Positions 1-64,000 of a stretch of DNA of 64,000 bases are shown in pieces (position 1 is the first letter of the stretch; each line of letters opens with the position of its first letter). A model generated the notes under the pieces. The model saw only the letters and a program-made list of their open reading frames with translations. It had not been told where the DNA came from and ran no database searches. The translations under genes and the position numbers were made by a program. The DNA is from Actinomycetes bacterium (GTDB lineage Bacteria; Actinomycetota; CALGFH01): NCBI GenBank assembly GCA_036392615.1, contig DASVXQ010000414.1:204-64203 (forward strand), given 5' to 3'.

Positions 1-1085
1 CCGCCGGCGTTCAGCCTGTCGGCCGACGTCCAGGCCTGCGCGCCGGTCCTGGCGTCGAGGGCAAGGAGGGTGAAGTCGGCGGCGCTGGTGAAGACCTGGC
101 CGTAGGCCACGGCCACGCCACCGTCGCAGGCCACCACGCGCTGCCACAGCGGGCTGCCATCTTCCAGCCGCAAGGCGTGCAGGTGGCAGACGCCGTCCCC
201 GACGATGCCCTCGAAGGCCGTCTGCAGGTAGACGATGCCGCCCGAGACGGTGGGCACGGCGTTGCCGCACCGGTCACCGGTCAGGGCCGCGCTCCAAAGC
301 GGCGAGCCATCGGCGGCCGCCACCGCAGACAAGGTCGCGCCGCTGCAGAACAGGATGCGGCCCGTCGCGGCGGCCGGCTGGCCCGACCGCTCCGAGGTTG
401 GCACCGTCCACCTGATCTGCCCGGTGCGCGCGTCAACCGCACGCACCTCGTGCGTCAACGGCGGGATGACGTCCTCGTTGGCGCTGCTGACGTAGATGAC
501 CCCGTCGGCGGCGGTCGGAGCGCTGGTCTGCTCCCGGTCGCTGATCCTCCAGAGCTGGTTGCCGGTCGCCGGGTCCAGGGCCATGAGGTCCGAGCTGAAC
601 GACGACGGGCGGCAGCCGACCTGGCCGACGAGCAAGAGCCCGGCGTGCAGGGCCTGGCCCACCACACAGTCCGTGCGGACCTGCCACTTCGGTCTGCCGG
701 TCCTTGCATTGTAGGCGGCCAGAGCCCCAACGCCCGCGTCGTTGTTCGACTTGGGAACAAAGGCCGTGCCGTCGGCCACGATCGGGGTGCCCACATTGCC
801 CTCGAGGGTCTCGGAGGGGGTCGAGATGAGGCCGGGCTGCTCCCAGGCGACGTGCAGGTGGCCGACGTTGTTGGGGCTGATCTGTCGCTCGTCAGGGTTG
901 AAGCTGGTGTGCGCGGGGTCGTGCCTGCCCTGGGGCCAGTCGCCCTTGACGGCCGTGACGGTCCTGGCCGCCGTGGTGGCACTCGCGCTGACGGCAGGGA
1001 GCGCCGCCCGGGCTGCCGTGGTGGTGACAAGGGGCAGCACCAGGGCGGTCAGGGTCGCCAATACCCAGAGCCTGCGACGACGCAT
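1..1085 (-). CDS. Secreted PQQ-like (BamB/PQQ_2-type) beta-propeller repeat protein; 3' end runs off the left edge (partial)
   Basis: Absent from the ORF track because the frame stays open to position 1. My translation from ATG (complement of 1083-1085, preceded by GGAAGGAG) gives MRRRRLWVLATLTALVLPLVTTTAARAALPAVSA (signal peptide). Repeated blade motifs follow: ALDPATGNQLWR, AVDARTGQIRWT, AADGSPLWS, LEDGSPLWQ, ALDARTGAQAWT. Confidence 0.6.
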   Translation of the reverse strand, partial: MRRRRLWVLATLTALVLPLVTTTAARAALPAVSASATTAARTVTAVKGDWPQGRHDPAHTSFNPDERQISPNNVGHLHVAWEQPGLISTPSETLEGNVGTPIVADGTAFVPKSNNDAGVGALAAYNARTGRPKWQVRTDCVVGQALHAGLLLVGQVGCRPSSFSSDLMALDPATGNQLWRISDREQTSAPTAADGVIYVSSANEDVIPPLTHEVRAVDARTGQIRWTVPTSERSGQPAAATGRILFCSGATLSAVAAADGSPLWSAALTGDRCGNAVPTVSGGIVYLQTAFEGIVGDGVCHLHALRLEDGSPLWQRVVACDGGVAVAYGQVFTSAADFTLLALDARTGAQAWTSADRLNAG

Positions 1086-1627
1086 GGTGCGCTCCTTCCA
1101 GGGATCCGCGATGACGCTGGTCGCATTCCGGGCGGCGCCAGGCAACCACGCCACCTGGGCAGTCCTAGCAGTTCTCACCAAAAGTATCAATCGTTGTTTT
1201 TCATAGCAATCGATGCCTGACGCGCGGCGCGGCACCGAGCCCGGCGAGAATCGCGGCGGCGCCCTCGACGCCTTCCCTGCCCAGTCGTGGAAACCACCCG
1301 GCTGCCGGCGCGGTCGCCAGCTGGCCACCCGCCGGGCTTGATCGTGGAGAATGCTCGGCCCTGCCGTGGCCTCTTACCAACGGAAGGAATCATCCCGTTG
1401 GAGTGATGCATGAGGCGACTGGCGGTCCTTCACTGGGCACTGCCCGAGTCGACGGATCTGGGCAAGACAGCTACGGGCTGGGGCGGCCATGGACCTCGCC
1501 AAGTCCGGATGGACCAGTCTGAACGGCGTCGCCATGGCGTTGCTCGGGGACCGGGATCCGGAAGGCGCCCTGCCGCTCAGACCCTACATCGAGCGCCGGA
1601 TTGTGAAGCTCCTGCCGGCCGTAGGGG

Positions 1628-3001
1628 ATGGTGATGCAGATGGCCAGGGAACTCGAGTCCAGCGGGCAGGAGGACGTCGAGGTCGAGCGGCTGCGCGCCG
1701 AGGTCGCCAGTCTTCGTTCGCAGCTGAGCCAGAGGAGCCAGAACGGTGAGCCTCGCCCCGCAGAGGGCGGCCGGGGCACGCGGCAGTGGTGGCGCACGAG
1801 CCTGGCCATCCTGCTCATCGTGGTCGCCTGCGTGCTGGCGCCACTGTCGGTGGTGGCCGTGTGGACCAAGAACCAGGTGACCAACACCGACCGGTACGTC
1901 CGCACCATGGCGCCGCTGGCCAGCGACCCCGCCGTCCAGAACGCCCTGGCCAACCGGATCACCAACGCGATCTTTGCCAGCATCGACGTCACGGCCCTGA
2001 CCGACCAGGCCATCGACGTCCTGGCCAAGCAGGGGCTGCCCCCCGCCCGCGTCGCGCAGCTGCGAAGCCTGGAGCAGCCGGTCGCCAACGGCGTGCAGAG
2101 CTTCACCCATTCGCAGGTCAGCAAGATCGTGCAGAGCGCCGCGTTCGCCAACGCCTGGGTGCAGGTCAACCGCCAAGCGCACGCCGCGCTGGTCAAGGCG
2201 ATGACCGGCAAGGGCGGCGGGGCGGTCACGGTCCACAACGACACCGTGACGCTGGATCTTGGGCCGCTGATCCACACGGTCAAACAGCAGCTCACCGCCT
2301 CCGGGTTTGGTCTGGCCGCCAAGATCCCCGAGACGAACGCCTCCTTCGTGCTGTATGAGTCCCCCGCGATCACCAAGGCGCACAGCGGCTTCAACCTGCT
2401 CGACACCCTCGGAATCTGGCTGCCGGTCATCGTGCTCGCGCTGATCGCGCTAGGGGTCTACGTCGCCAAGGGCCACCGCCGCGCGCTCCTCGGCGCGTGC
2501 CTGGGCGTCGCCGCGGGGATGATCGTGCTGGCGCTTGGGCTGGCGATCTTCCGATCGGTCTACCTCAACGCGTTGCCCGCCAGCGTCTCGCATGCCGCCG
2601 CGGCGGTCCTGTACGACACGCTGGTGCGCTACCTGCGCCTGGGGTTGCGTGCGGTGCTGGTCCTGGCGCTGGTGATCGCCATCGCCGCGTTCCTCACCGG
2701 CCCGTCGGTCACGGCCGTGCGAACCCGCGACGGCCTGGCACGCGGGCTGGGTTGGCTGCGCGGTCGCGGCGAATCGGTGGGGTTGCGGACCGGCCCGGTT
2801 GGCGGCTGGGTCTACGCGCACAAGCAGCTGCTGCGCATCGGCGCCGTCGCGGTGGCCGGGCTGGCGCTGGTGTTCTGGGGCCAGCCCACCGGCAAGGTCA
2901 TCATCGTGCTCGCCGCGCTGCTCCTGATCGTGCTCGCACTCATCGAATTCCTCGGACGGCCACCCGAGGCGAGCCCCAGCGCCCCACCACCCCCGGCATG
3001 A
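1628..3001 (+). CDS. Integral membrane protein of unknown function (charged/coiled N-terminus, one early TM helix, large soluble region, C-terminal multi-TM block)
   Basis: 457-aa ORF. It has an N-terminal ELESSGQEDVEVERLRAEVASLRSQL segment, then hydrophobic helices (SLAILLIVVACVLAPLSVVAV; LGIWLPVIVLALIALGVYV; LGACLGVAAGMIVLALGLAIF; AVLVLALVIAIAAFL; VIIVLAALLLIVLALIEFL). Confidence 0.55.
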   Translation: MVMQMARELESSGQEDVEVERLRAEVASLRSQLSQRSQNGEPRPAEGGRGTRQWWRTSLAILLIVVACVLAPLSVVAVWTKNQVTNTDRYVRTMAPLASDPAVQNALANRITNAIFASIDVTALTDQAIDVLAKQGLPPARVAQLRSLEQPVANGVQSFTHSQVSKIVQSAAFANAWVQVNRQAHAALVKAMTGKGGGAVTVHNDTVTLDLGPLIHTVKQQLTASGFGLAAKIPETNASFVLYESPAITKAHSGFNLLDTLGIWLPVIVLALIALGVYVAKGHRRALLGACLGVAAGMIVLALGLAIFRSVYLNALPASVSHAAAAVLYDTLVRYLRLGLRAVLVLALVIAIAAFLTGPSVTAVRTRDGLARGLGWLRGRGESVGLRTGPVGGWVYAHKQLLRIGAVAVAGLALVFWGQPTGKVIIVLAALLLIVLALIEFLGRPPEASPSAPPPPA

Positions 3002-3333
3002 CAGGTCGGAGGCCCACCCGGGCGCTGCCCGATCTGCGAGCGAATCCAGACGTTCAAACTCCACGCTATTCATCCGCTGAGATGATGTGGACCCGCGTGA
3101 TGTCGAGTTCCTCGGGACGGCGCTGCTCGAGCTGGTCGCCTCCCAGCGCCAGGGGCGGTCCGGCCTCGACAAGCGCGATACGTACGCTGCCTCGCCATTG
3201 CCACGGCGACATTTCGGCCGCCTGAGTTGAGATTGCATGAATCTCAGGTGCGACCTGTGAAGGCCAGGTCCAGCCTGGGAGAATCCGCGACGGCTCCGAC
3301 GGCCGCGCCGCGGGTCAACAGGTAGCGGGGCGC

Positions 3334-4236
3334 TCAGACGGCCGGGCGGAGTACCTGCAGGGCCCGAGCGGTGACCCGCTCGACGTCACCGGGCTGCAGC
3401 AGCGACCCGTGCCGGACGGTCTCGGCGAGCCGCCGGTGGGGCACCACCTGGACGCTGCCCACTGTGCGCCCCTCGGGCAGCGTGCCGCCGTGGACGCACA
3501 GCAGGGGCCGGACGGGGATCGAGGAGCCGTCCGCGAAGATGTCGGCGATGGCTGCCGCCTCCCAGCGCAGCTCGGGCAGCGGGCCGGCGGTGGTGCCGCG
3601 TCCAGGCCATGGCGACCTCCCCTTGGCCCCGGGCAGCGATGGCAGTCGGACGCGCTGCCAGGACTGGATGACCCAGACCCCGGTTGGGCCGACCACCAGG
3701 TGGTCGAGGCTGGCCGACCATCCAGGCAGGGTGACGTCGTGCAGTACCAGGTGGCCTTCCCGCTCCAGTGGCCGTAACGCCTCGGCCGTGCGGCGCTGCG
3801 TCGCGGCTTGGCGGCGCCACACGCTGGCGCTCGCGGACGGGCGGAAGCGTAGCCGCCCACCGGTCACCAGCCCTGCCACCAGGGCCATGGTCCACCCCAG
3901 CCAACCACCGACCGTCAGGCCGATCAGCAGGCCACCGCCGATGGTCGCGGCAGCCAGCGTCCCCACGCGCCACCACCAGCCTCGGCACCAGGCCTCCAGC
4001 TCCTCCTCACGGTGGCGCAGGTAGGCGGCTCGCGCGGATGCACCAGGTTGACTGTCGCGTGGGTCGAGGGCTGACCGCTCCCGTACGACCTTTCCGGTGG
4101 ATGCGGTCCAGATCTCCTCCGCCAGCTCGCGCACCCGCTCGGAGTCCAGCCGCCGGACCGCCAGGCCCGCGCAGCTTCCGTCAGGCCGTGCGCGGCAGCA
4201 AGCGTGGTTGTGATCTTCGTGGCGCCTGCCAGCCAT
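3334..4236 (-). CDS. NERD-domain protein with two central TM helices
   Basis: EREGHLVLHDVTLPGWSASLDHLVVGPTGVWVIQSWQ matches the NERD core (hD....iDHlvigp.Gv.vie.K). It is preceded by TM helices VGTLAAATIGGGLLIGLTVGGWLGWTMALVAGLV. Confidence 0.6.
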   Translation of the reverse strand: MAGRRHEDHNHACCRARPDGSCAGLAVRRLDSERVRELAEEIWTASTGKVVRERSALDPRDSQPGASARAAYLRHREEELEAWCRGWWWRVGTLAAATIGGGLLIGLTVGGWLGWTMALVAGLVTGGRLRFRPSASASVWRRQAATQRRTAEALRPLEREGHLVLHDVTLPGWSASLDHLVVGPTGVWVIQSWQRVRLPSLPGAKGRSPWPGRGTTAGPLPELRWEAAAIADIFADGSSIPVRPLLCVHGGTLPEGRTVGSVQVVPHRRLAETVRHGSLLQPGDVERVTARALQVLRPAV

Positions 4237-4490
4237 CCTGCCCCTCCCGCATCGTCGTCGCAGCCCGTTCAGGCGGTCACGTCGTGCACATCACGGCGGG
4301 CAGCGCCAGACCATGAACACCTCCAAGGACAATGACCAGCGCGAGGTGCCCACGCCGACCCGCAGCCCGCCAAGGATGCACGCTGGTGCCACCATCCCAA
4401 GGGCCCGAGTGGCAGTCATCGCCCGGTGAGGATGAGATGTCGGCGAGTGACGCCGCCGGGCCCGGCGTGACCCGCGCCCGCCGTGGAACG

Positions 4491-4925
4491 TCAGGATGAG
4501 CGGCTCCGACGCCGAGCGCTGCTGGTCCTGACCGCCTGCCTGGAAGCGCGCCCGGCTTCTTTGGACGACCCGGCGCGCGGACGAGGGGTCCTGGCTGCTC
4601 TGGCCTCGCTTCGACTGGACACTGGGACTCTCCTCAGCGTCCTGCCGCGGGCGCCGCCCGCCGAGGGTCGCCTGGCGACCCTGGAGGCCGCGCCAGCGCC
4701 CGAAGCCATCGTTGCCACGCCACCCCGCACGGCGCCCGCGCCAAGTGACGCCCCCGCGCTGGCCGCCCTGCCGCCCAGCCTGGCGCCGGTGCCGAGCGCC
4801 GATCCAGCCGACCGCGCGACACTCCCAGCAGGCTGCTTGACCGCGTCGGGTACCTTCTCCTGCCAGACACGTATCGCGTAGCCGGCGATCGCGCCGACCA
4901 GCCCGGCGACGACCCACTCCTCCAT
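4491..4925 (-). CDS. Small hypothetical protein (N-terminal hydrophobic helix, Ala/Gly/Arg-rich tail)
   Basis: Internal ATG (complement of 4923-4925) is preceded by GAGGAGG. The product starts MEEWVVAGLVGAIAGYAIRVW. The composition of the remainder is low-complexity, so coding status is uncertain. Confidence 0.35.
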   Translation of the reverse strand: MEEWVVAGLVGAIAGYAIRVWQEKVPDAVKQPAGSVARSAGSALGTGARLGGRAASAGASLGAGAVRGGVATMASGAGAASRVARRPSAGGARGRTLRRVPVSSRSEARAARTPRPRAGSSKEAGRASRQAVRTSSARRRSRSS

Positions 4926-5197
4926 CGGGCACCTCCTCGAGCCGCGCCCGTACGAAGCCAACTCGACGGGCAACGATCCCACCACACCCCGCCTTCGCCG
5001 CTCGGGCATCACCCCGATCGGACGAAACCGCTCCGCCAGAGGCGCTTCATCCCATCGGCGCGATGCGTGAGGCGAGCGTCTGTGGGGATCCCTGGGGGCC
5101 GCGTACGGCAGCGTGGCCGCCGAGGCGGGCAGCCAGGTCACCCCTTCTGGATGATGACCGGGCCGCGCGGCGCCCCGAGACTGGCTGCTCGGAGGTG

Positions 5198-6541
5198 ATG
5201 AGTGAGATGGCCACTGGCGAGCGGCGGACACCAGGGCACGCGAGCGTTGCCGAGCGGTGGCTCGCGCGCCTGAGCCTGGCGGCCGTTGCCGCGGCGGTGC
5301 TGGTGATGCTGGGCGTGGCCGGCGCCAAGAGCCTGGTCCTGGTCGCGGCGGCGGTGGGCGCGCTGATCTTGATCGCGGCCGGCGGGTGGTGGGCGCTGAC
5401 CCATCGGGGCGTGCTGCGATGGTTGGCGGTCGCGCTCGTGGTACTCGTGCCGGCCGTTCTGCTCAGCCTCTACGTCCTCGCCCAGCTGACCTGGCTGGTG
5501 CTGCTCACGCTCGGGCTGTGCGCGGTGGCGGTCGTCGCCGGGCGGGCCGCCTTGAGCCGGGACGTCACCCCCAAGCGGATGCCGGAATACGAAGCCACGC
5601 CGCCGAAGCGGCCCTTCCTGATCATGAATCCCCGGTCCGGTGGCGGCAAAGTGGCGAAATTCGGCCTGGTCGACAAGGCCAAGGCGCTCGGCGCGGACGT
5701 GGCCCTCCTGGAGGGACCGAGGACGGTCGACGTGGCCGAGCTCGCGCGCAAGGCGGTGGCCGATGGCGCCGACCTGCTCGGCGTGGCCGGCGGCGACGGA
5801 ACGCAGGCACTGGTGGCAGGTGTCGCCGCCGAGCACGACCTGCCGCTGCTGGTGATCTCCGCGGGCACCCGCAACCACTTCGCCCTGGACCTCGGACTCG
5901 ACCGTGAAGACCCGTCGCGCTGCCTGGACGCGCTGACCGACGGCGTCGAGCTGCACGTCGACCTCGGCCTGATCAGTGGGCGTCCGTTCGTCAATAACGC
6001 CTCGTTCGGCGCCTACGCCACCGTGGTGCAAAGTCCCGCCTACCGCGCCGACAAGGCCCACACCACCTTGGACATGCTCCCTGACCTGATTGCCGGTCAT
6101 CGTGGACCCCGCCTGCAGGCGCGCACGGCGGACACGAGCATCCAAGGCCCGCAGGCGGTACTGGTCAGCAACAACACCTATGGCATGGGCGACGTCGCCG
6201 GTCTCGGCCGCAGGGCACGGCTCGACGGGGGGGTGCTCGGCGTCGTCGCCATCAAGGTTGGCAGCGCCATGCAGGCCGCCGGCCTGCTGCGAGGCCGGCA
6301 CGCCCAGGGCCTCACCATCCTCTCCGCCAGCGAGGTCCTCATCGACGCTGACCAGCCTGACATCCCAGTCGGGGTCGACGGCGAGGCGCTGTCGCTGCCA
6401 ACGCCGGTGCACTGCACCATACGGCGCGACGCCCTGCGGATCAGGGTCCCTCGCCATCGTCCGGGCGTTCCCCCGCCCAAGCCGCAGATGGACTGGCGGC
6501 GGCTGCGCAAGATGGCCCTGACCGTCGCCTGGGGCCGCTGA
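5198..6541 (+). CDS. Diacylglycerol-kinase-family lipid kinase (DAGK catalytic domain) with N-terminal multi-TM anchor
   Basis: PFLIMNPRSGGGK ... LLGVAGGDGTQALVAGVAAEHDLPLLVISAGTRNHFALDLG is the classical DAGK_cat GGDGT signature. Three or four TM helices lie upstream. Start chosen at the ATG after GGAGG; the ORF-track start 5063 is probably too early. Confidence 0.75.
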   Translation: MSEMATGERRTPGHASVAERWLARLSLAAVAAAVLVMLGVAGAKSLVLVAAAVGALILIAAGGWWALTHRGVLRWLAVALVVLVPAVLLSLYVLAQLTWLVLLTLGLCAVAVVAGRAALSRDVTPKRMPEYEATPPKRPFLIMNPRSGGGKVAKFGLVDKAKALGADVALLEGPRTVDVAELARKAVADGADLLGVAGGDGTQALVAGVAAEHDLPLLVISAGTRNHFALDLGLDREDPSRCLDALTDGVELHVDLGLISGRPFVNNASFGAYATVVQSPAYRADKAHTTLDMLPDLIAGHRGPRLQARTADTSIQGPQAVLVSNNTYGMGDVAGLGRRARLDGGVLGVVAIKVGSAMQAAGLLRGRHAQGLTILSASEVLIDADQPDIPVGVDGEALSLPTPVHCTIRRDALRIRVPRHRPGVPPPKPQMDWRRLRKMALTVAWGR

Positions 6542-6637
6542 TTCGCGGCCGCGCGGCAAGCGCGGTTGCCACCCATCTGGAATGCGGCCTGCATTGAAGA
6601 GGTGCAGGCGTGGCGTTAGGCTCGTGCGCGGTGACGA

Positions 6638-9388
6638 TTGTATGGGGGGTCTTCCACCAGGACCCGGGACCATCGTTCCTGGTCAGGGCTATCATTCGCG
6701 TTGCTGGAGGCGAAGCTCCGGCCACCTCCGGCGCGCCCCGGCATCGTGCGCCGGACCGCGCTGGTCCGCCGGCTGCTGGACGCGCGCGCCGTGCCGGTGA
6801 TCTCGGTCGTCGCCCCGCCCGGCTATGGCAAGACGACCGTGTTGTCCCAATATGCCGAGGCGACCGGACGGCCGCTGGCGTGGATCTCCGTGGACCAGCA
6901 CGACAACGACCCGGTGGTCCTGCTGACCAACATCGCCCTGGCGCTTGACCGGGTTGAGCCGATCAACCCCGAGATCTTTCACTCCCTCGCCTCGCCAGCT
7001 GCCTCGGTGGTCGCCAGCGTCCTACCCCGGCTGGGGTCGGCCCTCTCCTCGATGGGCCAGCCGATCACTCTCGTGCTCGATCACGTGGAGCAGCTGGAGG
7101 ACCCGCTCTGCCGGGACGTGGTCGCGGAGCTGTCGCTGCGCCTCCCGGACGGCTCGCAGCTGGCGGTGGCCGCCCGCGACACCCCGCCGATCCCGGCTGC
7201 GCTCCTGCGGGACCACGGTCACCTTCTGGAGATCGGCGTCGGCGACCTCGCGATGGATGAGTGGGAGGCGCGGGCCCTGCTGGAGGGCGCCGGCGTCGAA
7301 CTAGAGGCGGCGGACACGACCGACCTCACCCGGCGGACGGAGGGCTGGCCGGTCGGTCTGTACCTGGCCGCGCTGGCCCTGCGGGCCGGCAACCCGCCGG
7401 CGAGCGCCGGCGCGGCGTTCACCGGGGACGACCGGCTCCTGGCCGACTATCTGCGGTCCGAGCTGCTGGACCGCCTCTCACCGGGCAGGGTGTCGTTCCT
7501 GACGCGGACCTCGGTGCTCGACCGGCTGTCCGGGCCGTTGTGCGACCACCTCCTGCGCGGCGGTGACTCGGGCACCGTGCTCACGTCGCTGGAGCACTCG
7601 AACCTCTTGGTGATCGCGCTCGACCAGGACCAGGAGTGGTACCGCTACCACCACCTGTTCCGCGATCTACTTCGGTCGGAGCTGGAGCGCCGCGAGCCCG
7701 ACCTGGTGCCGGAGCTCCACGCCCGCGCGGCCGGGTGGCTCGAGGCCAACGGCCTGCCCGCGCTGGCCATCGACCACGCCCAGGCCGCGGGCGACGCCGA
7801 TCGGGTCGCCCGCCTGGTCGGCGGGCTGGCGCTGCCCGCCTACGCCGGCGGTCATGTCGAGACGGTCGAGCGCTGGTTCGACTGGTTCGAGCGGCAGGGC
7901 CTCCCCGGACGGTACCCGCCGATCGCCGTGCTCGGAACCCTGGTCAAGGCACTGGGCGGCAACGCCGCCGGCGCGGAGCGCTGGGCCGACGCGGCGGAGC
8001 GCTCGCCGTCCGAGGGGACGCTACCCGACGGCAGCTCGATGGAGAGCTGGCTGGCGCTGCTGCGGGGGCTGCTGTGCCGCGACGGCGTGGAGCGGATGCG
8101 GCGCGACGCCAAGCTTGCCCTGGCCGGGCTCCGTCCGCAGAGCCAGCTGCGAGCGACGGCGCTGCTGCTGCAGGGACTCTCGTACATCCTCGGGGGCGAC
8201 GCGCAACGGGCCGACCCGATCCTGGTGCGCCCCCTCGACGCGGCGATGGGCAGCGGCGCGATGCCCGCCGCGACGGTGATCCTGGCGGAGCGCTCGATTG
8301 TGGCGATGGACCGGCAGGCCGTCGGCGAGGCTGACGCGCTCGCCGAGCGCGCGCTCGACATCGTGCGGCGCGGCCACCTGGAGGACTACAGCCCGAGCGC
8401 GCTGGCCTACGCGGTGGCGGCCCGCGCGGCCCTGCGCCGGGGCGAGGCGGCCGGGGCCCGCGAGCACCTGGCTCGGGCGGCCCACCTGCGCCCCCAGCTC
8501 AGCAGCGCGATCCCGACGCTGGCGGTCCAGACGCTGCTCGAGTTGGCGCGTGCCTCCCTGGGGCTCGGCGACGCCGCGGGCGCCAGGGTGGTCATGCGGG
8601 AGGCGGCGGACGTCCTCCAGCAGCGACCCGACCTCGGCGCCCTTCCCAAGCAGGCGGCCGAGCTGTGGATGGAGCTGGACGCAATCCGCGGCGGGACCGT
8701 GGGCGCCTCCGCGCTGACAGCAGCCGAGCTGCGACTGCTTCCGCTGCTGGCCACCCACCTGTCGTTCCGCGAGATCGGCGAGCGGCTGTACGTGTCGCGG
8801 CACACGGTGAAGACGCAGGCGATCTCGATCTACCACAAGCTCGGCGTGTCCTCCCGTGGTGAGGCGATCCAACGCGCCCGCGAGGGCGGCCTGCTGGTGC
8901 ATAGCGCGGCCCGCGGCGCATCGCCCTTTCATACGCATCGGACGATGCCGCCACCCCGGTGGCGGTGTTCGCCTGGAGACAAGCACGTGACCGCCAGCTC
9001 GGGTGCCTGGACGGTCCAGGAGGAGATGCACGTGCCGGTACACGAAGAGAACCTACGGCGGCTGGCCCTGCACGACGAGGACTGGATCTCGTCGATGCTC
9101 GCCATGGACGTCAAGAACGTCGCGGTCTCCGGCCTGGACGCGAGGACGCACGCGCTGGTCCGCCTGGCGGCGTTGATGGCGCTCGGGGCGTGCCCGGTCT
9201 CCTACCAGTCGAACATCGAGGCGGCGCTGGCCGCGGGCGCGACCGCCGATGACGTGGTAGGGGCGCTGATCGCGGTCGCGCCGATCATCGGGCTCCCACG
9301 GGTGATCTCGTCCGTCCCCAGGATCGCTCCGGCGATCGGCTACGACCTGGACGCGGCGCTGGAGGCGTTCGACGGGGATCCCTACTGA
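6638..9388 (+). CDS. MalT-like LuxR-family regulator (P-loop NTPase + helical repeats + C-terminal LuxR HTH) whose reading frame continues without a stop into a CMD/AhpD-like module
   Basis: Walker A VVAPPGYGKTTV (about 6810-6840). LuxR HTH LTAAELRLLPLLATHLSFREIGERLYVSRHTVKTQAISIYHKLGVSSRGEAIQRA (about 8710-8880). The paralog at 10164 ends ...GLLLG-stop, whereas here ...GGLLVHSAARG... reads on for about 45 codons into the next domain. Confidence 0.7.
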   Translation: MYGGSSTRTRDHRSWSGLSFALLEAKLRPPPARPGIVRRTALVRRLLDARAVPVISVVAPPGYGKTTVLSQYAEATGRPLAWISVDQHDNDPVVLLTNIALALDRVEPINPEIFHSLASPAASVVASVLPRLGSALSSMGQPITLVLDHVEQLEDPLCRDVVAELSLRLPDGSQLAVAARDTPPIPAALLRDHGHLLEIGVGDLAMDEWEARALLEGAGVELEAADTTDLTRRTEGWPVGLYLAALALRAGNPPASAGAAFTGDDRLLADYLRSELLDRLSPGRVSFLTRTSVLDRLSGPLCDHLLRGGDSGTVLTSLEHSNLLVIALDQDQEWYRYHHLFRDLLRSELERREPDLVPELHARAAGWLEANGLPALAIDHAQAAGDADRVARLVGGLALPAYAGGHVETVERWFDWFERQGLPGRYPPIAVLGTLVKALGGNAAGAERWADAAERSPSEGTLPDGSSMESWLALLRGLLCRDGVERMRRDAKLALAGLRPQSQLRATALLLQGLSYILGGDAQRADPILVRPLDAAMGSGAMPAATVILAERSIVAMDRQAVGEADALAERALDIVRRGHLEDYSPSALAYAVAARAALRRGEAAGAREHLARAAHLRPQLSSAIPTLAVQTLLELARASLGLGDAAGARVVMREAADVLQQRPDLGALPKQAAELWMELDAIRGGTVGASALTAAELRLLPLLATHLSFREIGERLYVSRHTVKTQAISIYHKLGVSSRGEAIQRAREGGLLVHSAARGASPFHTHRTMPPPRWRCSPGDKHVTASSGAWTVQEEMHVPVHEENLRRLALHDEDWISSMLAMDVKNVAVSGLDARTHALVRLAALMALGACPVSYQSNIEAALAAGATADDVVGALIAVAPIIGLPRVISSVPRIAPAIGYDLDAALEAFDGDPY
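9026..9388 (+). CDS. Carboxymuconolactone decarboxylase (CMD/AhpD-like) family module; possibly an independent gene initiating internally
   Basis: ARTHALVRLAALMALGACPVSYQSNIEAALAAGATADDVVGALIAVAPIIGLPRV is typical of the CMD family. AGGAGGAG sits directly upstream of the in-frame ATG 9026 and GTG 9032. Confidence 0.55.
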   Translation: MHVPVHEENLRRLALHDEDWISSMLAMDVKNVAVSGLDARTHALVRLAALMALGACPVSYQSNIEAALAAGATADDVVGALIAVAPIIGLPRVISSVPRIAPAIGYDLDAALEAFDGDPY

Positions 9389-9415
9389 TGACCCGGGAGC
9401 CGCTGGCGACGAGGC

Positions 9416-10123
9416 CTATTCCCGCCAGCTTCGTGGCACCCAGGCGCTCACGACCTTCGCGACCGCGGTGACGAGGAACAACTGGCCCACGAGCGCCTCG
9501 AGCACGGCGAAGCTCTGGCCCGGGTTGCCGGCCGGGACAAGGTTGCCGTAGCCCGTGGTGGTGAGCGTGATGAAGCTGAAGAACAGGTCCTGCGCGAGGG
9601 TGCCGTCGCCGTTGGCGCCGAAGAACGGCGCCATCTGGACGACGCCCAGCAGCCGGTACGCGAACGCGAACGCCATGCCGATGAACAGGTAGGCGGCCAG
9701 GGCCCCGAGCAGGGTTTCCCGGTCCACCGTTCGGCGGTAGCCGATGTGACGGACGATCGAGGCGGGGGCCACGAAGTACAACGCGGCGGCCGCCGTGAAC
9801 GCGAAGGCCAGGAACCACCCGTCCCCCCGGGCGACGAGATTGGTCACCGCGGCGATGCCGGCCAGGATGAACAGCACGGTAACGGCCACTCTGAGCTCCC
9901 GCCGCGTCATCGAGATGCGCAGCGCCAGCCAGACGGTGGCCATCTGGACGATCAGCAGGATCGACGTGCCAATCCTTCCCGTCGAGGACGCCGCCAGGAC
10001 GTAGGTCGCCAGGATCATCAGCAGCGCCGGCCCGTAGCTGCTGGACGACCAGAACGAGCGCACCAGGCGGCGCGGGTCCCGGCCGGCCCGCTGCCTGTTT
10101 CGTGACGACTGTTTCACCCTCAT
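9416..10123 (-). CDS. Potassium-channel-type ion transport protein (multi-TM, P-loop with TTTGYGN)
   Basis: Selectivity-filter-like FITLTTTGYGNLVPAG (complement of about 9541-9565). Start set at the internal ATG (complement of 10121-10123, AAAGGAA upstream), because the long ORF-track version overlaps the upstream LuxR gene. Confidence 0.7.
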   Translation of the reverse strand: MRVKQSSRNRQRAGRDPRRLVRSFWSSSSYGPALLMILATYVLAASSTGRIGTSILLIVQMATVWLALRISMTRRELRVAVTVLFILAGIAAVTNLVARGDGWFLAFAFTAAAALYFVAPASIVRHIGYRRTVDRETLLGALAAYLFIGMAFAFAYRLLGVVQMAPFFGANGDGTLAQDLFFSFITLTTTGYGNLVPAGNPGQSFAVLEALVGQLFLVTAVAKVVSAWVPRSWRE

Positions 10124-10163
10124 TTCCTTTGGCACGCGGCGACTGCCAGCAGGTCGCGGCCCG

Positions 10164-12257
10164 CTACCCCAGCAACAGGCCGAGGTCTTGAGCGCGCCGG
10201 ATCGCCCCACTGCGGGACGAGACGCCGAACTTCCGGTAGATCGAGATCGCCTGCGTCTTGACCGTGTGCGGCGAGAGGTCCATCCGCTCGCCGATCTCGC
10301 GGAAGCAGCGGTAGGTCGCCAGCTGTGGGAGCAGTCGCAGCTCCGCCGCGGTGAGCAGCGACGCCACCACGACGTCGGTGCGAATGGTGTCGAGCCGGGC
10401 CGCCAGCTCGTCGGCCTGCTCACGAAGAACCCCCAGGTCGGGCCAGCGGTGGAGCGCGTCGTCGACCTCTCGGAGCAGGTCTTTGGCGCCACGCACGTCC
10501 ATCAGGGCGGTGCGGGCGCGGATCAGCTCCAGCACGGTCTGGACCCCGTAGAACGGCACGGCCTCGGTGCAGCGGGGCCGCAGCCGCTCGGCCCGGTCGA
10601 GGTGCTCGCGCGCCGCGGGCATGTCGCCGCGGTGAATGGCCAGGCGGGCCCCCACGGCGTACAGCAGCGTGCTGCTGGCGTAGTCGTCCAGGCGGTGGTC
10701 GCGCACGACCGCGCCCGCCCGTCCGGCGAGGCTGGTGGGCTCGTTTGAGTCGTCCCGGTCCATCGCCAGCGTGGCGCGCTCGGCGAGCGCGACCGAGACG
10801 GTCTCGGCCGCGCCGAGGTCCTCCGCCACCTCGGCCGCGCGGGCCAGGGCGGTGTCCGCGCCGTCGATGTCCCCGGTCAGGCGCTGCGAGATCCCCGGGA
10901 GGAGCAGCGCGCGCGCCCGCCAAGGGCTGGAAACGGGCAGCCGCTCCAGCGCTATGGCGGCGTCCTTGCCCATCCGCTCGGCGCCCTGGCGGCACATCCC
11001 CGCCTGCAGCACCGCCAGCCATCCATCGAGTGAGGCGCTGCCGTCCGGCAAGGGCTCCTCGAGCGATCCGCCCGTGGCCTCGTCCGCCCAGCGCTCGGCG
11101 TCGGCGGGGTGACCCGCGAGCAGGTGGACCCAGGCCCCGAGCACCGCAATGCCCGGATAGCGCTGAACCAGCCGCTGGTCTTCGAACCAGTCGAGCCACC
11201 GCTGCAGGGTGGCGGCGCGCCCCTGGTTGTAGACGGAGAGCGCGGCCTCCAGGACCAGGCGGGCGACCCGATCGGCGTCGCCCGCCTGCATGGCGTATTC
11301 GACGGCGTCCTCGGGCAGGCCATTGCGCTCGCACCACTGCGCCGCGCGGCGGGTGAGCGCACCGGCCAGACCGGGCTCGCGGCGCTCGAGTTCCGAACGC
11401 AGCAGCTCCTGGAACAGTTGGTGGTACCGGTACCACCACCGGTTACGGTCGAGTGGGACCAGCAACAGCCTTGATCGCTCCAACGACTCAAGCACTTTGC
11501 CCGACCCCGAGCGCTCGAGCACCGCGTCGCAGAGCGGCCCGGACAGCCGGTCGAGCACCGAGGTCCGCGTCAGGAACCGGACGTGCTCGTCGTCCAAGCC
11601 CTCCAGGAGCACGGATCGTAGGTGGTCGACCACAAAGCGACTGTCGGCCACCCACGCCGTGCTTGGACGCTGGGGAGACCGCATCCGCAGCGAGAGGCCG
11701 GCGAGGTGCAGCGCGACCGGCCAGCCCTCCGTGCGGCGGGTGAGCTCGGCGACGTCGGCCTCGGAGACGTCCACCTCGACCCGGCGGAGCAGCGAGGAGG
11801 CCTCGTCCTGGTCCATCGCGAGATCGTCGGGGCCGATCTCGACCACGCCGCCCTCGGCGCGCAGCCGCGCGACCGGCAGCGGCGGCTGGGCCCGGCCAGC
11901 GAGAACCACCTGCGACGCTCCACGGAGATGCCTGGCCAGCTCCACGAGCGCGCCCAGACCATCCGAGTGCTGGAGCCGGTGGGCGTCGTCGAGCACCACC
12001 ACGCCCGGCTCCTCTCGGCAAAGGGCGGCGACGTCGGTGAGCAGGGTGGTGGGGTCATCGCCGTGCCGGTCGACGGAGAGCCAGGCGAACGGCCGCGGGT
12101 CCCGCTCTGCCCACTGCTTCAGGAGCGTCGTCTTGCCGTACCCGGGCGGCGCGACGATGGCGACGACCGGGACGGCGCTTGAGGCCTTCAGGCGCTCGAG
12201 CAGGTCAGTCCGAGGCACCGTATCGCGGCGCAGTTTGGTCGGTCCTGTCTGGATCAT
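10164..12257 (-). CDS. MalT-like LuxR-family regulator, paralog of 6638 (P-loop NTPase + helical repeats + LuxR HTH)
   Basis: IVAPPGYGKTTLL; WYRYHQLFQELLRSELERREPGL (compare WYRYHHLFRDLLRSELERREPDL in 6638); C-terminal LTAAELRLLPQLATYRCFREIGERMDLSPHTVKTQAISIYRKFGVSSRSGAIRRAQDLGLLLG-stop. The start could be as far upstream as 12344. Confidence 0.75.
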   Translation of the reverse strand: MIQTGPTKLRRDTVPRTDLLERLKASSAVPVVAIVAPPGYGKTTLLKQWAERDPRPFAWLSVDRHGDDPTTLLTDVAALCREEPGVVVLDDAHRLQHSDGLGALVELARHLRGASQVVLAGRAQPPLPVARLRAEGGVVEIGPDDLAMDQDEASSLLRRVEVDVSEADVAELTRRTEGWPVALHLAGLSLRMRSPQRPSTAWVADSRFVVDHLRSVLLEGLDDEHVRFLTRTSVLDRLSGPLCDAVLERSGSGKVLESLERSRLLLVPLDRNRWWYRYHQLFQELLRSELERREPGLAGALTRRAAQWCERNGLPEDAVEYAMQAGDADRVARLVLEAALSVYNQGRAATLQRWLDWFEDQRLVQRYPGIAVLGAWVHLLAGHPADAERWADEATGGSLEEPLPDGSASLDGWLAVLQAGMCRQGAERMGKDAAIALERLPVSSPWRARALLLPGISQRLTGDIDGADTALARAAEVAEDLGAAETVSVALAERATLAMDRDDSNEPTSLAGRAGAVVRDHRLDDYASSTLLYAVGARLAIHRGDMPAAREHLDRAERLRPRCTEAVPFYGVQTVLELIRARTALMDVRGAKDLLREVDDALHRWPDLGVLREQADELAARLDTIRTDVVVASLLTAAELRLLPQLATYRCFREIGERMDLSPHTVKTQAISIYRKFGVSSRSGAIRRAQDLGLLLG

Positions 12258-12433
12258 CACGGGCCCCCCTGGACCGCGGATCGCAGATGCTCGCTGGCGG
12301 CGGGTCCCCGAGGTTGCGGGCTCCGCCGCGGTTGCGTCCCGCAACGAACTGGTCTCCGTGTCACCCTAGAGGCATCGGCATGCCCCCTCGTGGAGACCAA
12401 CGCCCCGGGACCTCCCGGGACCCATCGTCGCGC

Positions 12434-13813
12434 TCACGGTGTCCGGGCCGGCTCCTCGACCGGCGTCGCCGGGGCTCGGGCCGGGGCCTGGGCCGGCGCC
12501 GCGGGCGCGGGCCTTCTGAGCCTGGCGGAGATGACATAGCTGACGACCACCGCCACGATCACCAGCGGCATGACCGCCAGGCCGTCCGACAGCAGCAACA
12601 GCGTGGCCAGCAGGACCGAGGTCAGCGGCAGGCCGAGCATCGCCACCGACATCGCGCCGATGCCCATGGCGACGGCCGGCACCAGCGGCAGGCCGGGAAG
12701 GTGAGACATCGCGATCCCGCCGGCAGCGCCCAGGAACATCGCCGGAAAGACAGGGCCGCCCCGGAAGCTGCTCAGCGACGCCCCGTAGGCGAGTCCCTTG
12801 CAGGCGACCAGCAGCACCAGCGCGCCCACCGAGTAGGCGGCGCTGTTGGAGATGAGCGGTCCCATCGCTGTCTGTCCCGAGAACAGCACGTCCGAGGAGC
12901 TCTTGCCGGTCGCCTCGGCGTAGGCGATCGCCAGCCCCGCGATAACCAGGCCGATGACCGGGGTGAGCAGCACGACCCTGCGCTCGACGGCGCGCCTGAC
13001 CAGCAGGGCGAGCTGGCGGATGCCGACGCCGAGCAGCGCCGCGGCGACACCGACGACCAGGGCCCAGCCGAACTGGGCGAGGTCCGGCCGCGCGAACTTG
13101 GGAAGGTCGGGCAGCGCCAGCGAGAAGGTCCCAAAGCCGGTCCAGGCGTCCAGGCCGACGAAGATCAACGAACCGATTCCGGCCGCCAGCAGCCCCGGGA
13201 CCAGCACCAGCCCGAGCATCGGCCCGCCGATCCCCGCCACCTCCATCAGCAGGAACGCGCCCAGGATTGGCGAGCCGAGCAGCGTGCTGATGGCGGCGAA
13301 GCCGCCCGCCGAGGCCAGCACGGCGATGGCGCTGGCGGGGGTGTCGCGCCTGGCCAGCCGCACGGCCCAGACGGCCAGTCCGCCGCCGAGGGCAATTAGC
13401 GGCATCTCGGGCCCGAGCACCACCCCGAAGGTGAGGGTCGCCAGGGCCGCCAGTGTGATGCCCGGCAGTTCGACGGGGGAGGGCGCACCATGTGGCTTGA
13501 ACCCCTCGGCCGGCGACTCGCCACCGCGTCCGGGCAGGTAGCGGATGGTCAACCCGACCAAGACGCCGGCGACGGCCAGCAGTGGGACGGGCCACCAGAC
13601 CGGCGCCCCGTGGAAGCCCAGTCCCTCGGGAAGGTCGGTGAAGACCCATCCCTGCATGAGGCTGACCAGCTTGAGGAAGCCGAACGCCGCCGCGGAGACC
13701 GGCACCCCGAGGACCGCGGCGAACACCAGGAGCCGCAGGTAGGCCTGGCTGCGGAGGAGCGCGACCGGGTCGGGCCGCGAGGAGGCGGGATCGGTCGAAG
13801 CGGAAGAAGTCAT
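12434..13813 (-). CDS. ClC-family chloride channel / H+:Cl- antiporter
   Basis: Multi-TM protein with ClC-type motifs: IRYLPGRGGESP, VVLGPEMPLIALGG, SFRGGPVFPAMFLGAAGG. Start set at the internal ATG (complement of 13811-13813, MTSSASTD...). Confidence 0.75.
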   Translation of the reverse strand: MTSSASTDPASSRPDPVALLRSQAYLRLLVFAAVLGVPVSAAAFGFLKLVSLMQGWVFTDLPEGLGFHGAPVWWPVPLLAVAGVLVGLTIRYLPGRGGESPAEGFKPHGAPSPVELPGITLAALATLTFGVVLGPEMPLIALGGGLAVWAVRLARRDTPASAIAVLASAGGFAAISTLLGSPILGAFLLMEVAGIGGPMLGLVLVPGLLAAGIGSLIFVGLDAWTGFGTFSLALPDLPKFARPDLAQFGWALVVGVAAALLGVGIRQLALLVRRAVERRVVLLTPVIGLVIAGLAIAYAEATGKSSSDVLFSGQTAMGPLISNSAAYSVGALVLLVACKGLAYGASLSSFRGGPVFPAMFLGAAGGIAMSHLPGLPLVPAVAMGIGAMSVAMLGLPLTSVLLATLLLLSDGLAVMPLVIVAVVVSYVISARLRRPAPAAPAQAPARAPATPVEEPARTP

Positions 13814-14181
13814 CGGCAGCTCCAGCGCTGAGGAACCGTCGCGGCGATGGTCCTTGGACGGCCGTGCGCGCGCATCACCCGATCTGGGGGAACGAAGGGG
13901 TGGTGGGCGATGGATCATCCCATTTGGGCGGATGTGGCCGCCGGTCTCCACAGTTGCCATGGAACCCGAGAGATGGGAGCGGTGATGCCATGGCTCTGGG
14001 TCGTGGCGCCGCGGGTGCTGAACGGCGCCACAACCCTCACGGGTGCCTGCCCGATGATCGCGATCCCTGCGCTCGTTTCGCCCCAACAGGGTGATGGAGG
14101 GCTCGCCTCGGTGCGCCAGCCTGAGCTGGTCACGACCTCATCCGCGCAGGACAGGAGGAGCCATGCAGGAGCAACGCTCGG

Positions 14182-14565
14182 ATGTGGGGGCAGGATGGGT
14201 TGGGCGCCCTGCTGAAAAGCGGCCGCTTCTACGCCGCTGCCGCCAACTACCCCTACGGTTCCAGCGTGACGACGTGGGGTTGGATCGTGCTCATTGGCGG
14301 CCTCATCGTCCTGCTGGCAGGGTTCTACGTGATGCGGGGAGCGCTGTGGGCCCGGATCATGGGAATCACGCTCGCGTCGCTGTCGGCGTTGGTGAACTTC
14401 TTCTTCATTCCCTTCTACCCGTTCTGGGCGCTCATGGTTATCGCGCTCAACATTTTTGTCATCTGGGCGCTGGCGGCTCATGGCAGAGCGCTGGCGCAGG
14501 AACTGCGTTCTCCAGAGGCTCCCGCCCAGCTCGACAGCAACCGGTCCGATGTGATGGGGGGATGA
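14182..14565 (+). CDS. Small membrane protein (DUF7144-like, 3 TM retained); N-terminus apparently frameshifted
   Basis: TTWGWIVLIGGLIVLLAGFYVMRGALWARIMGITLASLSALVNFFFIPFYPFWALMVIALNIFVIWALAAHG. A strong RBS plus ATG lies at 14152-14165 in a different frame. Confidence 0.45.
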   Translation: MWGQDGLGALLKSGRFYAAAANYPYGSSVTTWGWIVLIGGLIVLLAGFYVMRGALWARIMGITLASLSALVNFFFIPFYPFWALMVIALNIFVIWALAAHGRALAQELRSPEAPAQLDSNRSDVMGG

Positions 14566-14703
14566 GAAATACGTAGCGCTCGCCCAGAGCTGCCGAGCTG
14601 CCGGGCGGCCGGCGCCGGCCCCGCTCCGGCGTTGACCGGCCGCCCCGAAGTCTCACGATTCGGGCCATAACCCCGGCCGCCCCGATCGGGGAGGACGATA
14701 TTC

Positions 14704-15705
14704 GTGCGAGTGCTGTGGCCGGGCATGCTGTGGGCGCTACTGCTGCTGCCGGTGGCCATCGCCGCGTACCTGCTCGGCCAGCGACGCCGCACCAGCTACA
14801 CGGCGCGCTTCGCCAACCTGGACCTGCTCGCCAACGTGGTTGCACGTTCGCCGGGCTGGCGTCGCCATCTCCCAGCTGTGCTGTATCTGCTGGCCCTTGC
14901 CTGCCTGCTGCTGGCGCTGGCCCGCCCGCAAGCGACCGTCCTGGTCCCCAAGCAGCAGGCCAACGTGATCCTCATCATGGACGTCTCACGCTCGATGACC
15001 GCCGTCGACGTCGCCCCCTCCCGGCTGGTGGCCGCCGCCGACGCCGCCGGCGGGTTCGTCGACCGGCTCCCCAACGGCTTCCGAATCGGGCTGATCAGCT
15101 TCTCCACCACCGCCCAGCTCGTCGCTACGCCCACCACCGACCGCCAAGCCGTCCACGACGGGCTGAGCTCACTCCGAGCGAAGGGCGGCACTGCCATCGG
15201 CGACGCCATCGAACGCGCCCTGGATCTGCGGAGACCGCCCCCCACCAGCAGCTCCGCGAACGTCCCAGCCCGCCCGGCCCCCGACCCGGCGCTCCGCACC
15301 CTGCCGATGGCGTTGCTGCTGCTGTCGGACGGCGCCAACACCTCCGGCCGCACGCCACCACAGCGCGCCGCTGACGACGCTCATCAGCTCCGCGTGCCGA
15401 TCTACACCATCGCGCTGGGCACCCAGGATGGCACCGTCAACTTGCCCGACCTCTCCGGCCAACCCCGCATGACCTCCGTACCGCCAGACCCTGGCGGCCT
15501 CCAGCAGATCGCACAGCGCACTGGCGGGCAGGCCTTCACCGCGCCCACCGCGACAAACCTTGGGCGGGTCTACCGCCAGATCGGCACCCGCATCGGCTTC
15601 GTCCACCAGGACCGGGAGATCACCGTCGCGTTTGCCGCGGCCGCGCTGCTGCTGTTGGCTGCCGGCGGCACGCTCGCCCTGGTGTGGCTCCAGCGCCTCC
15701 CTTGA
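14704..15705 (+). CDS. von Willebrand factor A domain protein (BatA-like; TM helices at both ends)
   Basis: MIDAS-type VILIMDVSRSMTAVD ... GGTAIGDAIERAL. N-terminal helices (MLWALLLLPVAIAAYLL; LPAVLYLLALACLLLALA) and a C-terminal helix (AALLLLAAGGTLALVWL). GTG start. Confidence 0.7.
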   Translation: MRVLWPGMLWALLLLPVAIAAYLLGQRRRTSYTARFANLDLLANVVARSPGWRRHLPAVLYLLALACLLLALARPQATVLVPKQQANVILIMDVSRSMTAVDVAPSRLVAAADAAGGFVDRLPNGFRIGLISFSTTAQLVATPTTDRQAVHDGLSSLRAKGGTAIGDAIERALDLRRPPPTSSSANVPARPAPDPALRTLPMALLLLSDGANTSGRTPPQRAADDAHQLRVPIYTIALGTQDGTVNLPDLSGQPRMTSVPPDPGGLQQIAQRTGGQAFTAPTATNLGRVYRQIGTRIGFVHQDREITVAFAAAALLLLAAGGTLALVWLQRLP

Positions 15706-15975
15706 CCAGGCCGCCGTGCGCATACGATCCATCCAGGCGTACACACTCTGGCGGGAACCCACCGTTCGGCCGCCTCGGTCAGCGCCAGCCCGTCACGCAG
15801 GACCTCCATGACGGCGCCGTCGGGTCGCTCGAGCACCCGGTACTCCCGAGCACTCTTCCGCCCCTCTCAGGCTCGGCCGCACAAGACGGCCACGATGGGG
15901 AAGGCCAGACGGCATATGTCGCGCTGTCAGTTCGTGCGGCGAGCCCTGAACGGACGACGCCCGGGGCTGCCTGCC

Positions 15976-17344
15976 TCAATCCCGCTCCCGCACCGCCCTC
16001 GGCGTGCTGGTTGAGGGCGTCTGCGGCGTGCCGAACGGCTGGAACGCCGTCTCCCTGATCAGCGGGAGGCTGATCGCTGCGGCCAGGGCGACGGTGCTGG
16101 CGTAGTAGGCGGGAATGAGGGAGTTGCCGGTGCGCCGGACCAGCAGCGTATCCAAGAAAGGGAGCGGTTCCGCCGATGATCGCGCTAGCCAGCCCGTAGG
16201 TGATCGACAGCGCGGAGGAGCGGACCCGCGTTGGCACCAACTCGGACAGGTAGGTGGGCAGAACGAAGCAGCTAAGCGCCAAGCCGATCAGGAGATACCC
16301 CAACGGGAGCCCGATGGGTCCGGCTCGATGCACAAGCAGGTAGGCCGGCACGATGAGCGTGAGCAGGCCGAGCGTCCCAGCGGTCAACAGTGGCCTTCGG
16401 CCGACGCGGTCGGACAGGTGCCCGAGGGCGGGTGCGGTGGTGACCATCAACGCCAAGCCAACCAGTGTGGCCGCCAGTGCCCTGATGAGCGGGACGCCCC
16501 GCGCAGCCACCAGATGGCTCGGCAGGAAGACGAAGAACGTGTTGAAGGTGAGCGAGGCGGCGGCGACCAGCCCAAAGCCCACAAGCAGCCGCCCCGGATA
16601 GGCGCGCACCGCCTCGATCGCCGGCCGGCGGGCGACGACCCGGGCGCGCAGCATGGCGCGGAAACGCGGCGTCTCGTCGAGACGCCGCCGCAGGTACAAC
16701 CCGACCAATCCAAGCGGCAGGGCGAGCAGGAAAGCCAGCCGCCAGCCCCATGCCTCCAACGTGGCCCGTGGCAGCAGCCCGACCAGGACGGCGGCCATGC
16801 CGATGCCCGCCGCCAGACCCAGCGCCAGCGTGCCCCACAGCTATGCGCCGTACCACCCGCGCCGGTGCATCGGCGCGTACTCAACGACAAACGCCGATGA
16901 ATTGCCGCCCTCCCCGCCCGCCGAGAGTCCCTGCGCGGACCGGAGCACCACCAGCAGGACCGGGGCCGCCAGGCCGATCGACGCGGCACCGGGCAGTATC
17001 CCGATGCCAGCCGTCGCCAGCGACATCAGGATGATCACGGTGGCGAGTACGTGCCGGCGGCCGCGTCGGTCGCCGCGTCGGCCAAACAGCACCGCACCTA
17101 CCGGACGTAACACGAATGCGGTGGCAAATATCGCGAAGGCGGCCAGCAGGCCGGCGGTGTGATCAGCGCGTGGGAAATACCTACTCGCAATCACGGTTGC
17201 GAAGGCACCATATATGGCGAAATCATACCACTCGACGGCGTTCCCGATGCAGGCGGCTACCAGCGCCCGCCTTGACGCCGACTGTCTGGCAAATTCCTCG
17301 GTACGCTCTGCGCCAGTGGCACAATGCAGGCCCTGATTTCTCAT
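15976..17344 (-). pseudogene. MFS metabolite:H+ symporter (ProP/sugar-porter-like) disrupted by an in-frame TAG and a frameshift
   Basis: N-half GNAVEWYDFAIYGAFA ... VLFGRRGDRRGRR ... LRSAQGLSAGGEGG ends at TAG (complement of 16841-16843) in the same frame as the C-half (WGTLALGLAAGIGMAAVLV...). Near 16150-16162 the frame switches: the conserved tail LDTLLVRRTGNSLIPAYYASTVALAAAISLPLIRETA is readable only in another frame, down to the stop at 15976. Confidence 0.65.
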
Positions 17345-17765
17345 GGCGATCGCCCCGCTGGGCCGCTCATCCCCGGCAGCGTACGCCGCGAGTGGTTCAG
17401 GACGCCTGGTCAGTCCGGGTAAAGCGCCGAGCATGGATCACGCCGTCGGGCAGGAACGCACTGTTGGGCAAAAGAGGAACCAGCGGTGCGGCGAGCGGTC
17501 CAGCTGGCACATCAATCCGTGCGAAAGGAACACCCAGGCCGAGATTGGCGGGTGGCCAGCGACCCGGCGGGCACGCCTGAGATCAAGGCCTCCACGGCCA
17601 CAACCAGCTTTTCAGACACCCTCTGGCCACCGGCCGATGGGCTGCACAGCGGGGGACGTTCGACCCTTCCGGCCAAGCGCGCGAAATGGCCACATGTCAG
17701 TGACGGCGCACGGCCGTCGCCATGACGTGGCGTGCGCCAGCGCATCCAGCAGGGATGGTGATCGT

Positions 17766-18224
17766 ATGACAGCAACCGAAGTCGTGACACAGACAGCCCA
17801 TGACGCCCAGCGTGACCAGCGCACCGGACGGATGCTCCCGACAGCGGTCGCCGTCGGCGGCCTGTGGCTGGCCATGGCGCTCAGCAGCGTGTTCGCGCCG
17901 GACCTGATCTCCAGCGACCAGGACCACGTGCCCATCATGGCGATCACGATCTGGATCTGGGGGGCGGTGGCTACCGGCTTCGTCCTGTTCGGCGCCGCTT
18001 TCCCGACCCGCGACCGGATGGCGCGGTGGGGCCTGCCCGTGGCCGTGCTGGGTATCTGGGGCGCGGTCGCGCTGGTGAGCATCTTCGCGCCGACCATCGT
18101 GGCCGGCAGCGATGGGACGATCGTCCCGGTCGCCGGGCTGTTCAGTCCGGCCGCCGGCGCCATCGCGACGGGGTACGCGTGTCTGGCGGCCGCCTGGTCG
18201 GCCGTGTCGGAGCGGCGCCTTTGA
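17766..18224 (+). CDS. Hypothetical 4-TM membrane protein
   Basis: Internal ATG 17766. Hydrophobic helices: AVAVGGLWLAMALSSVFA, IMAITIWIWGAVATGFVLFGAAF, LPVAVLGIWGAVALVSIFA, AAGAIATGYACLAAAW. No recognisable family. Confidence 0.4.
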   Translation: MTATEVVTQTAHDAQRDQRTGRMLPTAVAVGGLWLAMALSSVFAPDLISSDQDHVPIMAITIWIWGAVATGFVLFGAAFPTRDRMARWGLPVAVLGIWGAVALVSIFAPTIVAGSDGTIVPVAGLFSPAAGAIATGYACLAAAWSAVSERRL

Positions 18225-18374
18225 GCGTCCACCCGCACGCGCTCCCGTCGAGCACCAGAAGGCGTAGCCGACTCGGCTCTGGCGCCGGACGTGAAGCGGC
18301 CCAAGGCATCCAGGGCCGCTCCGGTAACCTGCTGGCCGTGCATCCTGCCAGCGGCCGTGCCATCCGCGTACCAC

Positions 18375-18605
18375 TTACTGGCCGACAGCGTGGTCCCGCG
18401 AAGGTGTCATGCGCAGTAGCTGGTCGCGGAGCTGGCGGGTGGGTTCGGAGGGGTCGTCGCCGAGGTTGGCCATGCGCAGCTCCGGTCGGCGATAGGTGCG
18501 GCGGGTCTCCTCGACGTGGCCGAGTTGCGCGTGGACGCGCATGATCTGCTGGTACAGCTCCTCGTTGTAGGGATCCCAGCGGACCGCCTGCTCGAGCAGC
18601 TCACC
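18375..18605 (-). pseudogene. C-terminal BTAD (bacterial transcriptional activator domain) fragment of a SARP/AfsR-type regulator
   Basis: LLEQAVRWDPYNEELYQQIMRVHAQLGHVEETRRTYRRPELRMANLGDDPSEPTRQLRDQLL matches the BTAD consensus (..DP..E.....LM.....G......Y......L..ELG..PS..T..L...I). No N-terminal wHTH is present. Confidence 0.45.
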
Positions 18606-18860
18606 AGCCTTGACCAGACCGTCGGCGAGCTGCTCGCCCGTCACCTGCCCAAGGGCGCCGACCCGCGCCTGGCCCGGGTCGCCGTCGAGCAGCTGCTGAC
18701 CATGACCAGCGGGCTGGCCGGCGACGACCCGTCGCTGGGCGGCGACCGAAGCGTGATGGACGGCCTGATTGGCAGCCGCGACTGGGTCCGCCACATCCTG
18801 GGCGGGCGGCTGGCCACAACACCGGGGACCCGCTTTGCCTACAGCAGCGCGAGGATGCCG
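18606..18860 (+). pseudogene. Internal fragment of a serine hydrolase / class-C beta-lactamase-family protein
   Basis: VGELLARHLP...VAVEQLLTMTSGLAGDDP....WVRHILGGRLATTPGTRFAYSSA resembles the '...LLTHTSGL... PG..F.YSN' block. The SxxK nucleophile region and the C-terminus are missing. Confidence 0.4.
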
Positions 18861-19158
18861 ACAACCTGATCGGCGAGACGATCATCCCGGCCGTCACCGG
18901 CTAGCCGTCTGGACAGCCTCCTGTCAGGGCGAGCCGTGTCAGCTGCGGCGAAAGTAGCGCGGGGAGGTGGGCGCCTTCGCGGAGTTCCGGACGCAACCAT
19001 CGGGTGCTTGGGGAGCGGCTGCTCTGCCTCCTCAAGCCGATCACAGTGGCAACGACCCCGGCGGATCACGCCAGACCGCACAGCGAGCTTGCGCCCTCCG
19101 TGGTGGTTCAACGGCGTCGGACCAGCTGCGAACGCCCCGGTGGCAGCAGTCCGGAGGC

Positions 19159-19578
19159 TTAGCGGGCGACCAGGACTGGCCGGTCGGCGTGGTGAACAAG
19201 CCGGTTAGACACCGAGCCCAGCAGCAGCCGGTGGCCCAGGCCGTGGCCGCGGTTGCCGACCACCACCACGTCCGCACCATGCTCGGCGGCCAGGGCCTCC
19301 AGTTCGGCCGCCGGCTCACCGGTGCGCACCTCGAAGCGCCAGGGCACGCCCAGCGGGTCCAGCACCTCGGCGGTCCGCTCGGTCACCAGCCGGTCCGCCT
19401 CCTTCCAGCGCGCCTGCAAGTCCTCCAAGCCGAGCACCTGGGGCGTCCCGAGTGAGGGCAGGTAGTGAACGTGGACGACGGTGAGGGTGGCTCCGGTTTC
19501 CTTGGCCAGTTGCCCAGCCCGACGGGTGGCGTCCGCTGCAGCGTCCGAGCCGTCCACGCCGATCATGATCTCACGCAT
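19159..19578 (-). CDS. Universal stress protein (UspA family)
   Basis: MREIMIGVDGSDAAADATRRAGQLA...TLTVVHV ... ADVVVVGNRGHGLGHRLLLGSVSNRLVHHADRPVLVA. Internal ATG (complement of 19576-19578) with GGAGAGG upstream. Confidence 0.8.
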   Translation of the reverse strand: MREIMIGVDGSDAAADATRRAGQLAKETGATLTVVHVHYLPSLGTPQVLGLEDLQARWKEADRLVTERTAEVLDPLGVPWRFEVRTGEPAAELEALAAEHGADVVVVGNRGHGLGHRLLLGSVSNRLVHHADRPVLVAR

Positions 19579-19799
19579 TGCCGCCTCTCCTTGTGGGGGC
19601 ATATCTCCACGTTCAGTGTGCTTTCCGGTGGCGGCCGCGGCGACGGCCGGAGGACCCTCGACCGGTGGGACGTCCGGCGAGTCCTGGGCTCCATCGTCCG
19701 AAAACGGAGCCGGCCAGCCACACCGGCGCGGCGCTTGCATGGGCCCGAAATGAAGCCTTCCAGTTCACCTATTGCCGAACTCAGCCAGCCGTGACTGCC

Positions 19800-19995
19800 A
19801 GGTGGCTGTGCTGATCGGCGACCAGCTGCTGGGCAAATGCCCGGCCGGCCCCATGCGCGCCCTCAACCGCCCAGCATCGCTGCGGCCAGGGCCCAGCCCA
19901 TTCACGCAAGTGCTGATAGCCAACGTGGGTAGCTGGGAAGTGCTGCTGGTCCAGCAGCCGGCCGTGCTCATCCAGCGCGGCGGCGGTCTGGGAGC
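19800..19995 (-). mobile_element. IS110-family transposase, N-terminal fragment only
   Basis: My translation of the minus strand gives ALDEHGRLLDQQHFPATHVGYQHLREWAGPWPQRCWAVEGAHGAGRAFAQQLVAD. This is the typical DEDD_Tnp_IS110 N-terminal pattern, truncated at both ends. Confidence 0.5.
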
Positions 19996-19997
19996 CT

Positions 19998-20290
19998 TAG
20001 AGGTCGCTTTGAGCAGTGGGGAGTCGTGGCGGTTCGCCTCCGCCAGGACCCTGCCCAGCGGGATGCCGTAGCCGTCGGTCACGCCGGAACGCTTCAGGCC
20101 CTGTTTGCCCCGGTCCGCCGGGGAGCGGCCGGCCGCTTCGCCGCCTCCGGGGGCCTTGGTGATCGCGCCGTCGACGGCGATCCGCTTCAGCTCCAGCCGA
20201 CGATGCGGTCGTAGGCGTCCAGAGCGATCTGTTTGAGGGTGCTGAAGACGCCGAGCTCGATCCACTCGTCGCGACGGTGGTGCTGTGCCG
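19998..20290 (-). mobile_element. IS5/IS4-superfamily (DUF4096 + DDE_Tnp_1 type) transposase internal fragment with a frameshift
   Basis: DEWIELGVFSTLKQIALDAYDRIVG (one frame) continues as LELKRIAVDGAITKAPGGGEAAGRSPADRGKQGLKRSGVTDGYGIPLGRVLAEANRHDSPLL (another frame). Compare the IS5-like '...IDGS.v.A..GGe.tG.nP.DRgK.G.K.h...D..G.PL......AN.HD...L'. Confidence 0.5.
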
Positions 20291-20346
20291 TGCTGATGTG
20301 TGCTGGCTGGTGTTGGAGCCGATGGACGCACGATGGACGCACATCG
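20287..20346 (+). repeat. Imperfect direct repeat, copy 1 (partner at 63931-63989; 15-nt core also at 61262-61276)
   Basis: AGCCGATGGACGCACGATGGACGCACATCG (20317-20346) versus AGCCGATGGACGCACCATGGACACATATCG (63960-63989): 27 of 30 positions identical, ungapped. Upstream the copies share the blocks GCCGTGCTG and GGTGTTGG, with indels between them. Confidence 0.5.
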
Positions 20347-20587
20347 CCTTCCCTGTAATGCCCGTCACCGCTTTCGACCGAGGTTGGCGGGGCTGTGATG
20401 ACGCTGTCCTGGCCGGGCCGCCGGTTCGGCGTCGTCCGCAAGCAGGTGGCACGACGTGGGGGCCGGTGCGCCACGGGTAGCCCCCGTGTGGGCGCGCCCT
20501 CCGCAATCGTCGGGGCGGGCATGTATCAGGAGCGGATCCAGCGCCTCAATCCTCGTGGACGGTCTCGTCGGTTCGAGGAGAGACCAG

Positions 20588-23500
20588 GTGGCTGAGCCAT
20601 TTGTCGTCAAGGGAGGGGTCCGCCCGCGCAGGCAGGGCGGCTCCGTCGCCGGGTACACGGTCGAAGGGCGCCTAAAGCGCGTGATCGGCGACGCAGGAGA
20701 GTCCGTGGAGGTGCCGGCGTCGGGGCGCGCCCGGCTCGAAGCGCCAGGTACGTTCGAGTTCGCCGTCGATGGGCCGGGTGAGCCCAGCGGGCCGCTGACC
20801 CTCACCGTGAGCGCCCCGGATGGCACGAGCGTCTTCAGCGCCGAATACACGCTCGAGGAGGCAAGCCGGCCGCTCCGCATCCGGGTCGAGACCCGGCCGA
20901 AGTTCGACATCGAGCCGAGCAACGATCCCACGCTCGGGGCCCGCACGCGCCTGACCGGCGAGGTGATCGACGCCCACGGCCGCGACGTGCCCGCCGCGCT
21001 GCCGGTTGTCATCTGGGCGACCGACCCGTCCGCCAACGGGGCGCAGCCGGCCCCGCGGCCGCTGCTGGTGACCGAGACCCAGTCCGGCGGGAGCTTCTCC
21101 GCGGACTGGCCTGCCGACGTCCTGGCCGAGGCCGAGGGTCGCGTCTCCGGCGCCGATCCCGTGCCGGTTCCGCTCGACGACGCCGGGCGCCTGCCCGCGC
21201 GCATCCTGCTGGTGGTCGACCTGGACGAGGTGGAGGGCCTCGACCCCGACGACACCTGCGGGTGCTCCGACACGCCGCCGCGCGCCGTCGACCCGGGAGA
21301 CGTCACCGCCAACCCGACGGCGTTCTCGCAGGACCTGGGCGGCGGCTGCGTCGAGCTCTCGATGCCCGACCGCACGCTCGAGGAGTTCAGCTACTTCACC
21401 GTGGTCCGCACGTCCGAGCCCGCCGTCAAGGGCGTCACCCTCGGCACCCGCACCGCGGTGCCCGACGTCCTCATCGCCGACCTGCTCGCCGTCTCGGTCG
21501 CTTCGCAGGCGCTCAAGGGCGAGGTGGTCACCGGGTCCCTGAGCCGCCTGCCCGTCCAGGGGCTGATGCTGGACGCCGCCACGGCGAAGGTGCTTGTGCG
21601 CACCGACCGGCCGCCCAGCGTCGCCGAGATCGGGCGGGCCGCCTGGCTCTCAAGCGTCGGCCAGACCAAGGAGCTGATCGACGCCGGTCTGCGCGTCGAC
21701 ACCGGCCGCACCGTGCTGGACGCCGACCACGCGATCGACTGGGACGACACGCCGACCGTCCACTTGGCCATCCAGATCGCGCACGGCCACGTGCTGCAGT
21801 ACCGCGAGGTGTGGCGCGCGGACGGCTACTCCCTGGGGGACCTGCTCTACTCGCTGCCGCTCGCGCCTGGTCAGCGCCGCCAGGTGGCGGTCGTGGACTG
21901 GGACCGGCGCGCGAGTTCGGCGCGGACCGAGAGCCTCGAGTTCGAGGAGGAGCTCGACGCGCTCCTGGCTCGCGACCGCGATATCAGGGAGATCGTCGGC
22001 TCCGACCTTCACGAGCAGACGTCGGCTGGGTCGCGCAACACGACGTGGGGAGTCGCCGGCGGCATCGGTGCCGGATTCATCGGCAGCGGCTTCGGGATCT
22101 TCGGCGGTGTGGCCGGCGGGGCCGGAGGCTCGGACTCGAGCTCGTGGCAGCGCTCTTCGCGGCAGTTCGCCGCTGACTCGCTGCAGAGCCTCCGCGATCG
22201 CGTGTCGCAGCGGGCCTCGTCGACTCGCAGCCTGCGCTCGTCGGTCGTGCAGAGCGTCGCCCAGGGCGAGACCCTGCGTGCTGAGACCGAGCTCGTCGCC
22301 AACTACAACCACTGCCACGCGATCACAATCGAGTACTTCCAGGTACTGCGCCATCTGCTGGTCACGCACGAGCTGGCCGACGTTCAGGAGTGCCTGTTCG
22401 TTCCGCTGCCGGTCGGGGAGTTCGACCGCGGCAAGGCGCTTCGCTGGAGGGAGCCCCTGACCCGCTACCTCAGGGACCGCAGCCTTCGCGGCGGGTTCGA
22501 CGCGATCGAGCGCGTCGCCGACAACTGGGTCGGGTGGGACTTCCCCGAGTCCCGGTACAGCGAGGAGGCCCCTGAGTCGCTCGAGGGCGAGCTGCGGATC
22601 AGCTTCCTGCTGCCGCGACCCCGCGACGACGAGGATGGCAAGTTCCAGGTCGACCAGTGGAAGTGGCTCCTGCCCTTCCTGCCGACCGACGCGCTCGAGC
22701 TTTGGACCGCCCGGCTCAACGAGCGCACCGCCCGCGAGCGCGACCGCATCTTCCGCGAGGAGGTCGCACCCGAGATCGCCAAGAACCTCGTCAACCAGTT
22801 GCGCTTCGCGTACGTCGGAGCCGACGGCGGCGAGACGGAGATCTCGCTCGACGCGACGCTCGTCTCGCGTTACGCGGAGCGGACGCCGCTGTACGTCACC
22901 CTCAACCCCCGCGGCTCCCTTCCTGCGGTCCCGCGGGAGGACATCGCGCACTTCAAGCTGTGGTACGCGGGGACAGCGCTGCCGCCCGACGCGCAGATCA
23001 TCGTCCACAGCGGCCGGCTGCGCTACAACGCGGCGCACTCGAGCGCGCTGCTGTTCGACGACCCGCGGATCCTGGACGACATCCGTTCCGGCGACCCGGT
23101 CATCGTCAGCACCCCGGTCAGCCGCGCCGAGCTTCGCAACCCGCGAGACGAGGACCGCGACTTCGCCGACCGCCTGGTCGCCCACCTCAACCAGGCGCTG
23201 GAGTACTACCACCAGGCGATTTGGGTGAGTCTGGACGCACAGCGCCGCTACATGCTGCTGGACGCGGTCCTGGTGCCCGGCCTCGGCGGCAAGAGCATCG
23301 CGAGCGTCTGCACCAACGAGCTGATCGGCATCGTCGGCAACAACCTCGTACTGCCGGTCGCGCCCGGACAGCGCCTCGACCCGAGTCTCGCCGACCTCGA
23401 CCCCGAGCAGGGGCGCGTGGAGCTGATCAACGCCTACGCCACGCCGCCCAGCCCGCCGCTTCGCATCAGCATCCCCACCCGCGGCGTCTACGCCGAAGCC

Positions 23501-25837
23501 GTCTCCGGCAAGTGCAGCGCCTGCGAGGAGATCGACGACAGCCGCTACTGGCGCTGGACGCCCGACGGGCAGCTCGCCCTGCCCGAGATCAGCCCCGTCT
23601 CGACCGCGAGCCGCGCCAGCGAGGAGCCGGACCTGACGCCCACGCCGCTCCCCACGCCGCTGGTCTCGATCCAGAACGCCCCCGAGGTCCCGGACCCGTT
23701 CGGGCTCAAGTCCGCGTTCGAGCTGATCTCCAAGCCCGACCTGTTCCGCGACATCACCGGCCTGGAGGGCACGCAGAAGAACGCGCGCGCCGCCTTCGAG
23801 GGTGCCCTGTCGGCCGCGTCGGCGCTCGGCGAGCAGGCGCACACCCTCGCCACGCAGCAGGAGCTCGGCAAGAACGCCGGCCGGATGATCGACCGCATCA
23901 GCCAGGCGAAGAAGGACGGCCTGCTGACCGATGCCAGCGCGCAGGCGCTCACCAACTCGGCGCTCAAGGGGCTCGTCGGCGAGCCGCGCAAGGACGAGGC
24001 CACGCCTGGGACACCGGACCCGGTGAAGGACGTGGTGGACAAGGCCTCGCAGGCGGACAAGGCCGAGATCAAGGTCACGAACCCCACCGAGACCGTCGAG
24101 GTCAGCTTCGACGAGACTTCCGCCCCAGCGGTTGGTGGAGGGGCGAAGCCGCAGATCTTCGATCCGCCGGACCCGTTCGTCGACCAGGACATCGTCATCG
24201 AACAGCCGGCGTCGTTCAACGCCGCGCCTGGGGCGCGCTCCCTGAACAGCGGGCGCGTGACGACCTACGCCCAGCTCGCCAAGGTCCTCGGTGCCGGCCT
24301 CGCCAAGATGGAGGCCGATGTCAAGGTTCGCAAGAACCCCGCCGACCTGTCCAAATACCAGCTGCGAAGCCAGCTTCGGATTGCCTACCCGGCCGACCCC
24401 AAGGCGCCGACGCGGGTCTTCGGCTCCGGCCGCCTGCCCGTCGTCGTGATCGCCCACGGTATGTTCGGGAAGAACTGGTCCCTGGGGGCCTCCCACCCGA
24501 GCCACGAGGGGTACACGTACCTGCAGGAGGCCCTCGCGGGGCAGGGAATCGTGTCGGTGTCGGTCGACATGAACGCGGCGAACTTCTTCCGGTCGATCGT
24601 CGAGATGCGCGCGGAGATGTTCCTGGGCGCGCTCGACCGGCTGAGGGCGATGGACGCCGACAAGACCTCCCGGTTCTTCGGGCGGCTCGACTTCGACAAG
24701 GTCGGTGTCATGGGTCACTCCCGGGGTGGGGAGGCCGCCGTTGCCGCCGCCCGGCTGAACGCCGCCCGCACGACCAACAAGTACGGCGTCAAGGCCGTCT
24801 GCGCGCTCTCGCCGACCGACTGGACCGGCACCCTGGTGCCCGCCCAAGTCATCACCGCGGACGCGGCGTCGACGCCGTTCCTGCTCGTTCTGTACCCGGG
24901 GCTCGACGGAGACCTCGGCGGGGACGGCGGCGCGCGGAGCTGGGAGGGTACCGGATTCCGCACCTACGACCGTTCCGGCAGCGACAAGTCCATCGTGATG
25001 ATCGACCACGCATGCCACAACCGGTTCAACACGCAGTGGACGCCTGAAGAGGACACCATCCATCCCGACGACACCAAGCCGGGCGGACGCCTGCTCGTCG
25101 CCGCCGACCACCAGAAGCTGGCAAGCGAGTACATCGGCGGCCTGTTCCGCTGGAAGCTCCTGGGCCAGACCTCGCAGCGGGACTTGTTCACCGGGAAGAA
25201 GGTGAACGGCCGCGGGACACCGACGTCGATCCAGTGGTCGTTCGGCGCCAAACGCCAGCCGCTGGACGAGCTCGAGCCCGGCGTGGCGCCGCCCGCCGGA
25301 ACCCGCACGCTGGTCGACTCCGCCGTTGCGCTGATGCCCGACATCCAGGTGCCGCGCGGCGCGGGGACGGCAAGACTGGAGATGGAGACCAACCACCAGG
25401 CCGGTGTGCTCGCCGTTGCCCCGGGGCAGCTCGGCCCGGCGCTGACCACCTACCGGCTCGACCTGCCGAGCCCGCAGGACTGGACGGGCTTCGACCAGCT
25501 GACCTTCCGGCTGGCCGTCGACGCGGATCTCTCCACCGCGGCGACGATTGCCGCCTCCCCCAACCCTGAGTACGAGCTACGGATCATCGACGACGCCGGC
25601 AAGACGGCGATCGTCCCGAGCTCCAAGCTCCAGACTCCGCCGAAGCCCGTCTTCCACACGTATGGCGCCCCGGGTGGCAACGAGAACTGCACCGTCATCC
25701 GGCTGCAGACGATCGCGGTGCCGGTCACGTCGCTCACGGGGATCGACCGGACCAAGGTCAAGGTCGTCGAGATCCTGCCGCGCGCCAGCTTCACCAACGT
25801 CATGTTCTTTGACTCGCTTCAGCTCGTCAGGCAGTGA
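20588..25837 (+). CDS. Giant protein A (1749 aa): N-terminal beta-sandwich-like region + large uncharacterised conserved core + C-terminal alpha/beta-hydrolase (GHSRGG) and beta-sandwich (CBM-like) cassette
   Basis: Uninterrupted ORF. GTG 20588 lies 7 nt after GAGGAG. The core is collinear with ORF 26141 (WRADGYSLGDLLYSLPLAPGQ; ANYNHCHAITIEYFQVLRH; YYHQAIWVSLDAQRRYMLLD; GKCSACEEIDDSRYWRW). The tail has RLPVVVIAHG, GVMGHSRGGEAA (Ser codon 24719-24721), LYPGLDGD and IDHACHNRFN. Confidence 0.8.
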   Translation: MAEPFVVKGGVRPRRQGGSVAGYTVEGRLKRVIGDAGESVEVPASGRARLEAPGTFEFAVDGPGEPSGPLTLTVSAPDGTSVFSAEYTLEEASRPLRIRVETRPKFDIEPSNDPTLGARTRLTGEVIDAHGRDVPAALPVVIWATDPSANGAQPAPRPLLVTETQSGGSFSADWPADVLAEAEGRVSGADPVPVPLDDAGRLPARILLVVDLDEVEGLDPDDTCGCSDTPPRAVDPGDVTANPTAFSQDLGGGCVELSMPDRTLEEFSYFTVVRTSEPAVKGVTLGTRTAVPDVLIADLLAVSVASQALKGEVVTGSLSRLPVQGLMLDAATAKVLVRTDRPPSVAEIGRAAWLSSVGQTKELIDAGLRVDTGRTVLDADHAIDWDDTPTVHLAIQIAHGHVLQYREVWRADGYSLGDLLYSLPLAPGQRRQVAVVDWDRRASSARTESLEFEEELDALLARDRDIREIVGSDLHEQTSAGSRNTTWGVAGGIGAGFIGSGFGIFGGVAGGAGGSDSSSWQRSSRQFAADSLQSLRDRVSQRASSTRSLRSSVVQSVAQGETLRAETELVANYNHCHAITIEYFQVLRHLLVTHELADVQECLFVPLPVGEFDRGKALRWREPLTRYLRDRSLRGGFDAIERVADNWVGWDFPESRYSEEAPESLEGELRISFLLPRPRDDEDGKFQVDQWKWLLPFLPTDALELWTARLNERTARERDRIFREEVAPEIAKNLVNQLRFAYVGADGGETEISLDATLVSRYAERTPLYVTLNPRGSLPAVPREDIAHFKLWYAGTALPPDAQIIVHSGRLRYNAAHSSALLFDDPRILDDIRSGDPVIVSTPVSRAELRNPRDEDRDFADRLVAHLNQALEYYHQAIWVSLDAQRRYMLLDAVLVPGLGGKSIASVCTNELIGIVGNNLVLPVAPGQRLDPSLADLDPEQGRVELINAYATPPSPPLRISIPTRGVYAEAVSGKCSACEEIDDSRYWRWTPDGQLALPEISPVSTASRASEEPDLTPTPLPTPLVSIQNAPEVPDPFGLKSAFELISKPDLFRDITGLEGTQKNARAAFEGALSAASALGEQAHTLATQQELGKNAGRMIDRISQAKKDGLLTDASAQALTNSALKGLVGEPRKDEATPGTPDPVKDVVDKASQADKAEIKVTNPTETVEVSFDETSAPAVGGGAKPQIFDPPDPFVDQDIVIEQPASFNAAPGARSLNSGRVTTYAQLAKVLGAGLAKMEADVKVRKNPADLSKYQLRSQLRIAYPADPKAPTRVFGSGRLPVVVIAHGMFGKNWSLGASHPSHEGYTYLQEALAGQGIVSVSVDMNAANFFRSIVEMRAEMFLGALDRLRAMDADKTSRFFGRLDFDKVGVMGHSRGGEAAVAAARLNAARTTNKYGVKAVCALSPTDWTGTLVPAQVITADAASTPFLLVLYPGLDGDLGGDGGARSWEGTGFRTYDRSGSDKSIVMIDHACHNRFNTQWTPEEDTIHPDDTKPGGRLLVAADHQKLASEYIGGLFRWKLLGQTSQRDLFTGKKVNGRGTPTSIQWSFGAKRQPLDELEPGVAPPAGTRTLVDSAVALMPDIQVPRGAGTARLEMETNHQAGVLAVAPGQLGPALTTYRLDLPSPQDWTGFDQLTFRLAVDADLSTAATIAASPNPEYELRIIDDAGKTAIVPSSKLQTPPKPVFHTYGAPGGNENCTVIRLQTIAVPVTSLTGIDRTKVKVVEILPRASFTNVMFFDSLQLVRQ

Positions 25838-25848
25838 AAGGACTCGCC

Positions 25849-26130
25849 ATGAACGTCACCGACGTCATCTTCGAGCGACCCGACGACCCGCCGGACCCCG
25901 CCTACGTGCTCCGCGTCAGCATCGTCGGGACCGGACTCACCAGGTCGGGCCCCCAGCTCGTCGCGCAGGTCGGGGACATCCCGGTGCGCGACCTGATCAG
26001 CCTGTTCGAACAGGAAGGGGTCGTGGGGTTCCTGGAGGCCGAGCCGCCGGTGGGCGCAGCCGTGCGGGTGGGGTATCTGGGCAAGGAAATGATCGACAGC
26101 GGCCAGAGCTACCAGCCGCCGAACGTCTGA
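25849..26130 (+). CDS. Small 93-aa protein of unknown function wedged between the two giant genes
   Basis: ATG 25849 is preceded by GAAAGGA and lies 11 nt after the stop of A. Its stop lies 10 nt before the ATG of B. Product: MNVTDVIFERPDDPPDPAYVLRVSIVGTGLTRSGPQLVAQVGDIPVRDLISLFEQEGVVGFLEAEPPVGAAVRVGYLGKEMIDSGQSYQPPNV (beta-rich, acidic, no TM or signal). Confidence 0.55.
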   Translation: MNVTDVIFERPDDPPDPAYVLRVSIVGTGLTRSGPQLVAQVGDIPVRDLISLFEQEGVVGFLEAEPPVGAAVRVGYLGKEMIDSGQSYQPPNV

Positions 26131-26140
26131 GGGGACGACC

Positions 26141-29100
26141 ATGACACGCATCGCCGGCAAGCTGACCTCCGACACAGCGGGTGATCTGTCCGGCCTGAGC
26201 GTGGTCGCCACCTTCGAGGAGCGCGTCCAGATCGGTGACGCGAGCGACTTCCGCCCTGGCCGCCGCGAGACCCAGACCGGCCCAGGCGGGCAGTTCGATC
26301 TGGAGGTCCCCGACGCAGACGGCCGGCGCGGTCCGGTCACGATCACCGCCTACGGTAGGGACGGGCTCGACACGGGCGAGGTCGAGCTGGCGGCCGAGGG
26401 CCCGTTCGACGAGGTCGTGGTCGAGGTCGCACTGGGAACGCCGACGTCGGTCACACCCAGCGACGACATCACCCTCGGCGAGCAGCTCAAGTACACGGGG
26501 CGGGTCATCGACCCGTCCGGCCGCGGAGTCGACGCGGGCCTGATAACCGTCATCTGGGCGCGGGCCGATGGCGAGGATCCCGCTCCGGTCAGCGTGACCC
26601 GCACCGCCCAGGCGGGATACATCTCCGGGCCGTGGGTGTCGCAGACCTACGCGGAGGCCTACGGGGTGGTGTCGGGCGGTGAGCCGATCCCAATCGCACT
26701 CGAAGACTCGCGGTTGCCTCGCCGGTTGATCCTGGTGGTGCCGGTCGCTCCGGCGCAGCCGCACGACGACGACTGCGAGTGCCACGAGACAGGTCCGCTT
26801 CGCTCGCCGGACCAGGTCGACCTGGCCGGCAACCCCGAGGCGTTCGCCCGCGACGCGACCGGCTGCGTCGACTTCACGATCCCCAGCCGGACGGTCGAGG
26901 AGGTCACCTACCAGGCGGTGGTCCGCACGACCCAGCCGGCGCTCAAGGGGACCGTTCCCCGGCGTCCGCCCGTGATCCCGCCCGTCCTGATCGACCGCCT
27001 TGCCAACCTGGCTGAGCTTGGGCTGGCGTTCGACGACCGCGTCGCGGGAGGGCGGTTCATCCGCAGCAACGTGACGACCACACCGGCGCTGACCGCCCGC
27101 GAGGCAGCGGACAACCCCGGACTGGAGGTGACGGATATCGGACGGGGCGGCGCCGCGATCGACGTCGTGACGGCCGCCCTGCGGACGGCTCGGCGCATCC
27201 TGCCGGGCATCGACCTGGACAGCGGAACGTTCCTCGCCGACCCGCCCGACACCATGGCGCGCCGCGCACTGGCGGCGCGGGTCGCCGACCGCGAGCCGCT
27301 TCGCCTGGAGGCATCGGTCATCGGCGAGCTCGTCCGCGAGCCCGGCGGGGTCACCTCGCGCCGCCTGCTCGAGGCGGAGCAGACGAGCGTCGTCCGGTCG
27401 TTCCGGACGGCCGTCGGCCTGCTGGCCACGCCGAACCCCGGGCGCCACGAGCTGGACGACACCCACCAGATCGACTGGGAGCAGATCCCCGACCCGTACC
27501 AGGCGACCACGATCGCCCACGGGCACCTGCTGACGATGAAGCAGGTCTGGCGCGCGGACGGGTACTCGCGCGGCGACCTGCTCTACTCGCTGCCGCTCGC
27601 GCCTGGGCAGCAGAAGCTGATCTCGATCTTGGACTGGAACAGAAGCGAGGTCTCGTCCCGGCGGGCGCAGCGGTTCGAGACCGAGGACCTGCGCGCCGAC
27701 CTGGACCACGACCGCGACGTCTCCGACGTCATCCGCACGACGCTGAGCGAGCGGATGGACGCGAGCTCGCACGCCGACACCGAATCCGTGGCGGCAGGGA
27801 TCGCCGGGTTCATCGGCCCGGTGGTATTCGGCGCGGCGGGCGGCGTCTCGTCCGCGGGCTCGAACGCCAACCAGACATCGGCACGCTCAGTGACGGGCAT
27901 GGCCCTGAACCGCGTCCGCGACCGCACGCTGCAGTCGGCGTCCGCCGTGCGAAGCCAGCGCGCGAGCGTCGTCCAGACGGCCCGCCAGGGCGAGTCGGTG
28001 CGGGCGCAGACCGAGGTCGTCGCCAACTACAACCACTGCCACGCCCTGACGATGGAGTACTTCGAGGTGCTCCGCCACCTCCAGGTCAGCCAGGAGCTCG
28101 CGGCGGTCGACGAATGCCTGTTCATCCCGTTCTCGATCACCCCGTTCAGCGCGAGTAAGGCGCTTCGCTGGCGCGATCCCCTGCGACGCGGCCTTCGCGA
28201 TCGTTCGCTCGAGTGGGCCTTCGACGCGCTCGAGCGGGTCGACAGCAACTGGGTGGACGCCGACTTCCCCGCGGGGCGCTACGCTGACGAGCCGCTCACC
28301 TACCTGGACGGCGAGTTCTGGATTTCGGCGCGCCTGCCCCGCCCGGCCGACGGGGCCAACGGCGAGTTCGCCCAGACGAACTGGAACGCCTACGAGAGCG
28401 CGGGGCTGCTGTGGGACTCGGCGGCGAACATCTGGAACCGGTACATGGGAACCACCGTCGCGGCGCTCCGCGACCGCGTTTGGGACACCCGCGTGGCTCC
28501 CGGCATCGCGCAGCGCCTGCTCGAGCGGCTCACCGTACGCCTGGCGGAGGACGGCGCGGCGTCGTCGACGCTCTCGGTCGACCCGACCCTGGTGGACTCG
28601 TTCGCCCAGGATCGGGAGATGCTCGTCGCGCTCCGAGTCAACACGCCGCTCCCGGTCAAGACCCGCAGCCAGGTCGACCGGGTCGAGATCTCCCTCGCGG
28701 TCACCAACCTGCCCCCGGGGGCGGAGCTGACCGTTCGAAGCGGCACGGTGCGCTACCGCACCGACCATCTGACCGCCGACCTGTTCGGCAGCCGGCGGAT
28801 CCAGAACGACCTGACCCTCGGCGACACCGTCGAGATCGCCACGCCGCTGACGCTGCAGGAAAAACGCGACCCGCGCCAGCGCGACCGCCGGTATGCCGCG
28901 CGGCTCCTGGATCACCTGAACGACCACGTCGAGCACTACCACCGGGCCATCTGGCTGACCATGGACCCGAACCGTCGCTACATGCTGCTGGACGGCTTCG
29001 TCGCACCGGACGCCGGCGGCAAGAGCGTCGCGTCAGTGGTCGAGAACCGCGTGATCGGCGTCGTCGGCAACAGCCTGGTCATGCGCGTGGCGCCCGGCAT

Positions 29101-30361
29101 CAAGCTCGACTCCACCTACCAGTACGCGGGCCGCACAGTCAACGACCTCCGCAACCTCTACGCGGGCGAGTCGGCGCCGCCGATGCGGATCAGCCTGCCG
29201 ACCTCCGGCATCTTCGCCGAGGCCGTCCTGGGCAAATGCAACAGCTGCGAGACGATCGACGACACCAGGTTCTGGCGCTGGGAGGAGGCCCCGATCCCGG
29301 ACCGGCCCACACCGATCCAGGCGCTCTCGACCGACAGCCGCCGCACCACGCCGCCGTCGCTCACCCCGGACCAGTTCCCCGACGCCCTGGTGCGTCTGCA
29401 GGACGTGCCGTCCGCCCCGGACCCGACCGGGCTGGGCGCCGCCCTCGCTGCGCTCGGCATGGGCAACATCTTCAAGGACCTGACCGGCCTCGCGCTGAAC
29501 CAGTCGAACGCCGCCGAGGGGCTCAAGGCGTCGCTCACCGCGGCGCAGGGGTTCGCCTCGCGCGCCGGCGCGCTCGCGCAGCAGAAGTTCCTCAACCGCG
29601 AGCTCGACCGAAGCCTCGACCACATCAAGGACGCCCGCGACAAGAAGCTCATCACCGACGACCAGGCGAAGTCACTCACCGAGAGCGTCCTGCGCGGCGC
29701 GATCGGCGAGCCGAGGCCGCAGCAGGCCTCGCCGATCGACGACCCGGCGGTCCAGCGGGCGATGGAGCGGGTGCCCAGGTCGGCGAACGGATCGCTCCGG
29801 GTGGTCCGGCCCGACGGAACCGTCGAGGTCAAGACGGGCCGGGCGGTGTCGCCGGCGATCGACGTGGCCGTCGACCCGGCGGTCGCGCCGGTCCTTCAGC
29901 CGAGCGACATGACCTGCTGGGCGGCGGGCGGCACGATGATGGACTCCTGGCGAGCGCAGCAATCCAAGACCATCGAGTCTGTGCTCGACCAGCTCGGCGG
30001 GGACTGGCGCACGAAGTTCGACGCCAACGAGGGGTTGAGCGCCGCCGAGTTCCGCGCGTTCGCCGGTGTCCTCAATCTGGTGGAGGAGGGGCCGGCCAGC
30101 TACACGCCGCAGGGCCTGGCACGGCTCCTGACCGAGCGTGGGCCGTTGCTCGAGATCGGCGACGACGGGATCGAGAACAACAAGATCGTCCACGTGCGGA
30201 TCATCACGGCGGTCAGGGGCGATGGCAGCGCCGATGGGACAACGGTCACCCTCGCCGACTCGGCCACCGGCACGATCGTCACCGAGCCGTTCTCCGAATT
30301 CGACCGCCGCCACGGCGCCACCGACGCCGTCGACGTCGGCCTGGGGCTCTTCCACTACTGA
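26141..30361 (+). CDS. Giant protein B (1406 aa): paralog of A over the N-terminal region and core, with a different C-terminal papain-like cysteine peptidase/amidase cassette
   Basis: ATG 26141 follows GAGGGGA. Core motifs: WRADGYSRGDLLYSLPLAPGQ, ANYNHCHALTMEYFEVLRH, HYHRAIWLTMDPNRRYMLLD, GKCNSCETIDDTRFWRW. The tail has LQPSDMTCWAAGGTMMDSW (Gln 29897, Cys 29915) and NKIVHVRIITAVRGDG (His 30191). Confidence 0.8.
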   Translation: MTRIAGKLTSDTAGDLSGLSVVATFEERVQIGDASDFRPGRRETQTGPGGQFDLEVPDADGRRGPVTITAYGRDGLDTGEVELAAEGPFDEVVVEVALGTPTSVTPSDDITLGEQLKYTGRVIDPSGRGVDAGLITVIWARADGEDPAPVSVTRTAQAGYISGPWVSQTYAEAYGVVSGGEPIPIALEDSRLPRRLILVVPVAPAQPHDDDCECHETGPLRSPDQVDLAGNPEAFARDATGCVDFTIPSRTVEEVTYQAVVRTTQPALKGTVPRRPPVIPPVLIDRLANLAELGLAFDDRVAGGRFIRSNVTTTPALTAREAADNPGLEVTDIGRGGAAIDVVTAALRTARRILPGIDLDSGTFLADPPDTMARRALAARVADREPLRLEASVIGELVREPGGVTSRRLLEAEQTSVVRSFRTAVGLLATPNPGRHELDDTHQIDWEQIPDPYQATTIAHGHLLTMKQVWRADGYSRGDLLYSLPLAPGQQKLISILDWNRSEVSSRRAQRFETEDLRADLDHDRDVSDVIRTTLSERMDASSHADTESVAAGIAGFIGPVVFGAAGGVSSAGSNANQTSARSVTGMALNRVRDRTLQSASAVRSQRASVVQTARQGESVRAQTEVVANYNHCHALTMEYFEVLRHLQVSQELAAVDECLFIPFSITPFSASKALRWRDPLRRGLRDRSLEWAFDALERVDSNWVDADFPAGRYADEPLTYLDGEFWISARLPRPADGANGEFAQTNWNAYESAGLLWDSAANIWNRYMGTTVAALRDRVWDTRVAPGIAQRLLERLTVRLAEDGAASSTLSVDPTLVDSFAQDREMLVALRVNTPLPVKTRSQVDRVEISLAVTNLPPGAELTVRSGTVRYRTDHLTADLFGSRRIQNDLTLGDTVEIATPLTLQEKRDPRQRDRRYAARLLDHLNDHVEHYHRAIWLTMDPNRRYMLLDGFVAPDAGGKSVASVVENRVIGVVGNSLVMRVAPGIKLDSTYQYAGRTVNDLRNLYAGESAPPMRISLPTSGIFAEAVLGKCNSCETIDDTRFWRWEEAPIPDRPTPIQALSTDSRRTTPPSLTPDQFPDALVRLQDVPSAPDPTGLGAALAALGMGNIFKDLTGLALNQSNAAEGLKASLTAAQGFASRAGALAQQKFLNRELDRSLDHIKDARDKKLITDDQAKSLTESVLRGAIGEPRPQQASPIDDPAVQRAMERVPRSANGSLRVVRPDGTVEVKTGRAVSPAIDVAVDPAVAPVLQPSDMTCWAAGGTMMDSWRAQQSKTIESVLDQLGGDWRTKFDANEGLSAAEFRAFAGVLNLVEEGPASYTPQGLARLLTERGPLLEIGDDGIENNKIVHVRIITAVRGDGSADGTTVTLADSATGTIVTEPFSEFDRRHGATDAVDVGLGLFHY

Positions 30362-30587
30362 GGATCCATCCGGCTCGCCCTGCTCCGCGGCGCGAGGAAG
30401 CGCCATCGTCTCCGGGCAAGTGGCTAACTGGTGCGCAAGGGCTTCGACGAAGCGAGATGGGTGCGTTGGAATCCGATCCGCGCGGTCGCGTCCATGGTCG
30501 CGTTCGGCCGCCTCGCCTGGACGCCGGTCTTGTACGGTCGTATCCCACGCGCCGGGAGTTGATCAACTCGGGAGGACGGGATCAACG

Positions 30588-31544
30588 ATGAAGGCGATTC
30601 GCTTGCATGCTCCAGGGGGGGTGGACAACCTCGTCGTCGAGGAGATCGCGACCCCGACGCCGGCCGCTGGCGAGGCGCTGGTCCGAGTCCACGCCGCCGG
30701 CATCACCCGCGGCGAGCTGGACTGGCCGGTCGACCGCCTGCCCGCCATCCCTTCCTATGAGCTGTCCGGAACGGTCGTCGCCCTTGGCGAGGGCGCCGTT
30801 GGGGTGGCACCTGGGCAGGCCGTGTGCGCCCTGACCGACTTCGATCGCGACGGCGTGGCCGCCGAGTACGCCGCTGTCCCGGCCGAGCGGCTGGCCCTCA
30901 AGCCGAGCCGGCTCAACGATGCTGAGAGTGCTGCCCTGCCGCTGGCGGCGCTGAGCGCCATGCAGGGTCTGTTCGACCACGGCCGGTTGCAGGCGGGCCA
31001 ACGGGTCCTGGTTCTGGGCGCAGCCGGTGGCGTCGGCATGTTCGCGGTGCAACTGGCCAGCTTGCGCGGCGCCTACGTGATCGCGTCGACCTCCGCGGAG
31101 AACGTGGATGCGGTGCGGGCGCTTGGCGCCCACGAGGTGGTGGACAGCAAGGCGGTCGACTTCCCGGCAGTCGAGCCGGTGCACCTGGTCTTCGATACCG
31201 CGGGCGGAGATCGGCTCGCCCGGTCCGTTTCGCTGCTGGAGCAGGGTGGGCGGCTGGTGTCGGTGGCGGAGGAGCCGCCCCGTGACCTGTGCGCCGAGCG
31301 CGGGGTGGAGGGCATGCACTTCGTCGTCGAGCCCAATCGGGTCCAACTCGGCGAGCTGACCGGACTCGCCGACCAAGGCCTGCTGCGGGTGCTGGTGGGC
31401 GCGACCTATCCGTTGGCGGACGCCCGGAAGGCATTCGAGCGCAGCCTCGCGCGTGGCGGGCGGGGCAAGGTGGTGCTCATGGTCGTGGGCGGCGATGGTC
31501 GGACCGGCGAGGGCGCGGCATCGGCTGGCGCCATGGGGCACTGA
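30588..31544 (+). CDS. NADPH:quinone oxidoreductase-like medium-chain dehydrogenase/reductase (zinc-independent MDR)
   Basis: MKAIRLHAPGGVDNLVVEEIATPTPAAGEALVRVHAAGITRGE ... GQRVLVLGAAGGVGMFAVQLA ... GRGKVVL. ATG 30588 follows GGGAGGA. Confidence 0.75.
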   Translation: MKAIRLHAPGGVDNLVVEEIATPTPAAGEALVRVHAAGITRGELDWPVDRLPAIPSYELSGTVVALGEGAVGVAPGQAVCALTDFDRDGVAAEYAAVPAERLALKPSRLNDAESAALPLAALSAMQGLFDHGRLQAGQRVLVLGAAGGVGMFAVQLASLRGAYVIASTSAENVDAVRALGAHEVVDSKAVDFPAVEPVHLVFDTAGGDRLARSVSLLEQGGRLVSVAEEPPRDLCAERGVEGMHFVVEPNRVQLGELTGLADQGLLRVLVGATYPLADARKAFERSLARGGRGKVVLMVVGGDGRTGEGAASAGAMGH

Positions 31545-31550
31545 ACCTGG

Positions 31551-31960
31551 GTGGACAACGACCGTGCGGTGGATTGGTATGAGCTGTCAGAGCTGTACCG
31601 GATCGCCCGCTCGGCGATAAACCGCCGGAGAGTCTGGCGACGGTCTTCGGGAACAGCATGTTCAAGTGCTTCGTCTATGACCGTGACCATCTGGTCGCCG
31701 TCGGACGCGCTGGCTGACGGCCTGGACTGCTCGTACAGCTGCGATGTCGCTGTCCGCCCGGAGCACCACGGGCGCGGGCTGGGGAAGGCCGTAATCAACG
31801 AGCTCGTGGCGCGCTCACGCGGGCACAGGAAGATCATCCTGTATGCCAACTCCGGGACAGAGGGGTTCTATGCCAAGCTCGGCTCTTACCGGATGAATAC
31901 GGCGATGGCGATCTGGCGGGACCCGGAACGGGCCATCGTGGCCGGGCTGATCCGCAGGCT
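31551..31960 (+). pseudogene. GNAT-family N-acetyltransferase with two compensating frameshifts and no nearby stop
   Basis: Main frame: WYELSELYRIA ... ALADGLDCSYSCDVAVRPEHHGRGLGKAVINELVARSRGHRKIILYANSGTEGFYAKLGSYRMNTAMAIW. The conserved middle, PLGDKPPESLATVFGNSMFKCFVYDRDHLVAVGRA, is readable only in a second frame between about 31607 and about 31710. Confidence 0.6.
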
Positions 31961-32010
31961 GGGCGCGGTTACAGTTGGTCAGGCATCCGCGGCTGGTGAG
32001 GGGGGAGCTG

Positions 32011-32499
32011 ATGAGCCAGGTAACGGAGCATCTCGAAACCCGCGGCGTCCCATTCGAGCCGATCGCGCACCAGCAGAGCTACACCTCGATCGCCGAGGCG
32101 AGGACGCTCGGCATCGATGCCAGCGAGGTCCTCAAGACGGTCGCGGTGCGTGTCGCGGGCGGCTATGCCCTGATGGGGGTTCCGGCTACCTGCCGCCTCG
32201 ACATGCACCTGGTGCAAGCAGCAGTTGGCGACCGCCATGTGCGGCTTGCCACCGAAGAGGAGCTGCTGCGGGACTTTCCAGACGTCGAGCTGGGCGCCTT
32301 GCCGCCGCTTGGCTCACTGCTGGGCGCACCGCTCTACCTCGATCAGGAGGTGCTCCAGCATGAAAGGGTGGTCTTTGCCGCGGGGAGCCAGACCCAGTCC
32401 ATTCAGATCAGGACGGCGGATCTGGTCCAGCACGAGCAGGCAACCACCGTGCCGCTGATCAAGCATGCTGACGAGAATCACAAGGACTGGCTGCGGTAG
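32011..32499 (+). CDS. YbaK/EbsC-type aminoacyl-tRNA deacylase-domain protein
   Basis: MSQVTEHLETRGVPFEPIAH...TSIAEARTLGIDASEVLKTVAVRVAGGYALMGVPATCRLDMHLV ... GALPPLGSLLGAPLYLDQEV...ERVVFAAGS. ATG 32011 follows GGGGGGAG. Confidence 0.7.
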   Translation: MSQVTEHLETRGVPFEPIAHQQSYTSIAEARTLGIDASEVLKTVAVRVAGGYALMGVPATCRLDMHLVQAAVGDRHVRLATEEELLRDFPDVELGALPPLGSLLGAPLYLDQEVLQHERVVFAAGSQTQSIQIRTADLVQHEQATTVPLIKHADENHKDWLR

Positions 32500-32626
32500 C
32501 CAACGGTCCACACGCCCACCGCGGCGCGGCTCATCCTAGACCCTACTGGCGATCGCGCCGGCCCTTCGGCGGCAGCAGACCTTCGAGATCCCCAGGGGCC
32601 CGGCGATCAGCCCGCGGGAGTCGCCG

Positions 32627-33358
32627 TCAGCGGGCGACGAGCGTGACCTCGATGGAGTACCGGTCGGCGAGATAGGCATGGTTGCCGTACTCGATGGCAC
32701 GGCCGGTCGCGTCGAAAGCCGTCCGGGTCATGGTGAGCATCGGCGTGCTGCGCCCGGCCTCCAGCAGCCTGGCCTCGTGGTTGGTGGCGGCACGGGCGGC
32801 GATCGTCTGGGTGGCCACCTGGGGCTGGATGCCCCGAGCGCGGAGGATCTGGTACAGCCCCTGGCTCCTGAGCATGTCGCCGTCGAGCTCGACCAGACCG
32901 CTGGGCAGGTAGTTGTGCATGACCGCCAGGGGAGCGTCGTCGGCGTAGCGGAGCCGTTCGAGGTAGAGCGTCGGCTCGCCTTCGGGTAGCGAGAGCGCCG
33001 CCGCGACGTCAGGATTCGCGGCTCGCGTCGTGACCGCGAGGATCTCGGTCCTCGGTCGACGGCCAGCGTGGGCCAGATCCTCGTAGAGGCTGGAGAGGGC
33101 CATGGGCCGCTTCACGGCCTTGGGGACGACGACCGTGCCGATGCCGCGCCGGCGGACGACAAGACCCTGGTTCACGAGCCGTTCGATCGCCTTGCGCATG
33201 GTGGGGCGGCTGACCGCGAGACGCTCGGACAGCTCGATCTCGTTGTCGAGCCGGGTTCCAGGCGCAAGCTCGCCGCGGCTGATGGCGTCCTCGAGCTGCC
33301 GGGCGATCTGGAAGTAGAGCGGGATCGGACTGGTCCGATCCAGGGGACTGCTGAGCAT
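32627..33358 (-). CDS. GntR-family (HutC/UTRA subfamily) transcriptional regulator, divergent from the ABC operon
   Basis: IPLYFQIARQLEDAISRGELAPGTRLDNEIELSERLAVSRPTMRKAIERLVNQGLVVRRRGIGTVVV plus a C-terminal UTRA-like half. The start could also be ATG 33370. Confidence 0.8.
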   Translation of the reverse strand: MLSSPLDRTSPIPLYFQIARQLEDAISRGELAPGTRLDNEIELSERLAVSRPTMRKAIERLVNQGLVVRRRGIGTVVVPKAVKRPMALSSLYEDLAHAGRRPRTEILAVTTRAANPDVAAALSLPEGEPTLYLERLRYADDAPLAVMHNYLPSGLVELDGDMLRSQGLYQILRARGIQPQVATQTIAARAATNHEARLLEAGRSTPMLTMTRTAFDATGRAIEYGNHAYLADRYSIEVTLVAR

Positions 33359-33623
33359 CGCAGCACCCATTCTCCTGTCGAATGGCGGGGGACACCGATG
33401 GCGCCTCACGCCGAGTCCCCTCTCCGGACTGCAGTGTAAGGCCTGGGACCCGAGCTCCCTCGCTGTTTGTGTTTACGTATTGACAATCATAGGACGGTCC
33501 ATGACCATGCAGCATCATCCGGGGGGTCAGGGCGGGAGATGAGGTGCTCGACGACGACCGGTTCGCCCAGCTTATCCGCGGGTGTTGCCTGCCTCGCTGA
33601 GGACAGGGCGTAAGGCGGCCACC

Positions 33624-34700
<1,077 letters not shown>

Positions 34701-34728
34701 GAGGATCTCTCACAGCGGGAGGGCGAGC

Positions 34729-36108
34729 ATGGGTGACGGCGTCAGGCGGCACGGGATCACGCGCAGGGAGCTGCTGAGGGTCGGCGCAGCGGGCACGCTC
34801 GCGGCCGGGCTGGGCCCACTCCTGTCAGCCTGCTCGGCCGGGCCGAAGACCAACACCTCGACCGCGTCCACCTCCGGCAAGGCAGGCGGGAAGATCACCA
34901 TCGGCAGCTTCCAGGACAACGCCATGAAGCCGTTCCGAGAGGTCTTCATTCAGCGGTTCACCAAGGAGACCGGCATCAAGGTCGAGTACAACGAGACCAA
35001 CTACGACACTTGGTACCAGAACGCGAAGAACGACGGCCTGCACAAGACTGGCGCCTACGACATCTACGTGATGGATGACAACTGGGTACCGGAGTTCGCC
35101 GCCGGCAACATCACACAGAGCCTCGACAAGCTCGGCTTCAAGCCGAACCCCGACATCCTGCCGAAGGGACTCCAGCAGGGGTACTGGCCACCGGTATCCG
35201 GCCCGCGCCTCAAGGACTTCGCCAGCGACCAGCCGCAGCTGTACGCGCTGGTGATCATCGACGACGTCGAGATGCTCTACTACAACAAGGACTACTTCCC
35301 GAGCGCACCGCAGACCTGGGATGACATCTACCAGGTGGCGAAGGCCAAGGCGCGCCCGCCTTCCCTGTACGGCTGGTCGGCGCGCGGGGTGAAGGGCAAC
35401 CCGATCATGCAGACGTACCTGCCGCTGCTCAACTCCTACGGTGGCGCGTTCGTCAACGACGACTGGTCACCCGGCTTCACAGGGCCCGAAGGCGTCGGCG
35501 CCCTGGAGCGCCTGTTCAGCTTCATTCCCTACATGCCGAAGTCGGTCGCCGAGTTCGACACCGACCAGGAGGTGCAGCTGCTGCTGCAGGGCAAGTGCAC
35601 GGCGCTGACCGAGTACACGGGCACCACCCACGCCGTTGACGACCCGGCATCCTCCAAGGTCGCCGGCAAGATCGATTTCGCAGCCACCCCGAAGCAGGAG
35701 CGCAGCGGGCCGGCGATCGGCACCTTCATCTGCGGCATCGCCTCCGGCGCCCCGAACACCGAGGGCGCGCTCAAGTTCCTCGAGTGGTTCACCAGCACCC
35801 CCGTGCAGACCGACTTCGCCCGGACCAACGGCAGCGCGGCCGTGACCAACACCGCGCTTCACGATTCCGAGGCGATCTCCAAGGCCCGCTGGCTGCCGGC
35901 GATCGCCGATGCGGTCAACAACTCGATCCCGAAGCCGAAGACGCCGGACGAGCCGAAGATGGAGGACATCCTGGGGACGCATCTGAATGAGGCCCTGGTC
36001 GAGGCGATGGGCGGGGGGCGCGACTTCACGGGGATCGCGAAGAAGCACCTGACCGCCGCCGGCAACGAGATCACCAACTTCTTCAAGCAGCAGGGCGGCT
36101 ACTTCTAA
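34729..36108 (+). CDS. ABC transporter extracellular solute-binding lipoprotein (sugar/polyol family, Tat-type signal)
   Basis: MGDGVRRHGITRRELLRVGAAGTLAAGLGPLLSACSAG (twin-Arg plus lipobox-like SAC). The body is typical of SBP_bac_1. Confidence 0.8.
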   Translation: MGDGVRRHGITRRELLRVGAAGTLAAGLGPLLSACSAGPKTNTSTASTSGKAGGKITIGSFQDNAMKPFREVFIQRFTKETGIKVEYNETNYDTWYQNAKNDGLHKTGAYDIYVMDDNWVPEFAAGNITQSLDKLGFKPNPDILPKGLQQGYWPPVSGPRLKDFASDQPQLYALVIIDDVEMLYYNKDYFPSAPQTWDDIYQVAKAKARPPSLYGWSARGVKGNPIMQTYLPLLNSYGGAFVNDDWSPGFTGPEGVGALERLFSFIPYMPKSVAEFDTDQEVQLLLQGKCTALTEYTGTTHAVDDPASSKVAGKIDFAATPKQERSGPAIGTFICGIASGAPNTEGALKFLEWFTSTPVQTDFARTNGSAAVTNTALHDSEAISKARWLPAIADAVNNSIPKPKTPDEPKMEDILGTHLNEALVEAMGGGRDFTGIAKKHLTAAGNEITNFFKQQGGYF

Positions 36109-36110
36109 CC

Positions 36111-37019
36111 GTGGCGACGATCACCGAGCGCGTGGCCGCCCGGCGCGCCGAGCGCCGAACAGCCACCCTGCCGTACGCGCTGCTGGTCCCGGCGGCCGTC
36201 GCGCTCGCCGCGGTCTCGGTGTACCCGCTGGTCTCCGGGATCCGGGCCAGCTTCACCCGGTTCCGCTACGGCCGCATCGTCGGGTCGGCGGGGCTCCAGA
36301 ACTACAACAACGTGCTGCACGACCAGACGTTCTGGGCAGCCATCCGCGTCACCGCCAGGTTCGTCGCGCTCGCCGTGACGGTGGAGACGCTGCTCGGCCT
36401 GTTGCTCGCCCTGCTGGTCGTCCGCGAGGTTCCCGGCACGCGCTTCATCCGCCTCTCACTGATCCTGCCCATGACCGTTGCTCCCGTGGTCGTCGGCGTC
36501 ATCTGGCGGCTCATGTACGCATCCGGGACGGGCCTGGTGAACCCGATGTTCGCTCACCTCGGCCTGCCCATGCCGGACGTGCTCTCCCACCCGGGAACGG
36601 CGTTCTACGGCCTGGTGCTGGTCGACGTCTGGGAGTGGACCCCGCTGCTGTTCCTGATCATCCTCGCGGGTCTCCAGTCGTTGCCGCAGGACCCGATCGA
36701 GGCCGCCGCGATCGATGGCGCCGGACCTCTGCGGACGTTCTTCGACCACACCCTGCCGCTGCTGAGCCCGGTCCTCTTCGTCGGCGTCATCTTGCGGCTC
36801 ATCGATGCCATCGGCACCTTCGATCAGATCTTCGTGCTGACCAGGGGCGGCCCCGGGACAGCGACGCAGCTCATCAGCATCTACGGGTACAACACCGCCT
36901 TCAACTTCACCCAGTACGGGAAGGCCGCGGCCATGCTCATCTCGCTGCTCGCCTTCGTCCTGCTGCTGATCAGCGCCGCCATCAACATGATGCGACGCTC
37001 GGCGAGGAGGACGGCATGA
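36111..37019 (+). CDS. ABC sugar transporter permease (BPD_transp_1)
   Basis: 6-TM protein with an EAA-type loop: QSLPQDPIEAAAIDGAGPLRTFFDHTLPLL. GTG start 3 nt after the previous stop. Confidence 0.8.
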   Translation: MATITERVAARRAERRTATLPYALLVPAAVALAAVSVYPLVSGIRASFTRFRYGRIVGSAGLQNYNNVLHDQTFWAAIRVTARFVALAVTVETLLGLLLALLVVREVPGTRFIRLSLILPMTVAPVVVGVIWRLMYASGTGLVNPMFAHLGLPMPDVLSHPGTAFYGLVLVDVWEWTPLLFLIILAGLQSLPQDPIEAAAIDGAGPLRTFFDHTLPLLSPVLFVGVILRLIDAIGTFDQIFVLTRGGPGTATQLISIYGYNTAFNFTQYGKAAAMLISLLAFVLLLISAAINMMRRSARRTA

Positions 37020-37852
37020 CCGCAACGGGCGATCGGGTACGCCTGGCGCTGAAGTACCTGGCGCTCGGGTTGGCGACGGTCGTCAGCCTCTTCCCGTTCT
37101 GGTGGATGCTCGACACGTCGCTGAAGCGTCAGGTCGACATCTTCAGCGGGGCCTCGCTGTACCCGCAGCATCCGACCGGAGACAACTACCGGCTGCTGTT
37201 CAGCCAGTACCACTTCGCCGCCTACCTCACCAACAGCATCCTCGTGGTGCTCGTATCGGTCGCGGTCAGCCTGGTCATCGGCACGCTCGCGGCGTACGCG
37301 CTGGCGCGTTTCGAGCTGGCCCTCCGCCTCAACCGGCTCGGGCTCGTCGCCGCGCTGCTGGTGCGGATGATCCCGCCGATCCTGCTGGTGGTGCCGTTCT
37401 ACATCGTCCTGTCGAACCTCGGCCTGCTCGACAGCCGGCTCGGCCTGGCACTGCTGTACACCGGCATCAATACGAGCTTCGTGATCTGGATGATGCAGAG
37501 CTTCCTCGCCGAGATCCCGGTCGACATCGAGGAGGCGGCCATGGTCGATGGCGACTCACGCCTCACGGCGCTGCGTCGGGTGGTGCTCCCACTGGTCGCG
37601 CCGGGCCTGGCCGCCACCGCGATCTTCAGCGTCATCAACACCTACAACGACTTCCTGATCGCGCTGACGATGACCTCGACCCCGTCGGCGCAGACGGTCC
37701 CGGTCGGCATCTCCGGCCTGATCGGGAAGATCCAGATCGCTTGGGGCCCGATGGCGGCGGCCGGGGTCGTTGGCGCGCTGCCGATCGTGATCTTCGCCCT
37801 GCTCGTGCAGCGCCACTTCGTGCGAGGCCTGACGTTGGGCGCTGTCAAGTGA
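37016..37852 (+). CDS. ABC sugar transporter permease (second subunit)
   Basis: FPFWWMLDTSLK ... EIPVDIEEAAMVDGDSRLTALRRVVLPLVAPG. ATG 37016 overlaps the upstream stop. Confidence 0.8.
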   Translation: MTATGDRVRLALKYLALGLATVVSLFPFWWMLDTSLKRQVDIFSGASLYPQHPTGDNYRLLFSQYHFAAYLTNSILVVLVSVAVSLVIGTLAAYALARFELALRLNRLGLVAALLVRMIPPILLVVPFYIVLSNLGLLDSRLGLALLYTGINTSFVIWMMQSFLAEIPVDIEEAAMVDGDSRLTALRRVVLPLVAPGLAATAIFSVINTYNDFLIALTMTSTPSAQTVPVGISGLIGKIQIAWGPMAAAGVVGALPIVIFALLVQRHFVRGLTLGAVK

Positions 37853-38988
37853 CGGTCCTCGCCGCGGAGATGCTCGGCCCGGGAGACCTCCGGGTGGCCT
37901 CCTTCCCGCTGCCCGAGCCGGGCCCTGGCGCGGTGATCCTCAAGATCTGCTGCTCCGGGATCTGCGGGACCGACAAGCACACCTGGCGGGGCGAGTCGTT
38001 GCAGTACGCGGGTACCGCACACGAGCGACGCGCCGCCTACCCGCTCATCTGCGGGCACGAGAACGTCGGCGTCATCGAGGCCATCGGCCCCGGCGATCCG
38101 CCGCTGGACCAGGATGGACAGCCGTTGGCGGTCGGCGACCGGGTCGTGCCCGCCCCCAACGTCGTCTGCGGCCGCTGCTACTACTGCGTCGGCGGCCATC
38201 CCTACTACCTGTGCGAGCACCTCCACGACTACGGCAACTCGCTGTCATGTGGGACGCCACCGCACCTGTTCGGTGGCTGGGCCCAGCGGATGTACCTGCT
38301 GCCGGGGACGCGCCTGTTCCGGGTGCCCGACGAGCTGCCTGACGAGCTGGCCGCGCTGACCGAGCTGCTGGCGGTCACCAACGGCCTCGACCGCGCGCGG
38401 CTCCTCGCGCAGGCCGGCAGCGGCTTCGGCTTCGGCGACACGGTGGCGGTTCTCGGCGTCGGGCCGCTCGGCCTGATGCACCTCGCCAAGGCGGACCTGC
38501 TCGGTGCCGGGCGGCTGCTCGCCGCCGACCCGGTGGCGGCGCGGCGCGAGGTTGCGCGCGAGCTGGGCGCAGAGGTCGCCGCCGGCGCGGACGAGTTGCG
38601 CGAGGAGACCGGTGGGCGAGGACCGGATGTGGTGGTGTCGTGCTCGGGCAGGCCAGAGACCTTCGTGGAGGCGCTCGAGCTTGTCCGTCCCGGCGGCGTG
38701 GTCATCGAGGCCGGTGCCTTCGTCGACATGGGTCCGGTCCGCGTCGATCCGAATCGACACATCTGCAGCAAGGGCATCGCGATCCTCGGGGTCGGCGGTG
38801 AGGTGCTGGAGCAGTACGGGCCGGCGCTGCGGATGCTGGCGCGCACCCGCGATCGGGTCCTCTTCCACCGCGCGATCACGCACCGCGTCGGGCTCGACAG
38901 GATCGAAGCCATGCTGGAGGCCACGGACACCATGAAGGTGCTCGTGGTCCCGAACCAGATTCCCGATGGAGACGGAGAAGGAGGCTGA
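37849..38988 (+). CDS. Zinc-dependent alcohol/polyol dehydrogenase (MDR family, sorbitol/threonine-DH-like)
   Basis: ICGTDKHTWRGE ... ICGHENVGVIE ... CGRCYYCVGGHPYYC (structural Zn Cys cluster) ... VLGVGPLGLM. GTGA start/stop overlap with the permease. Confidence 0.8.
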   Translation: MTVLAAEMLGPGDLRVASFPLPEPGPGAVILKICCSGICGTDKHTWRGESLQYAGTAHERRAAYPLICGHENVGVIEAIGPGDPPLDQDGQPLAVGDRVVPAPNVVCGRCYYCVGGHPYYLCEHLHDYGNSLSCGTPPHLFGGWAQRMYLLPGTRLFRVPDELPDELAALTELLAVTNGLDRARLLAQAGSGFGFGDTVAVLGVGPLGLMHLAKADLLGAGRLLAADPVAARREVARELGAEVAAGADELREETGGRGPDVVVSCSGRPETFVEALELVRPGGVVIEAGAFVDMGPVRVDPNRHICSKGIAILGVGGEVLEQYGPALRMLARTRDRVLFHRAITHRVGLDRIEAMLEATDTMKVLVVPNQIPDGDGEGG

Positions 38989-39932
38989 TGGAGCCCGGCC
39001 TGTTCCTCGACGGGTTGCCCCACCTGTCTCGACGGGACGCGTTCGCCTGGTGTGCCGAGCACGGCATCACCGCGGTCGAGATGGGGGTGAGCACCTGGGC
39101 GGTCGGCCGCCACCTCGACCTCGACGCGCTCCTCGCCGAGCCCGATGAACGTGACCGCCTCCAAGCGGAGCTGGGCGACCACGGCTTGCGTCTGGCCTGC
39201 GTCAACGCGGCCAGCAACCCGCTGCATCCCGACCCGGCCCAGCGCCGGCACGCCCAGGACCGGCTGCGCGGCGCGGTGCGGCTCGCCCACCTGCTCGGGG
39301 TCGGGACCGTGGTGACGATGAGCGGAACCCCCGGCGGCCGCGGCGCCGCCGGCAGCACGGGAGTCTTCCCCTGCTGGAGCGTGGTGCCGGACGACGAGCC
39401 CATCTGGGAGTGGCAGTTCTCCGAGTGGCTCGCGCCCTTCTGGCACGACTTCTCCCGCTGGGCCTACCAGGAGGCGCCCGGGGTACGCGTCTGCCTGGAG
39501 CTGCACCCCGGCTGTTCGGTCTGGGGCGTGGAGACCTTCCGGCGTCTGGAGGCCGTCACGGCCGGGAACGTCGGCGTCAACCTGGACCCGAGTCACTTCT
39601 GGTGGCAGGGCGCCGATCCGCTCGCCGTCGTCGAGGAGCTCGGCCCCTTCATCGGCCACTGCCACGGCAAGGACACGAAGATCTACCCGGAGCGGGTCAG
39701 GGTCCACGGGGTGCTCGACGCCCGCTACCCCGTTCGCGCCGCCGAGGCGTCGTGGCATTTCGCCTCGATCGGCACCGGGCACAGCTTGGACATCTGGCGT
39801 GCGCTGCTGGAAGCGATGCGCGCCGCTGGCTATGACGGCGTGGTCTCGATCGAGCACGAGGACCCCAGCTATCCATCGCGCGAGGAGGGCATTCTCGCCT
39901 CGCTCGACAACCTGCTGAAGCTGGTCGGCTAG
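38988..39932 (+). CDS. Sugar phosphate isomerase/epimerase (xylose-isomerase-like TIM barrel)
   Basis: AWCAEHGITAVEMG ... VCLELHPG ... VNLDPSHFWWQGADP ... GHCHGKD ... VSIEHED. ATGA overlap with the upstream gene. Confidence 0.7.
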   Translation: MEPGLFLDGLPHLSRRDAFAWCAEHGITAVEMGVSTWAVGRHLDLDALLAEPDERDRLQAELGDHGLRLACVNAASNPLHPDPAQRRHAQDRLRGAVRLAHLLGVGTVVTMSGTPGGRGAAGSTGVFPCWSVVPDDEPIWEWQFSEWLAPFWHDFSRWAYQEAPGVRVCLELHPGCSVWGVETFRRLEAVTAGNVGVNLDPSHFWWQGADPLAVVEELGPFIGHCHGKDTKIYPERVRVHGVLDARYPVRAAEASWHFASIGTGHSLDIWRALLEAMRAAGYDGVVSIEHEDPSYPSREEGILASLDNLLKLVG

Positions 39933-39942
39933 AAGGAGGACC

Positions 39943-41010
39943 ATGCGGTTACGCGTCGGCGTCGTCGGCTGCGGCCTCATCGCGCAGGTCAAGCACCTGC
40001 CGTTGCTGCGGGAGCTGTCCGACCACTACGAGCTGGTGGCGCTCTGCGACCTCTCGGAGGAGGTCGTGCGGTCCTGCGCGCGGCGCTTCGGCGTCGAGCG
40101 GACGTTCACGGCCTGGGAGGACCTGCTCGCCGAGCCACTCGACGCGATCTGGGTGCTGACCGGCGGCAGTCACGCCCCGATCGTGACCGCCGCGGCGAAG
40201 GCGGGGCTGCACGCGTTCATCGAGAAGCCACTCTGCTTCTCGACCGCGGAGGGCAGGGAGCTGGTCGCGGACGTCCGCGCCGCCGGCGTGCACACCATGG
40301 TCGGCTACATGAAGCGCTACGACCCCGCCTACCGGCGCCTGGCCGAGGAGCTGTCGCGGCTGGACGACCTCCGGCTGGTCCGCGTGACGACGCTGGAGGC
40401 GCCGCTGGAGCCATACGTCGCGCACCTGCCACTGGTCACCGCCAAGCTGCCCAGGGGACTGGTGGAGGAGTTGCGCGCCGACGAGCGCGAGCGTCTGCGC
40501 CGTGCCATCGGCGACGTCGACGAGCCGACCAGGCGCACGTACCGTGTCGTGCTGCTGGATTCGCTGGTCCACGAGCTGAACACGCTTCGCGGGCTGCTCG
40601 GCGAACCCGATTCCCTCCCGTGGGCGGAGATCCACCGGCACGGTGTCAACCTTGCCCTGCGGTTCGACGGAGTGCCCTGCACGCTCTCGTGGATCGACCT
40701 GCCGGGTTTGGCGCACTACGAGCAGGAGTTCTCGTTCTACGGCGCGGCCTGGAGGGCGGCCATTACACTCTCGTCGCCATTCCTGCCGAACGTGCCCGGC
40801 CGGGTGACGCTGGAGGGTGGCCAGCCCGGCACCGCCAGAGCGTGGCGCCAGGTCGAGACGGTCTCCTACGAGGACCCGTTCAGGCTGGAGCTGCTCGCGT
40901 TCCACGACATGGTCACGCGCGACCAGGAACCGCCCACCAGCGTCGAGGATGCGCTTCGCGATATCGAGCTGTGCGAGCGGATCGTCCGCAGGCACCTTGG
41001 AGGCGAATGA
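39943..41010 (+). CDS. Gfo/Idh/MocA-family NAD(P)-dependent oxidoreductase
   Basis: MRLRVGVVGCGLIAQVKHLPLLREL ... LHAFIEKPL ... MVGYMKRYDPAY. Confidence 0.8.
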   Translation: MRLRVGVVGCGLIAQVKHLPLLRELSDHYELVALCDLSEEVVRSCARRFGVERTFTAWEDLLAEPLDAIWVLTGGSHAPIVTAAAKAGLHAFIEKPLCFSTAEGRELVADVRAAGVHTMVGYMKRYDPAYRRLAEELSRLDDLRLVRVTTLEAPLEPYVAHLPLVTAKLPRGLVEELRADERERLRRAIGDVDEPTRRTYRVVLLDSLVHELNTLRGLLGEPDSLPWAEIHRHGVNLALRFDGVPCTLSWIDLPGLAHYEQEFSFYGAAWRAAITLSSPFLPNVPGRVTLEGGQPGTARAWRQVETVSYEDPFRLELLAFHDMVTRDQEPPTSVEDALRDIELCERIVRRHLGGE

Positions 41011-41936
41011 TGGCCAACCTGTCCGTCGCCAACGCGCCGGTCAGCTACGGCGCGTTCGAGCTCACCGTTGGCATCGACCCGGCGGCGCCCGACGCGGTCA
41101 CCGTCCTCGAGATGGTTGCTGGGGCAGGCTATCAGGGGATCGACGCCGGCCCGATCGGCTTCCTCGGCCAGGGCGATCAGCTCGCCGAGCGGCTCGCCGC
41201 CCGGAGGCTGGCGGTCTGCGGCGGCTACCTCGAGCTGCCGTTCCACGAGCCGCAGCGGATGGAGCCGGCGCTCGCCGAGCTGGACGCTCTGCTCGAGGTC
41301 TTCGACGCGGCGCTGCCGGTGAACCACTCCCTTGGTCTGCCCGCGCCGAAGCCGACCCTGGCAGCGATCGGGACCGAGCGCAAACGCGCCTTCCCTGGCC
41401 AGGCGGTCCGCGACCCTGGCATCGGACTTGGCGCCGAGGAATGGAAGCGGCTCGCGGATTCCCTGGAGGCGACGGTGGCGCGGTGCCGCGAGCGCGGCTA
41501 CGAGCCGACGCTGCACAACGAGACCGGCACCAGCATCGAGGCCCCGTGGGAGATCGAGAAGGTGCTGGAGCTGACGACCATCGACCTCTGCCTGGACACC
41601 GGCCACCTGCTGCTCGGCGGTGGTGATCCGGTAGAGTCGCTGCGTACCTGGCACGGCCGCGTCAACCACCTGCATGCCAAGAGTGCCAGGCTCGACGTGA
41701 TGCGCCGGATCGTCGCCGAGAAGGGGGCGACCGAGGAGATCTGGCGCCGGGAGGCGTTCTGCCGGCTCGGCGAGGGCGATCTCGACGGCGATGGCCTGCT
41801 CGCGCTCGTGCGCGAGCTTGGCTGGTCCGGCTGGATCGTCGTCGAGCAGGACACCCTCCCCGGCCCGGGCAGGCTCGAGCGGGCCCGCCGCGACCAGCGC
41901 GCGAACCGGCAGTACCTGCGCGACCGTGGGCTGTAG
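41010..41936 (+). CDS. Sugar phosphate isomerase/epimerase (TIM barrel; IolE/inosose-dehydratase-like)
   Basis: MANLSVANAPVSYGAFE ... GYQGIDAGP ... LHNETGTSIE ... LCLDTGHLLLGGGDP ... GWIVVEQD. ATGA overlap. Confidence 0.7.
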   Translation: MANLSVANAPVSYGAFELTVGIDPAAPDAVTVLEMVAGAGYQGIDAGPIGFLGQGDQLAERLAARRLAVCGGYLELPFHEPQRMEPALAELDALLEVFDAALPVNHSLGLPAPKPTLAAIGTERKRAFPGQAVRDPGIGLGAEEWKRLADSLEATVARCRERGYEPTLHNETGTSIEAPWEIEKVLELTTIDLCLDTGHLLLGGGDPVESLRTWHGRVNHLHAKSARLDVMRRIVAEKGATEEIWRREAFCRLGEGDLDGDGLLALVRELGWSGWIVVEQDTLPGPGRLERARRDQRANRQYLRDRGL

Positions 41937-41942
41937 GGCTTC

Positions 41943-42908
41943 ATGCGCCTGGCGATCCTCGGAGGAGGCCGCATGGGACGCGCGCATCTGCGTGCCGCGG
42001 GGGAGCGGACCGTGGCGGTGGTCGAGCCCCAGGCCCGGATCCGAGATGAGCTGGAGGCGCGCGGCCTCCGCGTCTACGCCGAAGTCGAGGACCTGCTGGA
42101 TGCGGGCGGGGTCGACGCCGCGATCGTGGCCGCGCCGACCACAGTGCACCGGGCGGTCGTCGAGCCGCTCCTGGATGCCGGCCTGCCGGTGCTGTGCGAG
42201 AAGCCGTGCTGTATCGACCTCCATGACACCCGCGCCCTTGCCGTGCTCGCCGAGCGGCGTGGGGTGGTGCTGCAGGTCGGCTACTGGCGCCGCTTCGTCC
42301 CGGAACTGATGCGCCTGCGCGACGACATCGGCAGCGGCCGCCTGGGATCCCTTTCGCTGGTGATCTGCCAGCAGTGGGATGAGCGTCCGCCGCCGGCCAG
42401 CTTCCGGCGGCAGAGCGGCGGCATCGCGATCGACATGGGCGTCCACGAGTTCGATCAGCTCCGCTGGCTCACCGGCCAGGAGATCGGGTGCCTGGCCGCG
42501 GCGGCGTCGACGGTCGCCGTGGACGAGCCCGTCGCCGGCGACCCGGAGAGCGTCCAGCTCCTCGCCAGCCTGTCGGGCGGGACGGTCGCGCTGGTGTCGC
42601 TGGGCCGGCGGTTCCCGCTCGGGGACATGTGCCGCGTCGAGGTCATCGGCACGCAGGGGTTCGCGGACCGCCCGTTCCTGTGGCCACCCCTTGGTGATCG
42701 GGTGTTCACGGAGGCGCTGCGGGCGCAACTGGACGCTTTCGAGACCGCGGCCGCCGGCGGCGAGCGCCGGGGTGCCACGGCCGCCGACGCGGTCCAGGCG
42801 CTGCTGGCGGCCAGGCGCGCCGCCGAGGTCCTGCGCGCTGAGGCTCAGGCGGGGCCGCGCCCGCCGCCCGGTGATTCGGCCCTCCGCTCTTCGGGGTCGG
42901 GGAGCTGA
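41943..42908 (+). CDS. Gfo/Idh/MocA-family oxidoreductase (second copy)
   Basis: MRLAILGGGRMGRAHLRA ... VLCEKPC ... LQVGYWRRF. Confidence 0.75.
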   Translation: MRLAILGGGRMGRAHLRAAGERTVAVVEPQARIRDELEARGLRVYAEVEDLLDAGGVDAAIVAAPTTVHRAVVEPLLDAGLPVLCEKPCCIDLHDTRALAVLAERRGVVLQVGYWRRFVPELMRLRDDIGSGRLGSLSLVICQQWDERPPPASFRRQSGGIAIDMGVHEFDQLRWLTGQEIGCLAAAASTVAVDEPVAGDPESVQLLASLSGGTVALVSLGRRFPLGDMCRVEVIGTQGFADRPFLWPPLGDRVFTEALRAQLDAFETAAAGGERRGATAADAVQALLAARRAAEVLRAEAQAGPRPPPGDSALRSSGSGS

Positions 42909-42972
42909 TCGGGCCATGCCGCCCACCGGCTCCCAAACGGCGCAGGCGGCGATGGCGGCGTGGGGCGCTGTT

Positions 42973-43024
42973 GCGTTCGCGGTGACCGTCTTGGAGCAGC
43001 GGGACTCCTTGCATGAGAACTCGC
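42973..43024 (+). repeat. Inverted-repeat arm R1 (partner R2 at 44520-44571)
   Basis: GGCGCTGTTGCGTTCGCGGTGACCGTCTTGGAGCAGCGGGACTCCTTGCATG versus the reverse complement of 44520-44571, GGCACTGTTGCATTCGCTGTGACCGCGTTCGAGCGGCGAGACTGCCGGCATG: 41 of 52 positions identical, ungapped. Weaker similarity extends over about 42941-43032 and 44501-44598. Confidence 0.6.
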
Positions 43025-43173
43025 CGCCCTCGCCCGGCACTGTTCCATTGAGCTGAAAGGCGCCGGCGGAGCCGAGTGAAGTGGAGGCAGCCGGACGGCG
43101 TGATGGCGCAATGTAACAGTGCCTCCCGGAGAATCCTCCCGCGAGGTGACTGGAGCAGCGACAGGAGGGCGCA

Positions 43174-43365
43174 ATGTCCAAGCTGGACGGCACGTTCTGG
43201 TACTGCATGACGCACCATCGGGTCGAGCCCTACCACGGGTGCAAGAACGCCGACCGTATCGGACCATTCCAAACAGAGGCGGAAGCCGCGCACGCCCTGC
43301 AGACGATCGCGGAGCGCGAAGAGCAGTACGAGCTGGAGGATTCCGAGTGGAATGGCGATCGGTAG
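43174..43365 (+). CDS. Small conserved hypothetical protein (63 aa)
   Basis: MSKLDGTFWYCMTHHRVEPYHGCKNADRIGPFQTEAEAAHALQTIAEREEQYELEDSEWNGDR. GGAGGG upstream. It resembles a small protein I recall as widespread in actinobacteria (Y-C-x-x-H...G-C......G-P....EA..AL); this is memory-level only. Confidence 0.55.
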   Translation: MSKLDGTFWYCMTHHRVEPYHGCKNADRIGPFQTEAEAAHALQTIAEREEQYELEDSEWNGDR

Positions 43366-43389
43366 GCATGGCAGTACCGTGACGACGTG

Positions 43390-43600
43390 ACGGAATCCCT
43401 TGCGGTGCTTCTTCTTCCCGGCCGAGCATTGGGTGCATCTGAAGACCAGCAGCCCGATCGAGTCGACCTTCGCGCCGGTGCGCGCCAGGACGCGGGTGAC
43501 CAAAGGGCCGGGTTCCAAGGCCGCGGGCCTGCAATGGCGTTCAAGCTGCTGGCGGCCCAACGCGAACCGCGCGAACCGCCCTGCCGTTACTCGTCACAGG
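43390..43600 (+). mobile_element. IS256-family (Mutator-type) transposase, C-terminal relic with a frameshift
   Basis: FFFPAEHWVHLKTSSPIESTFAPVRARTRVTKGPGSKAAGL then (other frame) AMAFKLLAAQ. Compare the IS256 family tail 'F..FP.EHW.HLRT.NPIES.F..VR.RT.V.KG.GS..A.LAM.FKL...A'. Confidence 0.6.
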
Positions 43601-43651
43601 ACGCTCGGCCAGCGCTGGAAGCACGCGGCATTGTCCGCGTCGGTGACGCCT

Positions 43652-43915
43652 CTACGGCACGTCGCGTCTGATGCGGCGCTCTTCGACCACGCGGTCGCCG
43701 TCATAGGACCGGTCGATGACCTGGCGGCGCCGCCGGCTCCACGGCGAGAAGCTGCTCCAGAACACCAGTGTGAACAGCAGACCGAGAGCGCCGGCGAGCA
43801 TCAGGATGATGCCGACGGTGTCGAGATCAAAGCTAGATCCAGATGTATTGACGTTGACGGCGAAGGTAAGGATCGCGCCGACGGCGAGCAGGAAGATGCT
43901 GACACCGATGCCCAT
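43652..43915 (-). CDS. Small two-TM membrane protein (DUF6458-like)
   Basis: MGIGVSIFLLAVGAILTFAVNVNTSGSSFDLDTVGIILMLAGALGLLFTLVFWSSFSPW.RRR... Confidence 0.6.
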   Translation of the reverse strand: MGIGVSIFLLAVGAILTFAVNVNTSGSSFDLDTVGIILMLAGALGLLFTLVFWSSFSPWSRRRRQVIDRSYDGDRVVEERRIRRDVP

Positions 43916-44049
43916 CGCCCATCCTTTCTCGTCTGACGCTGTGCGCGGGAGCGTGCCTACCCGAACCGGAGTGTGAGGAAACGCCTCAACGGCGGCGCCC
44001 GCCCCGCTCACCCGGTTTGACCAGCGTGGTCATGGCCGGATGCATCAGG

Positions 44050-44475
44050 TCACTGCATCGTGCCGGCCAGCGGACGCTCCACACAGGTCGTGCAGGTGAA
44101 CAGGTACAGGGACCCGACATCACCGAGCATGAGGCCGTGGGGCGCCCAGGCGTCCCGGTCCATGAGGGGCCGCGGCATGGTGATCCGGGGATCGTCGCGG
44201 TCCTCCAGCGGCAGCCAGCGTCCCTGGGGTTCGAACTCTTCGCCGGCCACTGCGGTGGCTGGATCCAGCGCAGGTGCCGCCAACCTTGGTGCTCGGCGCG
44301 GCCGACAGCTCCGCCAGCTACAGCCAGTCGCGCTGCTGCTGCCATCGCCGCACCTGCTCGTCCAAGGCCTCGGGCAGGTCGGAGAAGCCTGGCTGCTCGG
44401 CATGGGGGTACTCCACGACCCGCTCGGGGTGCAGCACGCACGGCAGCGGCACGTAGTCGCGCTCGGACAGGTCAT
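44050..44475 (-). pseudogene. Decayed gene (DUF1963/YwqG-like tail) spread over three frames with an in-frame TAG
   Basis: Tail: WLPLEDRDDPRITMPRP...MLGDVGSLYLFTCTTCVERPLAGTMQ-stop. Upstream pieces are readable only in other frames: DLSERDYVPLPCVLHPERVVEYPHAEQPGFSDLPEALDEQVRRWQQQRDWL-TAG-LAELSAAPSTKVGG, then LRWIQPPQWPA. Confidence 0.35.
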
Positions 44476-44519
44476 GGTCTAGGCCCTCCAACCGAGCGGC
44501 CGGAGATGCGGTGATTGGC

Positions 44520-44571
44520 CATGCCGGCAGTCTCGCCGCTCGAACGCGGTCACAGCGAATGCAACAGTGCC
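44520..44571 (-). repeat. Inverted-repeat arm R2 (partner R1 at 42973-43024)
   Basis: See R1. The + strand reads CATGCCGGCAGTCTCGCCGCTCGAACGCGGTCACAGCGAATGCAACAGTGCC. Confidence 0.6.
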
Positions 44572-44677
44572 GCGGCGAATGGCTTCGGATTGCTTGGGCG
44601 GACGAGCGTCCGATAGGCTGCGGCGCCCCGAGCGAAGCGGGTTATCTGGACATACCGGCAGCCGCAAGGAGCCCCCC

Positions 44678-45511
44678 ATGCCCCGGACCCCCTCCGACCC
44701 CTACGAGCAGTACCCCGACCAGCGGTACGGCTACCAGCAGCACCCCGACCAGCAGCCCACCTACCAGGAGCACCCGGACCAGCGGTATCCCGATCAGGGG
44801 TACGCGCAGCAGCAGTATCCGGACCAGCGGTATGCCCAGCAGCAGTACCCCGATCAGCGGTATGCCCAGCAGCAGTACGGCCAGCAGCAGCACTATTCCC
44901 ACCGGTACCAGCAGGCGCCGGCGGTGGCGGGCCGGCTGATGGACCACTCGAGCTTCATCGTCGATCAGAAGGTGAAGCTGATCGAGCTTCGCAACGAGTA
45001 TTCGATCTACGACGACGGCGGCAACACGATCGGGTCGGTGAAGCAGATCGGGCAGTCGGCCCTGATCCGGGTGCTCCGGCTGTTCATCAAGACCGACTCG
45101 CTCCTGGGCATCACGCTGGAGATCCGTGAGGCGAGCGGCGCCGTCGCCCTGCTGCTCCGCAAGCCGGCGTTCCGGATCACCTGCACGATCTCGTCGCCGG
45201 ATGGCACGGCGATCGGCCGTATCGCGGCCAAGATCCGTGTGGGCAAGGTCCGCATGGCGATTACCGACCCTTCCGGGAACGTGCTCGGCGAGATCCGCGC
45301 GGAGAACCTGCGGGCCTGGAATTTCAACGTGCAGGACGCGCAGGGCCGGCTGATCGCCCGGGTCGACAAGAAGTGGGCGGGTGCGCGCGAGCTGTTCACG
45401 ACGGCGGACAAGTACCGGGTGGAGCTGGACCCCAAGCTCGGCGACCCGCTGCGCAGCCTGGTGGTCGCTTCCTGCCTGGCCATCGACACGCTGCTGAAGC
45501 AGCAGCAGTAG
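44678..45511 (+). CDS. Scramblase/LURP-one-related (DUF567-type, tubby-like fold) protein with an N-terminal Gln/Tyr/Pro-rich repeat region
   Basis: ATG 44678 follows AAGGAG. The N-terminus has YPDQRYGYQQHPDQQPTYQEHPDQRYPDQGYAQQQYPDQRYAQQQYPDQRYAQQQY. The body has FIVDQKVKLIELRNEYSIYDDGGNTIGSVKQ ... LLRKPAFRITCTISSPDGTAIGRIAAK ... AWNFNVQDAQGRLIARVDKKWAG ... YRVELD. Confidence 0.65.
   Translation: MPRTPSDPYEQYPDQRYGYQQHPDQQPTYQEHPDQRYPDQGYAQQQYPDQRYAQQQYPDQRYAQQQYGQQQHYSHRYQQAPAVAGRLMDHSSFIVDQKVKLIELRNEYSIYDDGGNTIGSVKQIGQSALIRVLRLFIKTDSLLGITLEIREASGAVALLLRKPAFRITCTISSPDGTAIGRIAAKIRVGKVRMAITDPSGNVLGEIRAENLRAWNFNVQDAQGRLIARVDKKWAGARELFTTADKYRVELDPKLGDPLRSLVVASCLAIDTLLKQQQ
44707..44920 (+). repeat. 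In-frame degenerate tandem repeat (about 30-nt unit) encoding the YPDQRYAQQQ array
   Basis: CAGCAGCAGTATCCGGACCAGCGGTATGCC (44808-44837) is followed directly by CAGCAGCAGTACCCCGATCAGCGGTATGCC (44838-44867). More diverged units lie upstream. Confidence 0.7.
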
Positions 45512-45528
45512 GCCGGTCTCGAACCAGC

Positions 45529-45569
45529 GTCGGGCCGGGTCCGGCGGGCCCCCCGTTCCCCGGCCCGAC
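45529..45569 (+). terminator. GC-rich stem-loop downstream of the scramblase-like gene (terminator candidate)
   Basis: GTCGGGCCGGG (45529-45539) pairs with CCCGGCCCGAC (45559-45569), an 11-bp perfect stem 18 nt after the stop. There is no clear U-tract. Confidence 0.4.
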
Positions 45570-45594
45570 CCCTCCGCGACCCCGAAGCTCGCCA

Positions 45595-45816
45595 GCGTTG
45601 TTGACTCAGACGACGGTTGAGGTGCTCTTCGACCCGCCGGGGCACGTTCGGTTGCCGATCAACGACGACCAGATCATCGACTGGGCGTTGGCCGTTGTGC
45701 CGCTGGCGGCTCGGGAGGTCACCCTCGTGACCTACGACACCGGTCAGTGCATGCGAGCGCGCGCCGCAGGGTTGCGCGAGAAGCTGCACAAACCGCTCGT
45801 AGAGGAGCCGGCATAG
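45595..45816 (+). pseudogene. Possible C-terminal fragment of a PIN-domain protein
   Basis: VRLPINDDQIIDWALAVVPLAAREVTLVTYDTGQCMRARAAGLREKL resembles the '...D.iL..al......vtLVT.D.g.r.rA...Gl' tail of PIN-like nucleases. No N-terminal catalytic Asp region is present. Confidence 0.3.
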
Positions 45817-45934
45817 GCGGCGGCCTCCAGCCTGCTGCGGAGGAGGCGTCTGGCCGCACGCTCAGTCGGGTGGGGGCCCAATGGGCGGCGTTGATGCGGC
45901 GGTCGAGGAAGGGCAGATCAGCGCAGAATGTCGT

Positions 45935-48900
45935 TCACCGCTGCCACCGCCCTCCACGGTACCTACGCCCAGATGCCCGTCGGGACGACCGAGGGGTGGG
46001 GGGCCGTGGCGGCGATACGGGCGGCTGGACTCCGCGTCGTACCTCCGCAATCGCGGCGTTGATCGCAGCCACGATTCGAGAACCCTTTCGCGAGAAGCCA
46101 AGGTAGGCCATAGCCGATTCAAGCAGCTCATCCTCGGTCCGGAGCAGGGTGTCGGACTCAATCCATCGAATGAGCGCTACGAGCGATGGATGACTGTAGT
46201 CATTGATGGGTCGTCCCGGCAGCACGAGCGGTCTTTCGGCTCTTGCCGGAATGCGCCCCACCAAGCTCGCGGGTGGCTCTTCGACGGCTGCTTGAGTTGC
46301 AGGGGCAGCGGCGGGGACTGGAATCGAGGCATCCGCCTTCGCGACGGCTGCCTGGTAGGCGGCAACCGCGCGGCCCACTTCGGCTTCTCGGTGGTAGAAC
46401 CATTCGGATGACCAGATCCGGTGGAACGTCCATCCGAGCCTTTCCAGATGCTCCTGCCGAAGCCGGTCCCGGTCACGGGCCGTGGCGGACGAGTGGTAGC
46501 TGGCGCCGTCGCACTCGATCGCGAGCACCATTCGACCGGGCTTTGTGGGATGCTGCGCCGCGTAGTCGATCCAGTATCCTGAGCAGCCGTATTGGGTGAC
46601 GAGCGGGACGCCGGCGGCCGCCAGCTGATCCCGGACGTCACGCTCGAACGGGTTGAGCTCTGGCTTGGCGATCGCGACGCTTCCCAGGTCAGAGCCCTTG
46701 CTCTCCGCATAGGCCAGGTAGCGACCGAGCATTTTCGCGCCTTCGGCCCGGAGCTTGCTGGGGTCCATGTCAGCGGCGGAGAACGAGCTCACCACGGTCA
46801 TCCGGTTCCTTGCTCGGGTGATGGCCACGTTGAGCCGGCGCTCGCCACCCTGAATGTTCAAGGGTCCGAACCGATAAAGGAGGCGGCCTTCGGAGTTCTT
46901 GCCGTAGCCGATCGAAAGGATGATCGCGTCGCGCTCGTCGCCCTGGACCCGCTCCAGGTTTTTGACGAAGAATGGCTCCTGCAGGCTCTCGTCCAGGAAG
47001 GCATCGAGCGCTTCGTCCTCGGTCCGCGCTCGGCGGATGGCCTCAGAGATCCTATTCGCGTGCTTGATGCCCATGGTGATGACCCCGAGGCTCTCCTCGG
47101 GACGCGACCAGGCATGATCCGTCACGAGCCGGACAACTTCCTCGACCTCATCCGAGACGGATTCCTCTTGCCCCACGCGTCCAAGAACGAATGGGACCAG
47201 CATGTGGCTCAAGCAGTCCTCGCCGGTCACGCCGGGGAACGTCGTGAGCGAGAAGTCGTACAGATTCGGCTGTGCGTTCGAGAAGGCGATCAGACGTTCG
47301 TCGCGTGATCGATAGTGCCAGCTTAGATTCCTTGTTCCCTTCGGGGGTGGCAGCAACGCGCCCATCACGTCGAGGACCGACTCCAGATTGCTGGTGAGTG
47401 GGGCAGCGCCATCGAACTCCTCAAGCTCTTCGTCGTCCTCGCCGCCACCGGAGGCCATGAAGAAGCTCGTCGGCGGGAGCTGATGCGGATCTCCGGCGAC
47501 CACCGCTCGGTGTGCGCGTAGCAAGGCGCCTGCCGCGTCGGCCGGGGTGACTTGTGAGGCCTCATCGAAGATCACGACGTCGAAGTGACGTTCCGGCGGC
47601 AACAGTTGCGATACCACCAGGGGGCTCATGGCCCAGCAGGGCTTCAGCGCCGCCAACACATTAGGTGCAGCTTGGAACAGGTCCCGCATGGGCATGTGCT
47701 TCCGCTTGAGACGGGCCTGGTGCTCGATGACATCGGACTCCTGAGGGTAGGCATCGCGCGTCCGGGTAACCCGCTCGGCTACGGCACGGCGGATCCGCAC
47801 CGGGGTAGTCTCGATGTGCTGGGCGTCGGCGAGGCGGAACCCATTTACCGTGCGGCGGAGTGCCTCACCGTCGAAGGTGCCGACCCTCGGGTCGGCCATG
47901 GAGACCGACTCCAGGATCGAGCTCAGCCAGACGTACTCAAGACATTCCAGCGCCTGGTCGACCGTGAGGTTGCGCGACGCCATCTCGACGACCAGGTCTG
48001 AGAGGCCGCGCACGGCGAGCCCCGTCCTCAGCCTGTGCAGTTCCGGCAGTCGGTATAGCGTGGTCTTGTCGGCGATCAGGCTCGACAGTTGCGTCGACAA
48101 TGCCCCGGGGTCCAGACCGCTCAGCGGCCAACCCACCCAGGCGCTGAGCGCGCGAAGCTCAGTCGCGAGCTGTTCGTATGCCGCTTTCACCGTCGCCAAT
48201 TGGCTCGGTGGGCGCGGCGCCCCCCCATCGAAGGAGCGCCTCCGCCATATCTCCCTTTGCCGTGATGCATCGACGATTGCGCCGTGCAGGGCCTTTATTC
48301 TGCGTGGTCGATTCCTGCTGAGGGAGCGTGCTCGCTGGTGCGCTTTCCGGTAGGCGGGGTTCGCCAGCCGAGCTCCAAATCGCGCGAGCGGGCCGCGAGC
48401 GGCTGGCGCCAAGTCGTTAGCCAATGCAGTCAGGTCTTCTTCGAAGATGTTGTCGTCGAATTCTGTCAGCGTGGCGCTCACGCCCTCGAGAAGCGCGAAA
48501 ACCTGCGGCCAGACATCCAGGCTGGGAGGCGCACCCAGCCTGCACTCGGCGAGGAGACTGTTGAGTCGGGCGATCGTCGAAGGCACGGTATGGCCTGCGA
48601 GCGTCGCTGCTGCCTGGAGCGCGGACTGCGCGGCTTCCACGCTCGTCACCGATCCAGTCGTGAATGCCCGAGCCCACGGGCTCGGATTCCCGCTTGAGGT
48701 AGGCGCGGGGCTGCCGGCCGACGAGCTGGATTGGCGTGGAACAAGCTGATCGGCCAGGGAGAGAACCAGCCCACCGAGGCCAACGAACCTCTCAAGATCC
48801 GCGCGGGCCTGTGCCATTGCCGCGCCGTCGAGCGACGCCAGGACGTCTCCACGCAAGCGCTGCTCGCTTCGGACCTGAGGTCCGATGCCAAGCAACCGGG

Positions 48901-50185
48901 ACTGCACCTCGTAGACGCTGAGTCCCCAAGGCCGCCGCTGGTTGTGAACCGCGGCCGTTCGCCCGACGAGTTCCTCTCGGTAGCGAACGAGCTTGTCCTG
49001 GAGCTCGGCGATGTTCGGTAACGGGACGCGGCCCACTTCCGCGAGTGCGTGGGACAGGTCTTGTGCGAGCTTGCGCCGCGACCCAGCCCCGTCATGGAGA
49101 TCCAGAACGAGATCGGCCAAGCCGGCGTTACGGAGCCGGTCGAGCACAGCGTCGATCGCAGCGCGCTTTTCGGCGACGAACAGGACTCGTTGCCCGCGTG
49201 CCGCCAAGGTCGCGATGAGGTTCGCGATCGTCTGGCTCTTGCCGGTGCCGGGAGGGCCCTCGACGACCAGATCGGCGCCCTTAACCACGGCATTGATGAC
49301 GTAGCTCTGACTCGCGTCCGCGTCGAGCACCAGGAACTCGTCGGCGACGGGTGTGTGGTCCGGCTCGTCCAGGCGCACCTCGGGATGGCGGCTTCGCACA
49401 GTGTCCCTCGCGGCCTCGTCCCCGGCGATCGCGCAGATGAGCTCGTTCTCTACAAGGGCCTCTGTGGCAGATTCCAGGTCCTTGACCATCGGCAGCTTCG
49501 CGTAGCTGAAGTTGCCAAGGACGAGCCGGTCGTTGATGGCGAAGCCGGCGACCGATGATGCTGCCTTGGTTAGCCGCTCGAACACAGGCAAGGCATCAGG
49601 CGGCTCGACGTTCTCGTCCAGCAACTCAAGCAGGTCCTGGGCCTCCAGCTTGACGCCGTGGTCGACGTCGAGGAGGTGCAGGAGCGTCGGGTTGATCTCC
49701 CATTCGCCAGGCAGCGACAGGTCGAAGTCCTCGCCGGCACCGCCTCTGGGGGCGAGGTTGGCCAAGCGGAGAAGCACCGGGGCGGCCGGGGTCGCTGTCC
49801 CTCGGGGGTTCTCCCAAGTGGCCATCGCCCAGGCCAGATAGAGCGTCCGCAGGCCGCGCTCCTCGAAGTTCTCCATCGCCTTTGCACGGATCGTGCGGGC
49901 ACGGCGAGCCATGCTGGTTAGGGCTTGGGGATCGAACATCTCGGACAGACGGACCGTGCGTGACCCGAGCAGCGCGTCCAGCGCCACGGGCTCCGCCCCC
50001 GAATGGTGACTGAGGTCAAGGGTTCCCTGCTTGAGATCCTTGTAGTACAGCAGCGTGTTGCGTCCGCCGAGATCGATGAGCTGGCCCGTCCAAGCCCTGA
50101 CTGCCGCCGTAACCTTGCGCAGCCGAAGCTGGGCTGTCGCATCCGCCGTGGACCCCACTGCTGGCTCTCGCGCGACGTCAGTCAT
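45935..50185 (-). CDS. Large SF1 (Upf1-like) helicase-nuclease: DUF4011-type N-terminus + AAA_11/AAA_12 helicase + DUF559/REase-like domain + DUF3320-like tail
   Basis: LIDLGGRNTLLYYKDLKQGTLDL; motif I VVEGPPGTGKSQTIANLI; motif II VVIFDEASQV; VAGDPHQLPPT; LSWHYRSRDERLI; VQGDERDAIILS; RLNVAITRARNRMTVV; nuclease-like MVLAIECDGASYHSSATARDRDRLRQEHLERLGWTFHRIWS. Start at ATG (complement of 50183-50185). The ORF-track N-terminal extension reads through an IS3 relic. Confidence 0.8.
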   Translation of the reverse strand: MTDVAREPAVGSTADATAQLRLRKVTAAVRAWTGQLIDLGGRNTLLYYKDLKQGTLDLSHHSGAEPVALDALLGSRTVRLSEMFDPQALTSMARRARTIRAKAMENFEERGLRTLYLAWAMATWENPRGTATPAAPVLLRLANLAPRGGAGEDFDLSLPGEWEINPTLLHLLDVDHGVKLEAQDLLELLDENVEPPDALPVFERLTKAASSVAGFAINDRLVLGNFSYAKLPMVKDLESATEALVENELICAIAGDEAARDTVRSRHPEVRLDEPDHTPVADEFLVLDADASQSYVINAVVKGADLVVEGPPGTGKSQTIANLIATLAARGQRVLFVAEKRAAIDAVLDRLRNAGLADLVLDLHDGAGSRRKLAQDLSHALAEVGRVPLPNIAELQDKLVRYREELVGRTAAVHNQRRPWGLSVYEVQSRLLGIGPQVRSEQRLRGDVLASLDGAAMAQARADLERFVGLGGLVLSLADQLVPRQSSSSAGSPAPTSSGNPSPWARAFTTGSVTSVEAAQSALQAAATLAGHTVPSTIARLNSLLAECRLGAPPSLDVWPQVFALLEGVSATLTEFDDNIFEEDLTALANDLAPAARGPLARFGARLANPAYRKAHQRARSLSRNRPRRIKALHGAIVDASRQREIWRRRSFDGGAPRPPSQLATVKAAYEQLATELRALSAWVGWPLSGLDPGALSTQLSSLIADKTTLYRLPELHRLRTGLAVRGLSDLVVEMASRNLTVDQALECLEYVWLSSILESVSMADPRVGTFDGEALRRTVNGFRLADAQHIETTPVRIRRAVAERVTRTRDAYPQESDVIEHQARLKRKHMPMRDLFQAAPNVLAALKPCWAMSPLVVSQLLPPERHFDVVIFDEASQVTPADAAGALLRAHRAVVAGDPHQLPPTSFFMASGGGEDDEELEEFDGAAPLTSNLESVLDVMGALLPPPKGTRNLSWHYRSRDERLIAFSNAQPNLYDFSLTTFPGVTGEDCLSHMLVPFVLGRVGQEESVSDEVEEVVRLVTDHAWSRPEESLGVITMGIKHANRISEAIRRARTEDEALDAFLDESLQEPFFVKNLERVQGDERDAIILSIGYGKNSEGRLLYRFGPLNIQGGERRLNVAITRARNRMTVVSSFSAADMDPSKLRAEGAKMLGRYLAYAESKGSDLGSVAIAKPELNPFERDVRDQLAAAGVPLVTQYGCSGYWIDYAAQHPTKPGRMVLAIECDGASYHSSATARDRDRLRQEHLERLGWTFHRIWSSEWFYHREAEVGRAVAAYQAAVAKADASIPVPAAAPATQAAVEEPPASLVGRIPARAERPLVLPGRPINDYSHPSLVALIRWIESDTLLRTEDELLESAMAYLGFSRKGSRIVAAINAAIAEVRRGVQPPVSPPRPPTPRSSRRASGRRYRGGRWQR

Positions 50186-50268
50186 GCAGGCTCCTGCCGT
50201 CTCTTCCTGTAGCAGAGCTAGAGTCTCAGCGCTGGAGGTACAGCGCAATTCGCGAAACGACCAAAGTG

Positions 50269-50705
50269 TCACCATGGACCGGCCATGCCGAGTACGTTGG
50301 TGACCAGCGCCCCGGTCGGGGATGCGTCGATCGACCAGCCCACGACGCGGCGGGAGTGGGCGTCCAGCACCACCGTGCAGTCGGCCTTGCCCTCGCTGGT
50401 GGGGTGCTCGGTGATGTCGGTCACCCACAGCTGGTTCGGGCCGGTGCGGCCGAAGTTGCGGTCGACCAGGTCGGCGGCGCGGCGCTTGGCAGCGGCCAGC
50501 TCGCTCTTCTCGGTGCTGGTCAGGCCGGCTCAAGACCCCGGTCGATCCGGTCCTGCCGGCGCCAGGTGTCGGTCGACTGGTCACTGATCCCCAGCGCCTT
50601 GGCGACCTCGGCGATCGGCCGGCCGGCCTCGATCAGGTCCAGGACCTTGCGCCTGAACTCGGGCGGATAGCCCGTCGTCCCACGCCAGGCTCCTCTCAGT
50701 TGCGT
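50269..50705 (-). mobile_element. IS3-family relic: OrfA HTH part plus a heavily deleted OrfB (rve) N-terminal piece
   Basis: YPPEFRRKVLDLIEAGRPIAEVAKALGISDQSTDTWRRQDRIDRGLEPA-stop. In the adjacent frame: LTSTEKSELAAAKRRAADLVDRNFGRTGPNQLWVTDITEHPTSEGKADCTVVLDAHSRRVVGWSIDASPTGALVTNVLGMA. About 150 codons expected between these blocks are missing, as is the catalytic remainder. Confidence 0.65.
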
Positions 50706-51041
50706 GGCACGGAATCCAACAACACAACTCCACCAGACCGGGGGCAGACCAGAGGCCCTCTCTACGCGGCACGTTACTTGCACTTGCAGATGTTCCGGTG
50801 GCGACCGGGCGCACGTTGCTGAGCACAGGAGCCCCCGGCAGGGCGGTTATCCGGCGGTTACAGGCCCGTTCCAGTGCTTGTGTTGCTATGGCGCCCGTCG
50901 AGCCGCCCGTTCCACCACGTCAGAGGGCGGCGGATCAGCCCGGCCGCCGCCCGGTGTGCGCCGGGCGGGGAGGAAATCGTCTTGGTCTTCGGAAAGCATG
51001 CCGCCGCCGGACGCACCGCTCGGCGGCGGCGCACGATCTCG

Positions 51042-51686
51042 ATGCTGGCCGTCGGCATCGCCGTGGCGCTCACAGGGGTCGTGGTCCCCCTCCACGCGCC
51101 ACCAGCGGCGGCCGACGATGCAACAGCGGAGGAGCTGGCGGCTCAGGAGATGCTGCTCCCGGTCGCTGCGAGCGCCGACACAATCGCGGCCAGCGACAGC
51201 GCCTTCTCCAGCGACGCGATCAATCCCACGACCGGGGTCCTCACGGTCTATCGCGTCGGCGGGACGTCGGGTGCGGTCGTGTCCCAGCACCAGGCCCTGT
51301 CGTTGTCCAACGGCGCCATCGTCCAGGTGCTGGGCGCCAGGCTCACCCAGACCCAGGCCGACGCGCTGAGCCAGCGTATCGACGCCGACGTGGACACCCT
51401 CGCCGCCCAGGGGATCACGGTCAGCTCGTGGGGGCCGGACCCCAATGGCGGCCCGTTCTCGATCGAGGTGGTGGACGCCGACCTGTACCGCGCCGCGCTG
51501 CTGGCCCGCTACGCCGACGTCGGCGCGGGCAACCTCGTGCTGTTCTCCGGCCCGATGGTCAAGACCGGCAGCTACAGCGAGTCGGTCACCCACTACCGCC
51601 TGCTGCGCACCATCGAGGACATGCACGGGCTGCCCGCCATCGGCAACGCCGCCAGCACCACTGCCATCAGCGACGTCTGGAGCTGA
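51042..51686 (+). CDS. Secreted chimeric ORF: signal peptide + S1-protease-prodomain-like region + last ~45 aa of a phosphoesterase/acid-phosphatase family protein
   Basis: MLAVGIAVALTGVVVPLHAPPAAAD (a basic RRRR stretch upstream may belong to the signal; an earlier TTG start is possible). Next comes ...LTQTQADALSQRIDADVDTLAAQGITVSSWGPDPNGGPFSIEVVD. The tail is SGPMVKTGSYSESVTHYRLLRTIEDMHGLPAIGNAASTTAISDVWS (compare 'G..V..G.Y.E...HY..LRTIED..GL...G.A'). Confidence 0.45.
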   Translation: MLAVGIAVALTGVVVPLHAPPAAADDATAEELAAQEMLLPVAASADTIAASDSAFSSDAINPTTGVLTVYRVGGTSGAVVSQHQALSLSNGAIVQVLGARLTQTQADALSQRIDADVDTLAAQGITVSSWGPDPNGGPFSIEVVDADLYRAALLARYADVGAGNLVLFSGPMVKTGSYSESVTHYRLLRTIEDMHGLPAIGNAASTTAISDVWS

Positions 51687-51789
51687 GCGTTCATCGACCA
51701 GGAGCATCAACGGAGGTGGTTGAGAGCCGCAGGAGCCTCGGTGCTGCTTGTGACGGATGGCGATCGAGGAAACCCCGGCTAGCTAGGCC

Positions 51790-52402
51790 CGGCGCCGCGG
51801 CACTGCGGGCCGACCTGGACACAGTTTCTGAAGGCGCAGGCCGAGGGGGTCGTTGCGTGCGACTTCTTCACGGTGGAACCGTCTGGTGCAGACCCTGTAC
51901 GTCTTGTCTTCCTGCACGTCAGCGCCAGGCAGGTGGTGGCCGTCGGCGTCACGGCCCGGCCCGACTCGAGCTGGGTCACCCAGCAGGTCAGGAACGCCAC
52001 GATGGACCTGAACGACCGGCAGTTGTCGATCCGGTTCCTGCTCCGCGACACGACGCCAAGTTCACTCGCTCCTTCGACGAGGTATTCCGCACCGAGGGCG
52101 CAGCAGTCATCCGCACGCCGATCCGGGCGCCGCGAGCGAACGCCCACGCCGAGCGGTGGGGTGCAGACCGTCCGGGGGAGTGCCTGGACTGGACGCTGGT
52201 GCTGGGCCGGCGCCACCTGCTGCGGCTCCTGCGCATCTACGCCCGCCACTGCAACCAGCAACGGCCGCACCGTGGCCTGGCCCTGGCCGTTCCCAAGGCA
52301 GGGGAGCGGAAGTCACCGCACGCCAACCCTCGACCTCGACGGGTGAGGCGTCCAGACCTGCTCGGCGGGCTCATCCACGAGTATCACGAGGTTGCAGCAT
52401 GA
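51790..52402 (+). mobile_element. DDE (rve, integrase-core) transposase pseudogene, N-terminally truncated and frameshifted
   Basis: WTQFLKAQAEGVVACDFFTVE / LVFLHVSARQVVAVGVTARPDSSWVTQQVRNATMDLNDRQLSIRFLLRD / AKFTRSFDEVFRTEGAAVIRTPIRAPRANAHAERW...CLDWTLVLGRRHLLRLLRIYARHCNQQRPHRGL...RRPDLLGGLIHEYH. These pieces are spread over three frames. Confidence 0.6.
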
Positions 52403-52530
52403 TGAATCGGGATTTCCGCGCCCTACGAGACCACACCAGCTCCTACCGGCTACCCCACACCCCCAACTCGCTCAAGGGGAGCCAGATCAAGCCACCCGGC
52501 GGGCACACAATGTGCGCCGCCGTGGTCTGG

Positions 52531-53565
52531 TCAGCAGGTGGAGCGTCGCACGGTTGCGCCGGCGGCCGCTGGGATGAACTCGAGCCGCACCGAGTCGTTC
52601 TTGGGCACGACGATGGCCACGCCGTCGGTAGGCGACCACGTCTCGGGCAGGAACAGATACTGATCGCCCGATTGCAGCAAGAGCTTCAAGCCGTCATAGC
52701 GGAATCGGTATGCCGCCTGCGAGTCTCGGCAGCGCACCTCGCGGACGCCGGGCGCGTCCAGGCTCAGGCTCCGCTCGCTGTAGACGATGGCGCTGGGATA
52801 GGTTGGCAACTCCGCCACGAACTGACGTGCCCGTGAGCGGCCCACCGCGGCGGAATAGTCGTTTGCGGCCCAGAACAGGCTCAGACCCACGAGCACGAAC
52901 ACCGCCGCCCATTCCGCGACCGCTGCCCACTGCAGCGTCGCAGCGTGGGCTGCCGGCCGCTCCCCAGCGGCGAGAGACCGCCAGATATGGGCCTCGTACA
53001 CCAGCAGGCAGACTCCGGAGGCCAGGCACAACGGCGCCGCCGCTACCTGCTGATCGAGGAAGGTCGGCGCAAAGACGCTCCACAACCCGAGCGCGGCCAA
53101 GACCAGCCCAGCGATTGCCATCGCGGGGAGAAGGACGCGAAGCATGGGGGGCCGCGATCCCGCGGCAAGACGAGTGCGAAGCGCCGAGTGGCCCCACAGC
53201 ACCAGCAACCCGGCGCAGGCCACCACGGTCAGCGGCACGAACAGACCGTCCAGGCTGCGCTGCACGTAATCCCGGGTGGTCAGGCCGAGCAGTGTCGAGT
53301 TCACCCCGAAGTAGTCGAAGAACCAGTAGGCATGCGACCAGCCGAAGTAGAAGAGCAGCGAGGTCAGCAGCGTTGTTGGCGCAACGATCGTGCCAAGGAC
53401 TCTGGTCAGTTGCGCCAGGCCGTTCGCCGATGGCTCCGCGGCGCCTCCTGGAACGCGCGCCGGCTGGAGCGCCTCGGCGTCGCCGGCGGGCGGCGTCGTC
53501 TGGCGCTCGACGGCTGGAGCTTGAGACCCTCGAGCTTGATCGGTACCAGCGCGCGTTGTGGTCAC
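52531..53565 (-). CDS. Hypothetical multi-TM membrane protein with a C-terminal soluble domain
   Basis: GTG (complement of 53563-53565) lies 13 nt after the upstream stop. TM helices: TTLLTSLLFYFGWSHAYWFF; VPLTVVACAGLLVLW; LLPAMAIAGLVLAALGLWSVF; APLCLASGVCLLVY; AAVFVLVGLSLFWAA. The tail is ...YRFRYDGLKLLLQSGDQYLFLPETW. Confidence 0.5.
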   Translation of the reverse strand: MTTTRAGTDQARGSQAPAVERQTTPPAGDAEALQPARVPGGAAEPSANGLAQLTRVLGTIVAPTTLLTSLLFYFGWSHAYWFFDYFGVNSTLLGLTTRDYVQRSLDGLFVPLTVVACAGLLVLWGHSALRTRLAAGSRPPMLRVLLPAMAIAGLVLAALGLWSVFAPTFLDQQVAAAPLCLASGVCLLVYEAHIWRSLAAGERPAAHAATLQWAAVAEWAAVFVLVGLSLFWAANDYSAAVGRSRARQFVAELPTYPSAIVYSERSLSLDAPGVREVRCRDSQAAYRFRYDGLKLLLQSGDQYLFLPETWSPTDGVAIVVPKNDSVRLEFIPAAAGATVRRSTC

Positions 53566-53578
53566 GATCCACGTCCTG

Positions 53579-54208
53579 TCACGTGCTGGGTGGCGGCTGG
53601 CTGTCCTGAGGGGTGGTGGGTGATGGCTCGCTGCTCTCGGGGGTGGTGGCCGGCGGCTCGGTGTCCACGCTCGACTCGGTCGTACACGGCCCCGTGCCAG
53701 ACACGACGACGACGGTCGTGCCGCGGTCCACACTGGTTCCCTGCGGAGGATCTGTCTCCCAAAACTGGCAAGAGGTGTAGGCGGAACCGTCACGTGCCTC
53801 GTCCCGCAAGGTCACGCACAATTCGCCGCCGCATTGCTCCCTGATGCCACTCTCGATCTCCGAGCGCACCTCGGCGAGTGGTCGCCCCTGGTCGGTGATG
53901 ATGCTGGGGATGTTGATCGGTGCTCCGATCGCCTGCCCGGGCTTGCCGCGCCCACCAGGTGCGACGGGTGATCCACGTGCCCCGGAGCCCTGCCGACCGG
54001 AGTCCGGCGCGGACGCCCTACTGGAGCCCCGCCCAGCGGTCTGCCCAGATGTCCCTTTGGGCTGTTGGACGGGGCCCGCCGTCGGCGTTCCGCTGGACAC
54101 CGCCTGCGAGTCCGACCCGGAGCCGGCGTCGACAGATTTGCCGCAACCGAGCGCGGCGAGGCATACCAAGATCACGAATGCCAGACCGGACCCCCGCAAT
54201 ACCGGCAC
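53579..54208 (-). CDS. Probable lipoprotein with a low-complexity linker and a C-terminal PASTA-like domain
   Basis: VPVLRGSGLAFVILVCLAALGCGKS (lipobox-like ALGC). A Gly/Ser/Pro-rich linker follows. Then IPSIITDQGRPLAEVRSEIESGIREQCGGELCVTLRDEARDGSAYTSCQFWETDPPQGTSVDRGTTVVVVVSG. The start (GTG 54208 or TTG 54199) is uncertain. Confidence 0.5.
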   Translation of the reverse strand: MPVLRGSGLAFVILVCLAALGCGKSVDAGSGSDSQAVSSGTPTAGPVQQPKGTSGQTAGRGSSRASAPDSGRQGSGARGSPVAPGGRGKPGQAIGAPINIPSIITDQGRPLAEVRSEIESGIREQCGGELCVTLRDEARDGSAYTSCQFWETDPPQGTSVDRGTTVVVVSGTGPCTTESSVDTEPPATTPESSEPSPTTPQDSQPPPST

Positions 54209-55110
54209 TATTGGACCCCCCCAGGCCCTATTTCTGATGCCCCACCCGGTGGGACATCCGGCGACGGCAAGGTGCCCTGCAACGTCAGGACGACCTGACG
54301 CCATCCCACGTATGGGAGCATCGAGAGGCTCGCTGCGTCCAGTCCTTTCTGGCAATAGCAATACCACGGAGCGGACATCTGCTCGGTGACCGGCGGCACA
54401 GGCCATCCGTGCCGCTCGATACAGGCAGCGAGGCGCATCAGCAAGGTTGAACGCACCGCCGCCGACCCTAGCCCCTCCGCACGCAACGAGTCCGTGGTTC
54501 TGGGATGTGCCCCCTGGCGCGACTCGCACCAGAACCAAGCGCTCCACCCGGTGCATCTAGCGCCAGGACCGCCGATACGACCACCCCACGCCGCCGACCA
54601 GATCGCTGGACGTGCTGTCGCGAGTTCACATCGTGGGCAGGGAACGATCAGATCCTTGGAACCCGTGTAGTTCAGCTGGCAGCGGAATATGCCGATCTGC
54701 CTAGCACCACAACGGCGCATACGGTGGTAAACGAGACGCCCGTCCAGCTGAAGGGTGCGCAAACTCAAACGTGACTGGTTACCTGGTAATTCGCGTGGGA
54801 CGGCCGCTCGGCATGCTGAGGCCCATCGACCCCTCGGAGGCTGTCCGGGTGTCAGGGAGAGCACCGCCTGGGTTCCATGGGGTTTTCCCCGCTGGTAGGC
54901 TTGGCCCACAGCGGCCGGAGGGCATAGCTGCACAGATAGGGGCGGTGTGTCCGACCACGATCGGCTGCGGATATCTCGTTCTGGCTCGAGTTGCCCATGG
55001 CCATGATGCAGCATCCAACCAGCGCACCATGATTGCCGGCATCCAGCCTGGTGTGGAGCACACAGCGGTGGTTCCCGCGTCGCTTGCAGGGGCTAGCGGG
55101 TGAGGTTGAC

Positions 55111-58100
55111 ATGCCGCCTGGCTGGCAGCTGACGATCCACGGCGACCGCGTGGTCGCGGAGCCGTCGGGCAGCCTTCCTGGTGTGGCGCCGCAGGCGCCG
55201 TCCGTGCTGGTGGGTCGAGCGCTGGAGCTGACGGCGATCGCGACGGCCATGACGGCGGCGCGGCGGAGTACGGCGCGGGCGGTCCACCTGGTTGGGGAGC
55301 CAGGCATTGGCAAGACGACACTGGCTGAGCATGCGGCGGCGCTGGCCGCCGAGCAGGGGTGGGTGGTGGCGTGGGGGCGGGCCTGGGACGCTGGCGCGGC
55401 GCCGTACTGGCTCTGGCAGCAGGTCCTCGGCTCCCTGGCACGCATAACCAACGTGTCGGACCGGGTCCATCCCGCGACCGCGGCCTGGCTGGTCGACTTG
55501 GTGCCGGAGCTTGCCGGGGCCAATGAGGTGGCGCCGGCGCCCGCCCTGGATCCAGACCGCGCCCGGCTGGCGCTGCAGCGCGCGGTCGTCCAGATCCTGG
55601 GGATGGCCGCCGCCGACCGGCCGCTGCTGGTCGTGCTGGACGATGTCCACGACGCCGACGCGGCGTCGCTGGCGCTGGCCACCCTGGTGTGCCGAAGCCT
55701 GCCCGACAGCCGGCTGCTGGTGCTCACAACCCAACGGCCGGTGGGGCCGGCACGCGAGGCAACCACCATAGGGCTGCTCGGGCGGCTCAACCGTCAGGGC
55801 GCCTTGGTCCCGGTCGGTCCGCTGGACCAGGCGGCGATCGCGGCGCAGGCCGCAGCGCTGACCGGGACCCAGCCGGCTGCCGGGGAGGTGGCGTGGCTAC
55901 ACCGGGCAAGCGGCGGCAACCCGTTCTTCGTCGACCAGCTGGTGCGCTGGTCGGCCACGCGCGAGCGGGCCCGGCCGCCGGACGAGCTACCGGTGAGCGC
56001 GGCGGTGCGTGCGGTGGTGGGCGAGCGGCTGGACGGGCTTGGTGGCGAGGCCCGCCGGGTGGTGACGGTGGCGGCGGTGGCCGGCGACGAGGTCGACCAG
56101 CAGGTCCTTGCCACCGTCGCTGGGTTGCCGCCAGGCCGCTTCGCCGACGCGCTCGGCGAGGCGGTCGCCGCGGGGATCCTGTGGCGGCGGGTTTCCGACC
56201 ATCCGTCCTGTGGGTTCGTGCACGCGCTGCTGCGCGAGGCTGCCCGCATGCAGGTCGATGCCCAGGTGCGGCGGGCGCTGCACCTGGGCATCGCGACCGC
56301 GCTGGAGGCGCTGCCCGGCCGGCCCGGGCGGTTGGCGGAGGGCGCCCGCCACTATCGCGCGGCGTTGCCGGCCGGCGACCCGCAGGTCATGGTGGATCGG
56401 ACGGTCGCCGCCGGGGAGGCGGCCTTGCGGGTCTTTGCCCATGAGGCCGCGATCGCGCAGTGCACGGCCGGCCTGACCGCACTCGGCTCGTACGGGTCCC
56501 GCGGGCTGGTGCGGCAGTGGCGGGCGCGGCTGCTGGGTGTGCTCGGCGAGGCACGACAGCACGCCGGCGATCTGGTCGGGGCGCGGCAGACGCTGGTGGA
56601 CGCCCATGCGCTGGCCGCCAGCGCCGGTGACCCCCTCCTGGCCGCGGACGCCGTCATCCGGATGCCTCGCCTGACACAGTTCCTGGTCCCGGACCGCGAG
56701 CTGGAGTCGATGCTGACCGGAGCGCTCGAGGGGCTGGGGGACGCCGCGCCGGCACTGCGGGCGCGGCTGCTGGCCCGCCATGCGGTGATCGCCGAGGATG
56801 CCACCGATCGCCAGGCCCGCAGCGACCAGGCGGTCAGGATCGCCCGCGCTGCCGGGGACGCCGGGCTGCTGGCGGAGGTGCTCAGCTCGCGGCTGTACGT
56901 GCAGTGGGCGCCGGAGACGGCCGCGGAGCGGCTGGCAACCGCCACCGAGATCATCGAGCTTGCGGTGCGGACCGGGGACGTGCGGCGGGAGTTGGACGGC
57001 CGCATGTGGCGGCTGATCGCGCTGCTGGAGTTCGGTCGGGTCGCCGAGGCCGAAGCCGAGCTGGACCGCTATGAGCGGCTCGCGGAGCGAATCGAGCAGC
57101 CGGAATTCCTCTTCTTCGCTCGCTCCCGCCGCGCCACGCTTGCCACATTGCGGGGCCGCTTCGACCACGCCGAGCAGCTGGCCCGCGCGGCCTACGATCT
57201 GGCACTCAGGGCCGGGCTGTCCGATGCCGTCAACGTGTTCGGCGCCCAACTTGGGATGCTCGCCGCGGCGCGCGGCCGCAACCCGCTGGATGAGATGCCC
57301 GAGGTGCCGGCGGTCCAGGACGTGCCGTTGGTGTTCCAGGCCCATGGCTTGCTGGCCGCCGGCAGGCGCGAGGAGGCCAGTGCACTGCTTCCGGGCGGCT
57401 TGGGGAACATCGACCCTGTCTGGGTTCTCGGGCCGGCCCGTTCGATCTACCTGGCCACAGTGGCCGAGGTGGCCTACCAGCTGGGTGACGCCGACGCCGC
57501 CCGGTGGGTCCGTGACCAGCTGATCGGCCACGCCGACCAGTTCATCGTCGCGGCCGGCGCCGTCGGGTGCGCCGGCGCGGTCTCCCGGCTGCTTGGGCTG
57601 TGCGCGCTGACCCTGGAGCAGCTCGACGACGCGGTGGGTTGGCTGCGCCAGGCGGTGGCCAGTAACCGCCGGATTGGTGCGGCACCGTTCCTTGCCCGCG
57701 CCCAGGCCGAGCTCGCCATCGCGCTGCGCCGGCGGGGCCGGGTCGGTGACGCGCAGCAGGCAAGGCAGCTGCTGGCCGAGGCGGCCAGCACTGCGGCGGA
57801 GCTGGGAATGTCGGCGCTGACCCGCCAGATCGCCGGGTTACGGGCGGCCGACACTGAGCCGGGTCCTGACCGGCCGTTGCTGCGCCAGGACGGTGAGACC
57901 TGGCTGCTCACCATGGACGGCCGGACCACCCGGCTGCGGCACAGCAAGGGGCTGGCCCAGCTCGCGCTGTTGCTGGCCAATCCCGGCCAGGAGATCACCG
58001 CGGTCGAGCTGGCCGGCGGGGTGCCCGCCCCGTCGGTCCCCGATCCGGTCCTCGACCAGACTGCCAAGCGGGCCTACCGCCAGCGGCTCGCCGAGCTGGA

Positions 58101-58377
58101 CCAGGCGCTGGATCGGGCCGCCGCCCGCGGTGACGCCGCCGCCGCGGACGACCTGGAGGCCGAGCGCGCCGCGCTGGTGGCCGAGCTCAAGCGCGCCGCC
58201 GGGCTGGCCGGCCGATCGCGAGAGTTCTCCGACGAGGCCGAGCGGGCGCGGGTCAACGTCACCCGCACGATCCGCCAGGCGCTGGACCGGATCTTGGTCG
58301 CCGACCCGGAAGCCGGCCGCCACCTGCTCGGCTCGGTGCGCACCGGCATCCGCTGCGTTTACCAGCCCGACGGCTGA
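55111..58377 (+). CDS. Large STAND-type regulator: AAA_16 P-loop NTPase + TPR-like helical repeats + C-terminal winged-helix-like/coiled segment (no LuxR HTH)
   Basis: LVGRALELTAIATAM...AVHLVGEPGIGKTTLAEH; LLVVLDDVHDAD; a long Ala/Leu-rich repeat region; C-terminus WLLTMDGRTTRLRHSKGLAQLALLLANPGQEITAVELAG ... ERARVNVTRTIRQALDRI...IRCVYQPDG. Confidence 0.7.
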   Translation: MPPGWQLTIHGDRVVAEPSGSLPGVAPQAPSVLVGRALELTAIATAMTAARRSTARAVHLVGEPGIGKTTLAEHAAALAAEQGWVVAWGRAWDAGAAPYWLWQQVLGSLARITNVSDRVHPATAAWLVDLVPELAGANEVAPAPALDPDRARLALQRAVVQILGMAAADRPLLVVLDDVHDADAASLALATLVCRSLPDSRLLVLTTQRPVGPAREATTIGLLGRLNRQGALVPVGPLDQAAIAAQAAALTGTQPAAGEVAWLHRASGGNPFFVDQLVRWSATRERARPPDELPVSAAVRAVVGERLDGLGGEARRVVTVAAVAGDEVDQQVLATVAGLPPGRFADALGEAVAAGILWRRVSDHPSCGFVHALLREAARMQVDAQVRRALHLGIATALEALPGRPGRLAEGARHYRAALPAGDPQVMVDRTVAAGEAALRVFAHEAAIAQCTAGLTALGSYGSRGLVRQWRARLLGVLGEARQHAGDLVGARQTLVDAHALAASAGDPLLAADAVIRMPRLTQFLVPDRELESMLTGALEGLGDAAPALRARLLARHAVIAEDATDRQARSDQAVRIARAAGDAGLLAEVLSSRLYVQWAPETAAERLATATEIIELAVRTGDVRRELDGRMWRLIALLEFGRVAEAEAELDRYERLAERIEQPEFLFFARSRRATLATLRGRFDHAEQLARAAYDLALRAGLSDAVNVFGAQLGMLAAARGRNPLDEMPEVPAVQDVPLVFQAHGLLAAGRREEASALLPGGLGNIDPVWVLGPARSIYLATVAEVAYQLGDADAARWVRDQLIGHADQFIVAAGAVGCAGAVSRLLGLCALTLEQLDDAVGWLRQAVASNRRIGAAPFLARAQAELAIALRRRGRVGDAQQARQLLAEAASTAAELGMSALTRQIAGLRAADTEPGPDRPLLRQDGETWLLTMDGRTTRLRHSKGLAQLALLLANPGQEITAVELAGGVPAPSVPDPVLDQTAKRAYRQRLAELDQALDRAAARGDAAAADDLEAERAALVAELKRAAGLAGRSREFSDEAERARVNVTRTIRQALDRILVADPEAGRHLLGSVRTGIRCVYQPDG

Positions 58378-58806
58378 TCGAACACCTCCGTTCGCCGGCA
58401 ACGAACGCCTCCCCGGTAGCCGCAACCACGAGGAGGTGCGACGTGCGGATGGTCTTCTTCATGGATCCGGTCAGCGGGTGGAGCCGGTGGACGCCGCCGC
58501 TGCCGATCGAGGCTACGCCGCCAGGCGAGGGGGATCCGACGGACGCTTCGGCGTGCCCGGCAGGCCAGGGGCCGATCGTCGGGCTGCTGGGCCGGGTGGG
58601 CGCCTGGTTCGGCGTCTGCGAGCAGACCCCATCGGGCCGCTGGCGCCGGCTCCACGTCGCCCACCGCGACCCGTGGGAACCGGGCGCACGCCACCATCAC
58701 CGCACCGTCTGGAGTTGGTGGTGCCCACGACCGCCCATCCCGGTCGGCGCGGCTCAAACCCCAACGCGGACTGTGGCGTTGATGGTCCAAGGAAGGAGGC
58801 GTGACC

Positions 58807-59427
58807 ATGCGCGTGGACCTGTTCGCCGATCCGGCGTGCATGTGGTCATGGCTGACATCGCGCTGGCTGGTTGAGGTCGCATCCCAACGGGGTCTACAGG
58901 TGCGGCTGCGCGGCTACAGCCTGCTGCTGCGCGACGGCCCCGAGAGGCTGGAGGACTGGAAGGCCGCCTTGTGGGGGGCGTCCCACCGGGCGGTGCGGGT
59001 GATGCAGGCGCTCGGCACCGACGACCCAGACGGGGTCCGCGGCTTCTACGAGGCGCTCATCACCCAGAGCCTGGCGGCCCACAACGCCGGCGGGCCGCCA
59101 TTCCAGGACCTGCAGGGCGCCCTGGCAGCCGCCGGGCTGGCGCCGACCTACGCGGGCGCCGCCGATGACGCCGCCTGGGACGAGCCGATTCGGCGGTCGA
59201 TGGCCGAGGCGTTCGCCGTGGTTGGGCAGGGAGTAGGCATACCAGCGCTGGTGCTGCGTCTCGACCCGCCGGTGGGGTTGCATGGACCGCTGGTCTCGCC
59301 CCCGCCGAGCGGGATCGACGCGGTGCGACTTTGGGACGCCGCAGTGGCCTTCGCCACCATGCCGGGGGTGCTGGAGCTATCACGTCCCCGGCCACGCCGG
59401 CCTACGGTCCCGGGGTTGCGGCTCTAG
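58807..59427 (+). CDS. DsbA-family thioredoxin-fold protein (CxxS variant)
   Basis: MRVDLFADPACMWSWLTSRWLVEV ... GIPALVL....GLHGPLVSPPPSG. GGAGG lies upstream. The N-terminal motif is C-M-W-S rather than CxxC. Confidence 0.6.
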   Translation: MRVDLFADPACMWSWLTSRWLVEVASQRGLQVRLRGYSLLLRDGPERLEDWKAALWGASHRAVRVMQALGTDDPDGVRGFYEALITQSLAAHNAGGPPFQDLQGALAAAGLAPTYAGAADDAAWDEPIRRSMAEAFAVVGQGVGIPALVLRLDPPVGLHGPLVSPPPSGIDAVRLWDAAVAFATMPGVLELSRPRPRRPTVPGLRL

Positions 59428-59705
59428 CCGGGGCGGATGTCAGACAACCAGGTGGCTGGCTGCCGCCACGCTCGTCGGTCGCCGGCTGGCTTCCCCGCCT
59501 ACCTGCACACCCCATCCGCGCTCGCGGTAGACGCAGCCGAGCGGATCGCTCGGGCGCTGTGGGACCAGGCTGCCTGAGTGTCGTGGGGGCTGATGCCAGC
59601 TGCATCGGCACCAGCCGCTGTGGCTGCCGTCCACGCAGGCTGTAACCGGCGTCGAGGAGGCCGGGAGGTGGCCGTGATGGAGGTCTGCCGGGTGCCGCGG
59701 GAGGC

Positions 59706-60830
59706 GTGGCGGTGACCCCACCAGCCCGACGCGCCCGCACGCGGTGGCGGCCGGGCGTGGCTGCGTGGGGACTGTGGGCGCTGGCCAGCCGCCGTCCAGC
59801 ACACCCGGTCGGCTGGCTGCTGCTGGCGCTTGGCCTGTCGGTGGCGGCGTCCGGCGTGGCCACCGGCTGCGCAAGCTACGGACTGCTGGCCCGACCCGGA
59901 ATGCTGCCAGCCGCCGACTACGCTGCGATCCACCACGGCGCCAGCGTCATTGTCTGGGCAGCCTGTATCGGCTTCGTGCTGCTGCTCACCCCGACCGGGT
60001 CGCTGCCCTCGCCGTACTGGCGCTGGTGGGCCCGGATCGCGGAGGCGGCTCCGCTGGTGGCGCTGGTGTCGACGTCGCTGCTGCCGTTGGACCCGCCCTA
60101 CCGGTCGGTCGCCAACCCACTCGCCGTCGCTGCGCTGACTGGCCCGCTGCGGGTCGTCAACGCCGTCACCTGGGTTGCCACCGGCCTTGCGATCCCGGTC
60201 GCGGCCTGGTCGCTGGTGGTGCGCTTTCGCCGCACCGGTGGGATCGAGCGCCAGCAGCGGCGCCGGCTGGCCCTGGCCGCGGGGTTGGCGGGCGTGGTGG
60301 TGGCCCTGGGGGCGCTGGCGCCGATAGGCAACGAGATCCTGCTCGGCTGGCTGTCCGCAGTCTGTGTGGCGCTGCTGCCGCTAGCCCCCGACGCGGCGAT
60401 CCTGCGCTACCGGCTGTATGACCTGGACCGCATCATCAGCCACACGCTGGCCTACGGGCTGTGCACCGTGCTGCTGGGCGGCGGCTACGCCGGGGTGGTC
60501 CTCGGCCTCGGCCAGCTCTTGGGCCGCGACTCAACCCTGACGGTGACCGTGGCGACCCTGGCGGTGGCCGCAGCGTTCCAGCCGGTTCACGGCCGCGTCC
60601 AGGCGTTGGTCGACCGGCGGTTCAACCGGCGCCGCTACGACGCCGCCCAGACGATTCAGGCGTTCAGCGCGCGGCTGCGCCAGCAGGTCGACCTGGAGGC
60701 CCTGACCGCTGAGCTGCTGGCGGTGGTCGAGCAGACCATGCAGCCGACCAGCGTGTCGTTGTGGCTGCAACCCTCGGTCAGCGCATCCCCCGAGCGGCGC
60801 GGCACCGGCGCACCCCGGACGGCGTCGTAG
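59706..60830 (+). CDS. Multi-TM sensor-like membrane protein (input region typical of actinobacterial histidine kinases) lacking any kinase domain
   Basis: About 8 TM helices, then ILRYRLYDLDRIISHTLAYGLCTVLLGGGYAGVVLGLGQLL ... FQPVHGRVQALVDRRFNRRRYDAAQTIQAFSARLRQQVDLEALTAELLAVVEQTMQPTSVSLWL, followed by a stop. No HisKA or HATPase motifs are present. Confidence 0.6.
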   Translation: MAVTPPARRARTRWRPGVAAWGLWALASRRPAHPVGWLLLALGLSVAASGVATGCASYGLLARPGMLPAADYAAIHHGASVIVWAACIGFVLLLTPTGSLPSPYWRWWARIAEAAPLVALVSTSLLPLDPPYRSVANPLAVAALTGPLRVVNAVTWVATGLAIPVAAWSLVVRFRRTGGIERQQRRRLALAAGLAGVVVALGALAPIGNEILLGWLSAVCVALLPLAPDAAILRYRLYDLDRIISHTLAYGLCTVLLGGGYAGVVLGLGQLLGRDSTLTVTVATLAVAAAFQPVHGRVQALVDRRFNRRRYDAAQTIQAFSARLRQQVDLEALTAELLAVVEQTMQPTSVSLWLQPSVSASPERRGTGAPRTAS

Positions 60831-61358
60831 CCGGCGGCGCCGTCACTCCCACGGCGTTGTGAAACAGTCACTGAGTAGGGCCGACCTGGCCCGGCGTGAG
60901 GTGTGCTGCGGATTCGCCGCTTCCGGGGCCTCCGGGTTGTAAGGCGGAGGCTGACACGGAGGGCAACTCGGAGGCTGACTGGACGACCGGGTGGTCATCG
61001 CCTCCGGATCGCCTCCGCAGCTGGCGGATCGGTAGACCTCTGCCCGAAGGAAGGTCAACGAAGCGGTGGGCGGGCTGGTAGGCATGGATGCTCTCCTCGC
61101 GGTCCAAGAGGGGTGTTGGTGGTGACCGCCCGGCGGTGCGTCGCACCGGGCGGGACCGGGCGATGGTGCCGGCGTCGTCGCGCGCCCGCGCAACGCTTGG
61201 CAGACGCGTGTTTCCAGGGTGTCGCGCCGGGCACTGATGAGCTGGTCCGACAAGTCGTCGACCGATGGACGCACCAGGGATGCACGACGCCGCGCCGGCG
61301 AGGATCCTTCGAGGCTATCTCTCGGAGAAACCGCAGGTCAGCGGGGGGTGTGGGGGAG

Positions 61359-61400
61359 TGCGCCGCCAGGGACTCGAACCCCGAACCCGCTGATCAAGAG
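61359..61400 (-). pseudogene. tRNA-Lys(CUU)-like 3' fragment (anticodon loop to acceptor end); 5' half absent
   Basis: The reverse complement reads CTCTTGA-TCAGC-GGGTT-CGGGG-TTCGAGT-CCCTG-GCGGCGC-A. That is an anticodon loop (CTT), 3' anticodon stem, variable loop, a complete T-arm and the 3' acceptor strand. Upstream GCAAA cannot pair with TCAGC, and there is no D-arm. Confidence 0.55.
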
Positions 61401-61697
61401 TTTGCTTGGTTTTAACGGTGGCCAACCTGCGGAAACGGCTGTTCAGGCCCGAACATAATTCCATAGTTATCGTGTGGATTCGACGGCCTGAAACGCCTCA
61501 CTGTTTGCCGCCTCGCACCACGTCGGTCCAGCTCACCTCAGCCCATGTACCTGCAACCATACCGATCAGGCGCTCCCGCCTCCAATCCTCGCCACGCTAC
61601 CTCTTCTTGACTCGCATTCGCTTTCTGTCGTCGCGCCCTGAGTACCATCGAATTCAATGCAGGACAGCACGCGGCAGCACACCATGGACGGTTCGCG

Positions 61698-61746
61698 GCT
61701 GTCTTGTAACAGCAGGTTCCGGGTTCGAGTCCCGGCGCCAGCTCCA
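61698..61746 (+). pseudogene. tRNA-Thr(UGU)-like 3' fragment (anticodon arm to CCA) with a 6-nt anticodon loop; 5' part absent
   Basis: GCTGT-CTTGTA-ACAGC-AGGTT-CCGGG-TTCGAGT-CCCGG-CGCCAGC-T-CCA. The T-arm and anticodon stem are perfect. The loop is one nt short of CTTGTAA. No matching 5' acceptor strand (GCTGGCG) or D-arm lies upstream. Confidence 0.55.
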
Positions 61747-61868
61747 AGGATCGCAGGGCATCAGCCTGAAATCCTTGCCTTGCTTGTCCGGCGGTCATTC
61801 GTCACGTGAGACGGTGATCATGACCAGCCTCACGACACCAGGGTCGACCCAGGGCAGAGCAGGACCGA

Positions 61869-61893
61869 CCCTCCCGGCCGCTAGCCGGGAGGG
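61869..61893. terminator. Perfect 10-bp GC hairpin overlapping the stop codon of the DHA2 MFS gene
   Basis: CCCTCCCGGC-cgcta-GCCGGGAGGG. The stop codon (complement of 61881-61883) lies in the loop. No U-tract is present. Confidence 0.35.
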
Positions 61894-63470
61894 ACGCCAG
61901 GACCATCGTGCGCCGCGGTCGTGCTGGCCACCGCAGCATCCCTCTCGAGGGCGGTTGGCTGCTGGTTGTGCAGGACGGCCAGGGTCAGGACGGCCAAGGC
62001 GAGGCCGATGCCGGCGGCGATCGCCGAACTGAGCTGTATGCCAACGACGAACGCCTCGCGGGCGGCGGCGAGCACGGCCGCTCCAAGATCGCCGGGGAGC
62101 TGGGCCGCGGCTGCCGCGGCGCTCCCTAGGGTGTCGCGGGCCGCCTCGACGGCCTCGGCCGGGACGGCGGCCGGGAGCCGGTCGGCCAGCTCGCTTCGGT
62201 AGATGGCCAGCCCGACCGAGCCCAGGATCGCGATCCCGAGGGCGCCGCCCAGCTCGGCGGCGGTCTCCGAGATCCCCGAGGCTGCGCCGGCCTGCTTGGG
62301 CGGGGCCGCCCCGACGATCAGCTCGGTGGTCACCCCGAACACCGGGGCCAGGCCCAGCGAGATGATCACCGACCCGGCGATCAAAGGGACCAGGCCGCTA
62401 GTGACCCCGACCTGGGTGAGCAGCCCCAGGCCGATCGAGGCCAGGGCGAGGCCGCCGGCGACCACATAGGCCGGCCGCACGCCATAGAGCAGGCGGGGGA
62501 CGAGTTGGCTGCCGATGATGAACGCGACCGCCGAGGGCAGCGACCACAGCCCGGCCTCCAGCGGGGACAGCCCGATCACCAGCTGGAGGTACTGGGCGAC
62601 GAACAGGAAGTAGCCGACGGCGATGAAGATCGCCAGGAAGTTGGCGGCTAGGGCGGCGTTGAACACCCTAAGCCGGAACAGGCCGACGTCGATCATCGGG
62701 TCCGGGAGCCGCCGCTGACGGACCACGAACCCCACCGCGAGCGCCAGCCCGGCCGCGATCGCGGCCGCAGCGATCACGCTGGGGCCGTCCTGGGCGATCT
62801 CCTTGAGCCCGAAGATCACCGCCAGCACCGCGACCACCGACATGGCCGCCGACACCAGGTCGAGACGACCGGCGTCCGGGTCGCGATACTCGGGCAGGAC
62901 CCGCGGGCTCACGATGAGCAGGGCGGCGATCACCGGGATGGCGAGCAGGAAGACCGAGCCCCACCAGAAGTGCTCCAGCAGCACGCCGCCCAGCAGCGGG
63001 CCGATGGCCTCGCCGACCGAGAAGCTTGCGATCCAGAAACCGACCGCGACAGAGCGCTGCCTGGGGTCCTGGAACATGTGGAAGATCAGCGACAGGGTCG
63101 AGGGGGCCAGGGTCGCCCCGGCGATCCCCAGCAACGCCCGGCTCACGATCAGCCACTCGGCGGTGGGGGACAACGCAGCCAGAACCGACAGCAGGCCGAA
63201 CGCAGTGGCCCCGATCAGCAGCAGCCGCCGGCGGCCGATGCGGTCGCCGAGCGTGCCCATGGTGATGAGCGAGCCGGCGACGAAGAACCCGTAGATGTCG
63301 ATGATCCACAGCAGCTGGGCGCTGGTCGGCCGCAGGTCGGTGCTGATGGCGGGAACGGCCAGGTACAGCACGGTCAGGTCCATCACATACAGCACACAGG
63401 CCAGCGCCAGCACCGCCAGCCCGATCCACTCGCGCCGTCCGGCCCTTGGTGGCACCTCGATCGCCGTCAT
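61881..63470 (-). CDS. MFS drug:H+ antiporter, DHA2 (EmrB/QacA-like, 14-TMS) family
   Basis: LAVLALACVLYVMDLTVLYLAVPAISTDLRPTSAQLLWIIDIYGFFVAGSLITMGTLGDRIGRRRLLLIGATAFGL. 529 aa with about 14 hydrophobic segments. Confidence 0.8.
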   Translation of the reverse strand: MTAIEVPPRAGRREWIGLAVLALACVLYVMDLTVLYLAVPAISTDLRPTSAQLLWIIDIYGFFVAGSLITMGTLGDRIGRRRLLLIGATAFGLLSVLAALSPTAEWLIVSRALLGIAGATLAPSTLSLIFHMFQDPRQRSVAVGFWIASFSVGEAIGPLLGGVLLEHFWWGSVFLLAIPVIAALLIVSPRVLPEYRDPDAGRLDLVSAAMSVVAVLAVIFGLKEIAQDGPSVIAAAAIAAGLALAVGFVVRQRRLPDPMIDVGLFRLRVFNAALAANFLAIFIAVGYFLFVAQYLQLVIGLSPLEAGLWSLPSAVAFIIGSQLVPRLLYGVRPAYVVAGGLALASIGLGLLTQVGVTSGLVPLIAGSVIISLGLAPVFGVTTELIVGAAPPKQAGAASGISETAAELGGALGIAILGSVGLAIYRSELADRLPAAVPAEAVEAARDTLGSAAAAAAQLPGDLGAAVLAAAREAFVVGIQLSSAIAAGIGLALAVLTLAVLHNQQPTALERDAAVASTTAAHDGPGVPPG

Positions 63471-63749
63471 CTTGTGGGGCTCCTCATCGTTGATCTGCCC
63501 ACCAGGGCCTGGTGCCTTCGTCGAGCGCCGTGGAGATGATCATCCGTTTGATCCTCCAGACGATCCGCCGAGACCCATTCGGATCGGCTGTGTTGCATTG
63601 CGCCGGCTCCGGGCATGCTGAAGCCGCGACCTCCGCGCCGGATCAGATCGTCACGGCCAACTCGTCGAACGCGACCGCTACCCGCCGGCTCGCTGGCTCC
63701 TCCACCGCCAACTCGTAGTGTCCACGCCGGAGATTCTGCACTAACTAGC

Positions 63750-63890
63750 GGGCGACCAGGTGTGGCGAGGAAGTCGTCGAGCAGGCCAATGGCCTCGGTG
63801 TAGGACTTCACCGTGCGCTCGCTCTTGTCCTCCGCGCAGAGGGTGCGGAAGCTGGCGTTGAGGCTGGGAGCGCAGCCCGAGGCATCGGCG
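63750..63890 (-). pseudogene. N-terminal (SAM-like core-binding) fragment of a tyrosine recombinase/integrase
   Basis: LNASFRTLCAEDKSERTVKSYTEAIGLLDDFLA matches the 'F...L.ae.kS..T...Y..a...f..FL' block of phage-integrase N-terminal domains. No catalytic domain follows; the sequence degenerates, with TAG/TAA in neighbouring frames. Confidence 0.45.
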
Positions 63891-63930
63891 GTGCTGGGTC
63901 CTGCCACCTCTCCATTGGCGTCGATGCTCG

Positions 63931-63989
63931 GCCGTGCTGGTCGGTGTTGGTGGTATCGGAGCCGATGGACGCACCATGGACACATATCG
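63931..63989 (+). repeat. Imperfect direct repeat, copy 2 (partner at 20287-20346)
   Basis: See copy 1. It lies immediately 5' (on the minus strand) of the integrase fragment, at the right edge of the window. Confidence 0.5.
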
Positions 63990-64000
63990 GTGTCAGCCAA

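Follow-up and report, generated by a model that had tools for sequence, protein, structure and literature searches.

Do two adjacent giant genes that share a scaffold and end in different enzymes form a polymorphic toxin locus, or do they belong to another kind of system? The question arises from a 64,000-nucleotide stretch of DNA from an Actinomycetes bacterium (GCA_036392615.1, DASVXQ010000414.1:204-64203; hereafter, the window), in which a preliminary description had reported three tightly packed co-directional ORFs. Their coordinates were correct, as were the gaps of 11 nt between A and S and 10 nt between S and B, and both giant genes are intact.

20588..25837, + strand: gene A, a 1,749-aa protein with the scaffold and a C-terminal serine-hydrolase head (ORF and translation, start evidence, GC3 0.92)
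25849..26130, + strand: small ORF S, a 93-aa acidic cysteine-free protein, the fixed third component of the triad
26141..30361, + strand: gene B, a 1,406-aa protein with the scaffold and a C-terminal C70 cysteine protease (ORF, Pfam, homologues)

The frame of A is already open from 20456, and the GTG at 20588 was taken as its start because of the N-termini of the homologues and the AGGAGA Shine-Dalgarno site located 6 nt upstream. S starts at ATG 25849 and B at ATG 26141, with the Shine-Dalgarno sequences AAGGA and GGGGA upstream, respectively. GC3 is 0.92 in B and 0.86 in S. A long antisense ORF within A was rejected as a gene and considered a high-GC artefact. The region at the left of A includes a beta-lactamase-family fragment (18420-18869) and a DDE_Tnp_1 fragment (19765-20331, E = 1e-3), which gives weak support to the IS fragments described there.

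The A and B proteins are collinear over about 1,190 aa and then diverge. BLASTP comparisons showed 43% identity over 826 aa (E = 0) and, at the N-terminus, 38% identity over 268 aa (E = 1e-37), and every sequence block quoted in the preliminary description as common to both proteins was found. This paralogy is far above chance level. Similarity dies away about 55 aa past the GEPR motif (A aa 1131-1134; B aa 1189-1192), and in pairs of family members it also ends just past this junction.

21704..23992, + strand: conserved core of A, aa 373-1135, source of the family profile (BLASTP A/B, profile search)
21779-21793, + strand: AHGH, within the A core
22049-22129, + strand: glycine-rich hydrophobic segment, within the A core
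22301-22321, + strand: NYNHCHA, within the A core
23507-23527, + strand: GKCSACE, within the A core
23978-23989, + strand: GEPR, within the A core

The core, said earlier to be unassignable, had no match in Pfam, NCBIfam, PHROGs, PADLOC, PDB sequences or PDB profiles. The hallmarks of known delivery families are likewise missing, as had been noticed: RHS, LXG, PAAR or haemagglutinin-type Pfam domains were not matched in A or B, and a simple hydropathy scan detected neither a signal peptide nor a strong transmembrane segment.

Beyond the junction, each protein carries its own enzymatic head.

24392..25807, + strand: A head, alpha/beta serine hydrolase plus beta-sandwich, aa 1269-1740 (Pfam, PDB 9xg1)
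24713-24730, + strand: putative triad Ser of A, in GHSRGG (motif invariance)
24902-24922, + strand: putative triad Asp of A, in LDGD (motif invariance)
25013-25030, + strand: putative triad His of A, in CHNRFN (motif invariance)
29894..30304, + strand: B head, Peptidase_C70, aa 1252-1388 (Pfam E = 5.5e-17)
29915-29932, + strand: Cys1259 of B, in CWAAGG (column conservation)
30188-30205, + strand: catalytic His of B, in VHVRII (column conservation)
30251-30271, + strand: catalytic Asp of B, in LADSATG (column conservation)

The alpha/beta-hydrolase and beta-sandwich proposed for the end of A were both covered by a phmmer match to PDB 9xg1, a 'Protein-asparaginase' (E = 5e-21), with GHSRGG, DGD and HN.FN as common motifs, and the triad motifs are invariant in four orthologues from three phyla. 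The likeness to PETases and cutinases is weaker, the match to Pfam PETase (E = 4.7e-6) scoring slightly under the gathering score. A difference from these enzymes and 9xg1 is that in A the hydrolase domain forms the C-terminal cassette in a giant protein. This head also matched PHROGs, and no other part of A or B did. The papain-like Cys peptidase expected at the end of B was identified as a Peptidase_C70 (AvrRpt2-like) that scores over the Pfam gathering score, and across 67 sequences the conservation of its Cys, His and Asp columns is 90% or higher. In both heads the catalytic residues are conserved in relatives, and the loss that the preliminary description had foreseen as an objection was not observed.

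S is a recurrent small partner of the kind that had been suggested for a search. Triads in the order A-S-B, both heads unchanged, were found in 32 loci with unrelated flanks, from at least five phyla (Actinomycetota, Acidobacteriota, Chloroflexota, Bacillota and Pseudomonadota), and S always lies between A and B. The A-type hydrolase is present in 31 of these 32 loci and C70 also in 31, the exceptions being one frameshift and one contig end. Micromonospora, a Terriglobales MAG and Rhizomicrobium have the same gene order with different flanks. Orthologues of A (1,708-1,968 aa; 43-61% identity across phyla) are found upstream of every B orthologue. At least 120 B homologues share 42-67% identity, the best 120 including C70 in 118 cases, and in its best segment B shares 63-73% identity between Actinomycetota and Gammaproteobacteria. 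The S proteins, 27-32% identical across phyla, did not accompany any other tail type sampled, had no match in Pfam or PDB, and showed no homology to any portion of the large proteins. Some triads are frameshifted. The three genes make up a conserved, horizontally mobile module, of which this locus is one copy.

The preliminary description had read the locus as a classical polymorphic toxin-immunity system, where A and B would be alternative toxins delivered into competitors and S an immunity protein or chaperone. The invariance of both heads across at least five phyla speaks against this reading, and so do the location and conservation of S and its absence with the other tails sampled. The A/B pair was rejected as a polymorphic locus, its orthologues carrying the same C-termini, the outcome that the description had named as contrary to its proposal. 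S was rejected as a downstream immunity gene, since it is a fixed component between A and B.

The swapping of heads becomes apparent at the level of the superfamily. The profile built from the A core, with clusters defined at 50% identity, retrieved 3,603 clusters from more than 15 phyla, 1,835 of them at E <= 1e-30. In GTDB there were 304 relatives across more than 15 phyla, that is, about 300 among 185,579 species genomes. Members are 1,100-2,600 aa long and the superfamily is unannotated; plasmid copies exist, some of them on haloarchaeal (Haladaptatus) plasmids. A set of 249 tails comprises 48 unrelated types, and scaffolds that are 67-76% identical over about 1,200 aa bear unrelated tails, similarity being nil after about aa 1,200. 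The principle of a conserved core with tails that vary past the GEP junction holds for the superfamily but not for the A/B locus, where the heads are fixed.

Tail and accessory domains include GH25, M15_4, PG_binding_1, OmpA, tyrosinase, amidase_2, GH75, C11, reprolysin-like and DUF4056; PKD-like, RibLong, tectonin and beta-lactamase-family domains were also found, and some members have a ComEA-like HHH_3 domain at the N-terminus. By these assignments, tails and accessory domains alike belong to the extracytoplasmic type. Nuclease, deaminase or ADP-ribosyltransferase tails were absent from the approximately 25 types scanned for domains, where those identified are envelope- or protein-acting hydrolases; toxins that act inside cells may be present in the remaining types. 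The most frequent singleton tail, of about 390 aa and with 24 representative clusters, yielded no recognisable function in domain scans. None of 129 complete representatives has a signal peptide, no neighbour family recurs in the fetched loci, and neither these loci nor the Pfam scan revealed linkage to a secretion system or a known trafficking domain. An immunity-like gene was not found either: low-GC singleton loci lack a co-directional ORF past the stop and have no recurrent downstream family.

Known polymorphic toxins (Rhs/YD, CdiA, LXG, MafB, TANFOR, Umb; Zhang et al. 2012, PMC3482391; TANFOR, PMC7073777) also combine a large N-terminal module with C-terminal enzymes exchanged by recombination, include close scaffolds with unrelated tails, and are sporadic and horizontally transferred. 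These likenesses and the intact active sites favour the toxin-immunity reading. However, the superfamily scaffold is unlike any known trafficking or repeat domain, and the missing secretion-system linkage, signal peptides and adjacent immunity genes, the nature of the tails seen and the fixed heads of the triad set it apart. We consider this reading unlikely.

The lack of immunity genes would suit a different role, in which a surface or wall scaffold equips the producer's own envelope or matrix with remodelling enzymes, as part of envelope or developmental machinery and not as a weapon. The wall-binding and wall-modifying tails (OmpA, PG_binding_1, amidase, tyrosinase) and the strong purifying selection on the triad, reflected in the conservation of A, agree with such a role. 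Against it are the very patchy distribution, a phylogeny in conflict with taxonomy (as in the B identities between Actinomycetota and Gammaproteobacteria), the plasmid copies, the frameshifted triads and the rampant tail swapping, which indicates an accessory, conflict-type gene rather than a housekeeping one. This role is improbable.

If the conflict were intracellular, as in anti-phage defence or abortive infection, cytoplasmic sensing would lead to a membrane lesion and to the action of lytic or proteolytic effectors, like a fused holin-endolysin, killing the host. The absence of signal peptides, the occurrence as horizontally mobile, stand-alone genes located in variable regions and on plasmids, and the many endolysin-type tails (GH25, amidase_2, M15, PG_binding_1) are compatible with this possibility. 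Moreover, proteases are known as defence effectors, and on a Bacillus tropicus plasmid the family copy has SIR2, helicase and AAA-ATPase genes nearby. Nonetheless, PADLOC gave no match, the fetched loci do not have recurrent defence neighbours, the core includes no recognisable NTPase or nucleic-acid sensor domain, and the domains of binding type (the beta-sandwiches and the PKD-like, tectonin, OmpA and ComEA-like HHH_3 domains) and the tyrosinase and GH75 heads better suit an extracellular role. The chances that the system acts in this way are low.

Structure prediction provided further information on the scaffold, which is about 1,150-1,200 aa long in the superfamily. Its predicted order begins with a pair of beta-sandwiches, continues with a Cys-containing segment, a helical region and three very long beta-hairpins, and is completed by an alpha/beta domain, a CxxC segment, a Pro-rich segment and a helical stalk with GEPR at its end.

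20588..21187, + strand: predicted tandem beta-sandwich region at the A N-terminus (from alignment with the B N-terminus as modelled, 38% identity)
26141..26740, + strand: B N-terminal tandem beta-sandwiches, aa 1-200 (AlphaFold pLDDT above 90)
27515..28129, + strand: B long beta-hairpin module, aa 459-663 (AlphaFold run 2, Foldseek, hydropathy)
27515-27529, + strand: AHGH of B, within the hairpin module
27791-27847, + strand: glycine-rich hydrophobic tip of B, AAGIAGFIGPVVFGAAGGV, within the hairpin module
28025-28045, + strand: NYNHCHA of B, within the hairpin module
28133..29110, + strand: B alpha/beta domain, aa 665-990 (pLDDT above 90 in both models)
29231..29716, + strand: B GKCNSCE/DDTRFWRW segment, Pro-rich segment and helical stalk up to GEPR (junction preceding the variable head)
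29705-29716, + strand: GEPR of B, end of the helical stalk

Foldseek matched the N-terminal beta-sandwiches to pilin-like domains (SpaA/BcpA, about E = 1e-4). The alpha/beta domain of B had no attributable PDB or BFVD match among the Foldseek matches listed and, as modelled, is novel. In AlphaFold run 2 the hairpin module consists of six strands of 20-28 residues each, with pLDDT values of 74-89 in the outer strands and below 50 in the central hairpin. Charged residues are frequent in the outer strands, whose amphipathic character is not obvious. The tip is glycine-zipper-like, with Ser/Thr-rich stretches on both flanks; its glycine pattern is kept in 131 representatives, and the hydropathy maximum of B falls in the module. 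Weak Foldseek matches were obtained to the pore forms of aerolysin, epsilon-toxin, lysenin, CDTb, iota Ib and anthrax PA (E 3e-4 to 1e-2, TM-scores 0.05-0.14, rmsd 24-37 A). The top matches were exclusively beta-pore-forming toxin pores or binary-toxin translocases, the sole structural neighbours found for the core.

The modelled hairpins resemble the stems of these toxins only weakly. The likeness, which includes the Ser/Thr-flanked glycine-rich tip, is local and comes with no sequence similarity; the TM-scores, the low confidence of the central hairpin and the charged outer strands count against a pore. PA, CDTb and Ib translocate enzymes, and the parallel is a scaffold with an attached enzyme, but in the present case the putative pore former and its cargo form one polypeptide, there is no signal peptide and the proteins are three to five times larger. 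On these models, membership of the scaffold among the beta-pore-forming toxins is not established.

Long beta-structures followed by C-terminal peptidoglycan hydrolases are also typical of tail-associated lysins, and one member is on an 'UNVERIFIED Bacteriophage sp.' contig, as would be expected of a phage or prophage structural protein, e.g., tail or tape-measure-like, with a virion-associated lysin. However, this unannotated high-GC metagenomic contig was the only match in 50,697 phage records, IMG/VR contained no relatives, the PHROGs match is limited to the hydrolase head, Foldseek against BFVD gave only two matches at E <= 0.001, both short and local (about 220-230 columns, TM-scores 0.05-0.06), and phage genes are not recurrent nearby. 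A role as a phage or prophage structural protein is largely refuted and very improbable.

The best explanation, which we propose tentatively, is a self-contained, oligomeric, membrane-inserting scaffold with exchangeable C-terminal enzymes and C70 as a maturation protease. The scaffold would oligomerise, in this locus as an A and B hetero-oligomer put together with S, and its hairpins would enter a membrane to form a beta-barrel-like pore or anchor. Insertion may then expose the C-terminal enzymes at the envelope, or deliver them to it or to the exterior, with no need for a dedicated secretion system. The proposal has to account for the exit of a 150-190 kDa protein from the cytoplasm, which is a point against it.

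C70 would be the maturation or release protease, acting in cis in relatives with the core-C70-cargo arrangement and, in this locus, in trans on the hydrolase of A. In P0203 (amidase_2), P0184 (beta-lactamase-like), P0209 (tectonin), P0189, P0245 and P0230, C70 follows the core and precedes another domain, the position expected of a releasing protease. The CPD of MARTX and large clostridial toxins and the 'releasing peptidases' of polymorphic toxins (Zhang et al. 2012) are similarly placed, but CPD is a C80 protease, the protease of B is terminal and would need to act in trans, and processing is here only predicted. The terminal C70 could also simply be an effector, by analogy with Pseudomonas syringae AvrRpt2 or the T6SS effector EvpQ (PMC7991086), which it resembles in the match above the Pfam threshold and the retained Cys, His and Asp. 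In contrast to these effectors, it is joined to a 1,200-aa scaffold, its hosts are free-living soil and aquatic bacteria, and T3SS or T6SS context is absent.

Outside the cytoplasm, the payloads of the proposed scaffold would attack protein, peptidoglycan or chitosan, with competition or predation as the most plausible setting. Modular protein bacteriocins such as colicins, S-pyocins, pesticin and bacteriolysins are stand-alone genes whose products carry binding, translocation and C-terminal killing domains in this order, muramidase and peptidase heads included. The scaffold proteins would share this domain logic; they differ in that they show no homology, are much larger and lack immunity or lysis genes. 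A superfamily scaffold with swappable enzymes points to a new self-contained mode of extracellular enzyme deployment.

Three co-directional genes make up the locus, placed as the preliminary description had them. They are listed below, in window coordinates, together with the two gene fragments directly to the left of the first.

18420-18869, + strand: truncated beta-lactamase-family fragment, directly left of A
19765-20331, - strand: weak DDE_Tnp_1 transposase fragment (E = 1e-3), directly left of A
20588-25837, + strand: A, 1,749-aa scaffold protein with a predicted serine-hydrolase head
25849-26130, + strand: S, 93-aa ORF; ATG start at 25849, AAGGA Shine-Dalgarno, 11 nt after the A stop
26141-30361, + strand: B, 1,406-aa scaffold protein with a predicted C70 peptidase head; ATG start at 26141, GGGGA Shine-Dalgarno, 10 nt after the S stop

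The reading frame of A is open from 20456, and the GTG at 20588 is its likely start because the N-termini of homologues fall at equivalent residues and an AGGAGA Shine-Dalgarno sequence lies 6 nt upstream. Analysis of GC by codon position gave GC3 values of 0.92 for A, 0.86 for S and 0.92 for B, which indicate that the + strand frames of the three genes are coding. An antisense ORF of 1,248 aa located inside A (window 21650-25396, - strand) was dismissed as a high-GC artefact, since the GC3 analysis favours the + strand. Insertion sequence fragments had also been reported on the left side; the DDE_Tnp_1 fragment next to A agrees with this claim but lends it weak support. An intact universal-stress-protein gene lies between this fragment and the beta-lactamase-family one. 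Elsewhere in the window, a 342-aa ORF (44483-45511, + strand) matches the Pfam Scramblase family (E = 3.6e-15), a mainly eukaryotic family that is unusual in an actinobacterial-type genome, and three large STAND/AAA-LuxR(GerE)-TPR regulators are encoded at 6635-9388 (+), 10164-12365 (-) and 55033-58377 (+), one of them fused to a carboxymuconolactone-decarboxylase-like domain.

The amino acid sequences of A and B are 43% identical along 826 aa (E = 0) and, at the N-terminus, 38% identical along 268 aa; the similarity stops about 55 residues past their common GEPR motif. Judged by sequence, the two are clear paralogues that diverge at the C-terminus, as had been proposed. A signal peptide and a strong transmembrane helix are absent from both proteins; the hydropathy maximum of B is the glycine-rich segment AAGIAGFIGPVVFGAAGGV. 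The C-terminal domains that follow the shared region, here called heads or tails, could be assigned. The head of A is predicted to consist of an alpha/beta serine hydrolase and a beta-sandwich. Its match to Pfam PETase (E = 4.7e-6, 26.6 bits) is just below the cutoff of 28, and a phmmer search of the PDB found 9xg1, 'Protein-asparaginase', at E = 5e-21 with the GHSRGG, DGD and HN.FN motifs in common. The serine of GHSRGG, the DGD motif and the histidine of CHNRFN are invariant among A orthologues of three phyla. The nucleophile elbow, the conserved Asp and His and the similarity to a solved member place this head among the alpha/beta serine hydrolases (9xg1 / PETase-like). The head of B matches Peptidase_C70 (PF12385) at E = 5.5e-17 and 62.4 bits, above the cutoff of 19, and its Cys, His and Asp positions reach 90% conservation or more among 67 sequences, a pattern that assigns it to Peptidase C70 (AvrRpt2-like). 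Both assignments agree with the hydrolase and cysteine peptidase first recognized in these proteins, and the prediction that both heads are catalytically intact is firmly supported by the conservation of their catalytic residues.

The same gene order was found in Micromonospora soli, a Terriglobales MAG and Rhizomicrobium palustre, where a 1,727-1,826-aa PETase-like protein is followed by a 93-100-aa ORF and then by a 1,329-1,427-aa C70 protein, with unrelated flanks. When the six-frame ORFs of loci from GTDB genomes were scanned with HMMs of the core (the region of about 1,190 aa common to A and B), of S and of the tails of A and B, S was present in 32 loci; an A-type tail was found on a core gene in 31 of them and C70 likewise in 31, the exceptions being L009, where A is frameshifted, and L061, where the contig ends. 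In the triads L008, L009 and L022, all from MAG assemblies, A or B is frameshifted into two ORFs, and these may be decaying copies or assembly errors. Triads occur in Actinomycetota, Acidobacteriota, Chloroflexota, Bacillota (a Heliobacteriaceae MAG) and Alpha- and Gammaproteobacteria. The best B-core segments share 51-73% identity with that of the window, which points to horizontal transfer under strong purifying selection. Across phyla S is 27-32% identical, and its place between A and B is constant. No homologue of S was detectable in Pfam or PDB, and a search for S-like sequence within the large proteins was negative. These results firmly support that A, S and B are a conserved mobile three-gene module.

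This module belongs, with equally firm support, to a very large unannotated superfamily in which a scaffold carries a swappable C-terminal enzyme. Searched with a profile built from the cores of A and B, protein clusters (50% identity) gave 3,603 matches at E <= 1e-3, of which 1,835 reached E <= 1e-30; the matched proteins are 1,100-2,587 aa long. A pattern scan of GTDB species genomes (species-level representatives) found 304 relatives. Beyond the triad phyla, members were found in Nitrospira, Bdellovibrio, Myxococcus, Flavobacteriaceae, Verrucomicrobia, Brocadiaceae, Gemmatimonadaceae, Obscuribacterales, Calditrichia, Desulfobacteraceae and Entotheonella. One further member (L034) is on a contig of 36% GC binned as a Nitrosopumilus MAG, which may be a binning error. 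Plasmids of Streptomyces clavuligerus, Psychrobacter, Bacillus tropicus, Nostoc and the haloarchaeon Haladaptatus also carry members; those of haloarchaeal plasmids (match H26, Haladaptatus sp. YSMS36) are annotated as DUF2272 proteins. The N-terminal 300-500 residues that precede the profile were homologous in 122 of the 123 such N-terminal regions that had sufficient length for comparison, and a signal-peptide-like N-terminus was found in none of 129 complete representatives. Public annotations name the relatives by their tails or as hypothetical only, with labels such as 'papain-like cysteine protease family protein', 'OmpA family protein', 'DUF2272 domain-containing protein' and 'hypothetical protein'. 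Literature searches did not turn up a description of the scaffold family, and term searches in PMC3482391 and PMC12352652 were negative too.

The sequences that follow the core in 249 tails fell into 48 unrelated BLAST clusters, 36 of them singletons. Pairs of proteins that are 67-76% identical from residue 1 to about 1,200 have nothing in common in their last 300-640 residues, and such matching scaffolds with unrelated tails are the signature of cassette exchange. The interchangeability of heads suggested in the preliminary description therefore holds for the superfamily but not for the locus in the window: PF12385 was found on 118 of the best 120 B-core homologues, the remaining two being truncated, and each tail is constant in the triads. 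Among about 25 tail types scanned, those identified were overwhelmingly extracytoplasmic domain types: GH25, Peptidase_M15_4, PG_binding_1, OmpA, tyrosinase, amidase_2, DUF4056, a reprolysin-like metallopeptidase, GH75, Peptidase_C11, and PKD-like, tectonin and beta-lactamase-family domains. Nuclease, deaminase and ADP-ribosyltransferase tails were not seen among these types. A self-directed scaffold for envelope remodelling is an alternative reading of the family, to which we give a low probability. The most frequent singleton tail, of about 390 aa and present in 24 representative clusters, has no recognised function. At the other end of the protein, a ComEA-type helix-hairpin-helix (HHH_3) DNA-binding domain was found in members from Tenacibaculum (L071, 7904-13540) and Bdellovibrio (L060, 8477-12694) and in the family protein P0245; the Tenacibaculum one ends in a tyrosinase domain.

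In several family proteins C70 is not terminal. It is followed by an amidase_2 (P0203), beta-lactamase-like (P0184) or tectonin (P0209) domain, or by unrecognised domains (P0189, P0245 and P0230). This domain order suggests a releasing function for the C70 protease, which would then not in every case be the payload itself, and because of these core-C70-cargo architectures a processing role was judged likelier than that of a purely terminal effector. At three loci (L058, L060 and L068) the core gene has a tail of 80-101 aa and is followed by an abutting or overlapping ORF of 320-440 aa on the same strand. Such an ORF could be a head that was split off or frameshifted, or cargo encoded on its own; the one from Bdellovibrio (L060) had no Pfam match.

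The core itself had been called unassignable, and database searches bore this out. Scans of A, S and B against Pfam, NCBIfam, PHROGs and PADLOC matched the two heads only, and the core (about 1,190 aa) had no match in any of the four. PDB sequence searches with the core, as a single sequence or as a 46-sequence family profile, were negative, and neither the core nor S had a match when single proteins or 46- and 4-sequence profiles were used. An AlphaFold2 model of residues 1-1200 of B, built from 67 sequences, was confident for N-terminal beta-sandwiches and an alpha/beta domain (aa 660-990) and of low confidence for the most conserved stretch (aa 440-656) and for aa 993-1117. In Foldseek searches of PDB and BFVD its top matches were mainly beta-sandwich and pilin-like proteins, none attributable to the core. 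A second model, of residues 430-1125 with 50 more diverse sequences, had a mean pLDDT of 73. It contains six strands of 20-28 residues that form three very long hairpins, the outer strands with pLDDT values of 74-89 and the central glycine-rich hairpin below 50. All of its top PDB neighbours found by Foldseek are pore-state structures of beta-pore-forming toxins or of binary-toxin translocases (aerolysin, epsilon toxin, CDTb, iota Ib, anthrax PA and lysenin); these matches are weak, with E values of 3e-4 to 1e-2, TM-scores of 0.05-0.14 and very large rmsd. The resemblance of the modelled core to these proteins is a lead, not a statement of membership. The central segment keeps its glycine pattern, G..G...G...G..GG, across 131 representatives and has Ser/Thr-rich flanks. 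The His/Cys motifs HGH, NHCH, CxC and CxxC are invariant or nearly so and may be metal ligands.

Neighbour ORFs were clustered across the fetched loci (L-numbers), and no recurrent partner family emerged. The output was dominated by antisense artefacts of the big genes, with generic ABC/STAND, transporter or regulator genes as the remainder. A recurrent small partner, for which a neighbourhood check had been suggested, was not found across these loci; S occurred at its fixed place in the triad. Roughly half of the loci consist of a lone gene, and a few are core-gene pairs without a detectable S (L031, L045, L062 and L078/L079). A recurrent downstream, immunity-like family was not found across these loci, and at the low-GC singleton loci L034, L035, L065 and L073 a co-directional ORF past the stop is absent. 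A classical toxin-immunity system with S as the immunity protein is unlikely, as no adjacent immunity gene was found at the loci examined and S is invariant and lies between A and B. An intracellular system of the abortive-infection type is likewise improbable, since no PADLOC model (library of 2023) matched A, S or B. The member on the Bacillus tropicus plasmid (L081, 7383-10700) adjoins genes for a SIR2-family protein, a helix-turn-helix regulator, an ATP-dependent helicase, an AAA ATPase and an integrase, surroundings that resemble a defence or mobile island. Of 50,697 phage records a single one matched, MT835996.1 (L082, 322-4701). This is a high-GC metagenomic contig of human faecal origin, 20 kb long and labelled 'UNVERIFIED Bacteriophage sp.', that carries a 1,459-aa member; it is probably a misclassified bacterial contig. 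IMG/VR held no relatives, PHROGs matched the hydrolase head only, and BFVD gave weak local matches with TM-scores of 0.05-0.06. A phage origin was rejected on the phage-record and IMG/VR counts, and it is highly improbable that the core is a phage structural protein.

At the superfamily level, a conserved N-terminal module followed by variable C-terminal domains is the arrangement of polymorphic toxin systems. Unlike in these systems, the heads are fixed in A and B orthologues and a cognate immunity gene is not found directly downstream. Pfam and NCBIfam showed no trafficking domain (Sec, T5SS, T6SS, T7SS, RHS, PAAR, LXG, haemagglutinin repeats or ALF), and conserved neighbours that would link the family to a secretion system were not found, in agreement with the earlier report that the known delivery hallmarks and a signal peptide are absent. 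The architecture follows polymorphic-toxin logic, yet it lacks two tested defining features, an immunity gene alongside and a recognised trafficking route, and the scaffold has no detectable relative. The absence of a signal peptide, partner machinery, immunity gene and phage linkage in the searches performed is firmly supported.

We propose a mechanism in which the scaffold would oligomerise, at the window locus A with B and with S as an assembly partner. Its hairpins would insert into a membrane, and the heads would be exposed or delivered to extracytoplasmic targets. C70 would act as a maturation or release protease, in trans on A at the window locus. Taken as a whole, we consider this mechanism possible at somewhat less than an even chance. 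A more specific reading is that the core is a new deployment device independent of secretion systems, in effect a binary toxin in fused form that has its own C70 maturation protease and serves inter-microbial antagonism in bacteria and on archaeal plasmids. As a single polypeptide or an A/B/S hetero-oligomer, it would be a self-delivering pore or translocase that inserts long glycine-tipped hairpins into a membrane and carries exchangeable enzyme cargo across or onto it; this reading is tentative and rather doubtful.

If the proposal is true, thousands of very large proteins that are now labelled by their tails would be united as one modular system, with a new scaffold fold independent of known secretion machinery and present in both monoderm and diderm bacteria as well as on plasmids of haloarchaea. 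Polymorphic effectors would gain a new class of delivery or trafficking, and the question would arise, in testable form, of how proteins of 150-280 kDa that lack signal peptides reach extracytoplasmic targets. A further yield would be a stock of heads that degrade walls, proteins and polymers, many of unassigned family, and a natural chassis for enzyme swapping. The A-S-B triad, with three genes, two predicted enzymatic activities and clear point mutants, is a tractable entry to this system.

Follow-up and report, generated by a model that had tools for sequence, protein, structure and literature searches.

Organisation of the tandem locus

Two paralogous genes lie close together in the window (the whole 64,000-nucleotide stretch of DNA that was analysed), both on the forward strand (+), as are all features described below. 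Paralog A occupies positions 20456-25837, with a GTG start at 20456; another in-frame GTG, at 20588, is an alternative start, and the codon ahead of YTVEGRL is GTC, which is no start codon. Its product starts with N-terminal Ig-like domains, followed by a conserved core; a Pro-rich linker and a helical hairpin then lead to an alpha/beta hydrolase at the C-terminus. Paralog B (26141-30361, 1406 aa) displays the same N-terminal region and core, with 43% identity to A over 826 aa of the core and 38% over the N-terminal region. Between both genes lies an ORF of 93 aa (25849-26130; ATG at 25849, 11 nt past the stop of A), for which no family match was found. The order A – 93-aa ORF – B was seen in 29-30 of 70 loci, the small ORF being kept in 30 loci with the A-B cassette. 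A and B constitute separate lineages that are inherited together.

The motifs of the core follow one another in the same order in both paralogs, as had been read from the sequence in an earlier note: WRADGYS..LAPGQ, an acidic segment, a Gly-rich hydrophobic stretch, a Ser/Arg-rich segment and ANYNHCHA. The first block, WRADGYS(L/R)GDLLYSLPLAPGQ, was recovered with exactly the letters and positions that had been quoted, at 21812-21874 in A (WRADGYSLGDLLYSLPLAPGQ) and 27548-27610 in B (WRADGYSRGDLLYSLPLAPGQ), and in A closes strand beta1 and makes the first fold-back turn. Strand beta2 and an acidic (Glu/Asp-rich) segment, which coevolves with an Arg-rich helix, occupy 21875-22039 of A. They are followed by the hydrophobic segment, a glycine zipper in A (22040-22129; TTWGVAGGIGAGFIGSGFGIFGGVAGGAGG, TTWGVAGG...GG) at the centre of a nested hairpin, and its counterpart in B (27788-27859; VAAGIAGFIGPVVFGAAGGVSSAG, VAAGIAGF...SSAG). 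The Ser/Arg/Gln-rich segment of A (22130-22297) comprises a basic helix and strand beta3. The turn of the second fold-back, which abuts LAPGQ, is formed by ANYNHCHA (22298-22321 in A, 28022-28045 in B). Strand beta4 of A (22322-22405; ITIEYFQVLRH ... QECLFVP) contains a His and an E-C pair that are invariant or nearly so, and the corresponding DECLFIP of B, which holds C659, is found at 28109-28129. At the base of strand beta1, A carries the HxH motif IAHGH (21776-21790), whose second His is invariant and which the coevolution register places opposite the E-C of QECLF. Two Cys pairs are present in both paralogs as previously quoted: a CxC pair, located by exact sequence match in DTCGCSD of A (21251-21271) and DDCECHE of B (26768-26788), and a CxxC pair in GKCSACEE of A (23507-23530) and GKCNSCET of B (29231-29254).

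At the DNA level, the 36-nt blocks 21839-21874 (A) and 27575-27610 (B) differ by a single base, and the 23-mer GCCAACTACAACCACTGCCACGC, identical in A and B, was found at 22298 and 28022 and nowhere else. Over the entire core, the two motif blocks rank as the best two 36-nt windows (35/36 each) and, by this nucleotide comparison, are its most constrained spots. Residues identical between A and B are specified by identical codons in 59% of cases and share 85% of their bases, with a GC3 of 92%. Gene conversion was considered as the source of these identical DNA blocks and is not needed, since codon bias and amino-acid invariance explain the identity.

Distribution and conservation of the family

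A search with a trimmed alignment (E<=1e-3) returned at least 3,644 clusters at 50% identity, from many bacterial phyla and some archaeal MAGs, and 273 loci were confirmed by tblastn among GTDB species genomes. Members were found in Streptomyces, Mycobacterium, Myxococcus, Bdellovibrio, Bacillus, Paenibacillus and Nitrospira, as well as in one giant virus; this phyletic distribution is patchy and looks horizontal. The proteins are 1,100-1,900 residues long and share a constant module of about 1,000 residues. No match to the core was obtained in Pfam, NCBIfam, PHROGs, PADLOC or PDB, and no literature on the family was found by motif strings or domain combinations. A phage origin was rejected: the homolog in 'Bacteriophage sp.' MT835996 lies on a high-GC metagenome contig that is unverified and shows no phage genes around it, and PHROGs was blank for the core. 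Likewise, a role as a defence system was set aside, PADLOC having returned no match.

Conservation was counted on 94 full-length homologs from 70 loci and on a wider collection of 358 sequences, with residue numbers referring to B. The motifs were near-invariant in the full-length set and present in 314 of the 358 collected sequences; on these counts, their conservation is far above chance. N629, N631, H634, H646, P488 and the CxxC pair were invariant in the 94 proteins, C633 and C659 being conserved at 98-99%. The motifs therefore do not belong to the A/B pair alone, which had been named as the finding that would speak against their importance: LAPGQ, NxNHCH, C659 and CxxC vary little or not at all from phylum to phylum. 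A series of polar residues distributed along the strands and the helix is also invariant (R435, D473, S483, R582, Q598, R604, E618, E642, H646 and E658).

C633 is Gly or Ala in a few main-clade members, H632 is replaced by Arg in 20% of members, mostly of the A type, and the CxC pair is lacking in 17-21%, C242 persisting without it. In a sister clade, HCH has become HMH (Met in 118 of 120 proteins) and CxxC is absent; in some of its members, the Gly segment is replaced by a less hydrophobic loop. Positions 489 and 630 are coupled: Cys489 occurs with Tyr630 in 0 of 62 sequences, Gly489 with Tyr630 in 166 of 225.

Topology of the conserved core

Mean-field DCA revealed an antiparallel signal. 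Pairs with i+j = 1115-1123 represented 15 of the top 25, 24 of the top 50 and 33 of the top 100 couplings, versus 0.7, 1.4 and 2.9 expected, respectively. They link beta1 with beta4, residue 489 with 630, beta2 with beta3 and the acidic helix with the basic one, and also fall within the Gly segment. Residues 458-657 thus probably form a single nested antiparallel finger, in which beta1 runs along beta4 and beta2 along beta3, it being understood that, at the level of sequence covariation, an intramolecular hairpin and an antiparallel intermolecular pairing would give the same signal. In the coevolution map, the LAPGQ turn adjoins the NYNHCH turn where the ribbon folds back, the acidic helix pairs with the Arg-rich helix and the glycine zipper is located at the fold centre of the finger. 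C633 stands at the fold-back tip and C659, 26 residues on along the same strand, at the base, where the register sets H462 across from E658 and G461 across from C659.

AlphaFold2 modelled the neighbouring region 640-1030 with a pLDDT above 90. A PLAT-like sandwich, of a lipid-binding type, was recognized in the core (Foldseek probability 0.94). Comparison of the core with known folds by Foldseek gave only E values above 0.01 and no link to any known membrane-inserting protein. An HK97/encapsulin-like shell, considered in view of the succession of a long hairpin, a long helix and long strands, was discarded: neither model matched a PDB capsid, and there was one weak BFVD capsid match (E 0.068, probability 0.66). 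A beta-pore-forming-toxin fold was equally rejected, leukocidin and aerolysin chains scoring a Foldseek probability of 0.01-0.03, with TM-scores of at most 0.12 and an rmsd above 27 A.

The glycine-rich hydrophobic segment

A GxxxGxxxG glycine zipper was found in 84 of the 94 proteins. Glycines at 553, 555, 559, 564, 567 and 568 are conserved at 88-97%, and those at 555, 559 and 564 (91-97%) show an i, i+4 spacing, as column 560 is mostly a gap. Hydrophobic residues occupy the positions between the zipper glycines over a stretch of 20-28 residues, and Trp is common on both flanks, these residues being about 29-34 positions apart. The best 19-residue Kyte-Doolittle window had a family mean of 1.41 (1.33 for A, 1.69 for B), which is borderline for a predicted membrane span. 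The flanks are Ser/Thr-rich and contain the coevolving pairs 542/577, 545/574 and 548/571; the spacing of the glycines is as much helical as strand-alternating.

AlphaFold2 modelled this segment with a pLDDT below 50 and no more than a small beta-bridge (548-549/570-571), so that it does not appear as an ordinary buried core strand. The earlier note had proposed a membrane-inserting or fusion-peptide-like element. The zipper, its position at the hairpin centre and the unstructured model make a membrane-dipping or fusion-peptide-like role plausible, and this part of the proposal is upheld, whereas the borderline hydrophobicity speaks against it. The same note had suggested that the motif block may be the mechanistic heart of the family; being conserved across phyla, with the zipper central in a coevolving hairpin, the block is a fair candidate for this.

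C-terminal enzymes and gene neighbourhood

The C-terminus of A (24392-25834) consists of an alpha/beta hydrolase and a beta domain, with GHSRGG, a candidate GxSxG nucleophile elbow, at 24713-24730. It matched PDB 9xg1, an entry named 'protein-asparaginase', along about 440 residues (5.9e-21) and resembles PETase/cutinase; PF12740 scored 26.6 bits, just under its cut-off of 28. In B, Pfam identified a Peptidase_C70 (AvrRpt2-like) domain at about 29894-30304 (62.4 bits with the whole protein and 66.7 bits with the isolated C-terminus, for a cut-off of 19), within which we take MTCWAAGG as the candidate catalytic Cys site. Pfam analysis of 88 C-termini and 30 full-length representatives yielded C70, PETase-like, tyrosinase, GH25, M15_4, Amidase_2 and Amidase_6 domains, along with DUF2272, DUF4056, OmpA, M43 and reprolysin-like domains; M23, YkuD and HH_signal-like LAS peptidase domains also occur at C-termini of the family. 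By activity, these ends include C70 proteases, lipase-like enzymes, muramidases, amidases, M23 and M15 peptidases, tyrosinases and others. Within the A-B cassette, however, the C-termini are fixed and not polymorphic.

An Ig-like or a ComEA-like HhH domain stands at the very start of the proteins and no signal peptide was found at the N-termini of the family, nor did the constant region match a trafficking domain in Pfam or NCBIfam. Neighbour clustering of 73 loci and six further contexts disclosed no linked secretion system or immunity gene. All-versus-all clustering of the flanks of the 73 loci gave no recurrent downstream ORF, an approach that immunity genes specific to a toxin type would escape. 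The sole conserved neighbour is the 93-aa ORF, which is conserved rather than toxin-type-specific. That no immunity gene turned up is unusual for a peptidoglycan-targeting toxin.

Possible roles of the core

Our leading, and still tentative, reading is that the block constitutes the invariant centre of a delivery or membrane-insertion core in a family of polymorphic toxin-like exoproteins. The greasy tip formed by the Gly zipper, flanked by Ser/Thr and Trp residues, would make up the far end of the finger and be kept away in the soluble protein. Upon contact with a membrane, it would insert, alone or as an oligomer, in the present case probably an A/B hetero-oligomer, and thereby anchor or deliver the C-terminal enzyme to the cell envelope. 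As a rigid hinge, perhaps metal-stabilised or pH-sensitive, the NxNHxH and LAPG turns would hold the fold-back. Membrane insertion, oligomerisation, the extracellular role and the hinge behaviour are what we infer from the conservation, topology, zipper, PLAT-like sandwich and modular C-termini described above. Against this reading stand the borderline hydrophobicity of the segment and its replacement in some sister-clade proteins, the lack of a fold-level link to any known membrane-inserting protein, and the failure to find an export route or an immunity gene; the fixed C-termini of the A-B cassette count against it as well. A stronger version, in which the constant module is a delivery machine independent of any secretion system, whose metastable finger of beta-ribbon and helix, hinged at the LAPGQ and NxNHxH turns, straightens on a trigger so that the zipper tip enters the membrane and, in the cassette form, an A/B hetero-oligomer together with the 93-aa protein carries the enzyme across, is doubtful.

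Another explanation, possible if somewhat unlikely, and compatible with the membrane-delivery reading, is that the conserved His and Cys residues bind a metal (Zn, Cu or Fe) and so staple the fold, serving stability or redox/pH sensing and not catalysis. One common site made of HCH, CxC and CxxC is not supported by the data: C633 is at the tip and C659 at the base, CxC is absent from 17-21% of members, and the sister clade has HMH and no CxxC. The candidate groups of ligands are, at the base, HxH 460-462 together with E658/C659, at the tip, H632-C/M633-H634 together with Q490, and finally the CxxC knuckle. Two HxH motifs do lie on strands, with H462 and G461 facing E658 and C659, the coupled change G489C/Y630H brings a Cys and a His to the same spot, and the Cys to Met replacement of the sister clade retains a soft ligand. 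B has only about eight Cys residues, every one conserved, and folding in a reducing cytoplasm would be in keeping with the missing signal peptides. However, no metal-site family was matched, about 20% of members do without CxC, and CxxC is missing from the sister clade, while turn geometry alone accounts for the Asn, Pro and Gly residues of the turns.

It is unlikely that the Gly stretch has no membrane role and is a flexible or oligomer-interface loop of a scaffold or enzyme, whose conserved polar residues would make up an active site or an assembly interface, the proteins serving surface display, matrix or cell-wall remodelling of the producer itself. The very many invariant polar residues on the strands and the helix would suit such a role, as would the domain 640-1030 modelled at high confidence, the failure to find immunity genes and the fixed C-termini of the A-B cassette. 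Against this, the core matched no enzyme family, an extreme Gly/hydrophobic composition with zipper spacing has been kept across phyla, and swapping of C-terminal domains is typical of conflict systems.

Autoprocessing, which had also been suggested for the motif block, appears improbable. NYNH/CH would then be a cis-autoproteolytic site, cleaved through an N-to-S acyl shift at His-Cys or through cyclisation of the Asn so as to release or arm the Gly-rich element, in a tight turn comparable to those of GPS/GAIN, Nup98, ZU5 and FlhB NPTH. In the autoproteolytic sites HL/T and HF/S, a His stands directly before the nucleophile. The invariant Asn, His and Cys in a turn between two long strands are in line with this, and proteins of toxin-like architecture are often processed. 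Yet the would-be nucleophile is Met in the sister clade, which weakens a Cys-nucleophile mechanism, as well as Gly or Ala in a few main-clade members, and H632 gives way to Arg, mostly in A-type proteins. In addition, no naturally split genes were noticed at this position and no fold or sequence match to GPS/GAIN, Nup98/ZU5, HINT or FlhB NPTH modules was obtained.

Least probable of all is a single-pass anchor (an internal signal-anchor) that would leave the N-terminal half on the cytoplasmic side and the C-terminal enzyme on the outer side, or the other way round: domains of extracellular type are found at the C-termini although an N-terminal signal is absent, and the length of the hydrophobic stretch and the spacing of its Trp flanks would suit it, but the flanks coevolve along their whole length with i+j constant, which puts them on the same membrane side unless all contacts are intermolecular, and from an acidic N-flank and an Arg-rich C-flank one would expect an N-out/C-in topology, which would leave the enzymes inside and need export of a 540-residue N-terminus without a signal.

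Comparison with known systems

With polymorphic toxin systems (Zhang/Aravind), the family shares a long constant N-terminal region followed by interchangeable C-terminal enzymes, C70/C39-like proteases among them, and a patchy distribution that looks horizontal, and with colicins and pesticin the lack of a signal peptide. It differs from polymorphic toxins in that no known trafficking domain, linked secretion system or recurrent downstream immunity gene was found, in a constant module without family or fold assignment and in the paired paralogs of 29-30 loci, with their fixed C-termini and 93-aa ORF.

Membrane-active toxins with a glycine zipper include VacA and Cdz. Glycine zippers are needed for membrane permeabilisation or translocation in the N-terminus of Tde1, a T6SS effector (PMC10240207), in TelE of a T7SS (PMC10434224) and in EsxX (PMC12744356). 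The family resembles these toxins by a conserved, GxxxGxxxG-rich and weakly hydrophobic segment, but no sequence homology to them was seen and its zipper is internal, at the centre of a nested hairpin of about 200 residues in proteins of 1,400-1,800 residues.

In the ClyA family (ClyA, Hbl/Nhe, YaxAB/XaxAB, AhlABC), a hydrophobic 'beta-tongue' hairpin ends an antiparallel helical pair on an elongated stalk, much as proposed for the finger described above. The components of this family, which act together, are encoded by adjacent paralogous genes, a likeness with our locus. However, ClyA-type proteins were absent from the Foldseek lists, and the present proteins have a largely beta-ribbon stalk, are 3-4 times larger and bear enzymes.

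AB toxins (the TH8-TH9 hairpin of the diphtheria toxin T domain, the delivery domain of large clostridial toxins) share the concept of a buried hydrophobic hairpin that inserts and helps an enzyme to cross the membrane. Large clostridial toxins also lack signal peptides, a papain-like protease domain within the same polypeptide is a trait common to AB toxins and B, and in both cases conserved His residues could be pH sensors. There is no sequence or fold similarity, however; in our family the enzyme is C-terminal, and the targets appear to be bacterial envelopes and not the eukaryotic cytosol.

Implications

Thousands of giant proteins of soil, marine and host-associated bacteria contain this core, which is currently without a name, a domain model or a structure. 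The key residues have been identified (the zipper glycines, N629, N631, H632, C633, H634, H462, E658 and C659) and, together with the coevolution topology, they make the question directly testable. If the core is indeed a membrane-insertion or delivery device, it would account for enzymes without signal peptides reaching cell envelopes, and would represent a new route of interbacterial antagonism or self-lysis as well as a portable protein-delivery module. Should the more far-reaching delivery-machine reading be true, the family would constitute a new class of bacterial and archaeal membrane-translocation devices with a fold of its own.

Paralogs A and B and their surroundings

Paralogs A (20456-25837, + strand, 1793 aa as an ORF) and B (26141-30361, + strand, 1406 aa) lie in tandem in a window of ~70% G+C and share 43% identity across 826 core residues and 38% in the N-terminal region, while their C-termini are mutually unrelated. 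That of B is a Peptidase_C70 (AvrRpt2-like) domain (Pfam, 62 bits; cut-off 19). That of A is an alpha/beta hydrolase of 480 residues (24392-25834, + strand), which scored slightly under the cut-off of PF12740 and matched PDB 9xg1, deposited as 'protein-asparaginase', over ~440 residues (E 5.9e-21), the motifs GHSRGG, DGD and HN.FN being common to both; it may be a protein deamidase or esterase instead of a lipase or PETase. The shared part of ~1,000 residues had no match in Pfam, NCBIfam, PHROGs, PADLOC or PDB sequences, profile searches included.

The start of A is ambiguous: orthologs start at the equivalent of YTVEGRL, where A has a GTC codon, and in-frame candidates are GTG 20456, GTG 20588 and GTG 20681, with a GGGAGGGG run nearby (20611-20618). 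Upstream, 15779-20400 holds gene fragments only, including a truncated MFS transporter (minus strand, 15779-16798) and a beta-lactamase-family fragment (18516-18869), and the GC3 signal is low in the remainder; this stretch beside the cassette has the appearance of gene decay or of the edge of an island.

A 93-aa ORF (25849-26130, + strand), starting 11 nt past the A stop and ending 10 nt before the B ATG, had no Pfam, PHROG or PADLOC match. The same cassette was found at 29-30 of 70 loci across phyla: an A-type protein of ~1,700-1,900 aa with a lipase-like end, an ORF of 92-126 aa as called, and a B-type protein of ~1,360-1,440 aa with C70. As the closest relative of an A-type protein is never B-type and vice versa, the cassette is old and moves as a unit. 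The small ORF counts as a third, conserved part of the cassette and not as an immunity gene of the variable kind. This ORF excepted, clustering of flanking ORFs (73 loci and six further contexts) revealed neither a conserved neighbour nor a secretion system, and no immunity gene that recurs. In a Nitrospira MAG (L052, 4815-9956 and 10001-14269), identity between the tandem cores reaches 96%, compared with 44-66% for the remaining cassettes, which points to recent duplication or gene conversion and not to the old A/B pair.

Distribution and conservation

A word-indexed search yielded 131 homologs, unnamed or named solely from their C-terminal domain, and 1.84 billion representatives, searched with a profile, gave 3,644 clusters at E<=1e-3 (1,975 at 1e-30). 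Scanning one genome per GTDB species confirmed 273 loci, in Actinomycetota, Alpha-, Beta- and Gammaproteobacteria, Acidobacteriota, Chloroflexota, Nitrospira, Myxococcus, Bdellovibrio and Flavobacteriaceae, among others, and in a Nitrosopumilus MAG. Full-text searches on motifs and domain combinations turned up no account of the family. Several long-read metagenome contigs carry members broken by frameshifts (L001 8404-13267, and L003, where the A, small ORF, B cassette is in pieces); in one example, a 543-aa ORF with HHH_3 overlaps the start of a 1088-aa ORF.

C-termini are swapped between members, comprising C70, PETase-like, tyrosinase, GH25, M15_4, Amidase_2, Amidase_6, DUF2272, DUF4056, OmpA, M43, reprolysin-like, M23, YkuD and hedgehog-type LAS peptidase domains. 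N-termini start directly with an Ig-like or ComEA-like HhH domain, and no signal peptides were seen there, low-GC genomes with clear starts included.

The coordinates and strings of the earlier note were all correct on recheck: a single base separates the 36-nt blocks of A and B, and 22298 and 28022 are the sole positions of the 23-mer. Both motif blocks are the top two 36-nt windows for A/B similarity in the entire core (35/36 each). This DNA identity is due to invariant amino acids combined with codon bias, 59% of codons being identical at identical A/B residues and GC3 reaching 92%.

Motif conservation, proposed from A and B only, extended to 94 full-length proteins drawn from the GTDB scan (B numbering). 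Residues G461, H462, G474, G478, S483, P488, R582, N629, N631, H634, Y640, F641, H646, C1033 and C1036 were invariant, and A487, Q490, C633, T637, E658 and C659 were 97-99% conserved; H632 was replaced by Arg in 20%, chiefly A-type. Of the two Cys pairs thought conserved, CxxC (C1033 and C1036) thus held within this sample, whereas the CxC cysteines were kept in just 79-83%; C242 (94%) was retained where CxC was lost.

In a sister clade, whose proteins have 1,100-1,300 residues and come from Bacillus, Paenibacillus, Sorangium, Nocardia and others, 117 of 120 sequences carry NYNHMH and 100 of 120 carry LAPGE. Of the candidates scored, 898 proteins reached E<=1e-5 for this clade, annotated as hypothetical throughout. 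CxxC is missing from the clade, and the C659 equivalent is kept only partly. What the whole superfamily shares is therefore N-x-N-H-x-H plus LAPG, while the cysteines are specific to the clade of A and B. C-terminal domains include LAS peptidase, M23 and C70; one example lies on Bacillus tropicus plasmid NZ_CP115304.1 (L076, 6383-9700).

Predicted structure and coevolution

AlphaFold2 models of B residues 1-1200 (pLDDT 75.7) and of the core alone (pLDDT 77.5) displayed a pair of Ig-like sandwiches at the N-terminus, very long strands (459-486, 491-502, 617-628, 636-663) with LAPGQ and NYNHCH as two turns between them, a helix (581-606), an alpha/beta region of very high confidence (640-1030), and a Pro-rich linker leading into a helical hairpin. 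For the N-terminal domains, Foldseek matches were limited to pilin- or transthyretin-like folds; a PLAT-like sandwich was also recognised (probability 0.94). The sole significant core match was BFVD A0A5K0U6Q4 (E 6.9e-5, 18% identity, 291 columns), a 642-residue uncharacterised giant-virus protein of Yasminevirus sp. GU-2018; this ORF aside, no fold analogue of the core was found in PDB or BFVD.

MI-APC and mean-field DCA were applied to region 429-718 (292 distinct sequences, Neff 209). The sum i+j fell within 1115-1123 for 15/25, 24/50 and 33/100 top pairs, against 0.7, 1.4 and 2.9 expected. Coevolving pairs linked beta1 with beta4 (458/657, 464/653, 469/652, 471/650), LAPGQ with NYNHCH (489/630), beta2 with beta3 (495/620, 495/622, 495/624, 497/620), the acidic segment with the Arg-rich helix (505/612, 511/606, 515/602, 533/584), and the two sides of the Gly-rich segment, Ser/Thr flanks included, with each other (542/577, 545/574, 548/571, 551/566, 556/563). 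Not one of the top 97 pairs supported local beta1-beta2 or beta3-beta4 ladders. The constant sum and the lack of local-ladder pairs therefore indicate that the whole block forms one nested antiparallel finger with G559 at its centre, although covariation of this kind would fit an intramolecular hairpin and antiparallel intermolecular pairing alike. The LAPGQ and NYNHCH turns are accordingly predicted side by side. Among 314 sequences, Cys489 was paired at 630 with His (58) or Asn (4) and never with Tyr (0/62), and Gly489 with Tyr630 in 166/225, an independent sign of this contact.

AlphaFold2 pairs beta1-beta2 and beta3-beta4 as local hairpins, whereas coevolution backs only beta1-beta4 and beta2-beta3 (B 459-502 and 617-663; window 27515-27646 and 27989-28129). 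This mismatch might mean that the fold-back has two layers, that there is a closed or oligomeric barrel, or that the region adopts two conformational states.

Interpretation

The block is best read as the central part of the constant module in a polymorphic toxin-like, putative exoprotein family. In its likeliest mechanism, proposed tentatively, the finger is folded back and its glycine-zipper tip would enter a membrane, the LAPGQ and NxNHxH turns serving as a putative hinge. The Gly-rich segment has a fixed length (loop of 85 residues in B-type, 89 in A-type proteins), Gly553, 555, 559, 564, 567 and 568 conserved at 88-97% with hydrophobic residues in between, GxxxGxxxG in 84/94 proteins and frequent Trp on both sides. 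Its best 19-residue Kyte-Doolittle window averages 1.41 (B 1.69, A 1.33). AlphaFold2 does not model it as a strand buried in the core: over 536-579 the pLDDT is <50, and a 548-549/570-571 bridge is the sole structure.

A metal staple made of the His/Cys residues is plausible, if less probable, and compatible with finger insertion. By register, H462 is opposite E658 and G461 opposite C659 at the finger base; C633 lies at the tip, 26 residues from C659 on the same strand, so these two cysteines can have no common site. A non-membrane scaffold or enzyme is unlikely. Cys-dependent autoprocessing is improbable and weakened by the Cys to Met change in the sister clade. Least probable is a simple single-pass anchor: the acidic N-side and Arg-rich C-side flanks of the stretch, together with coevolution, argue for a hairpin with both flanks on the same side.

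The modular logic of the family is similar to that of polymorphic toxins, two of whose defining features were not found here. Its core fold, as modelled, appears to have no known counterpart, and there is a small chance that the family represents a new class of delivery device.
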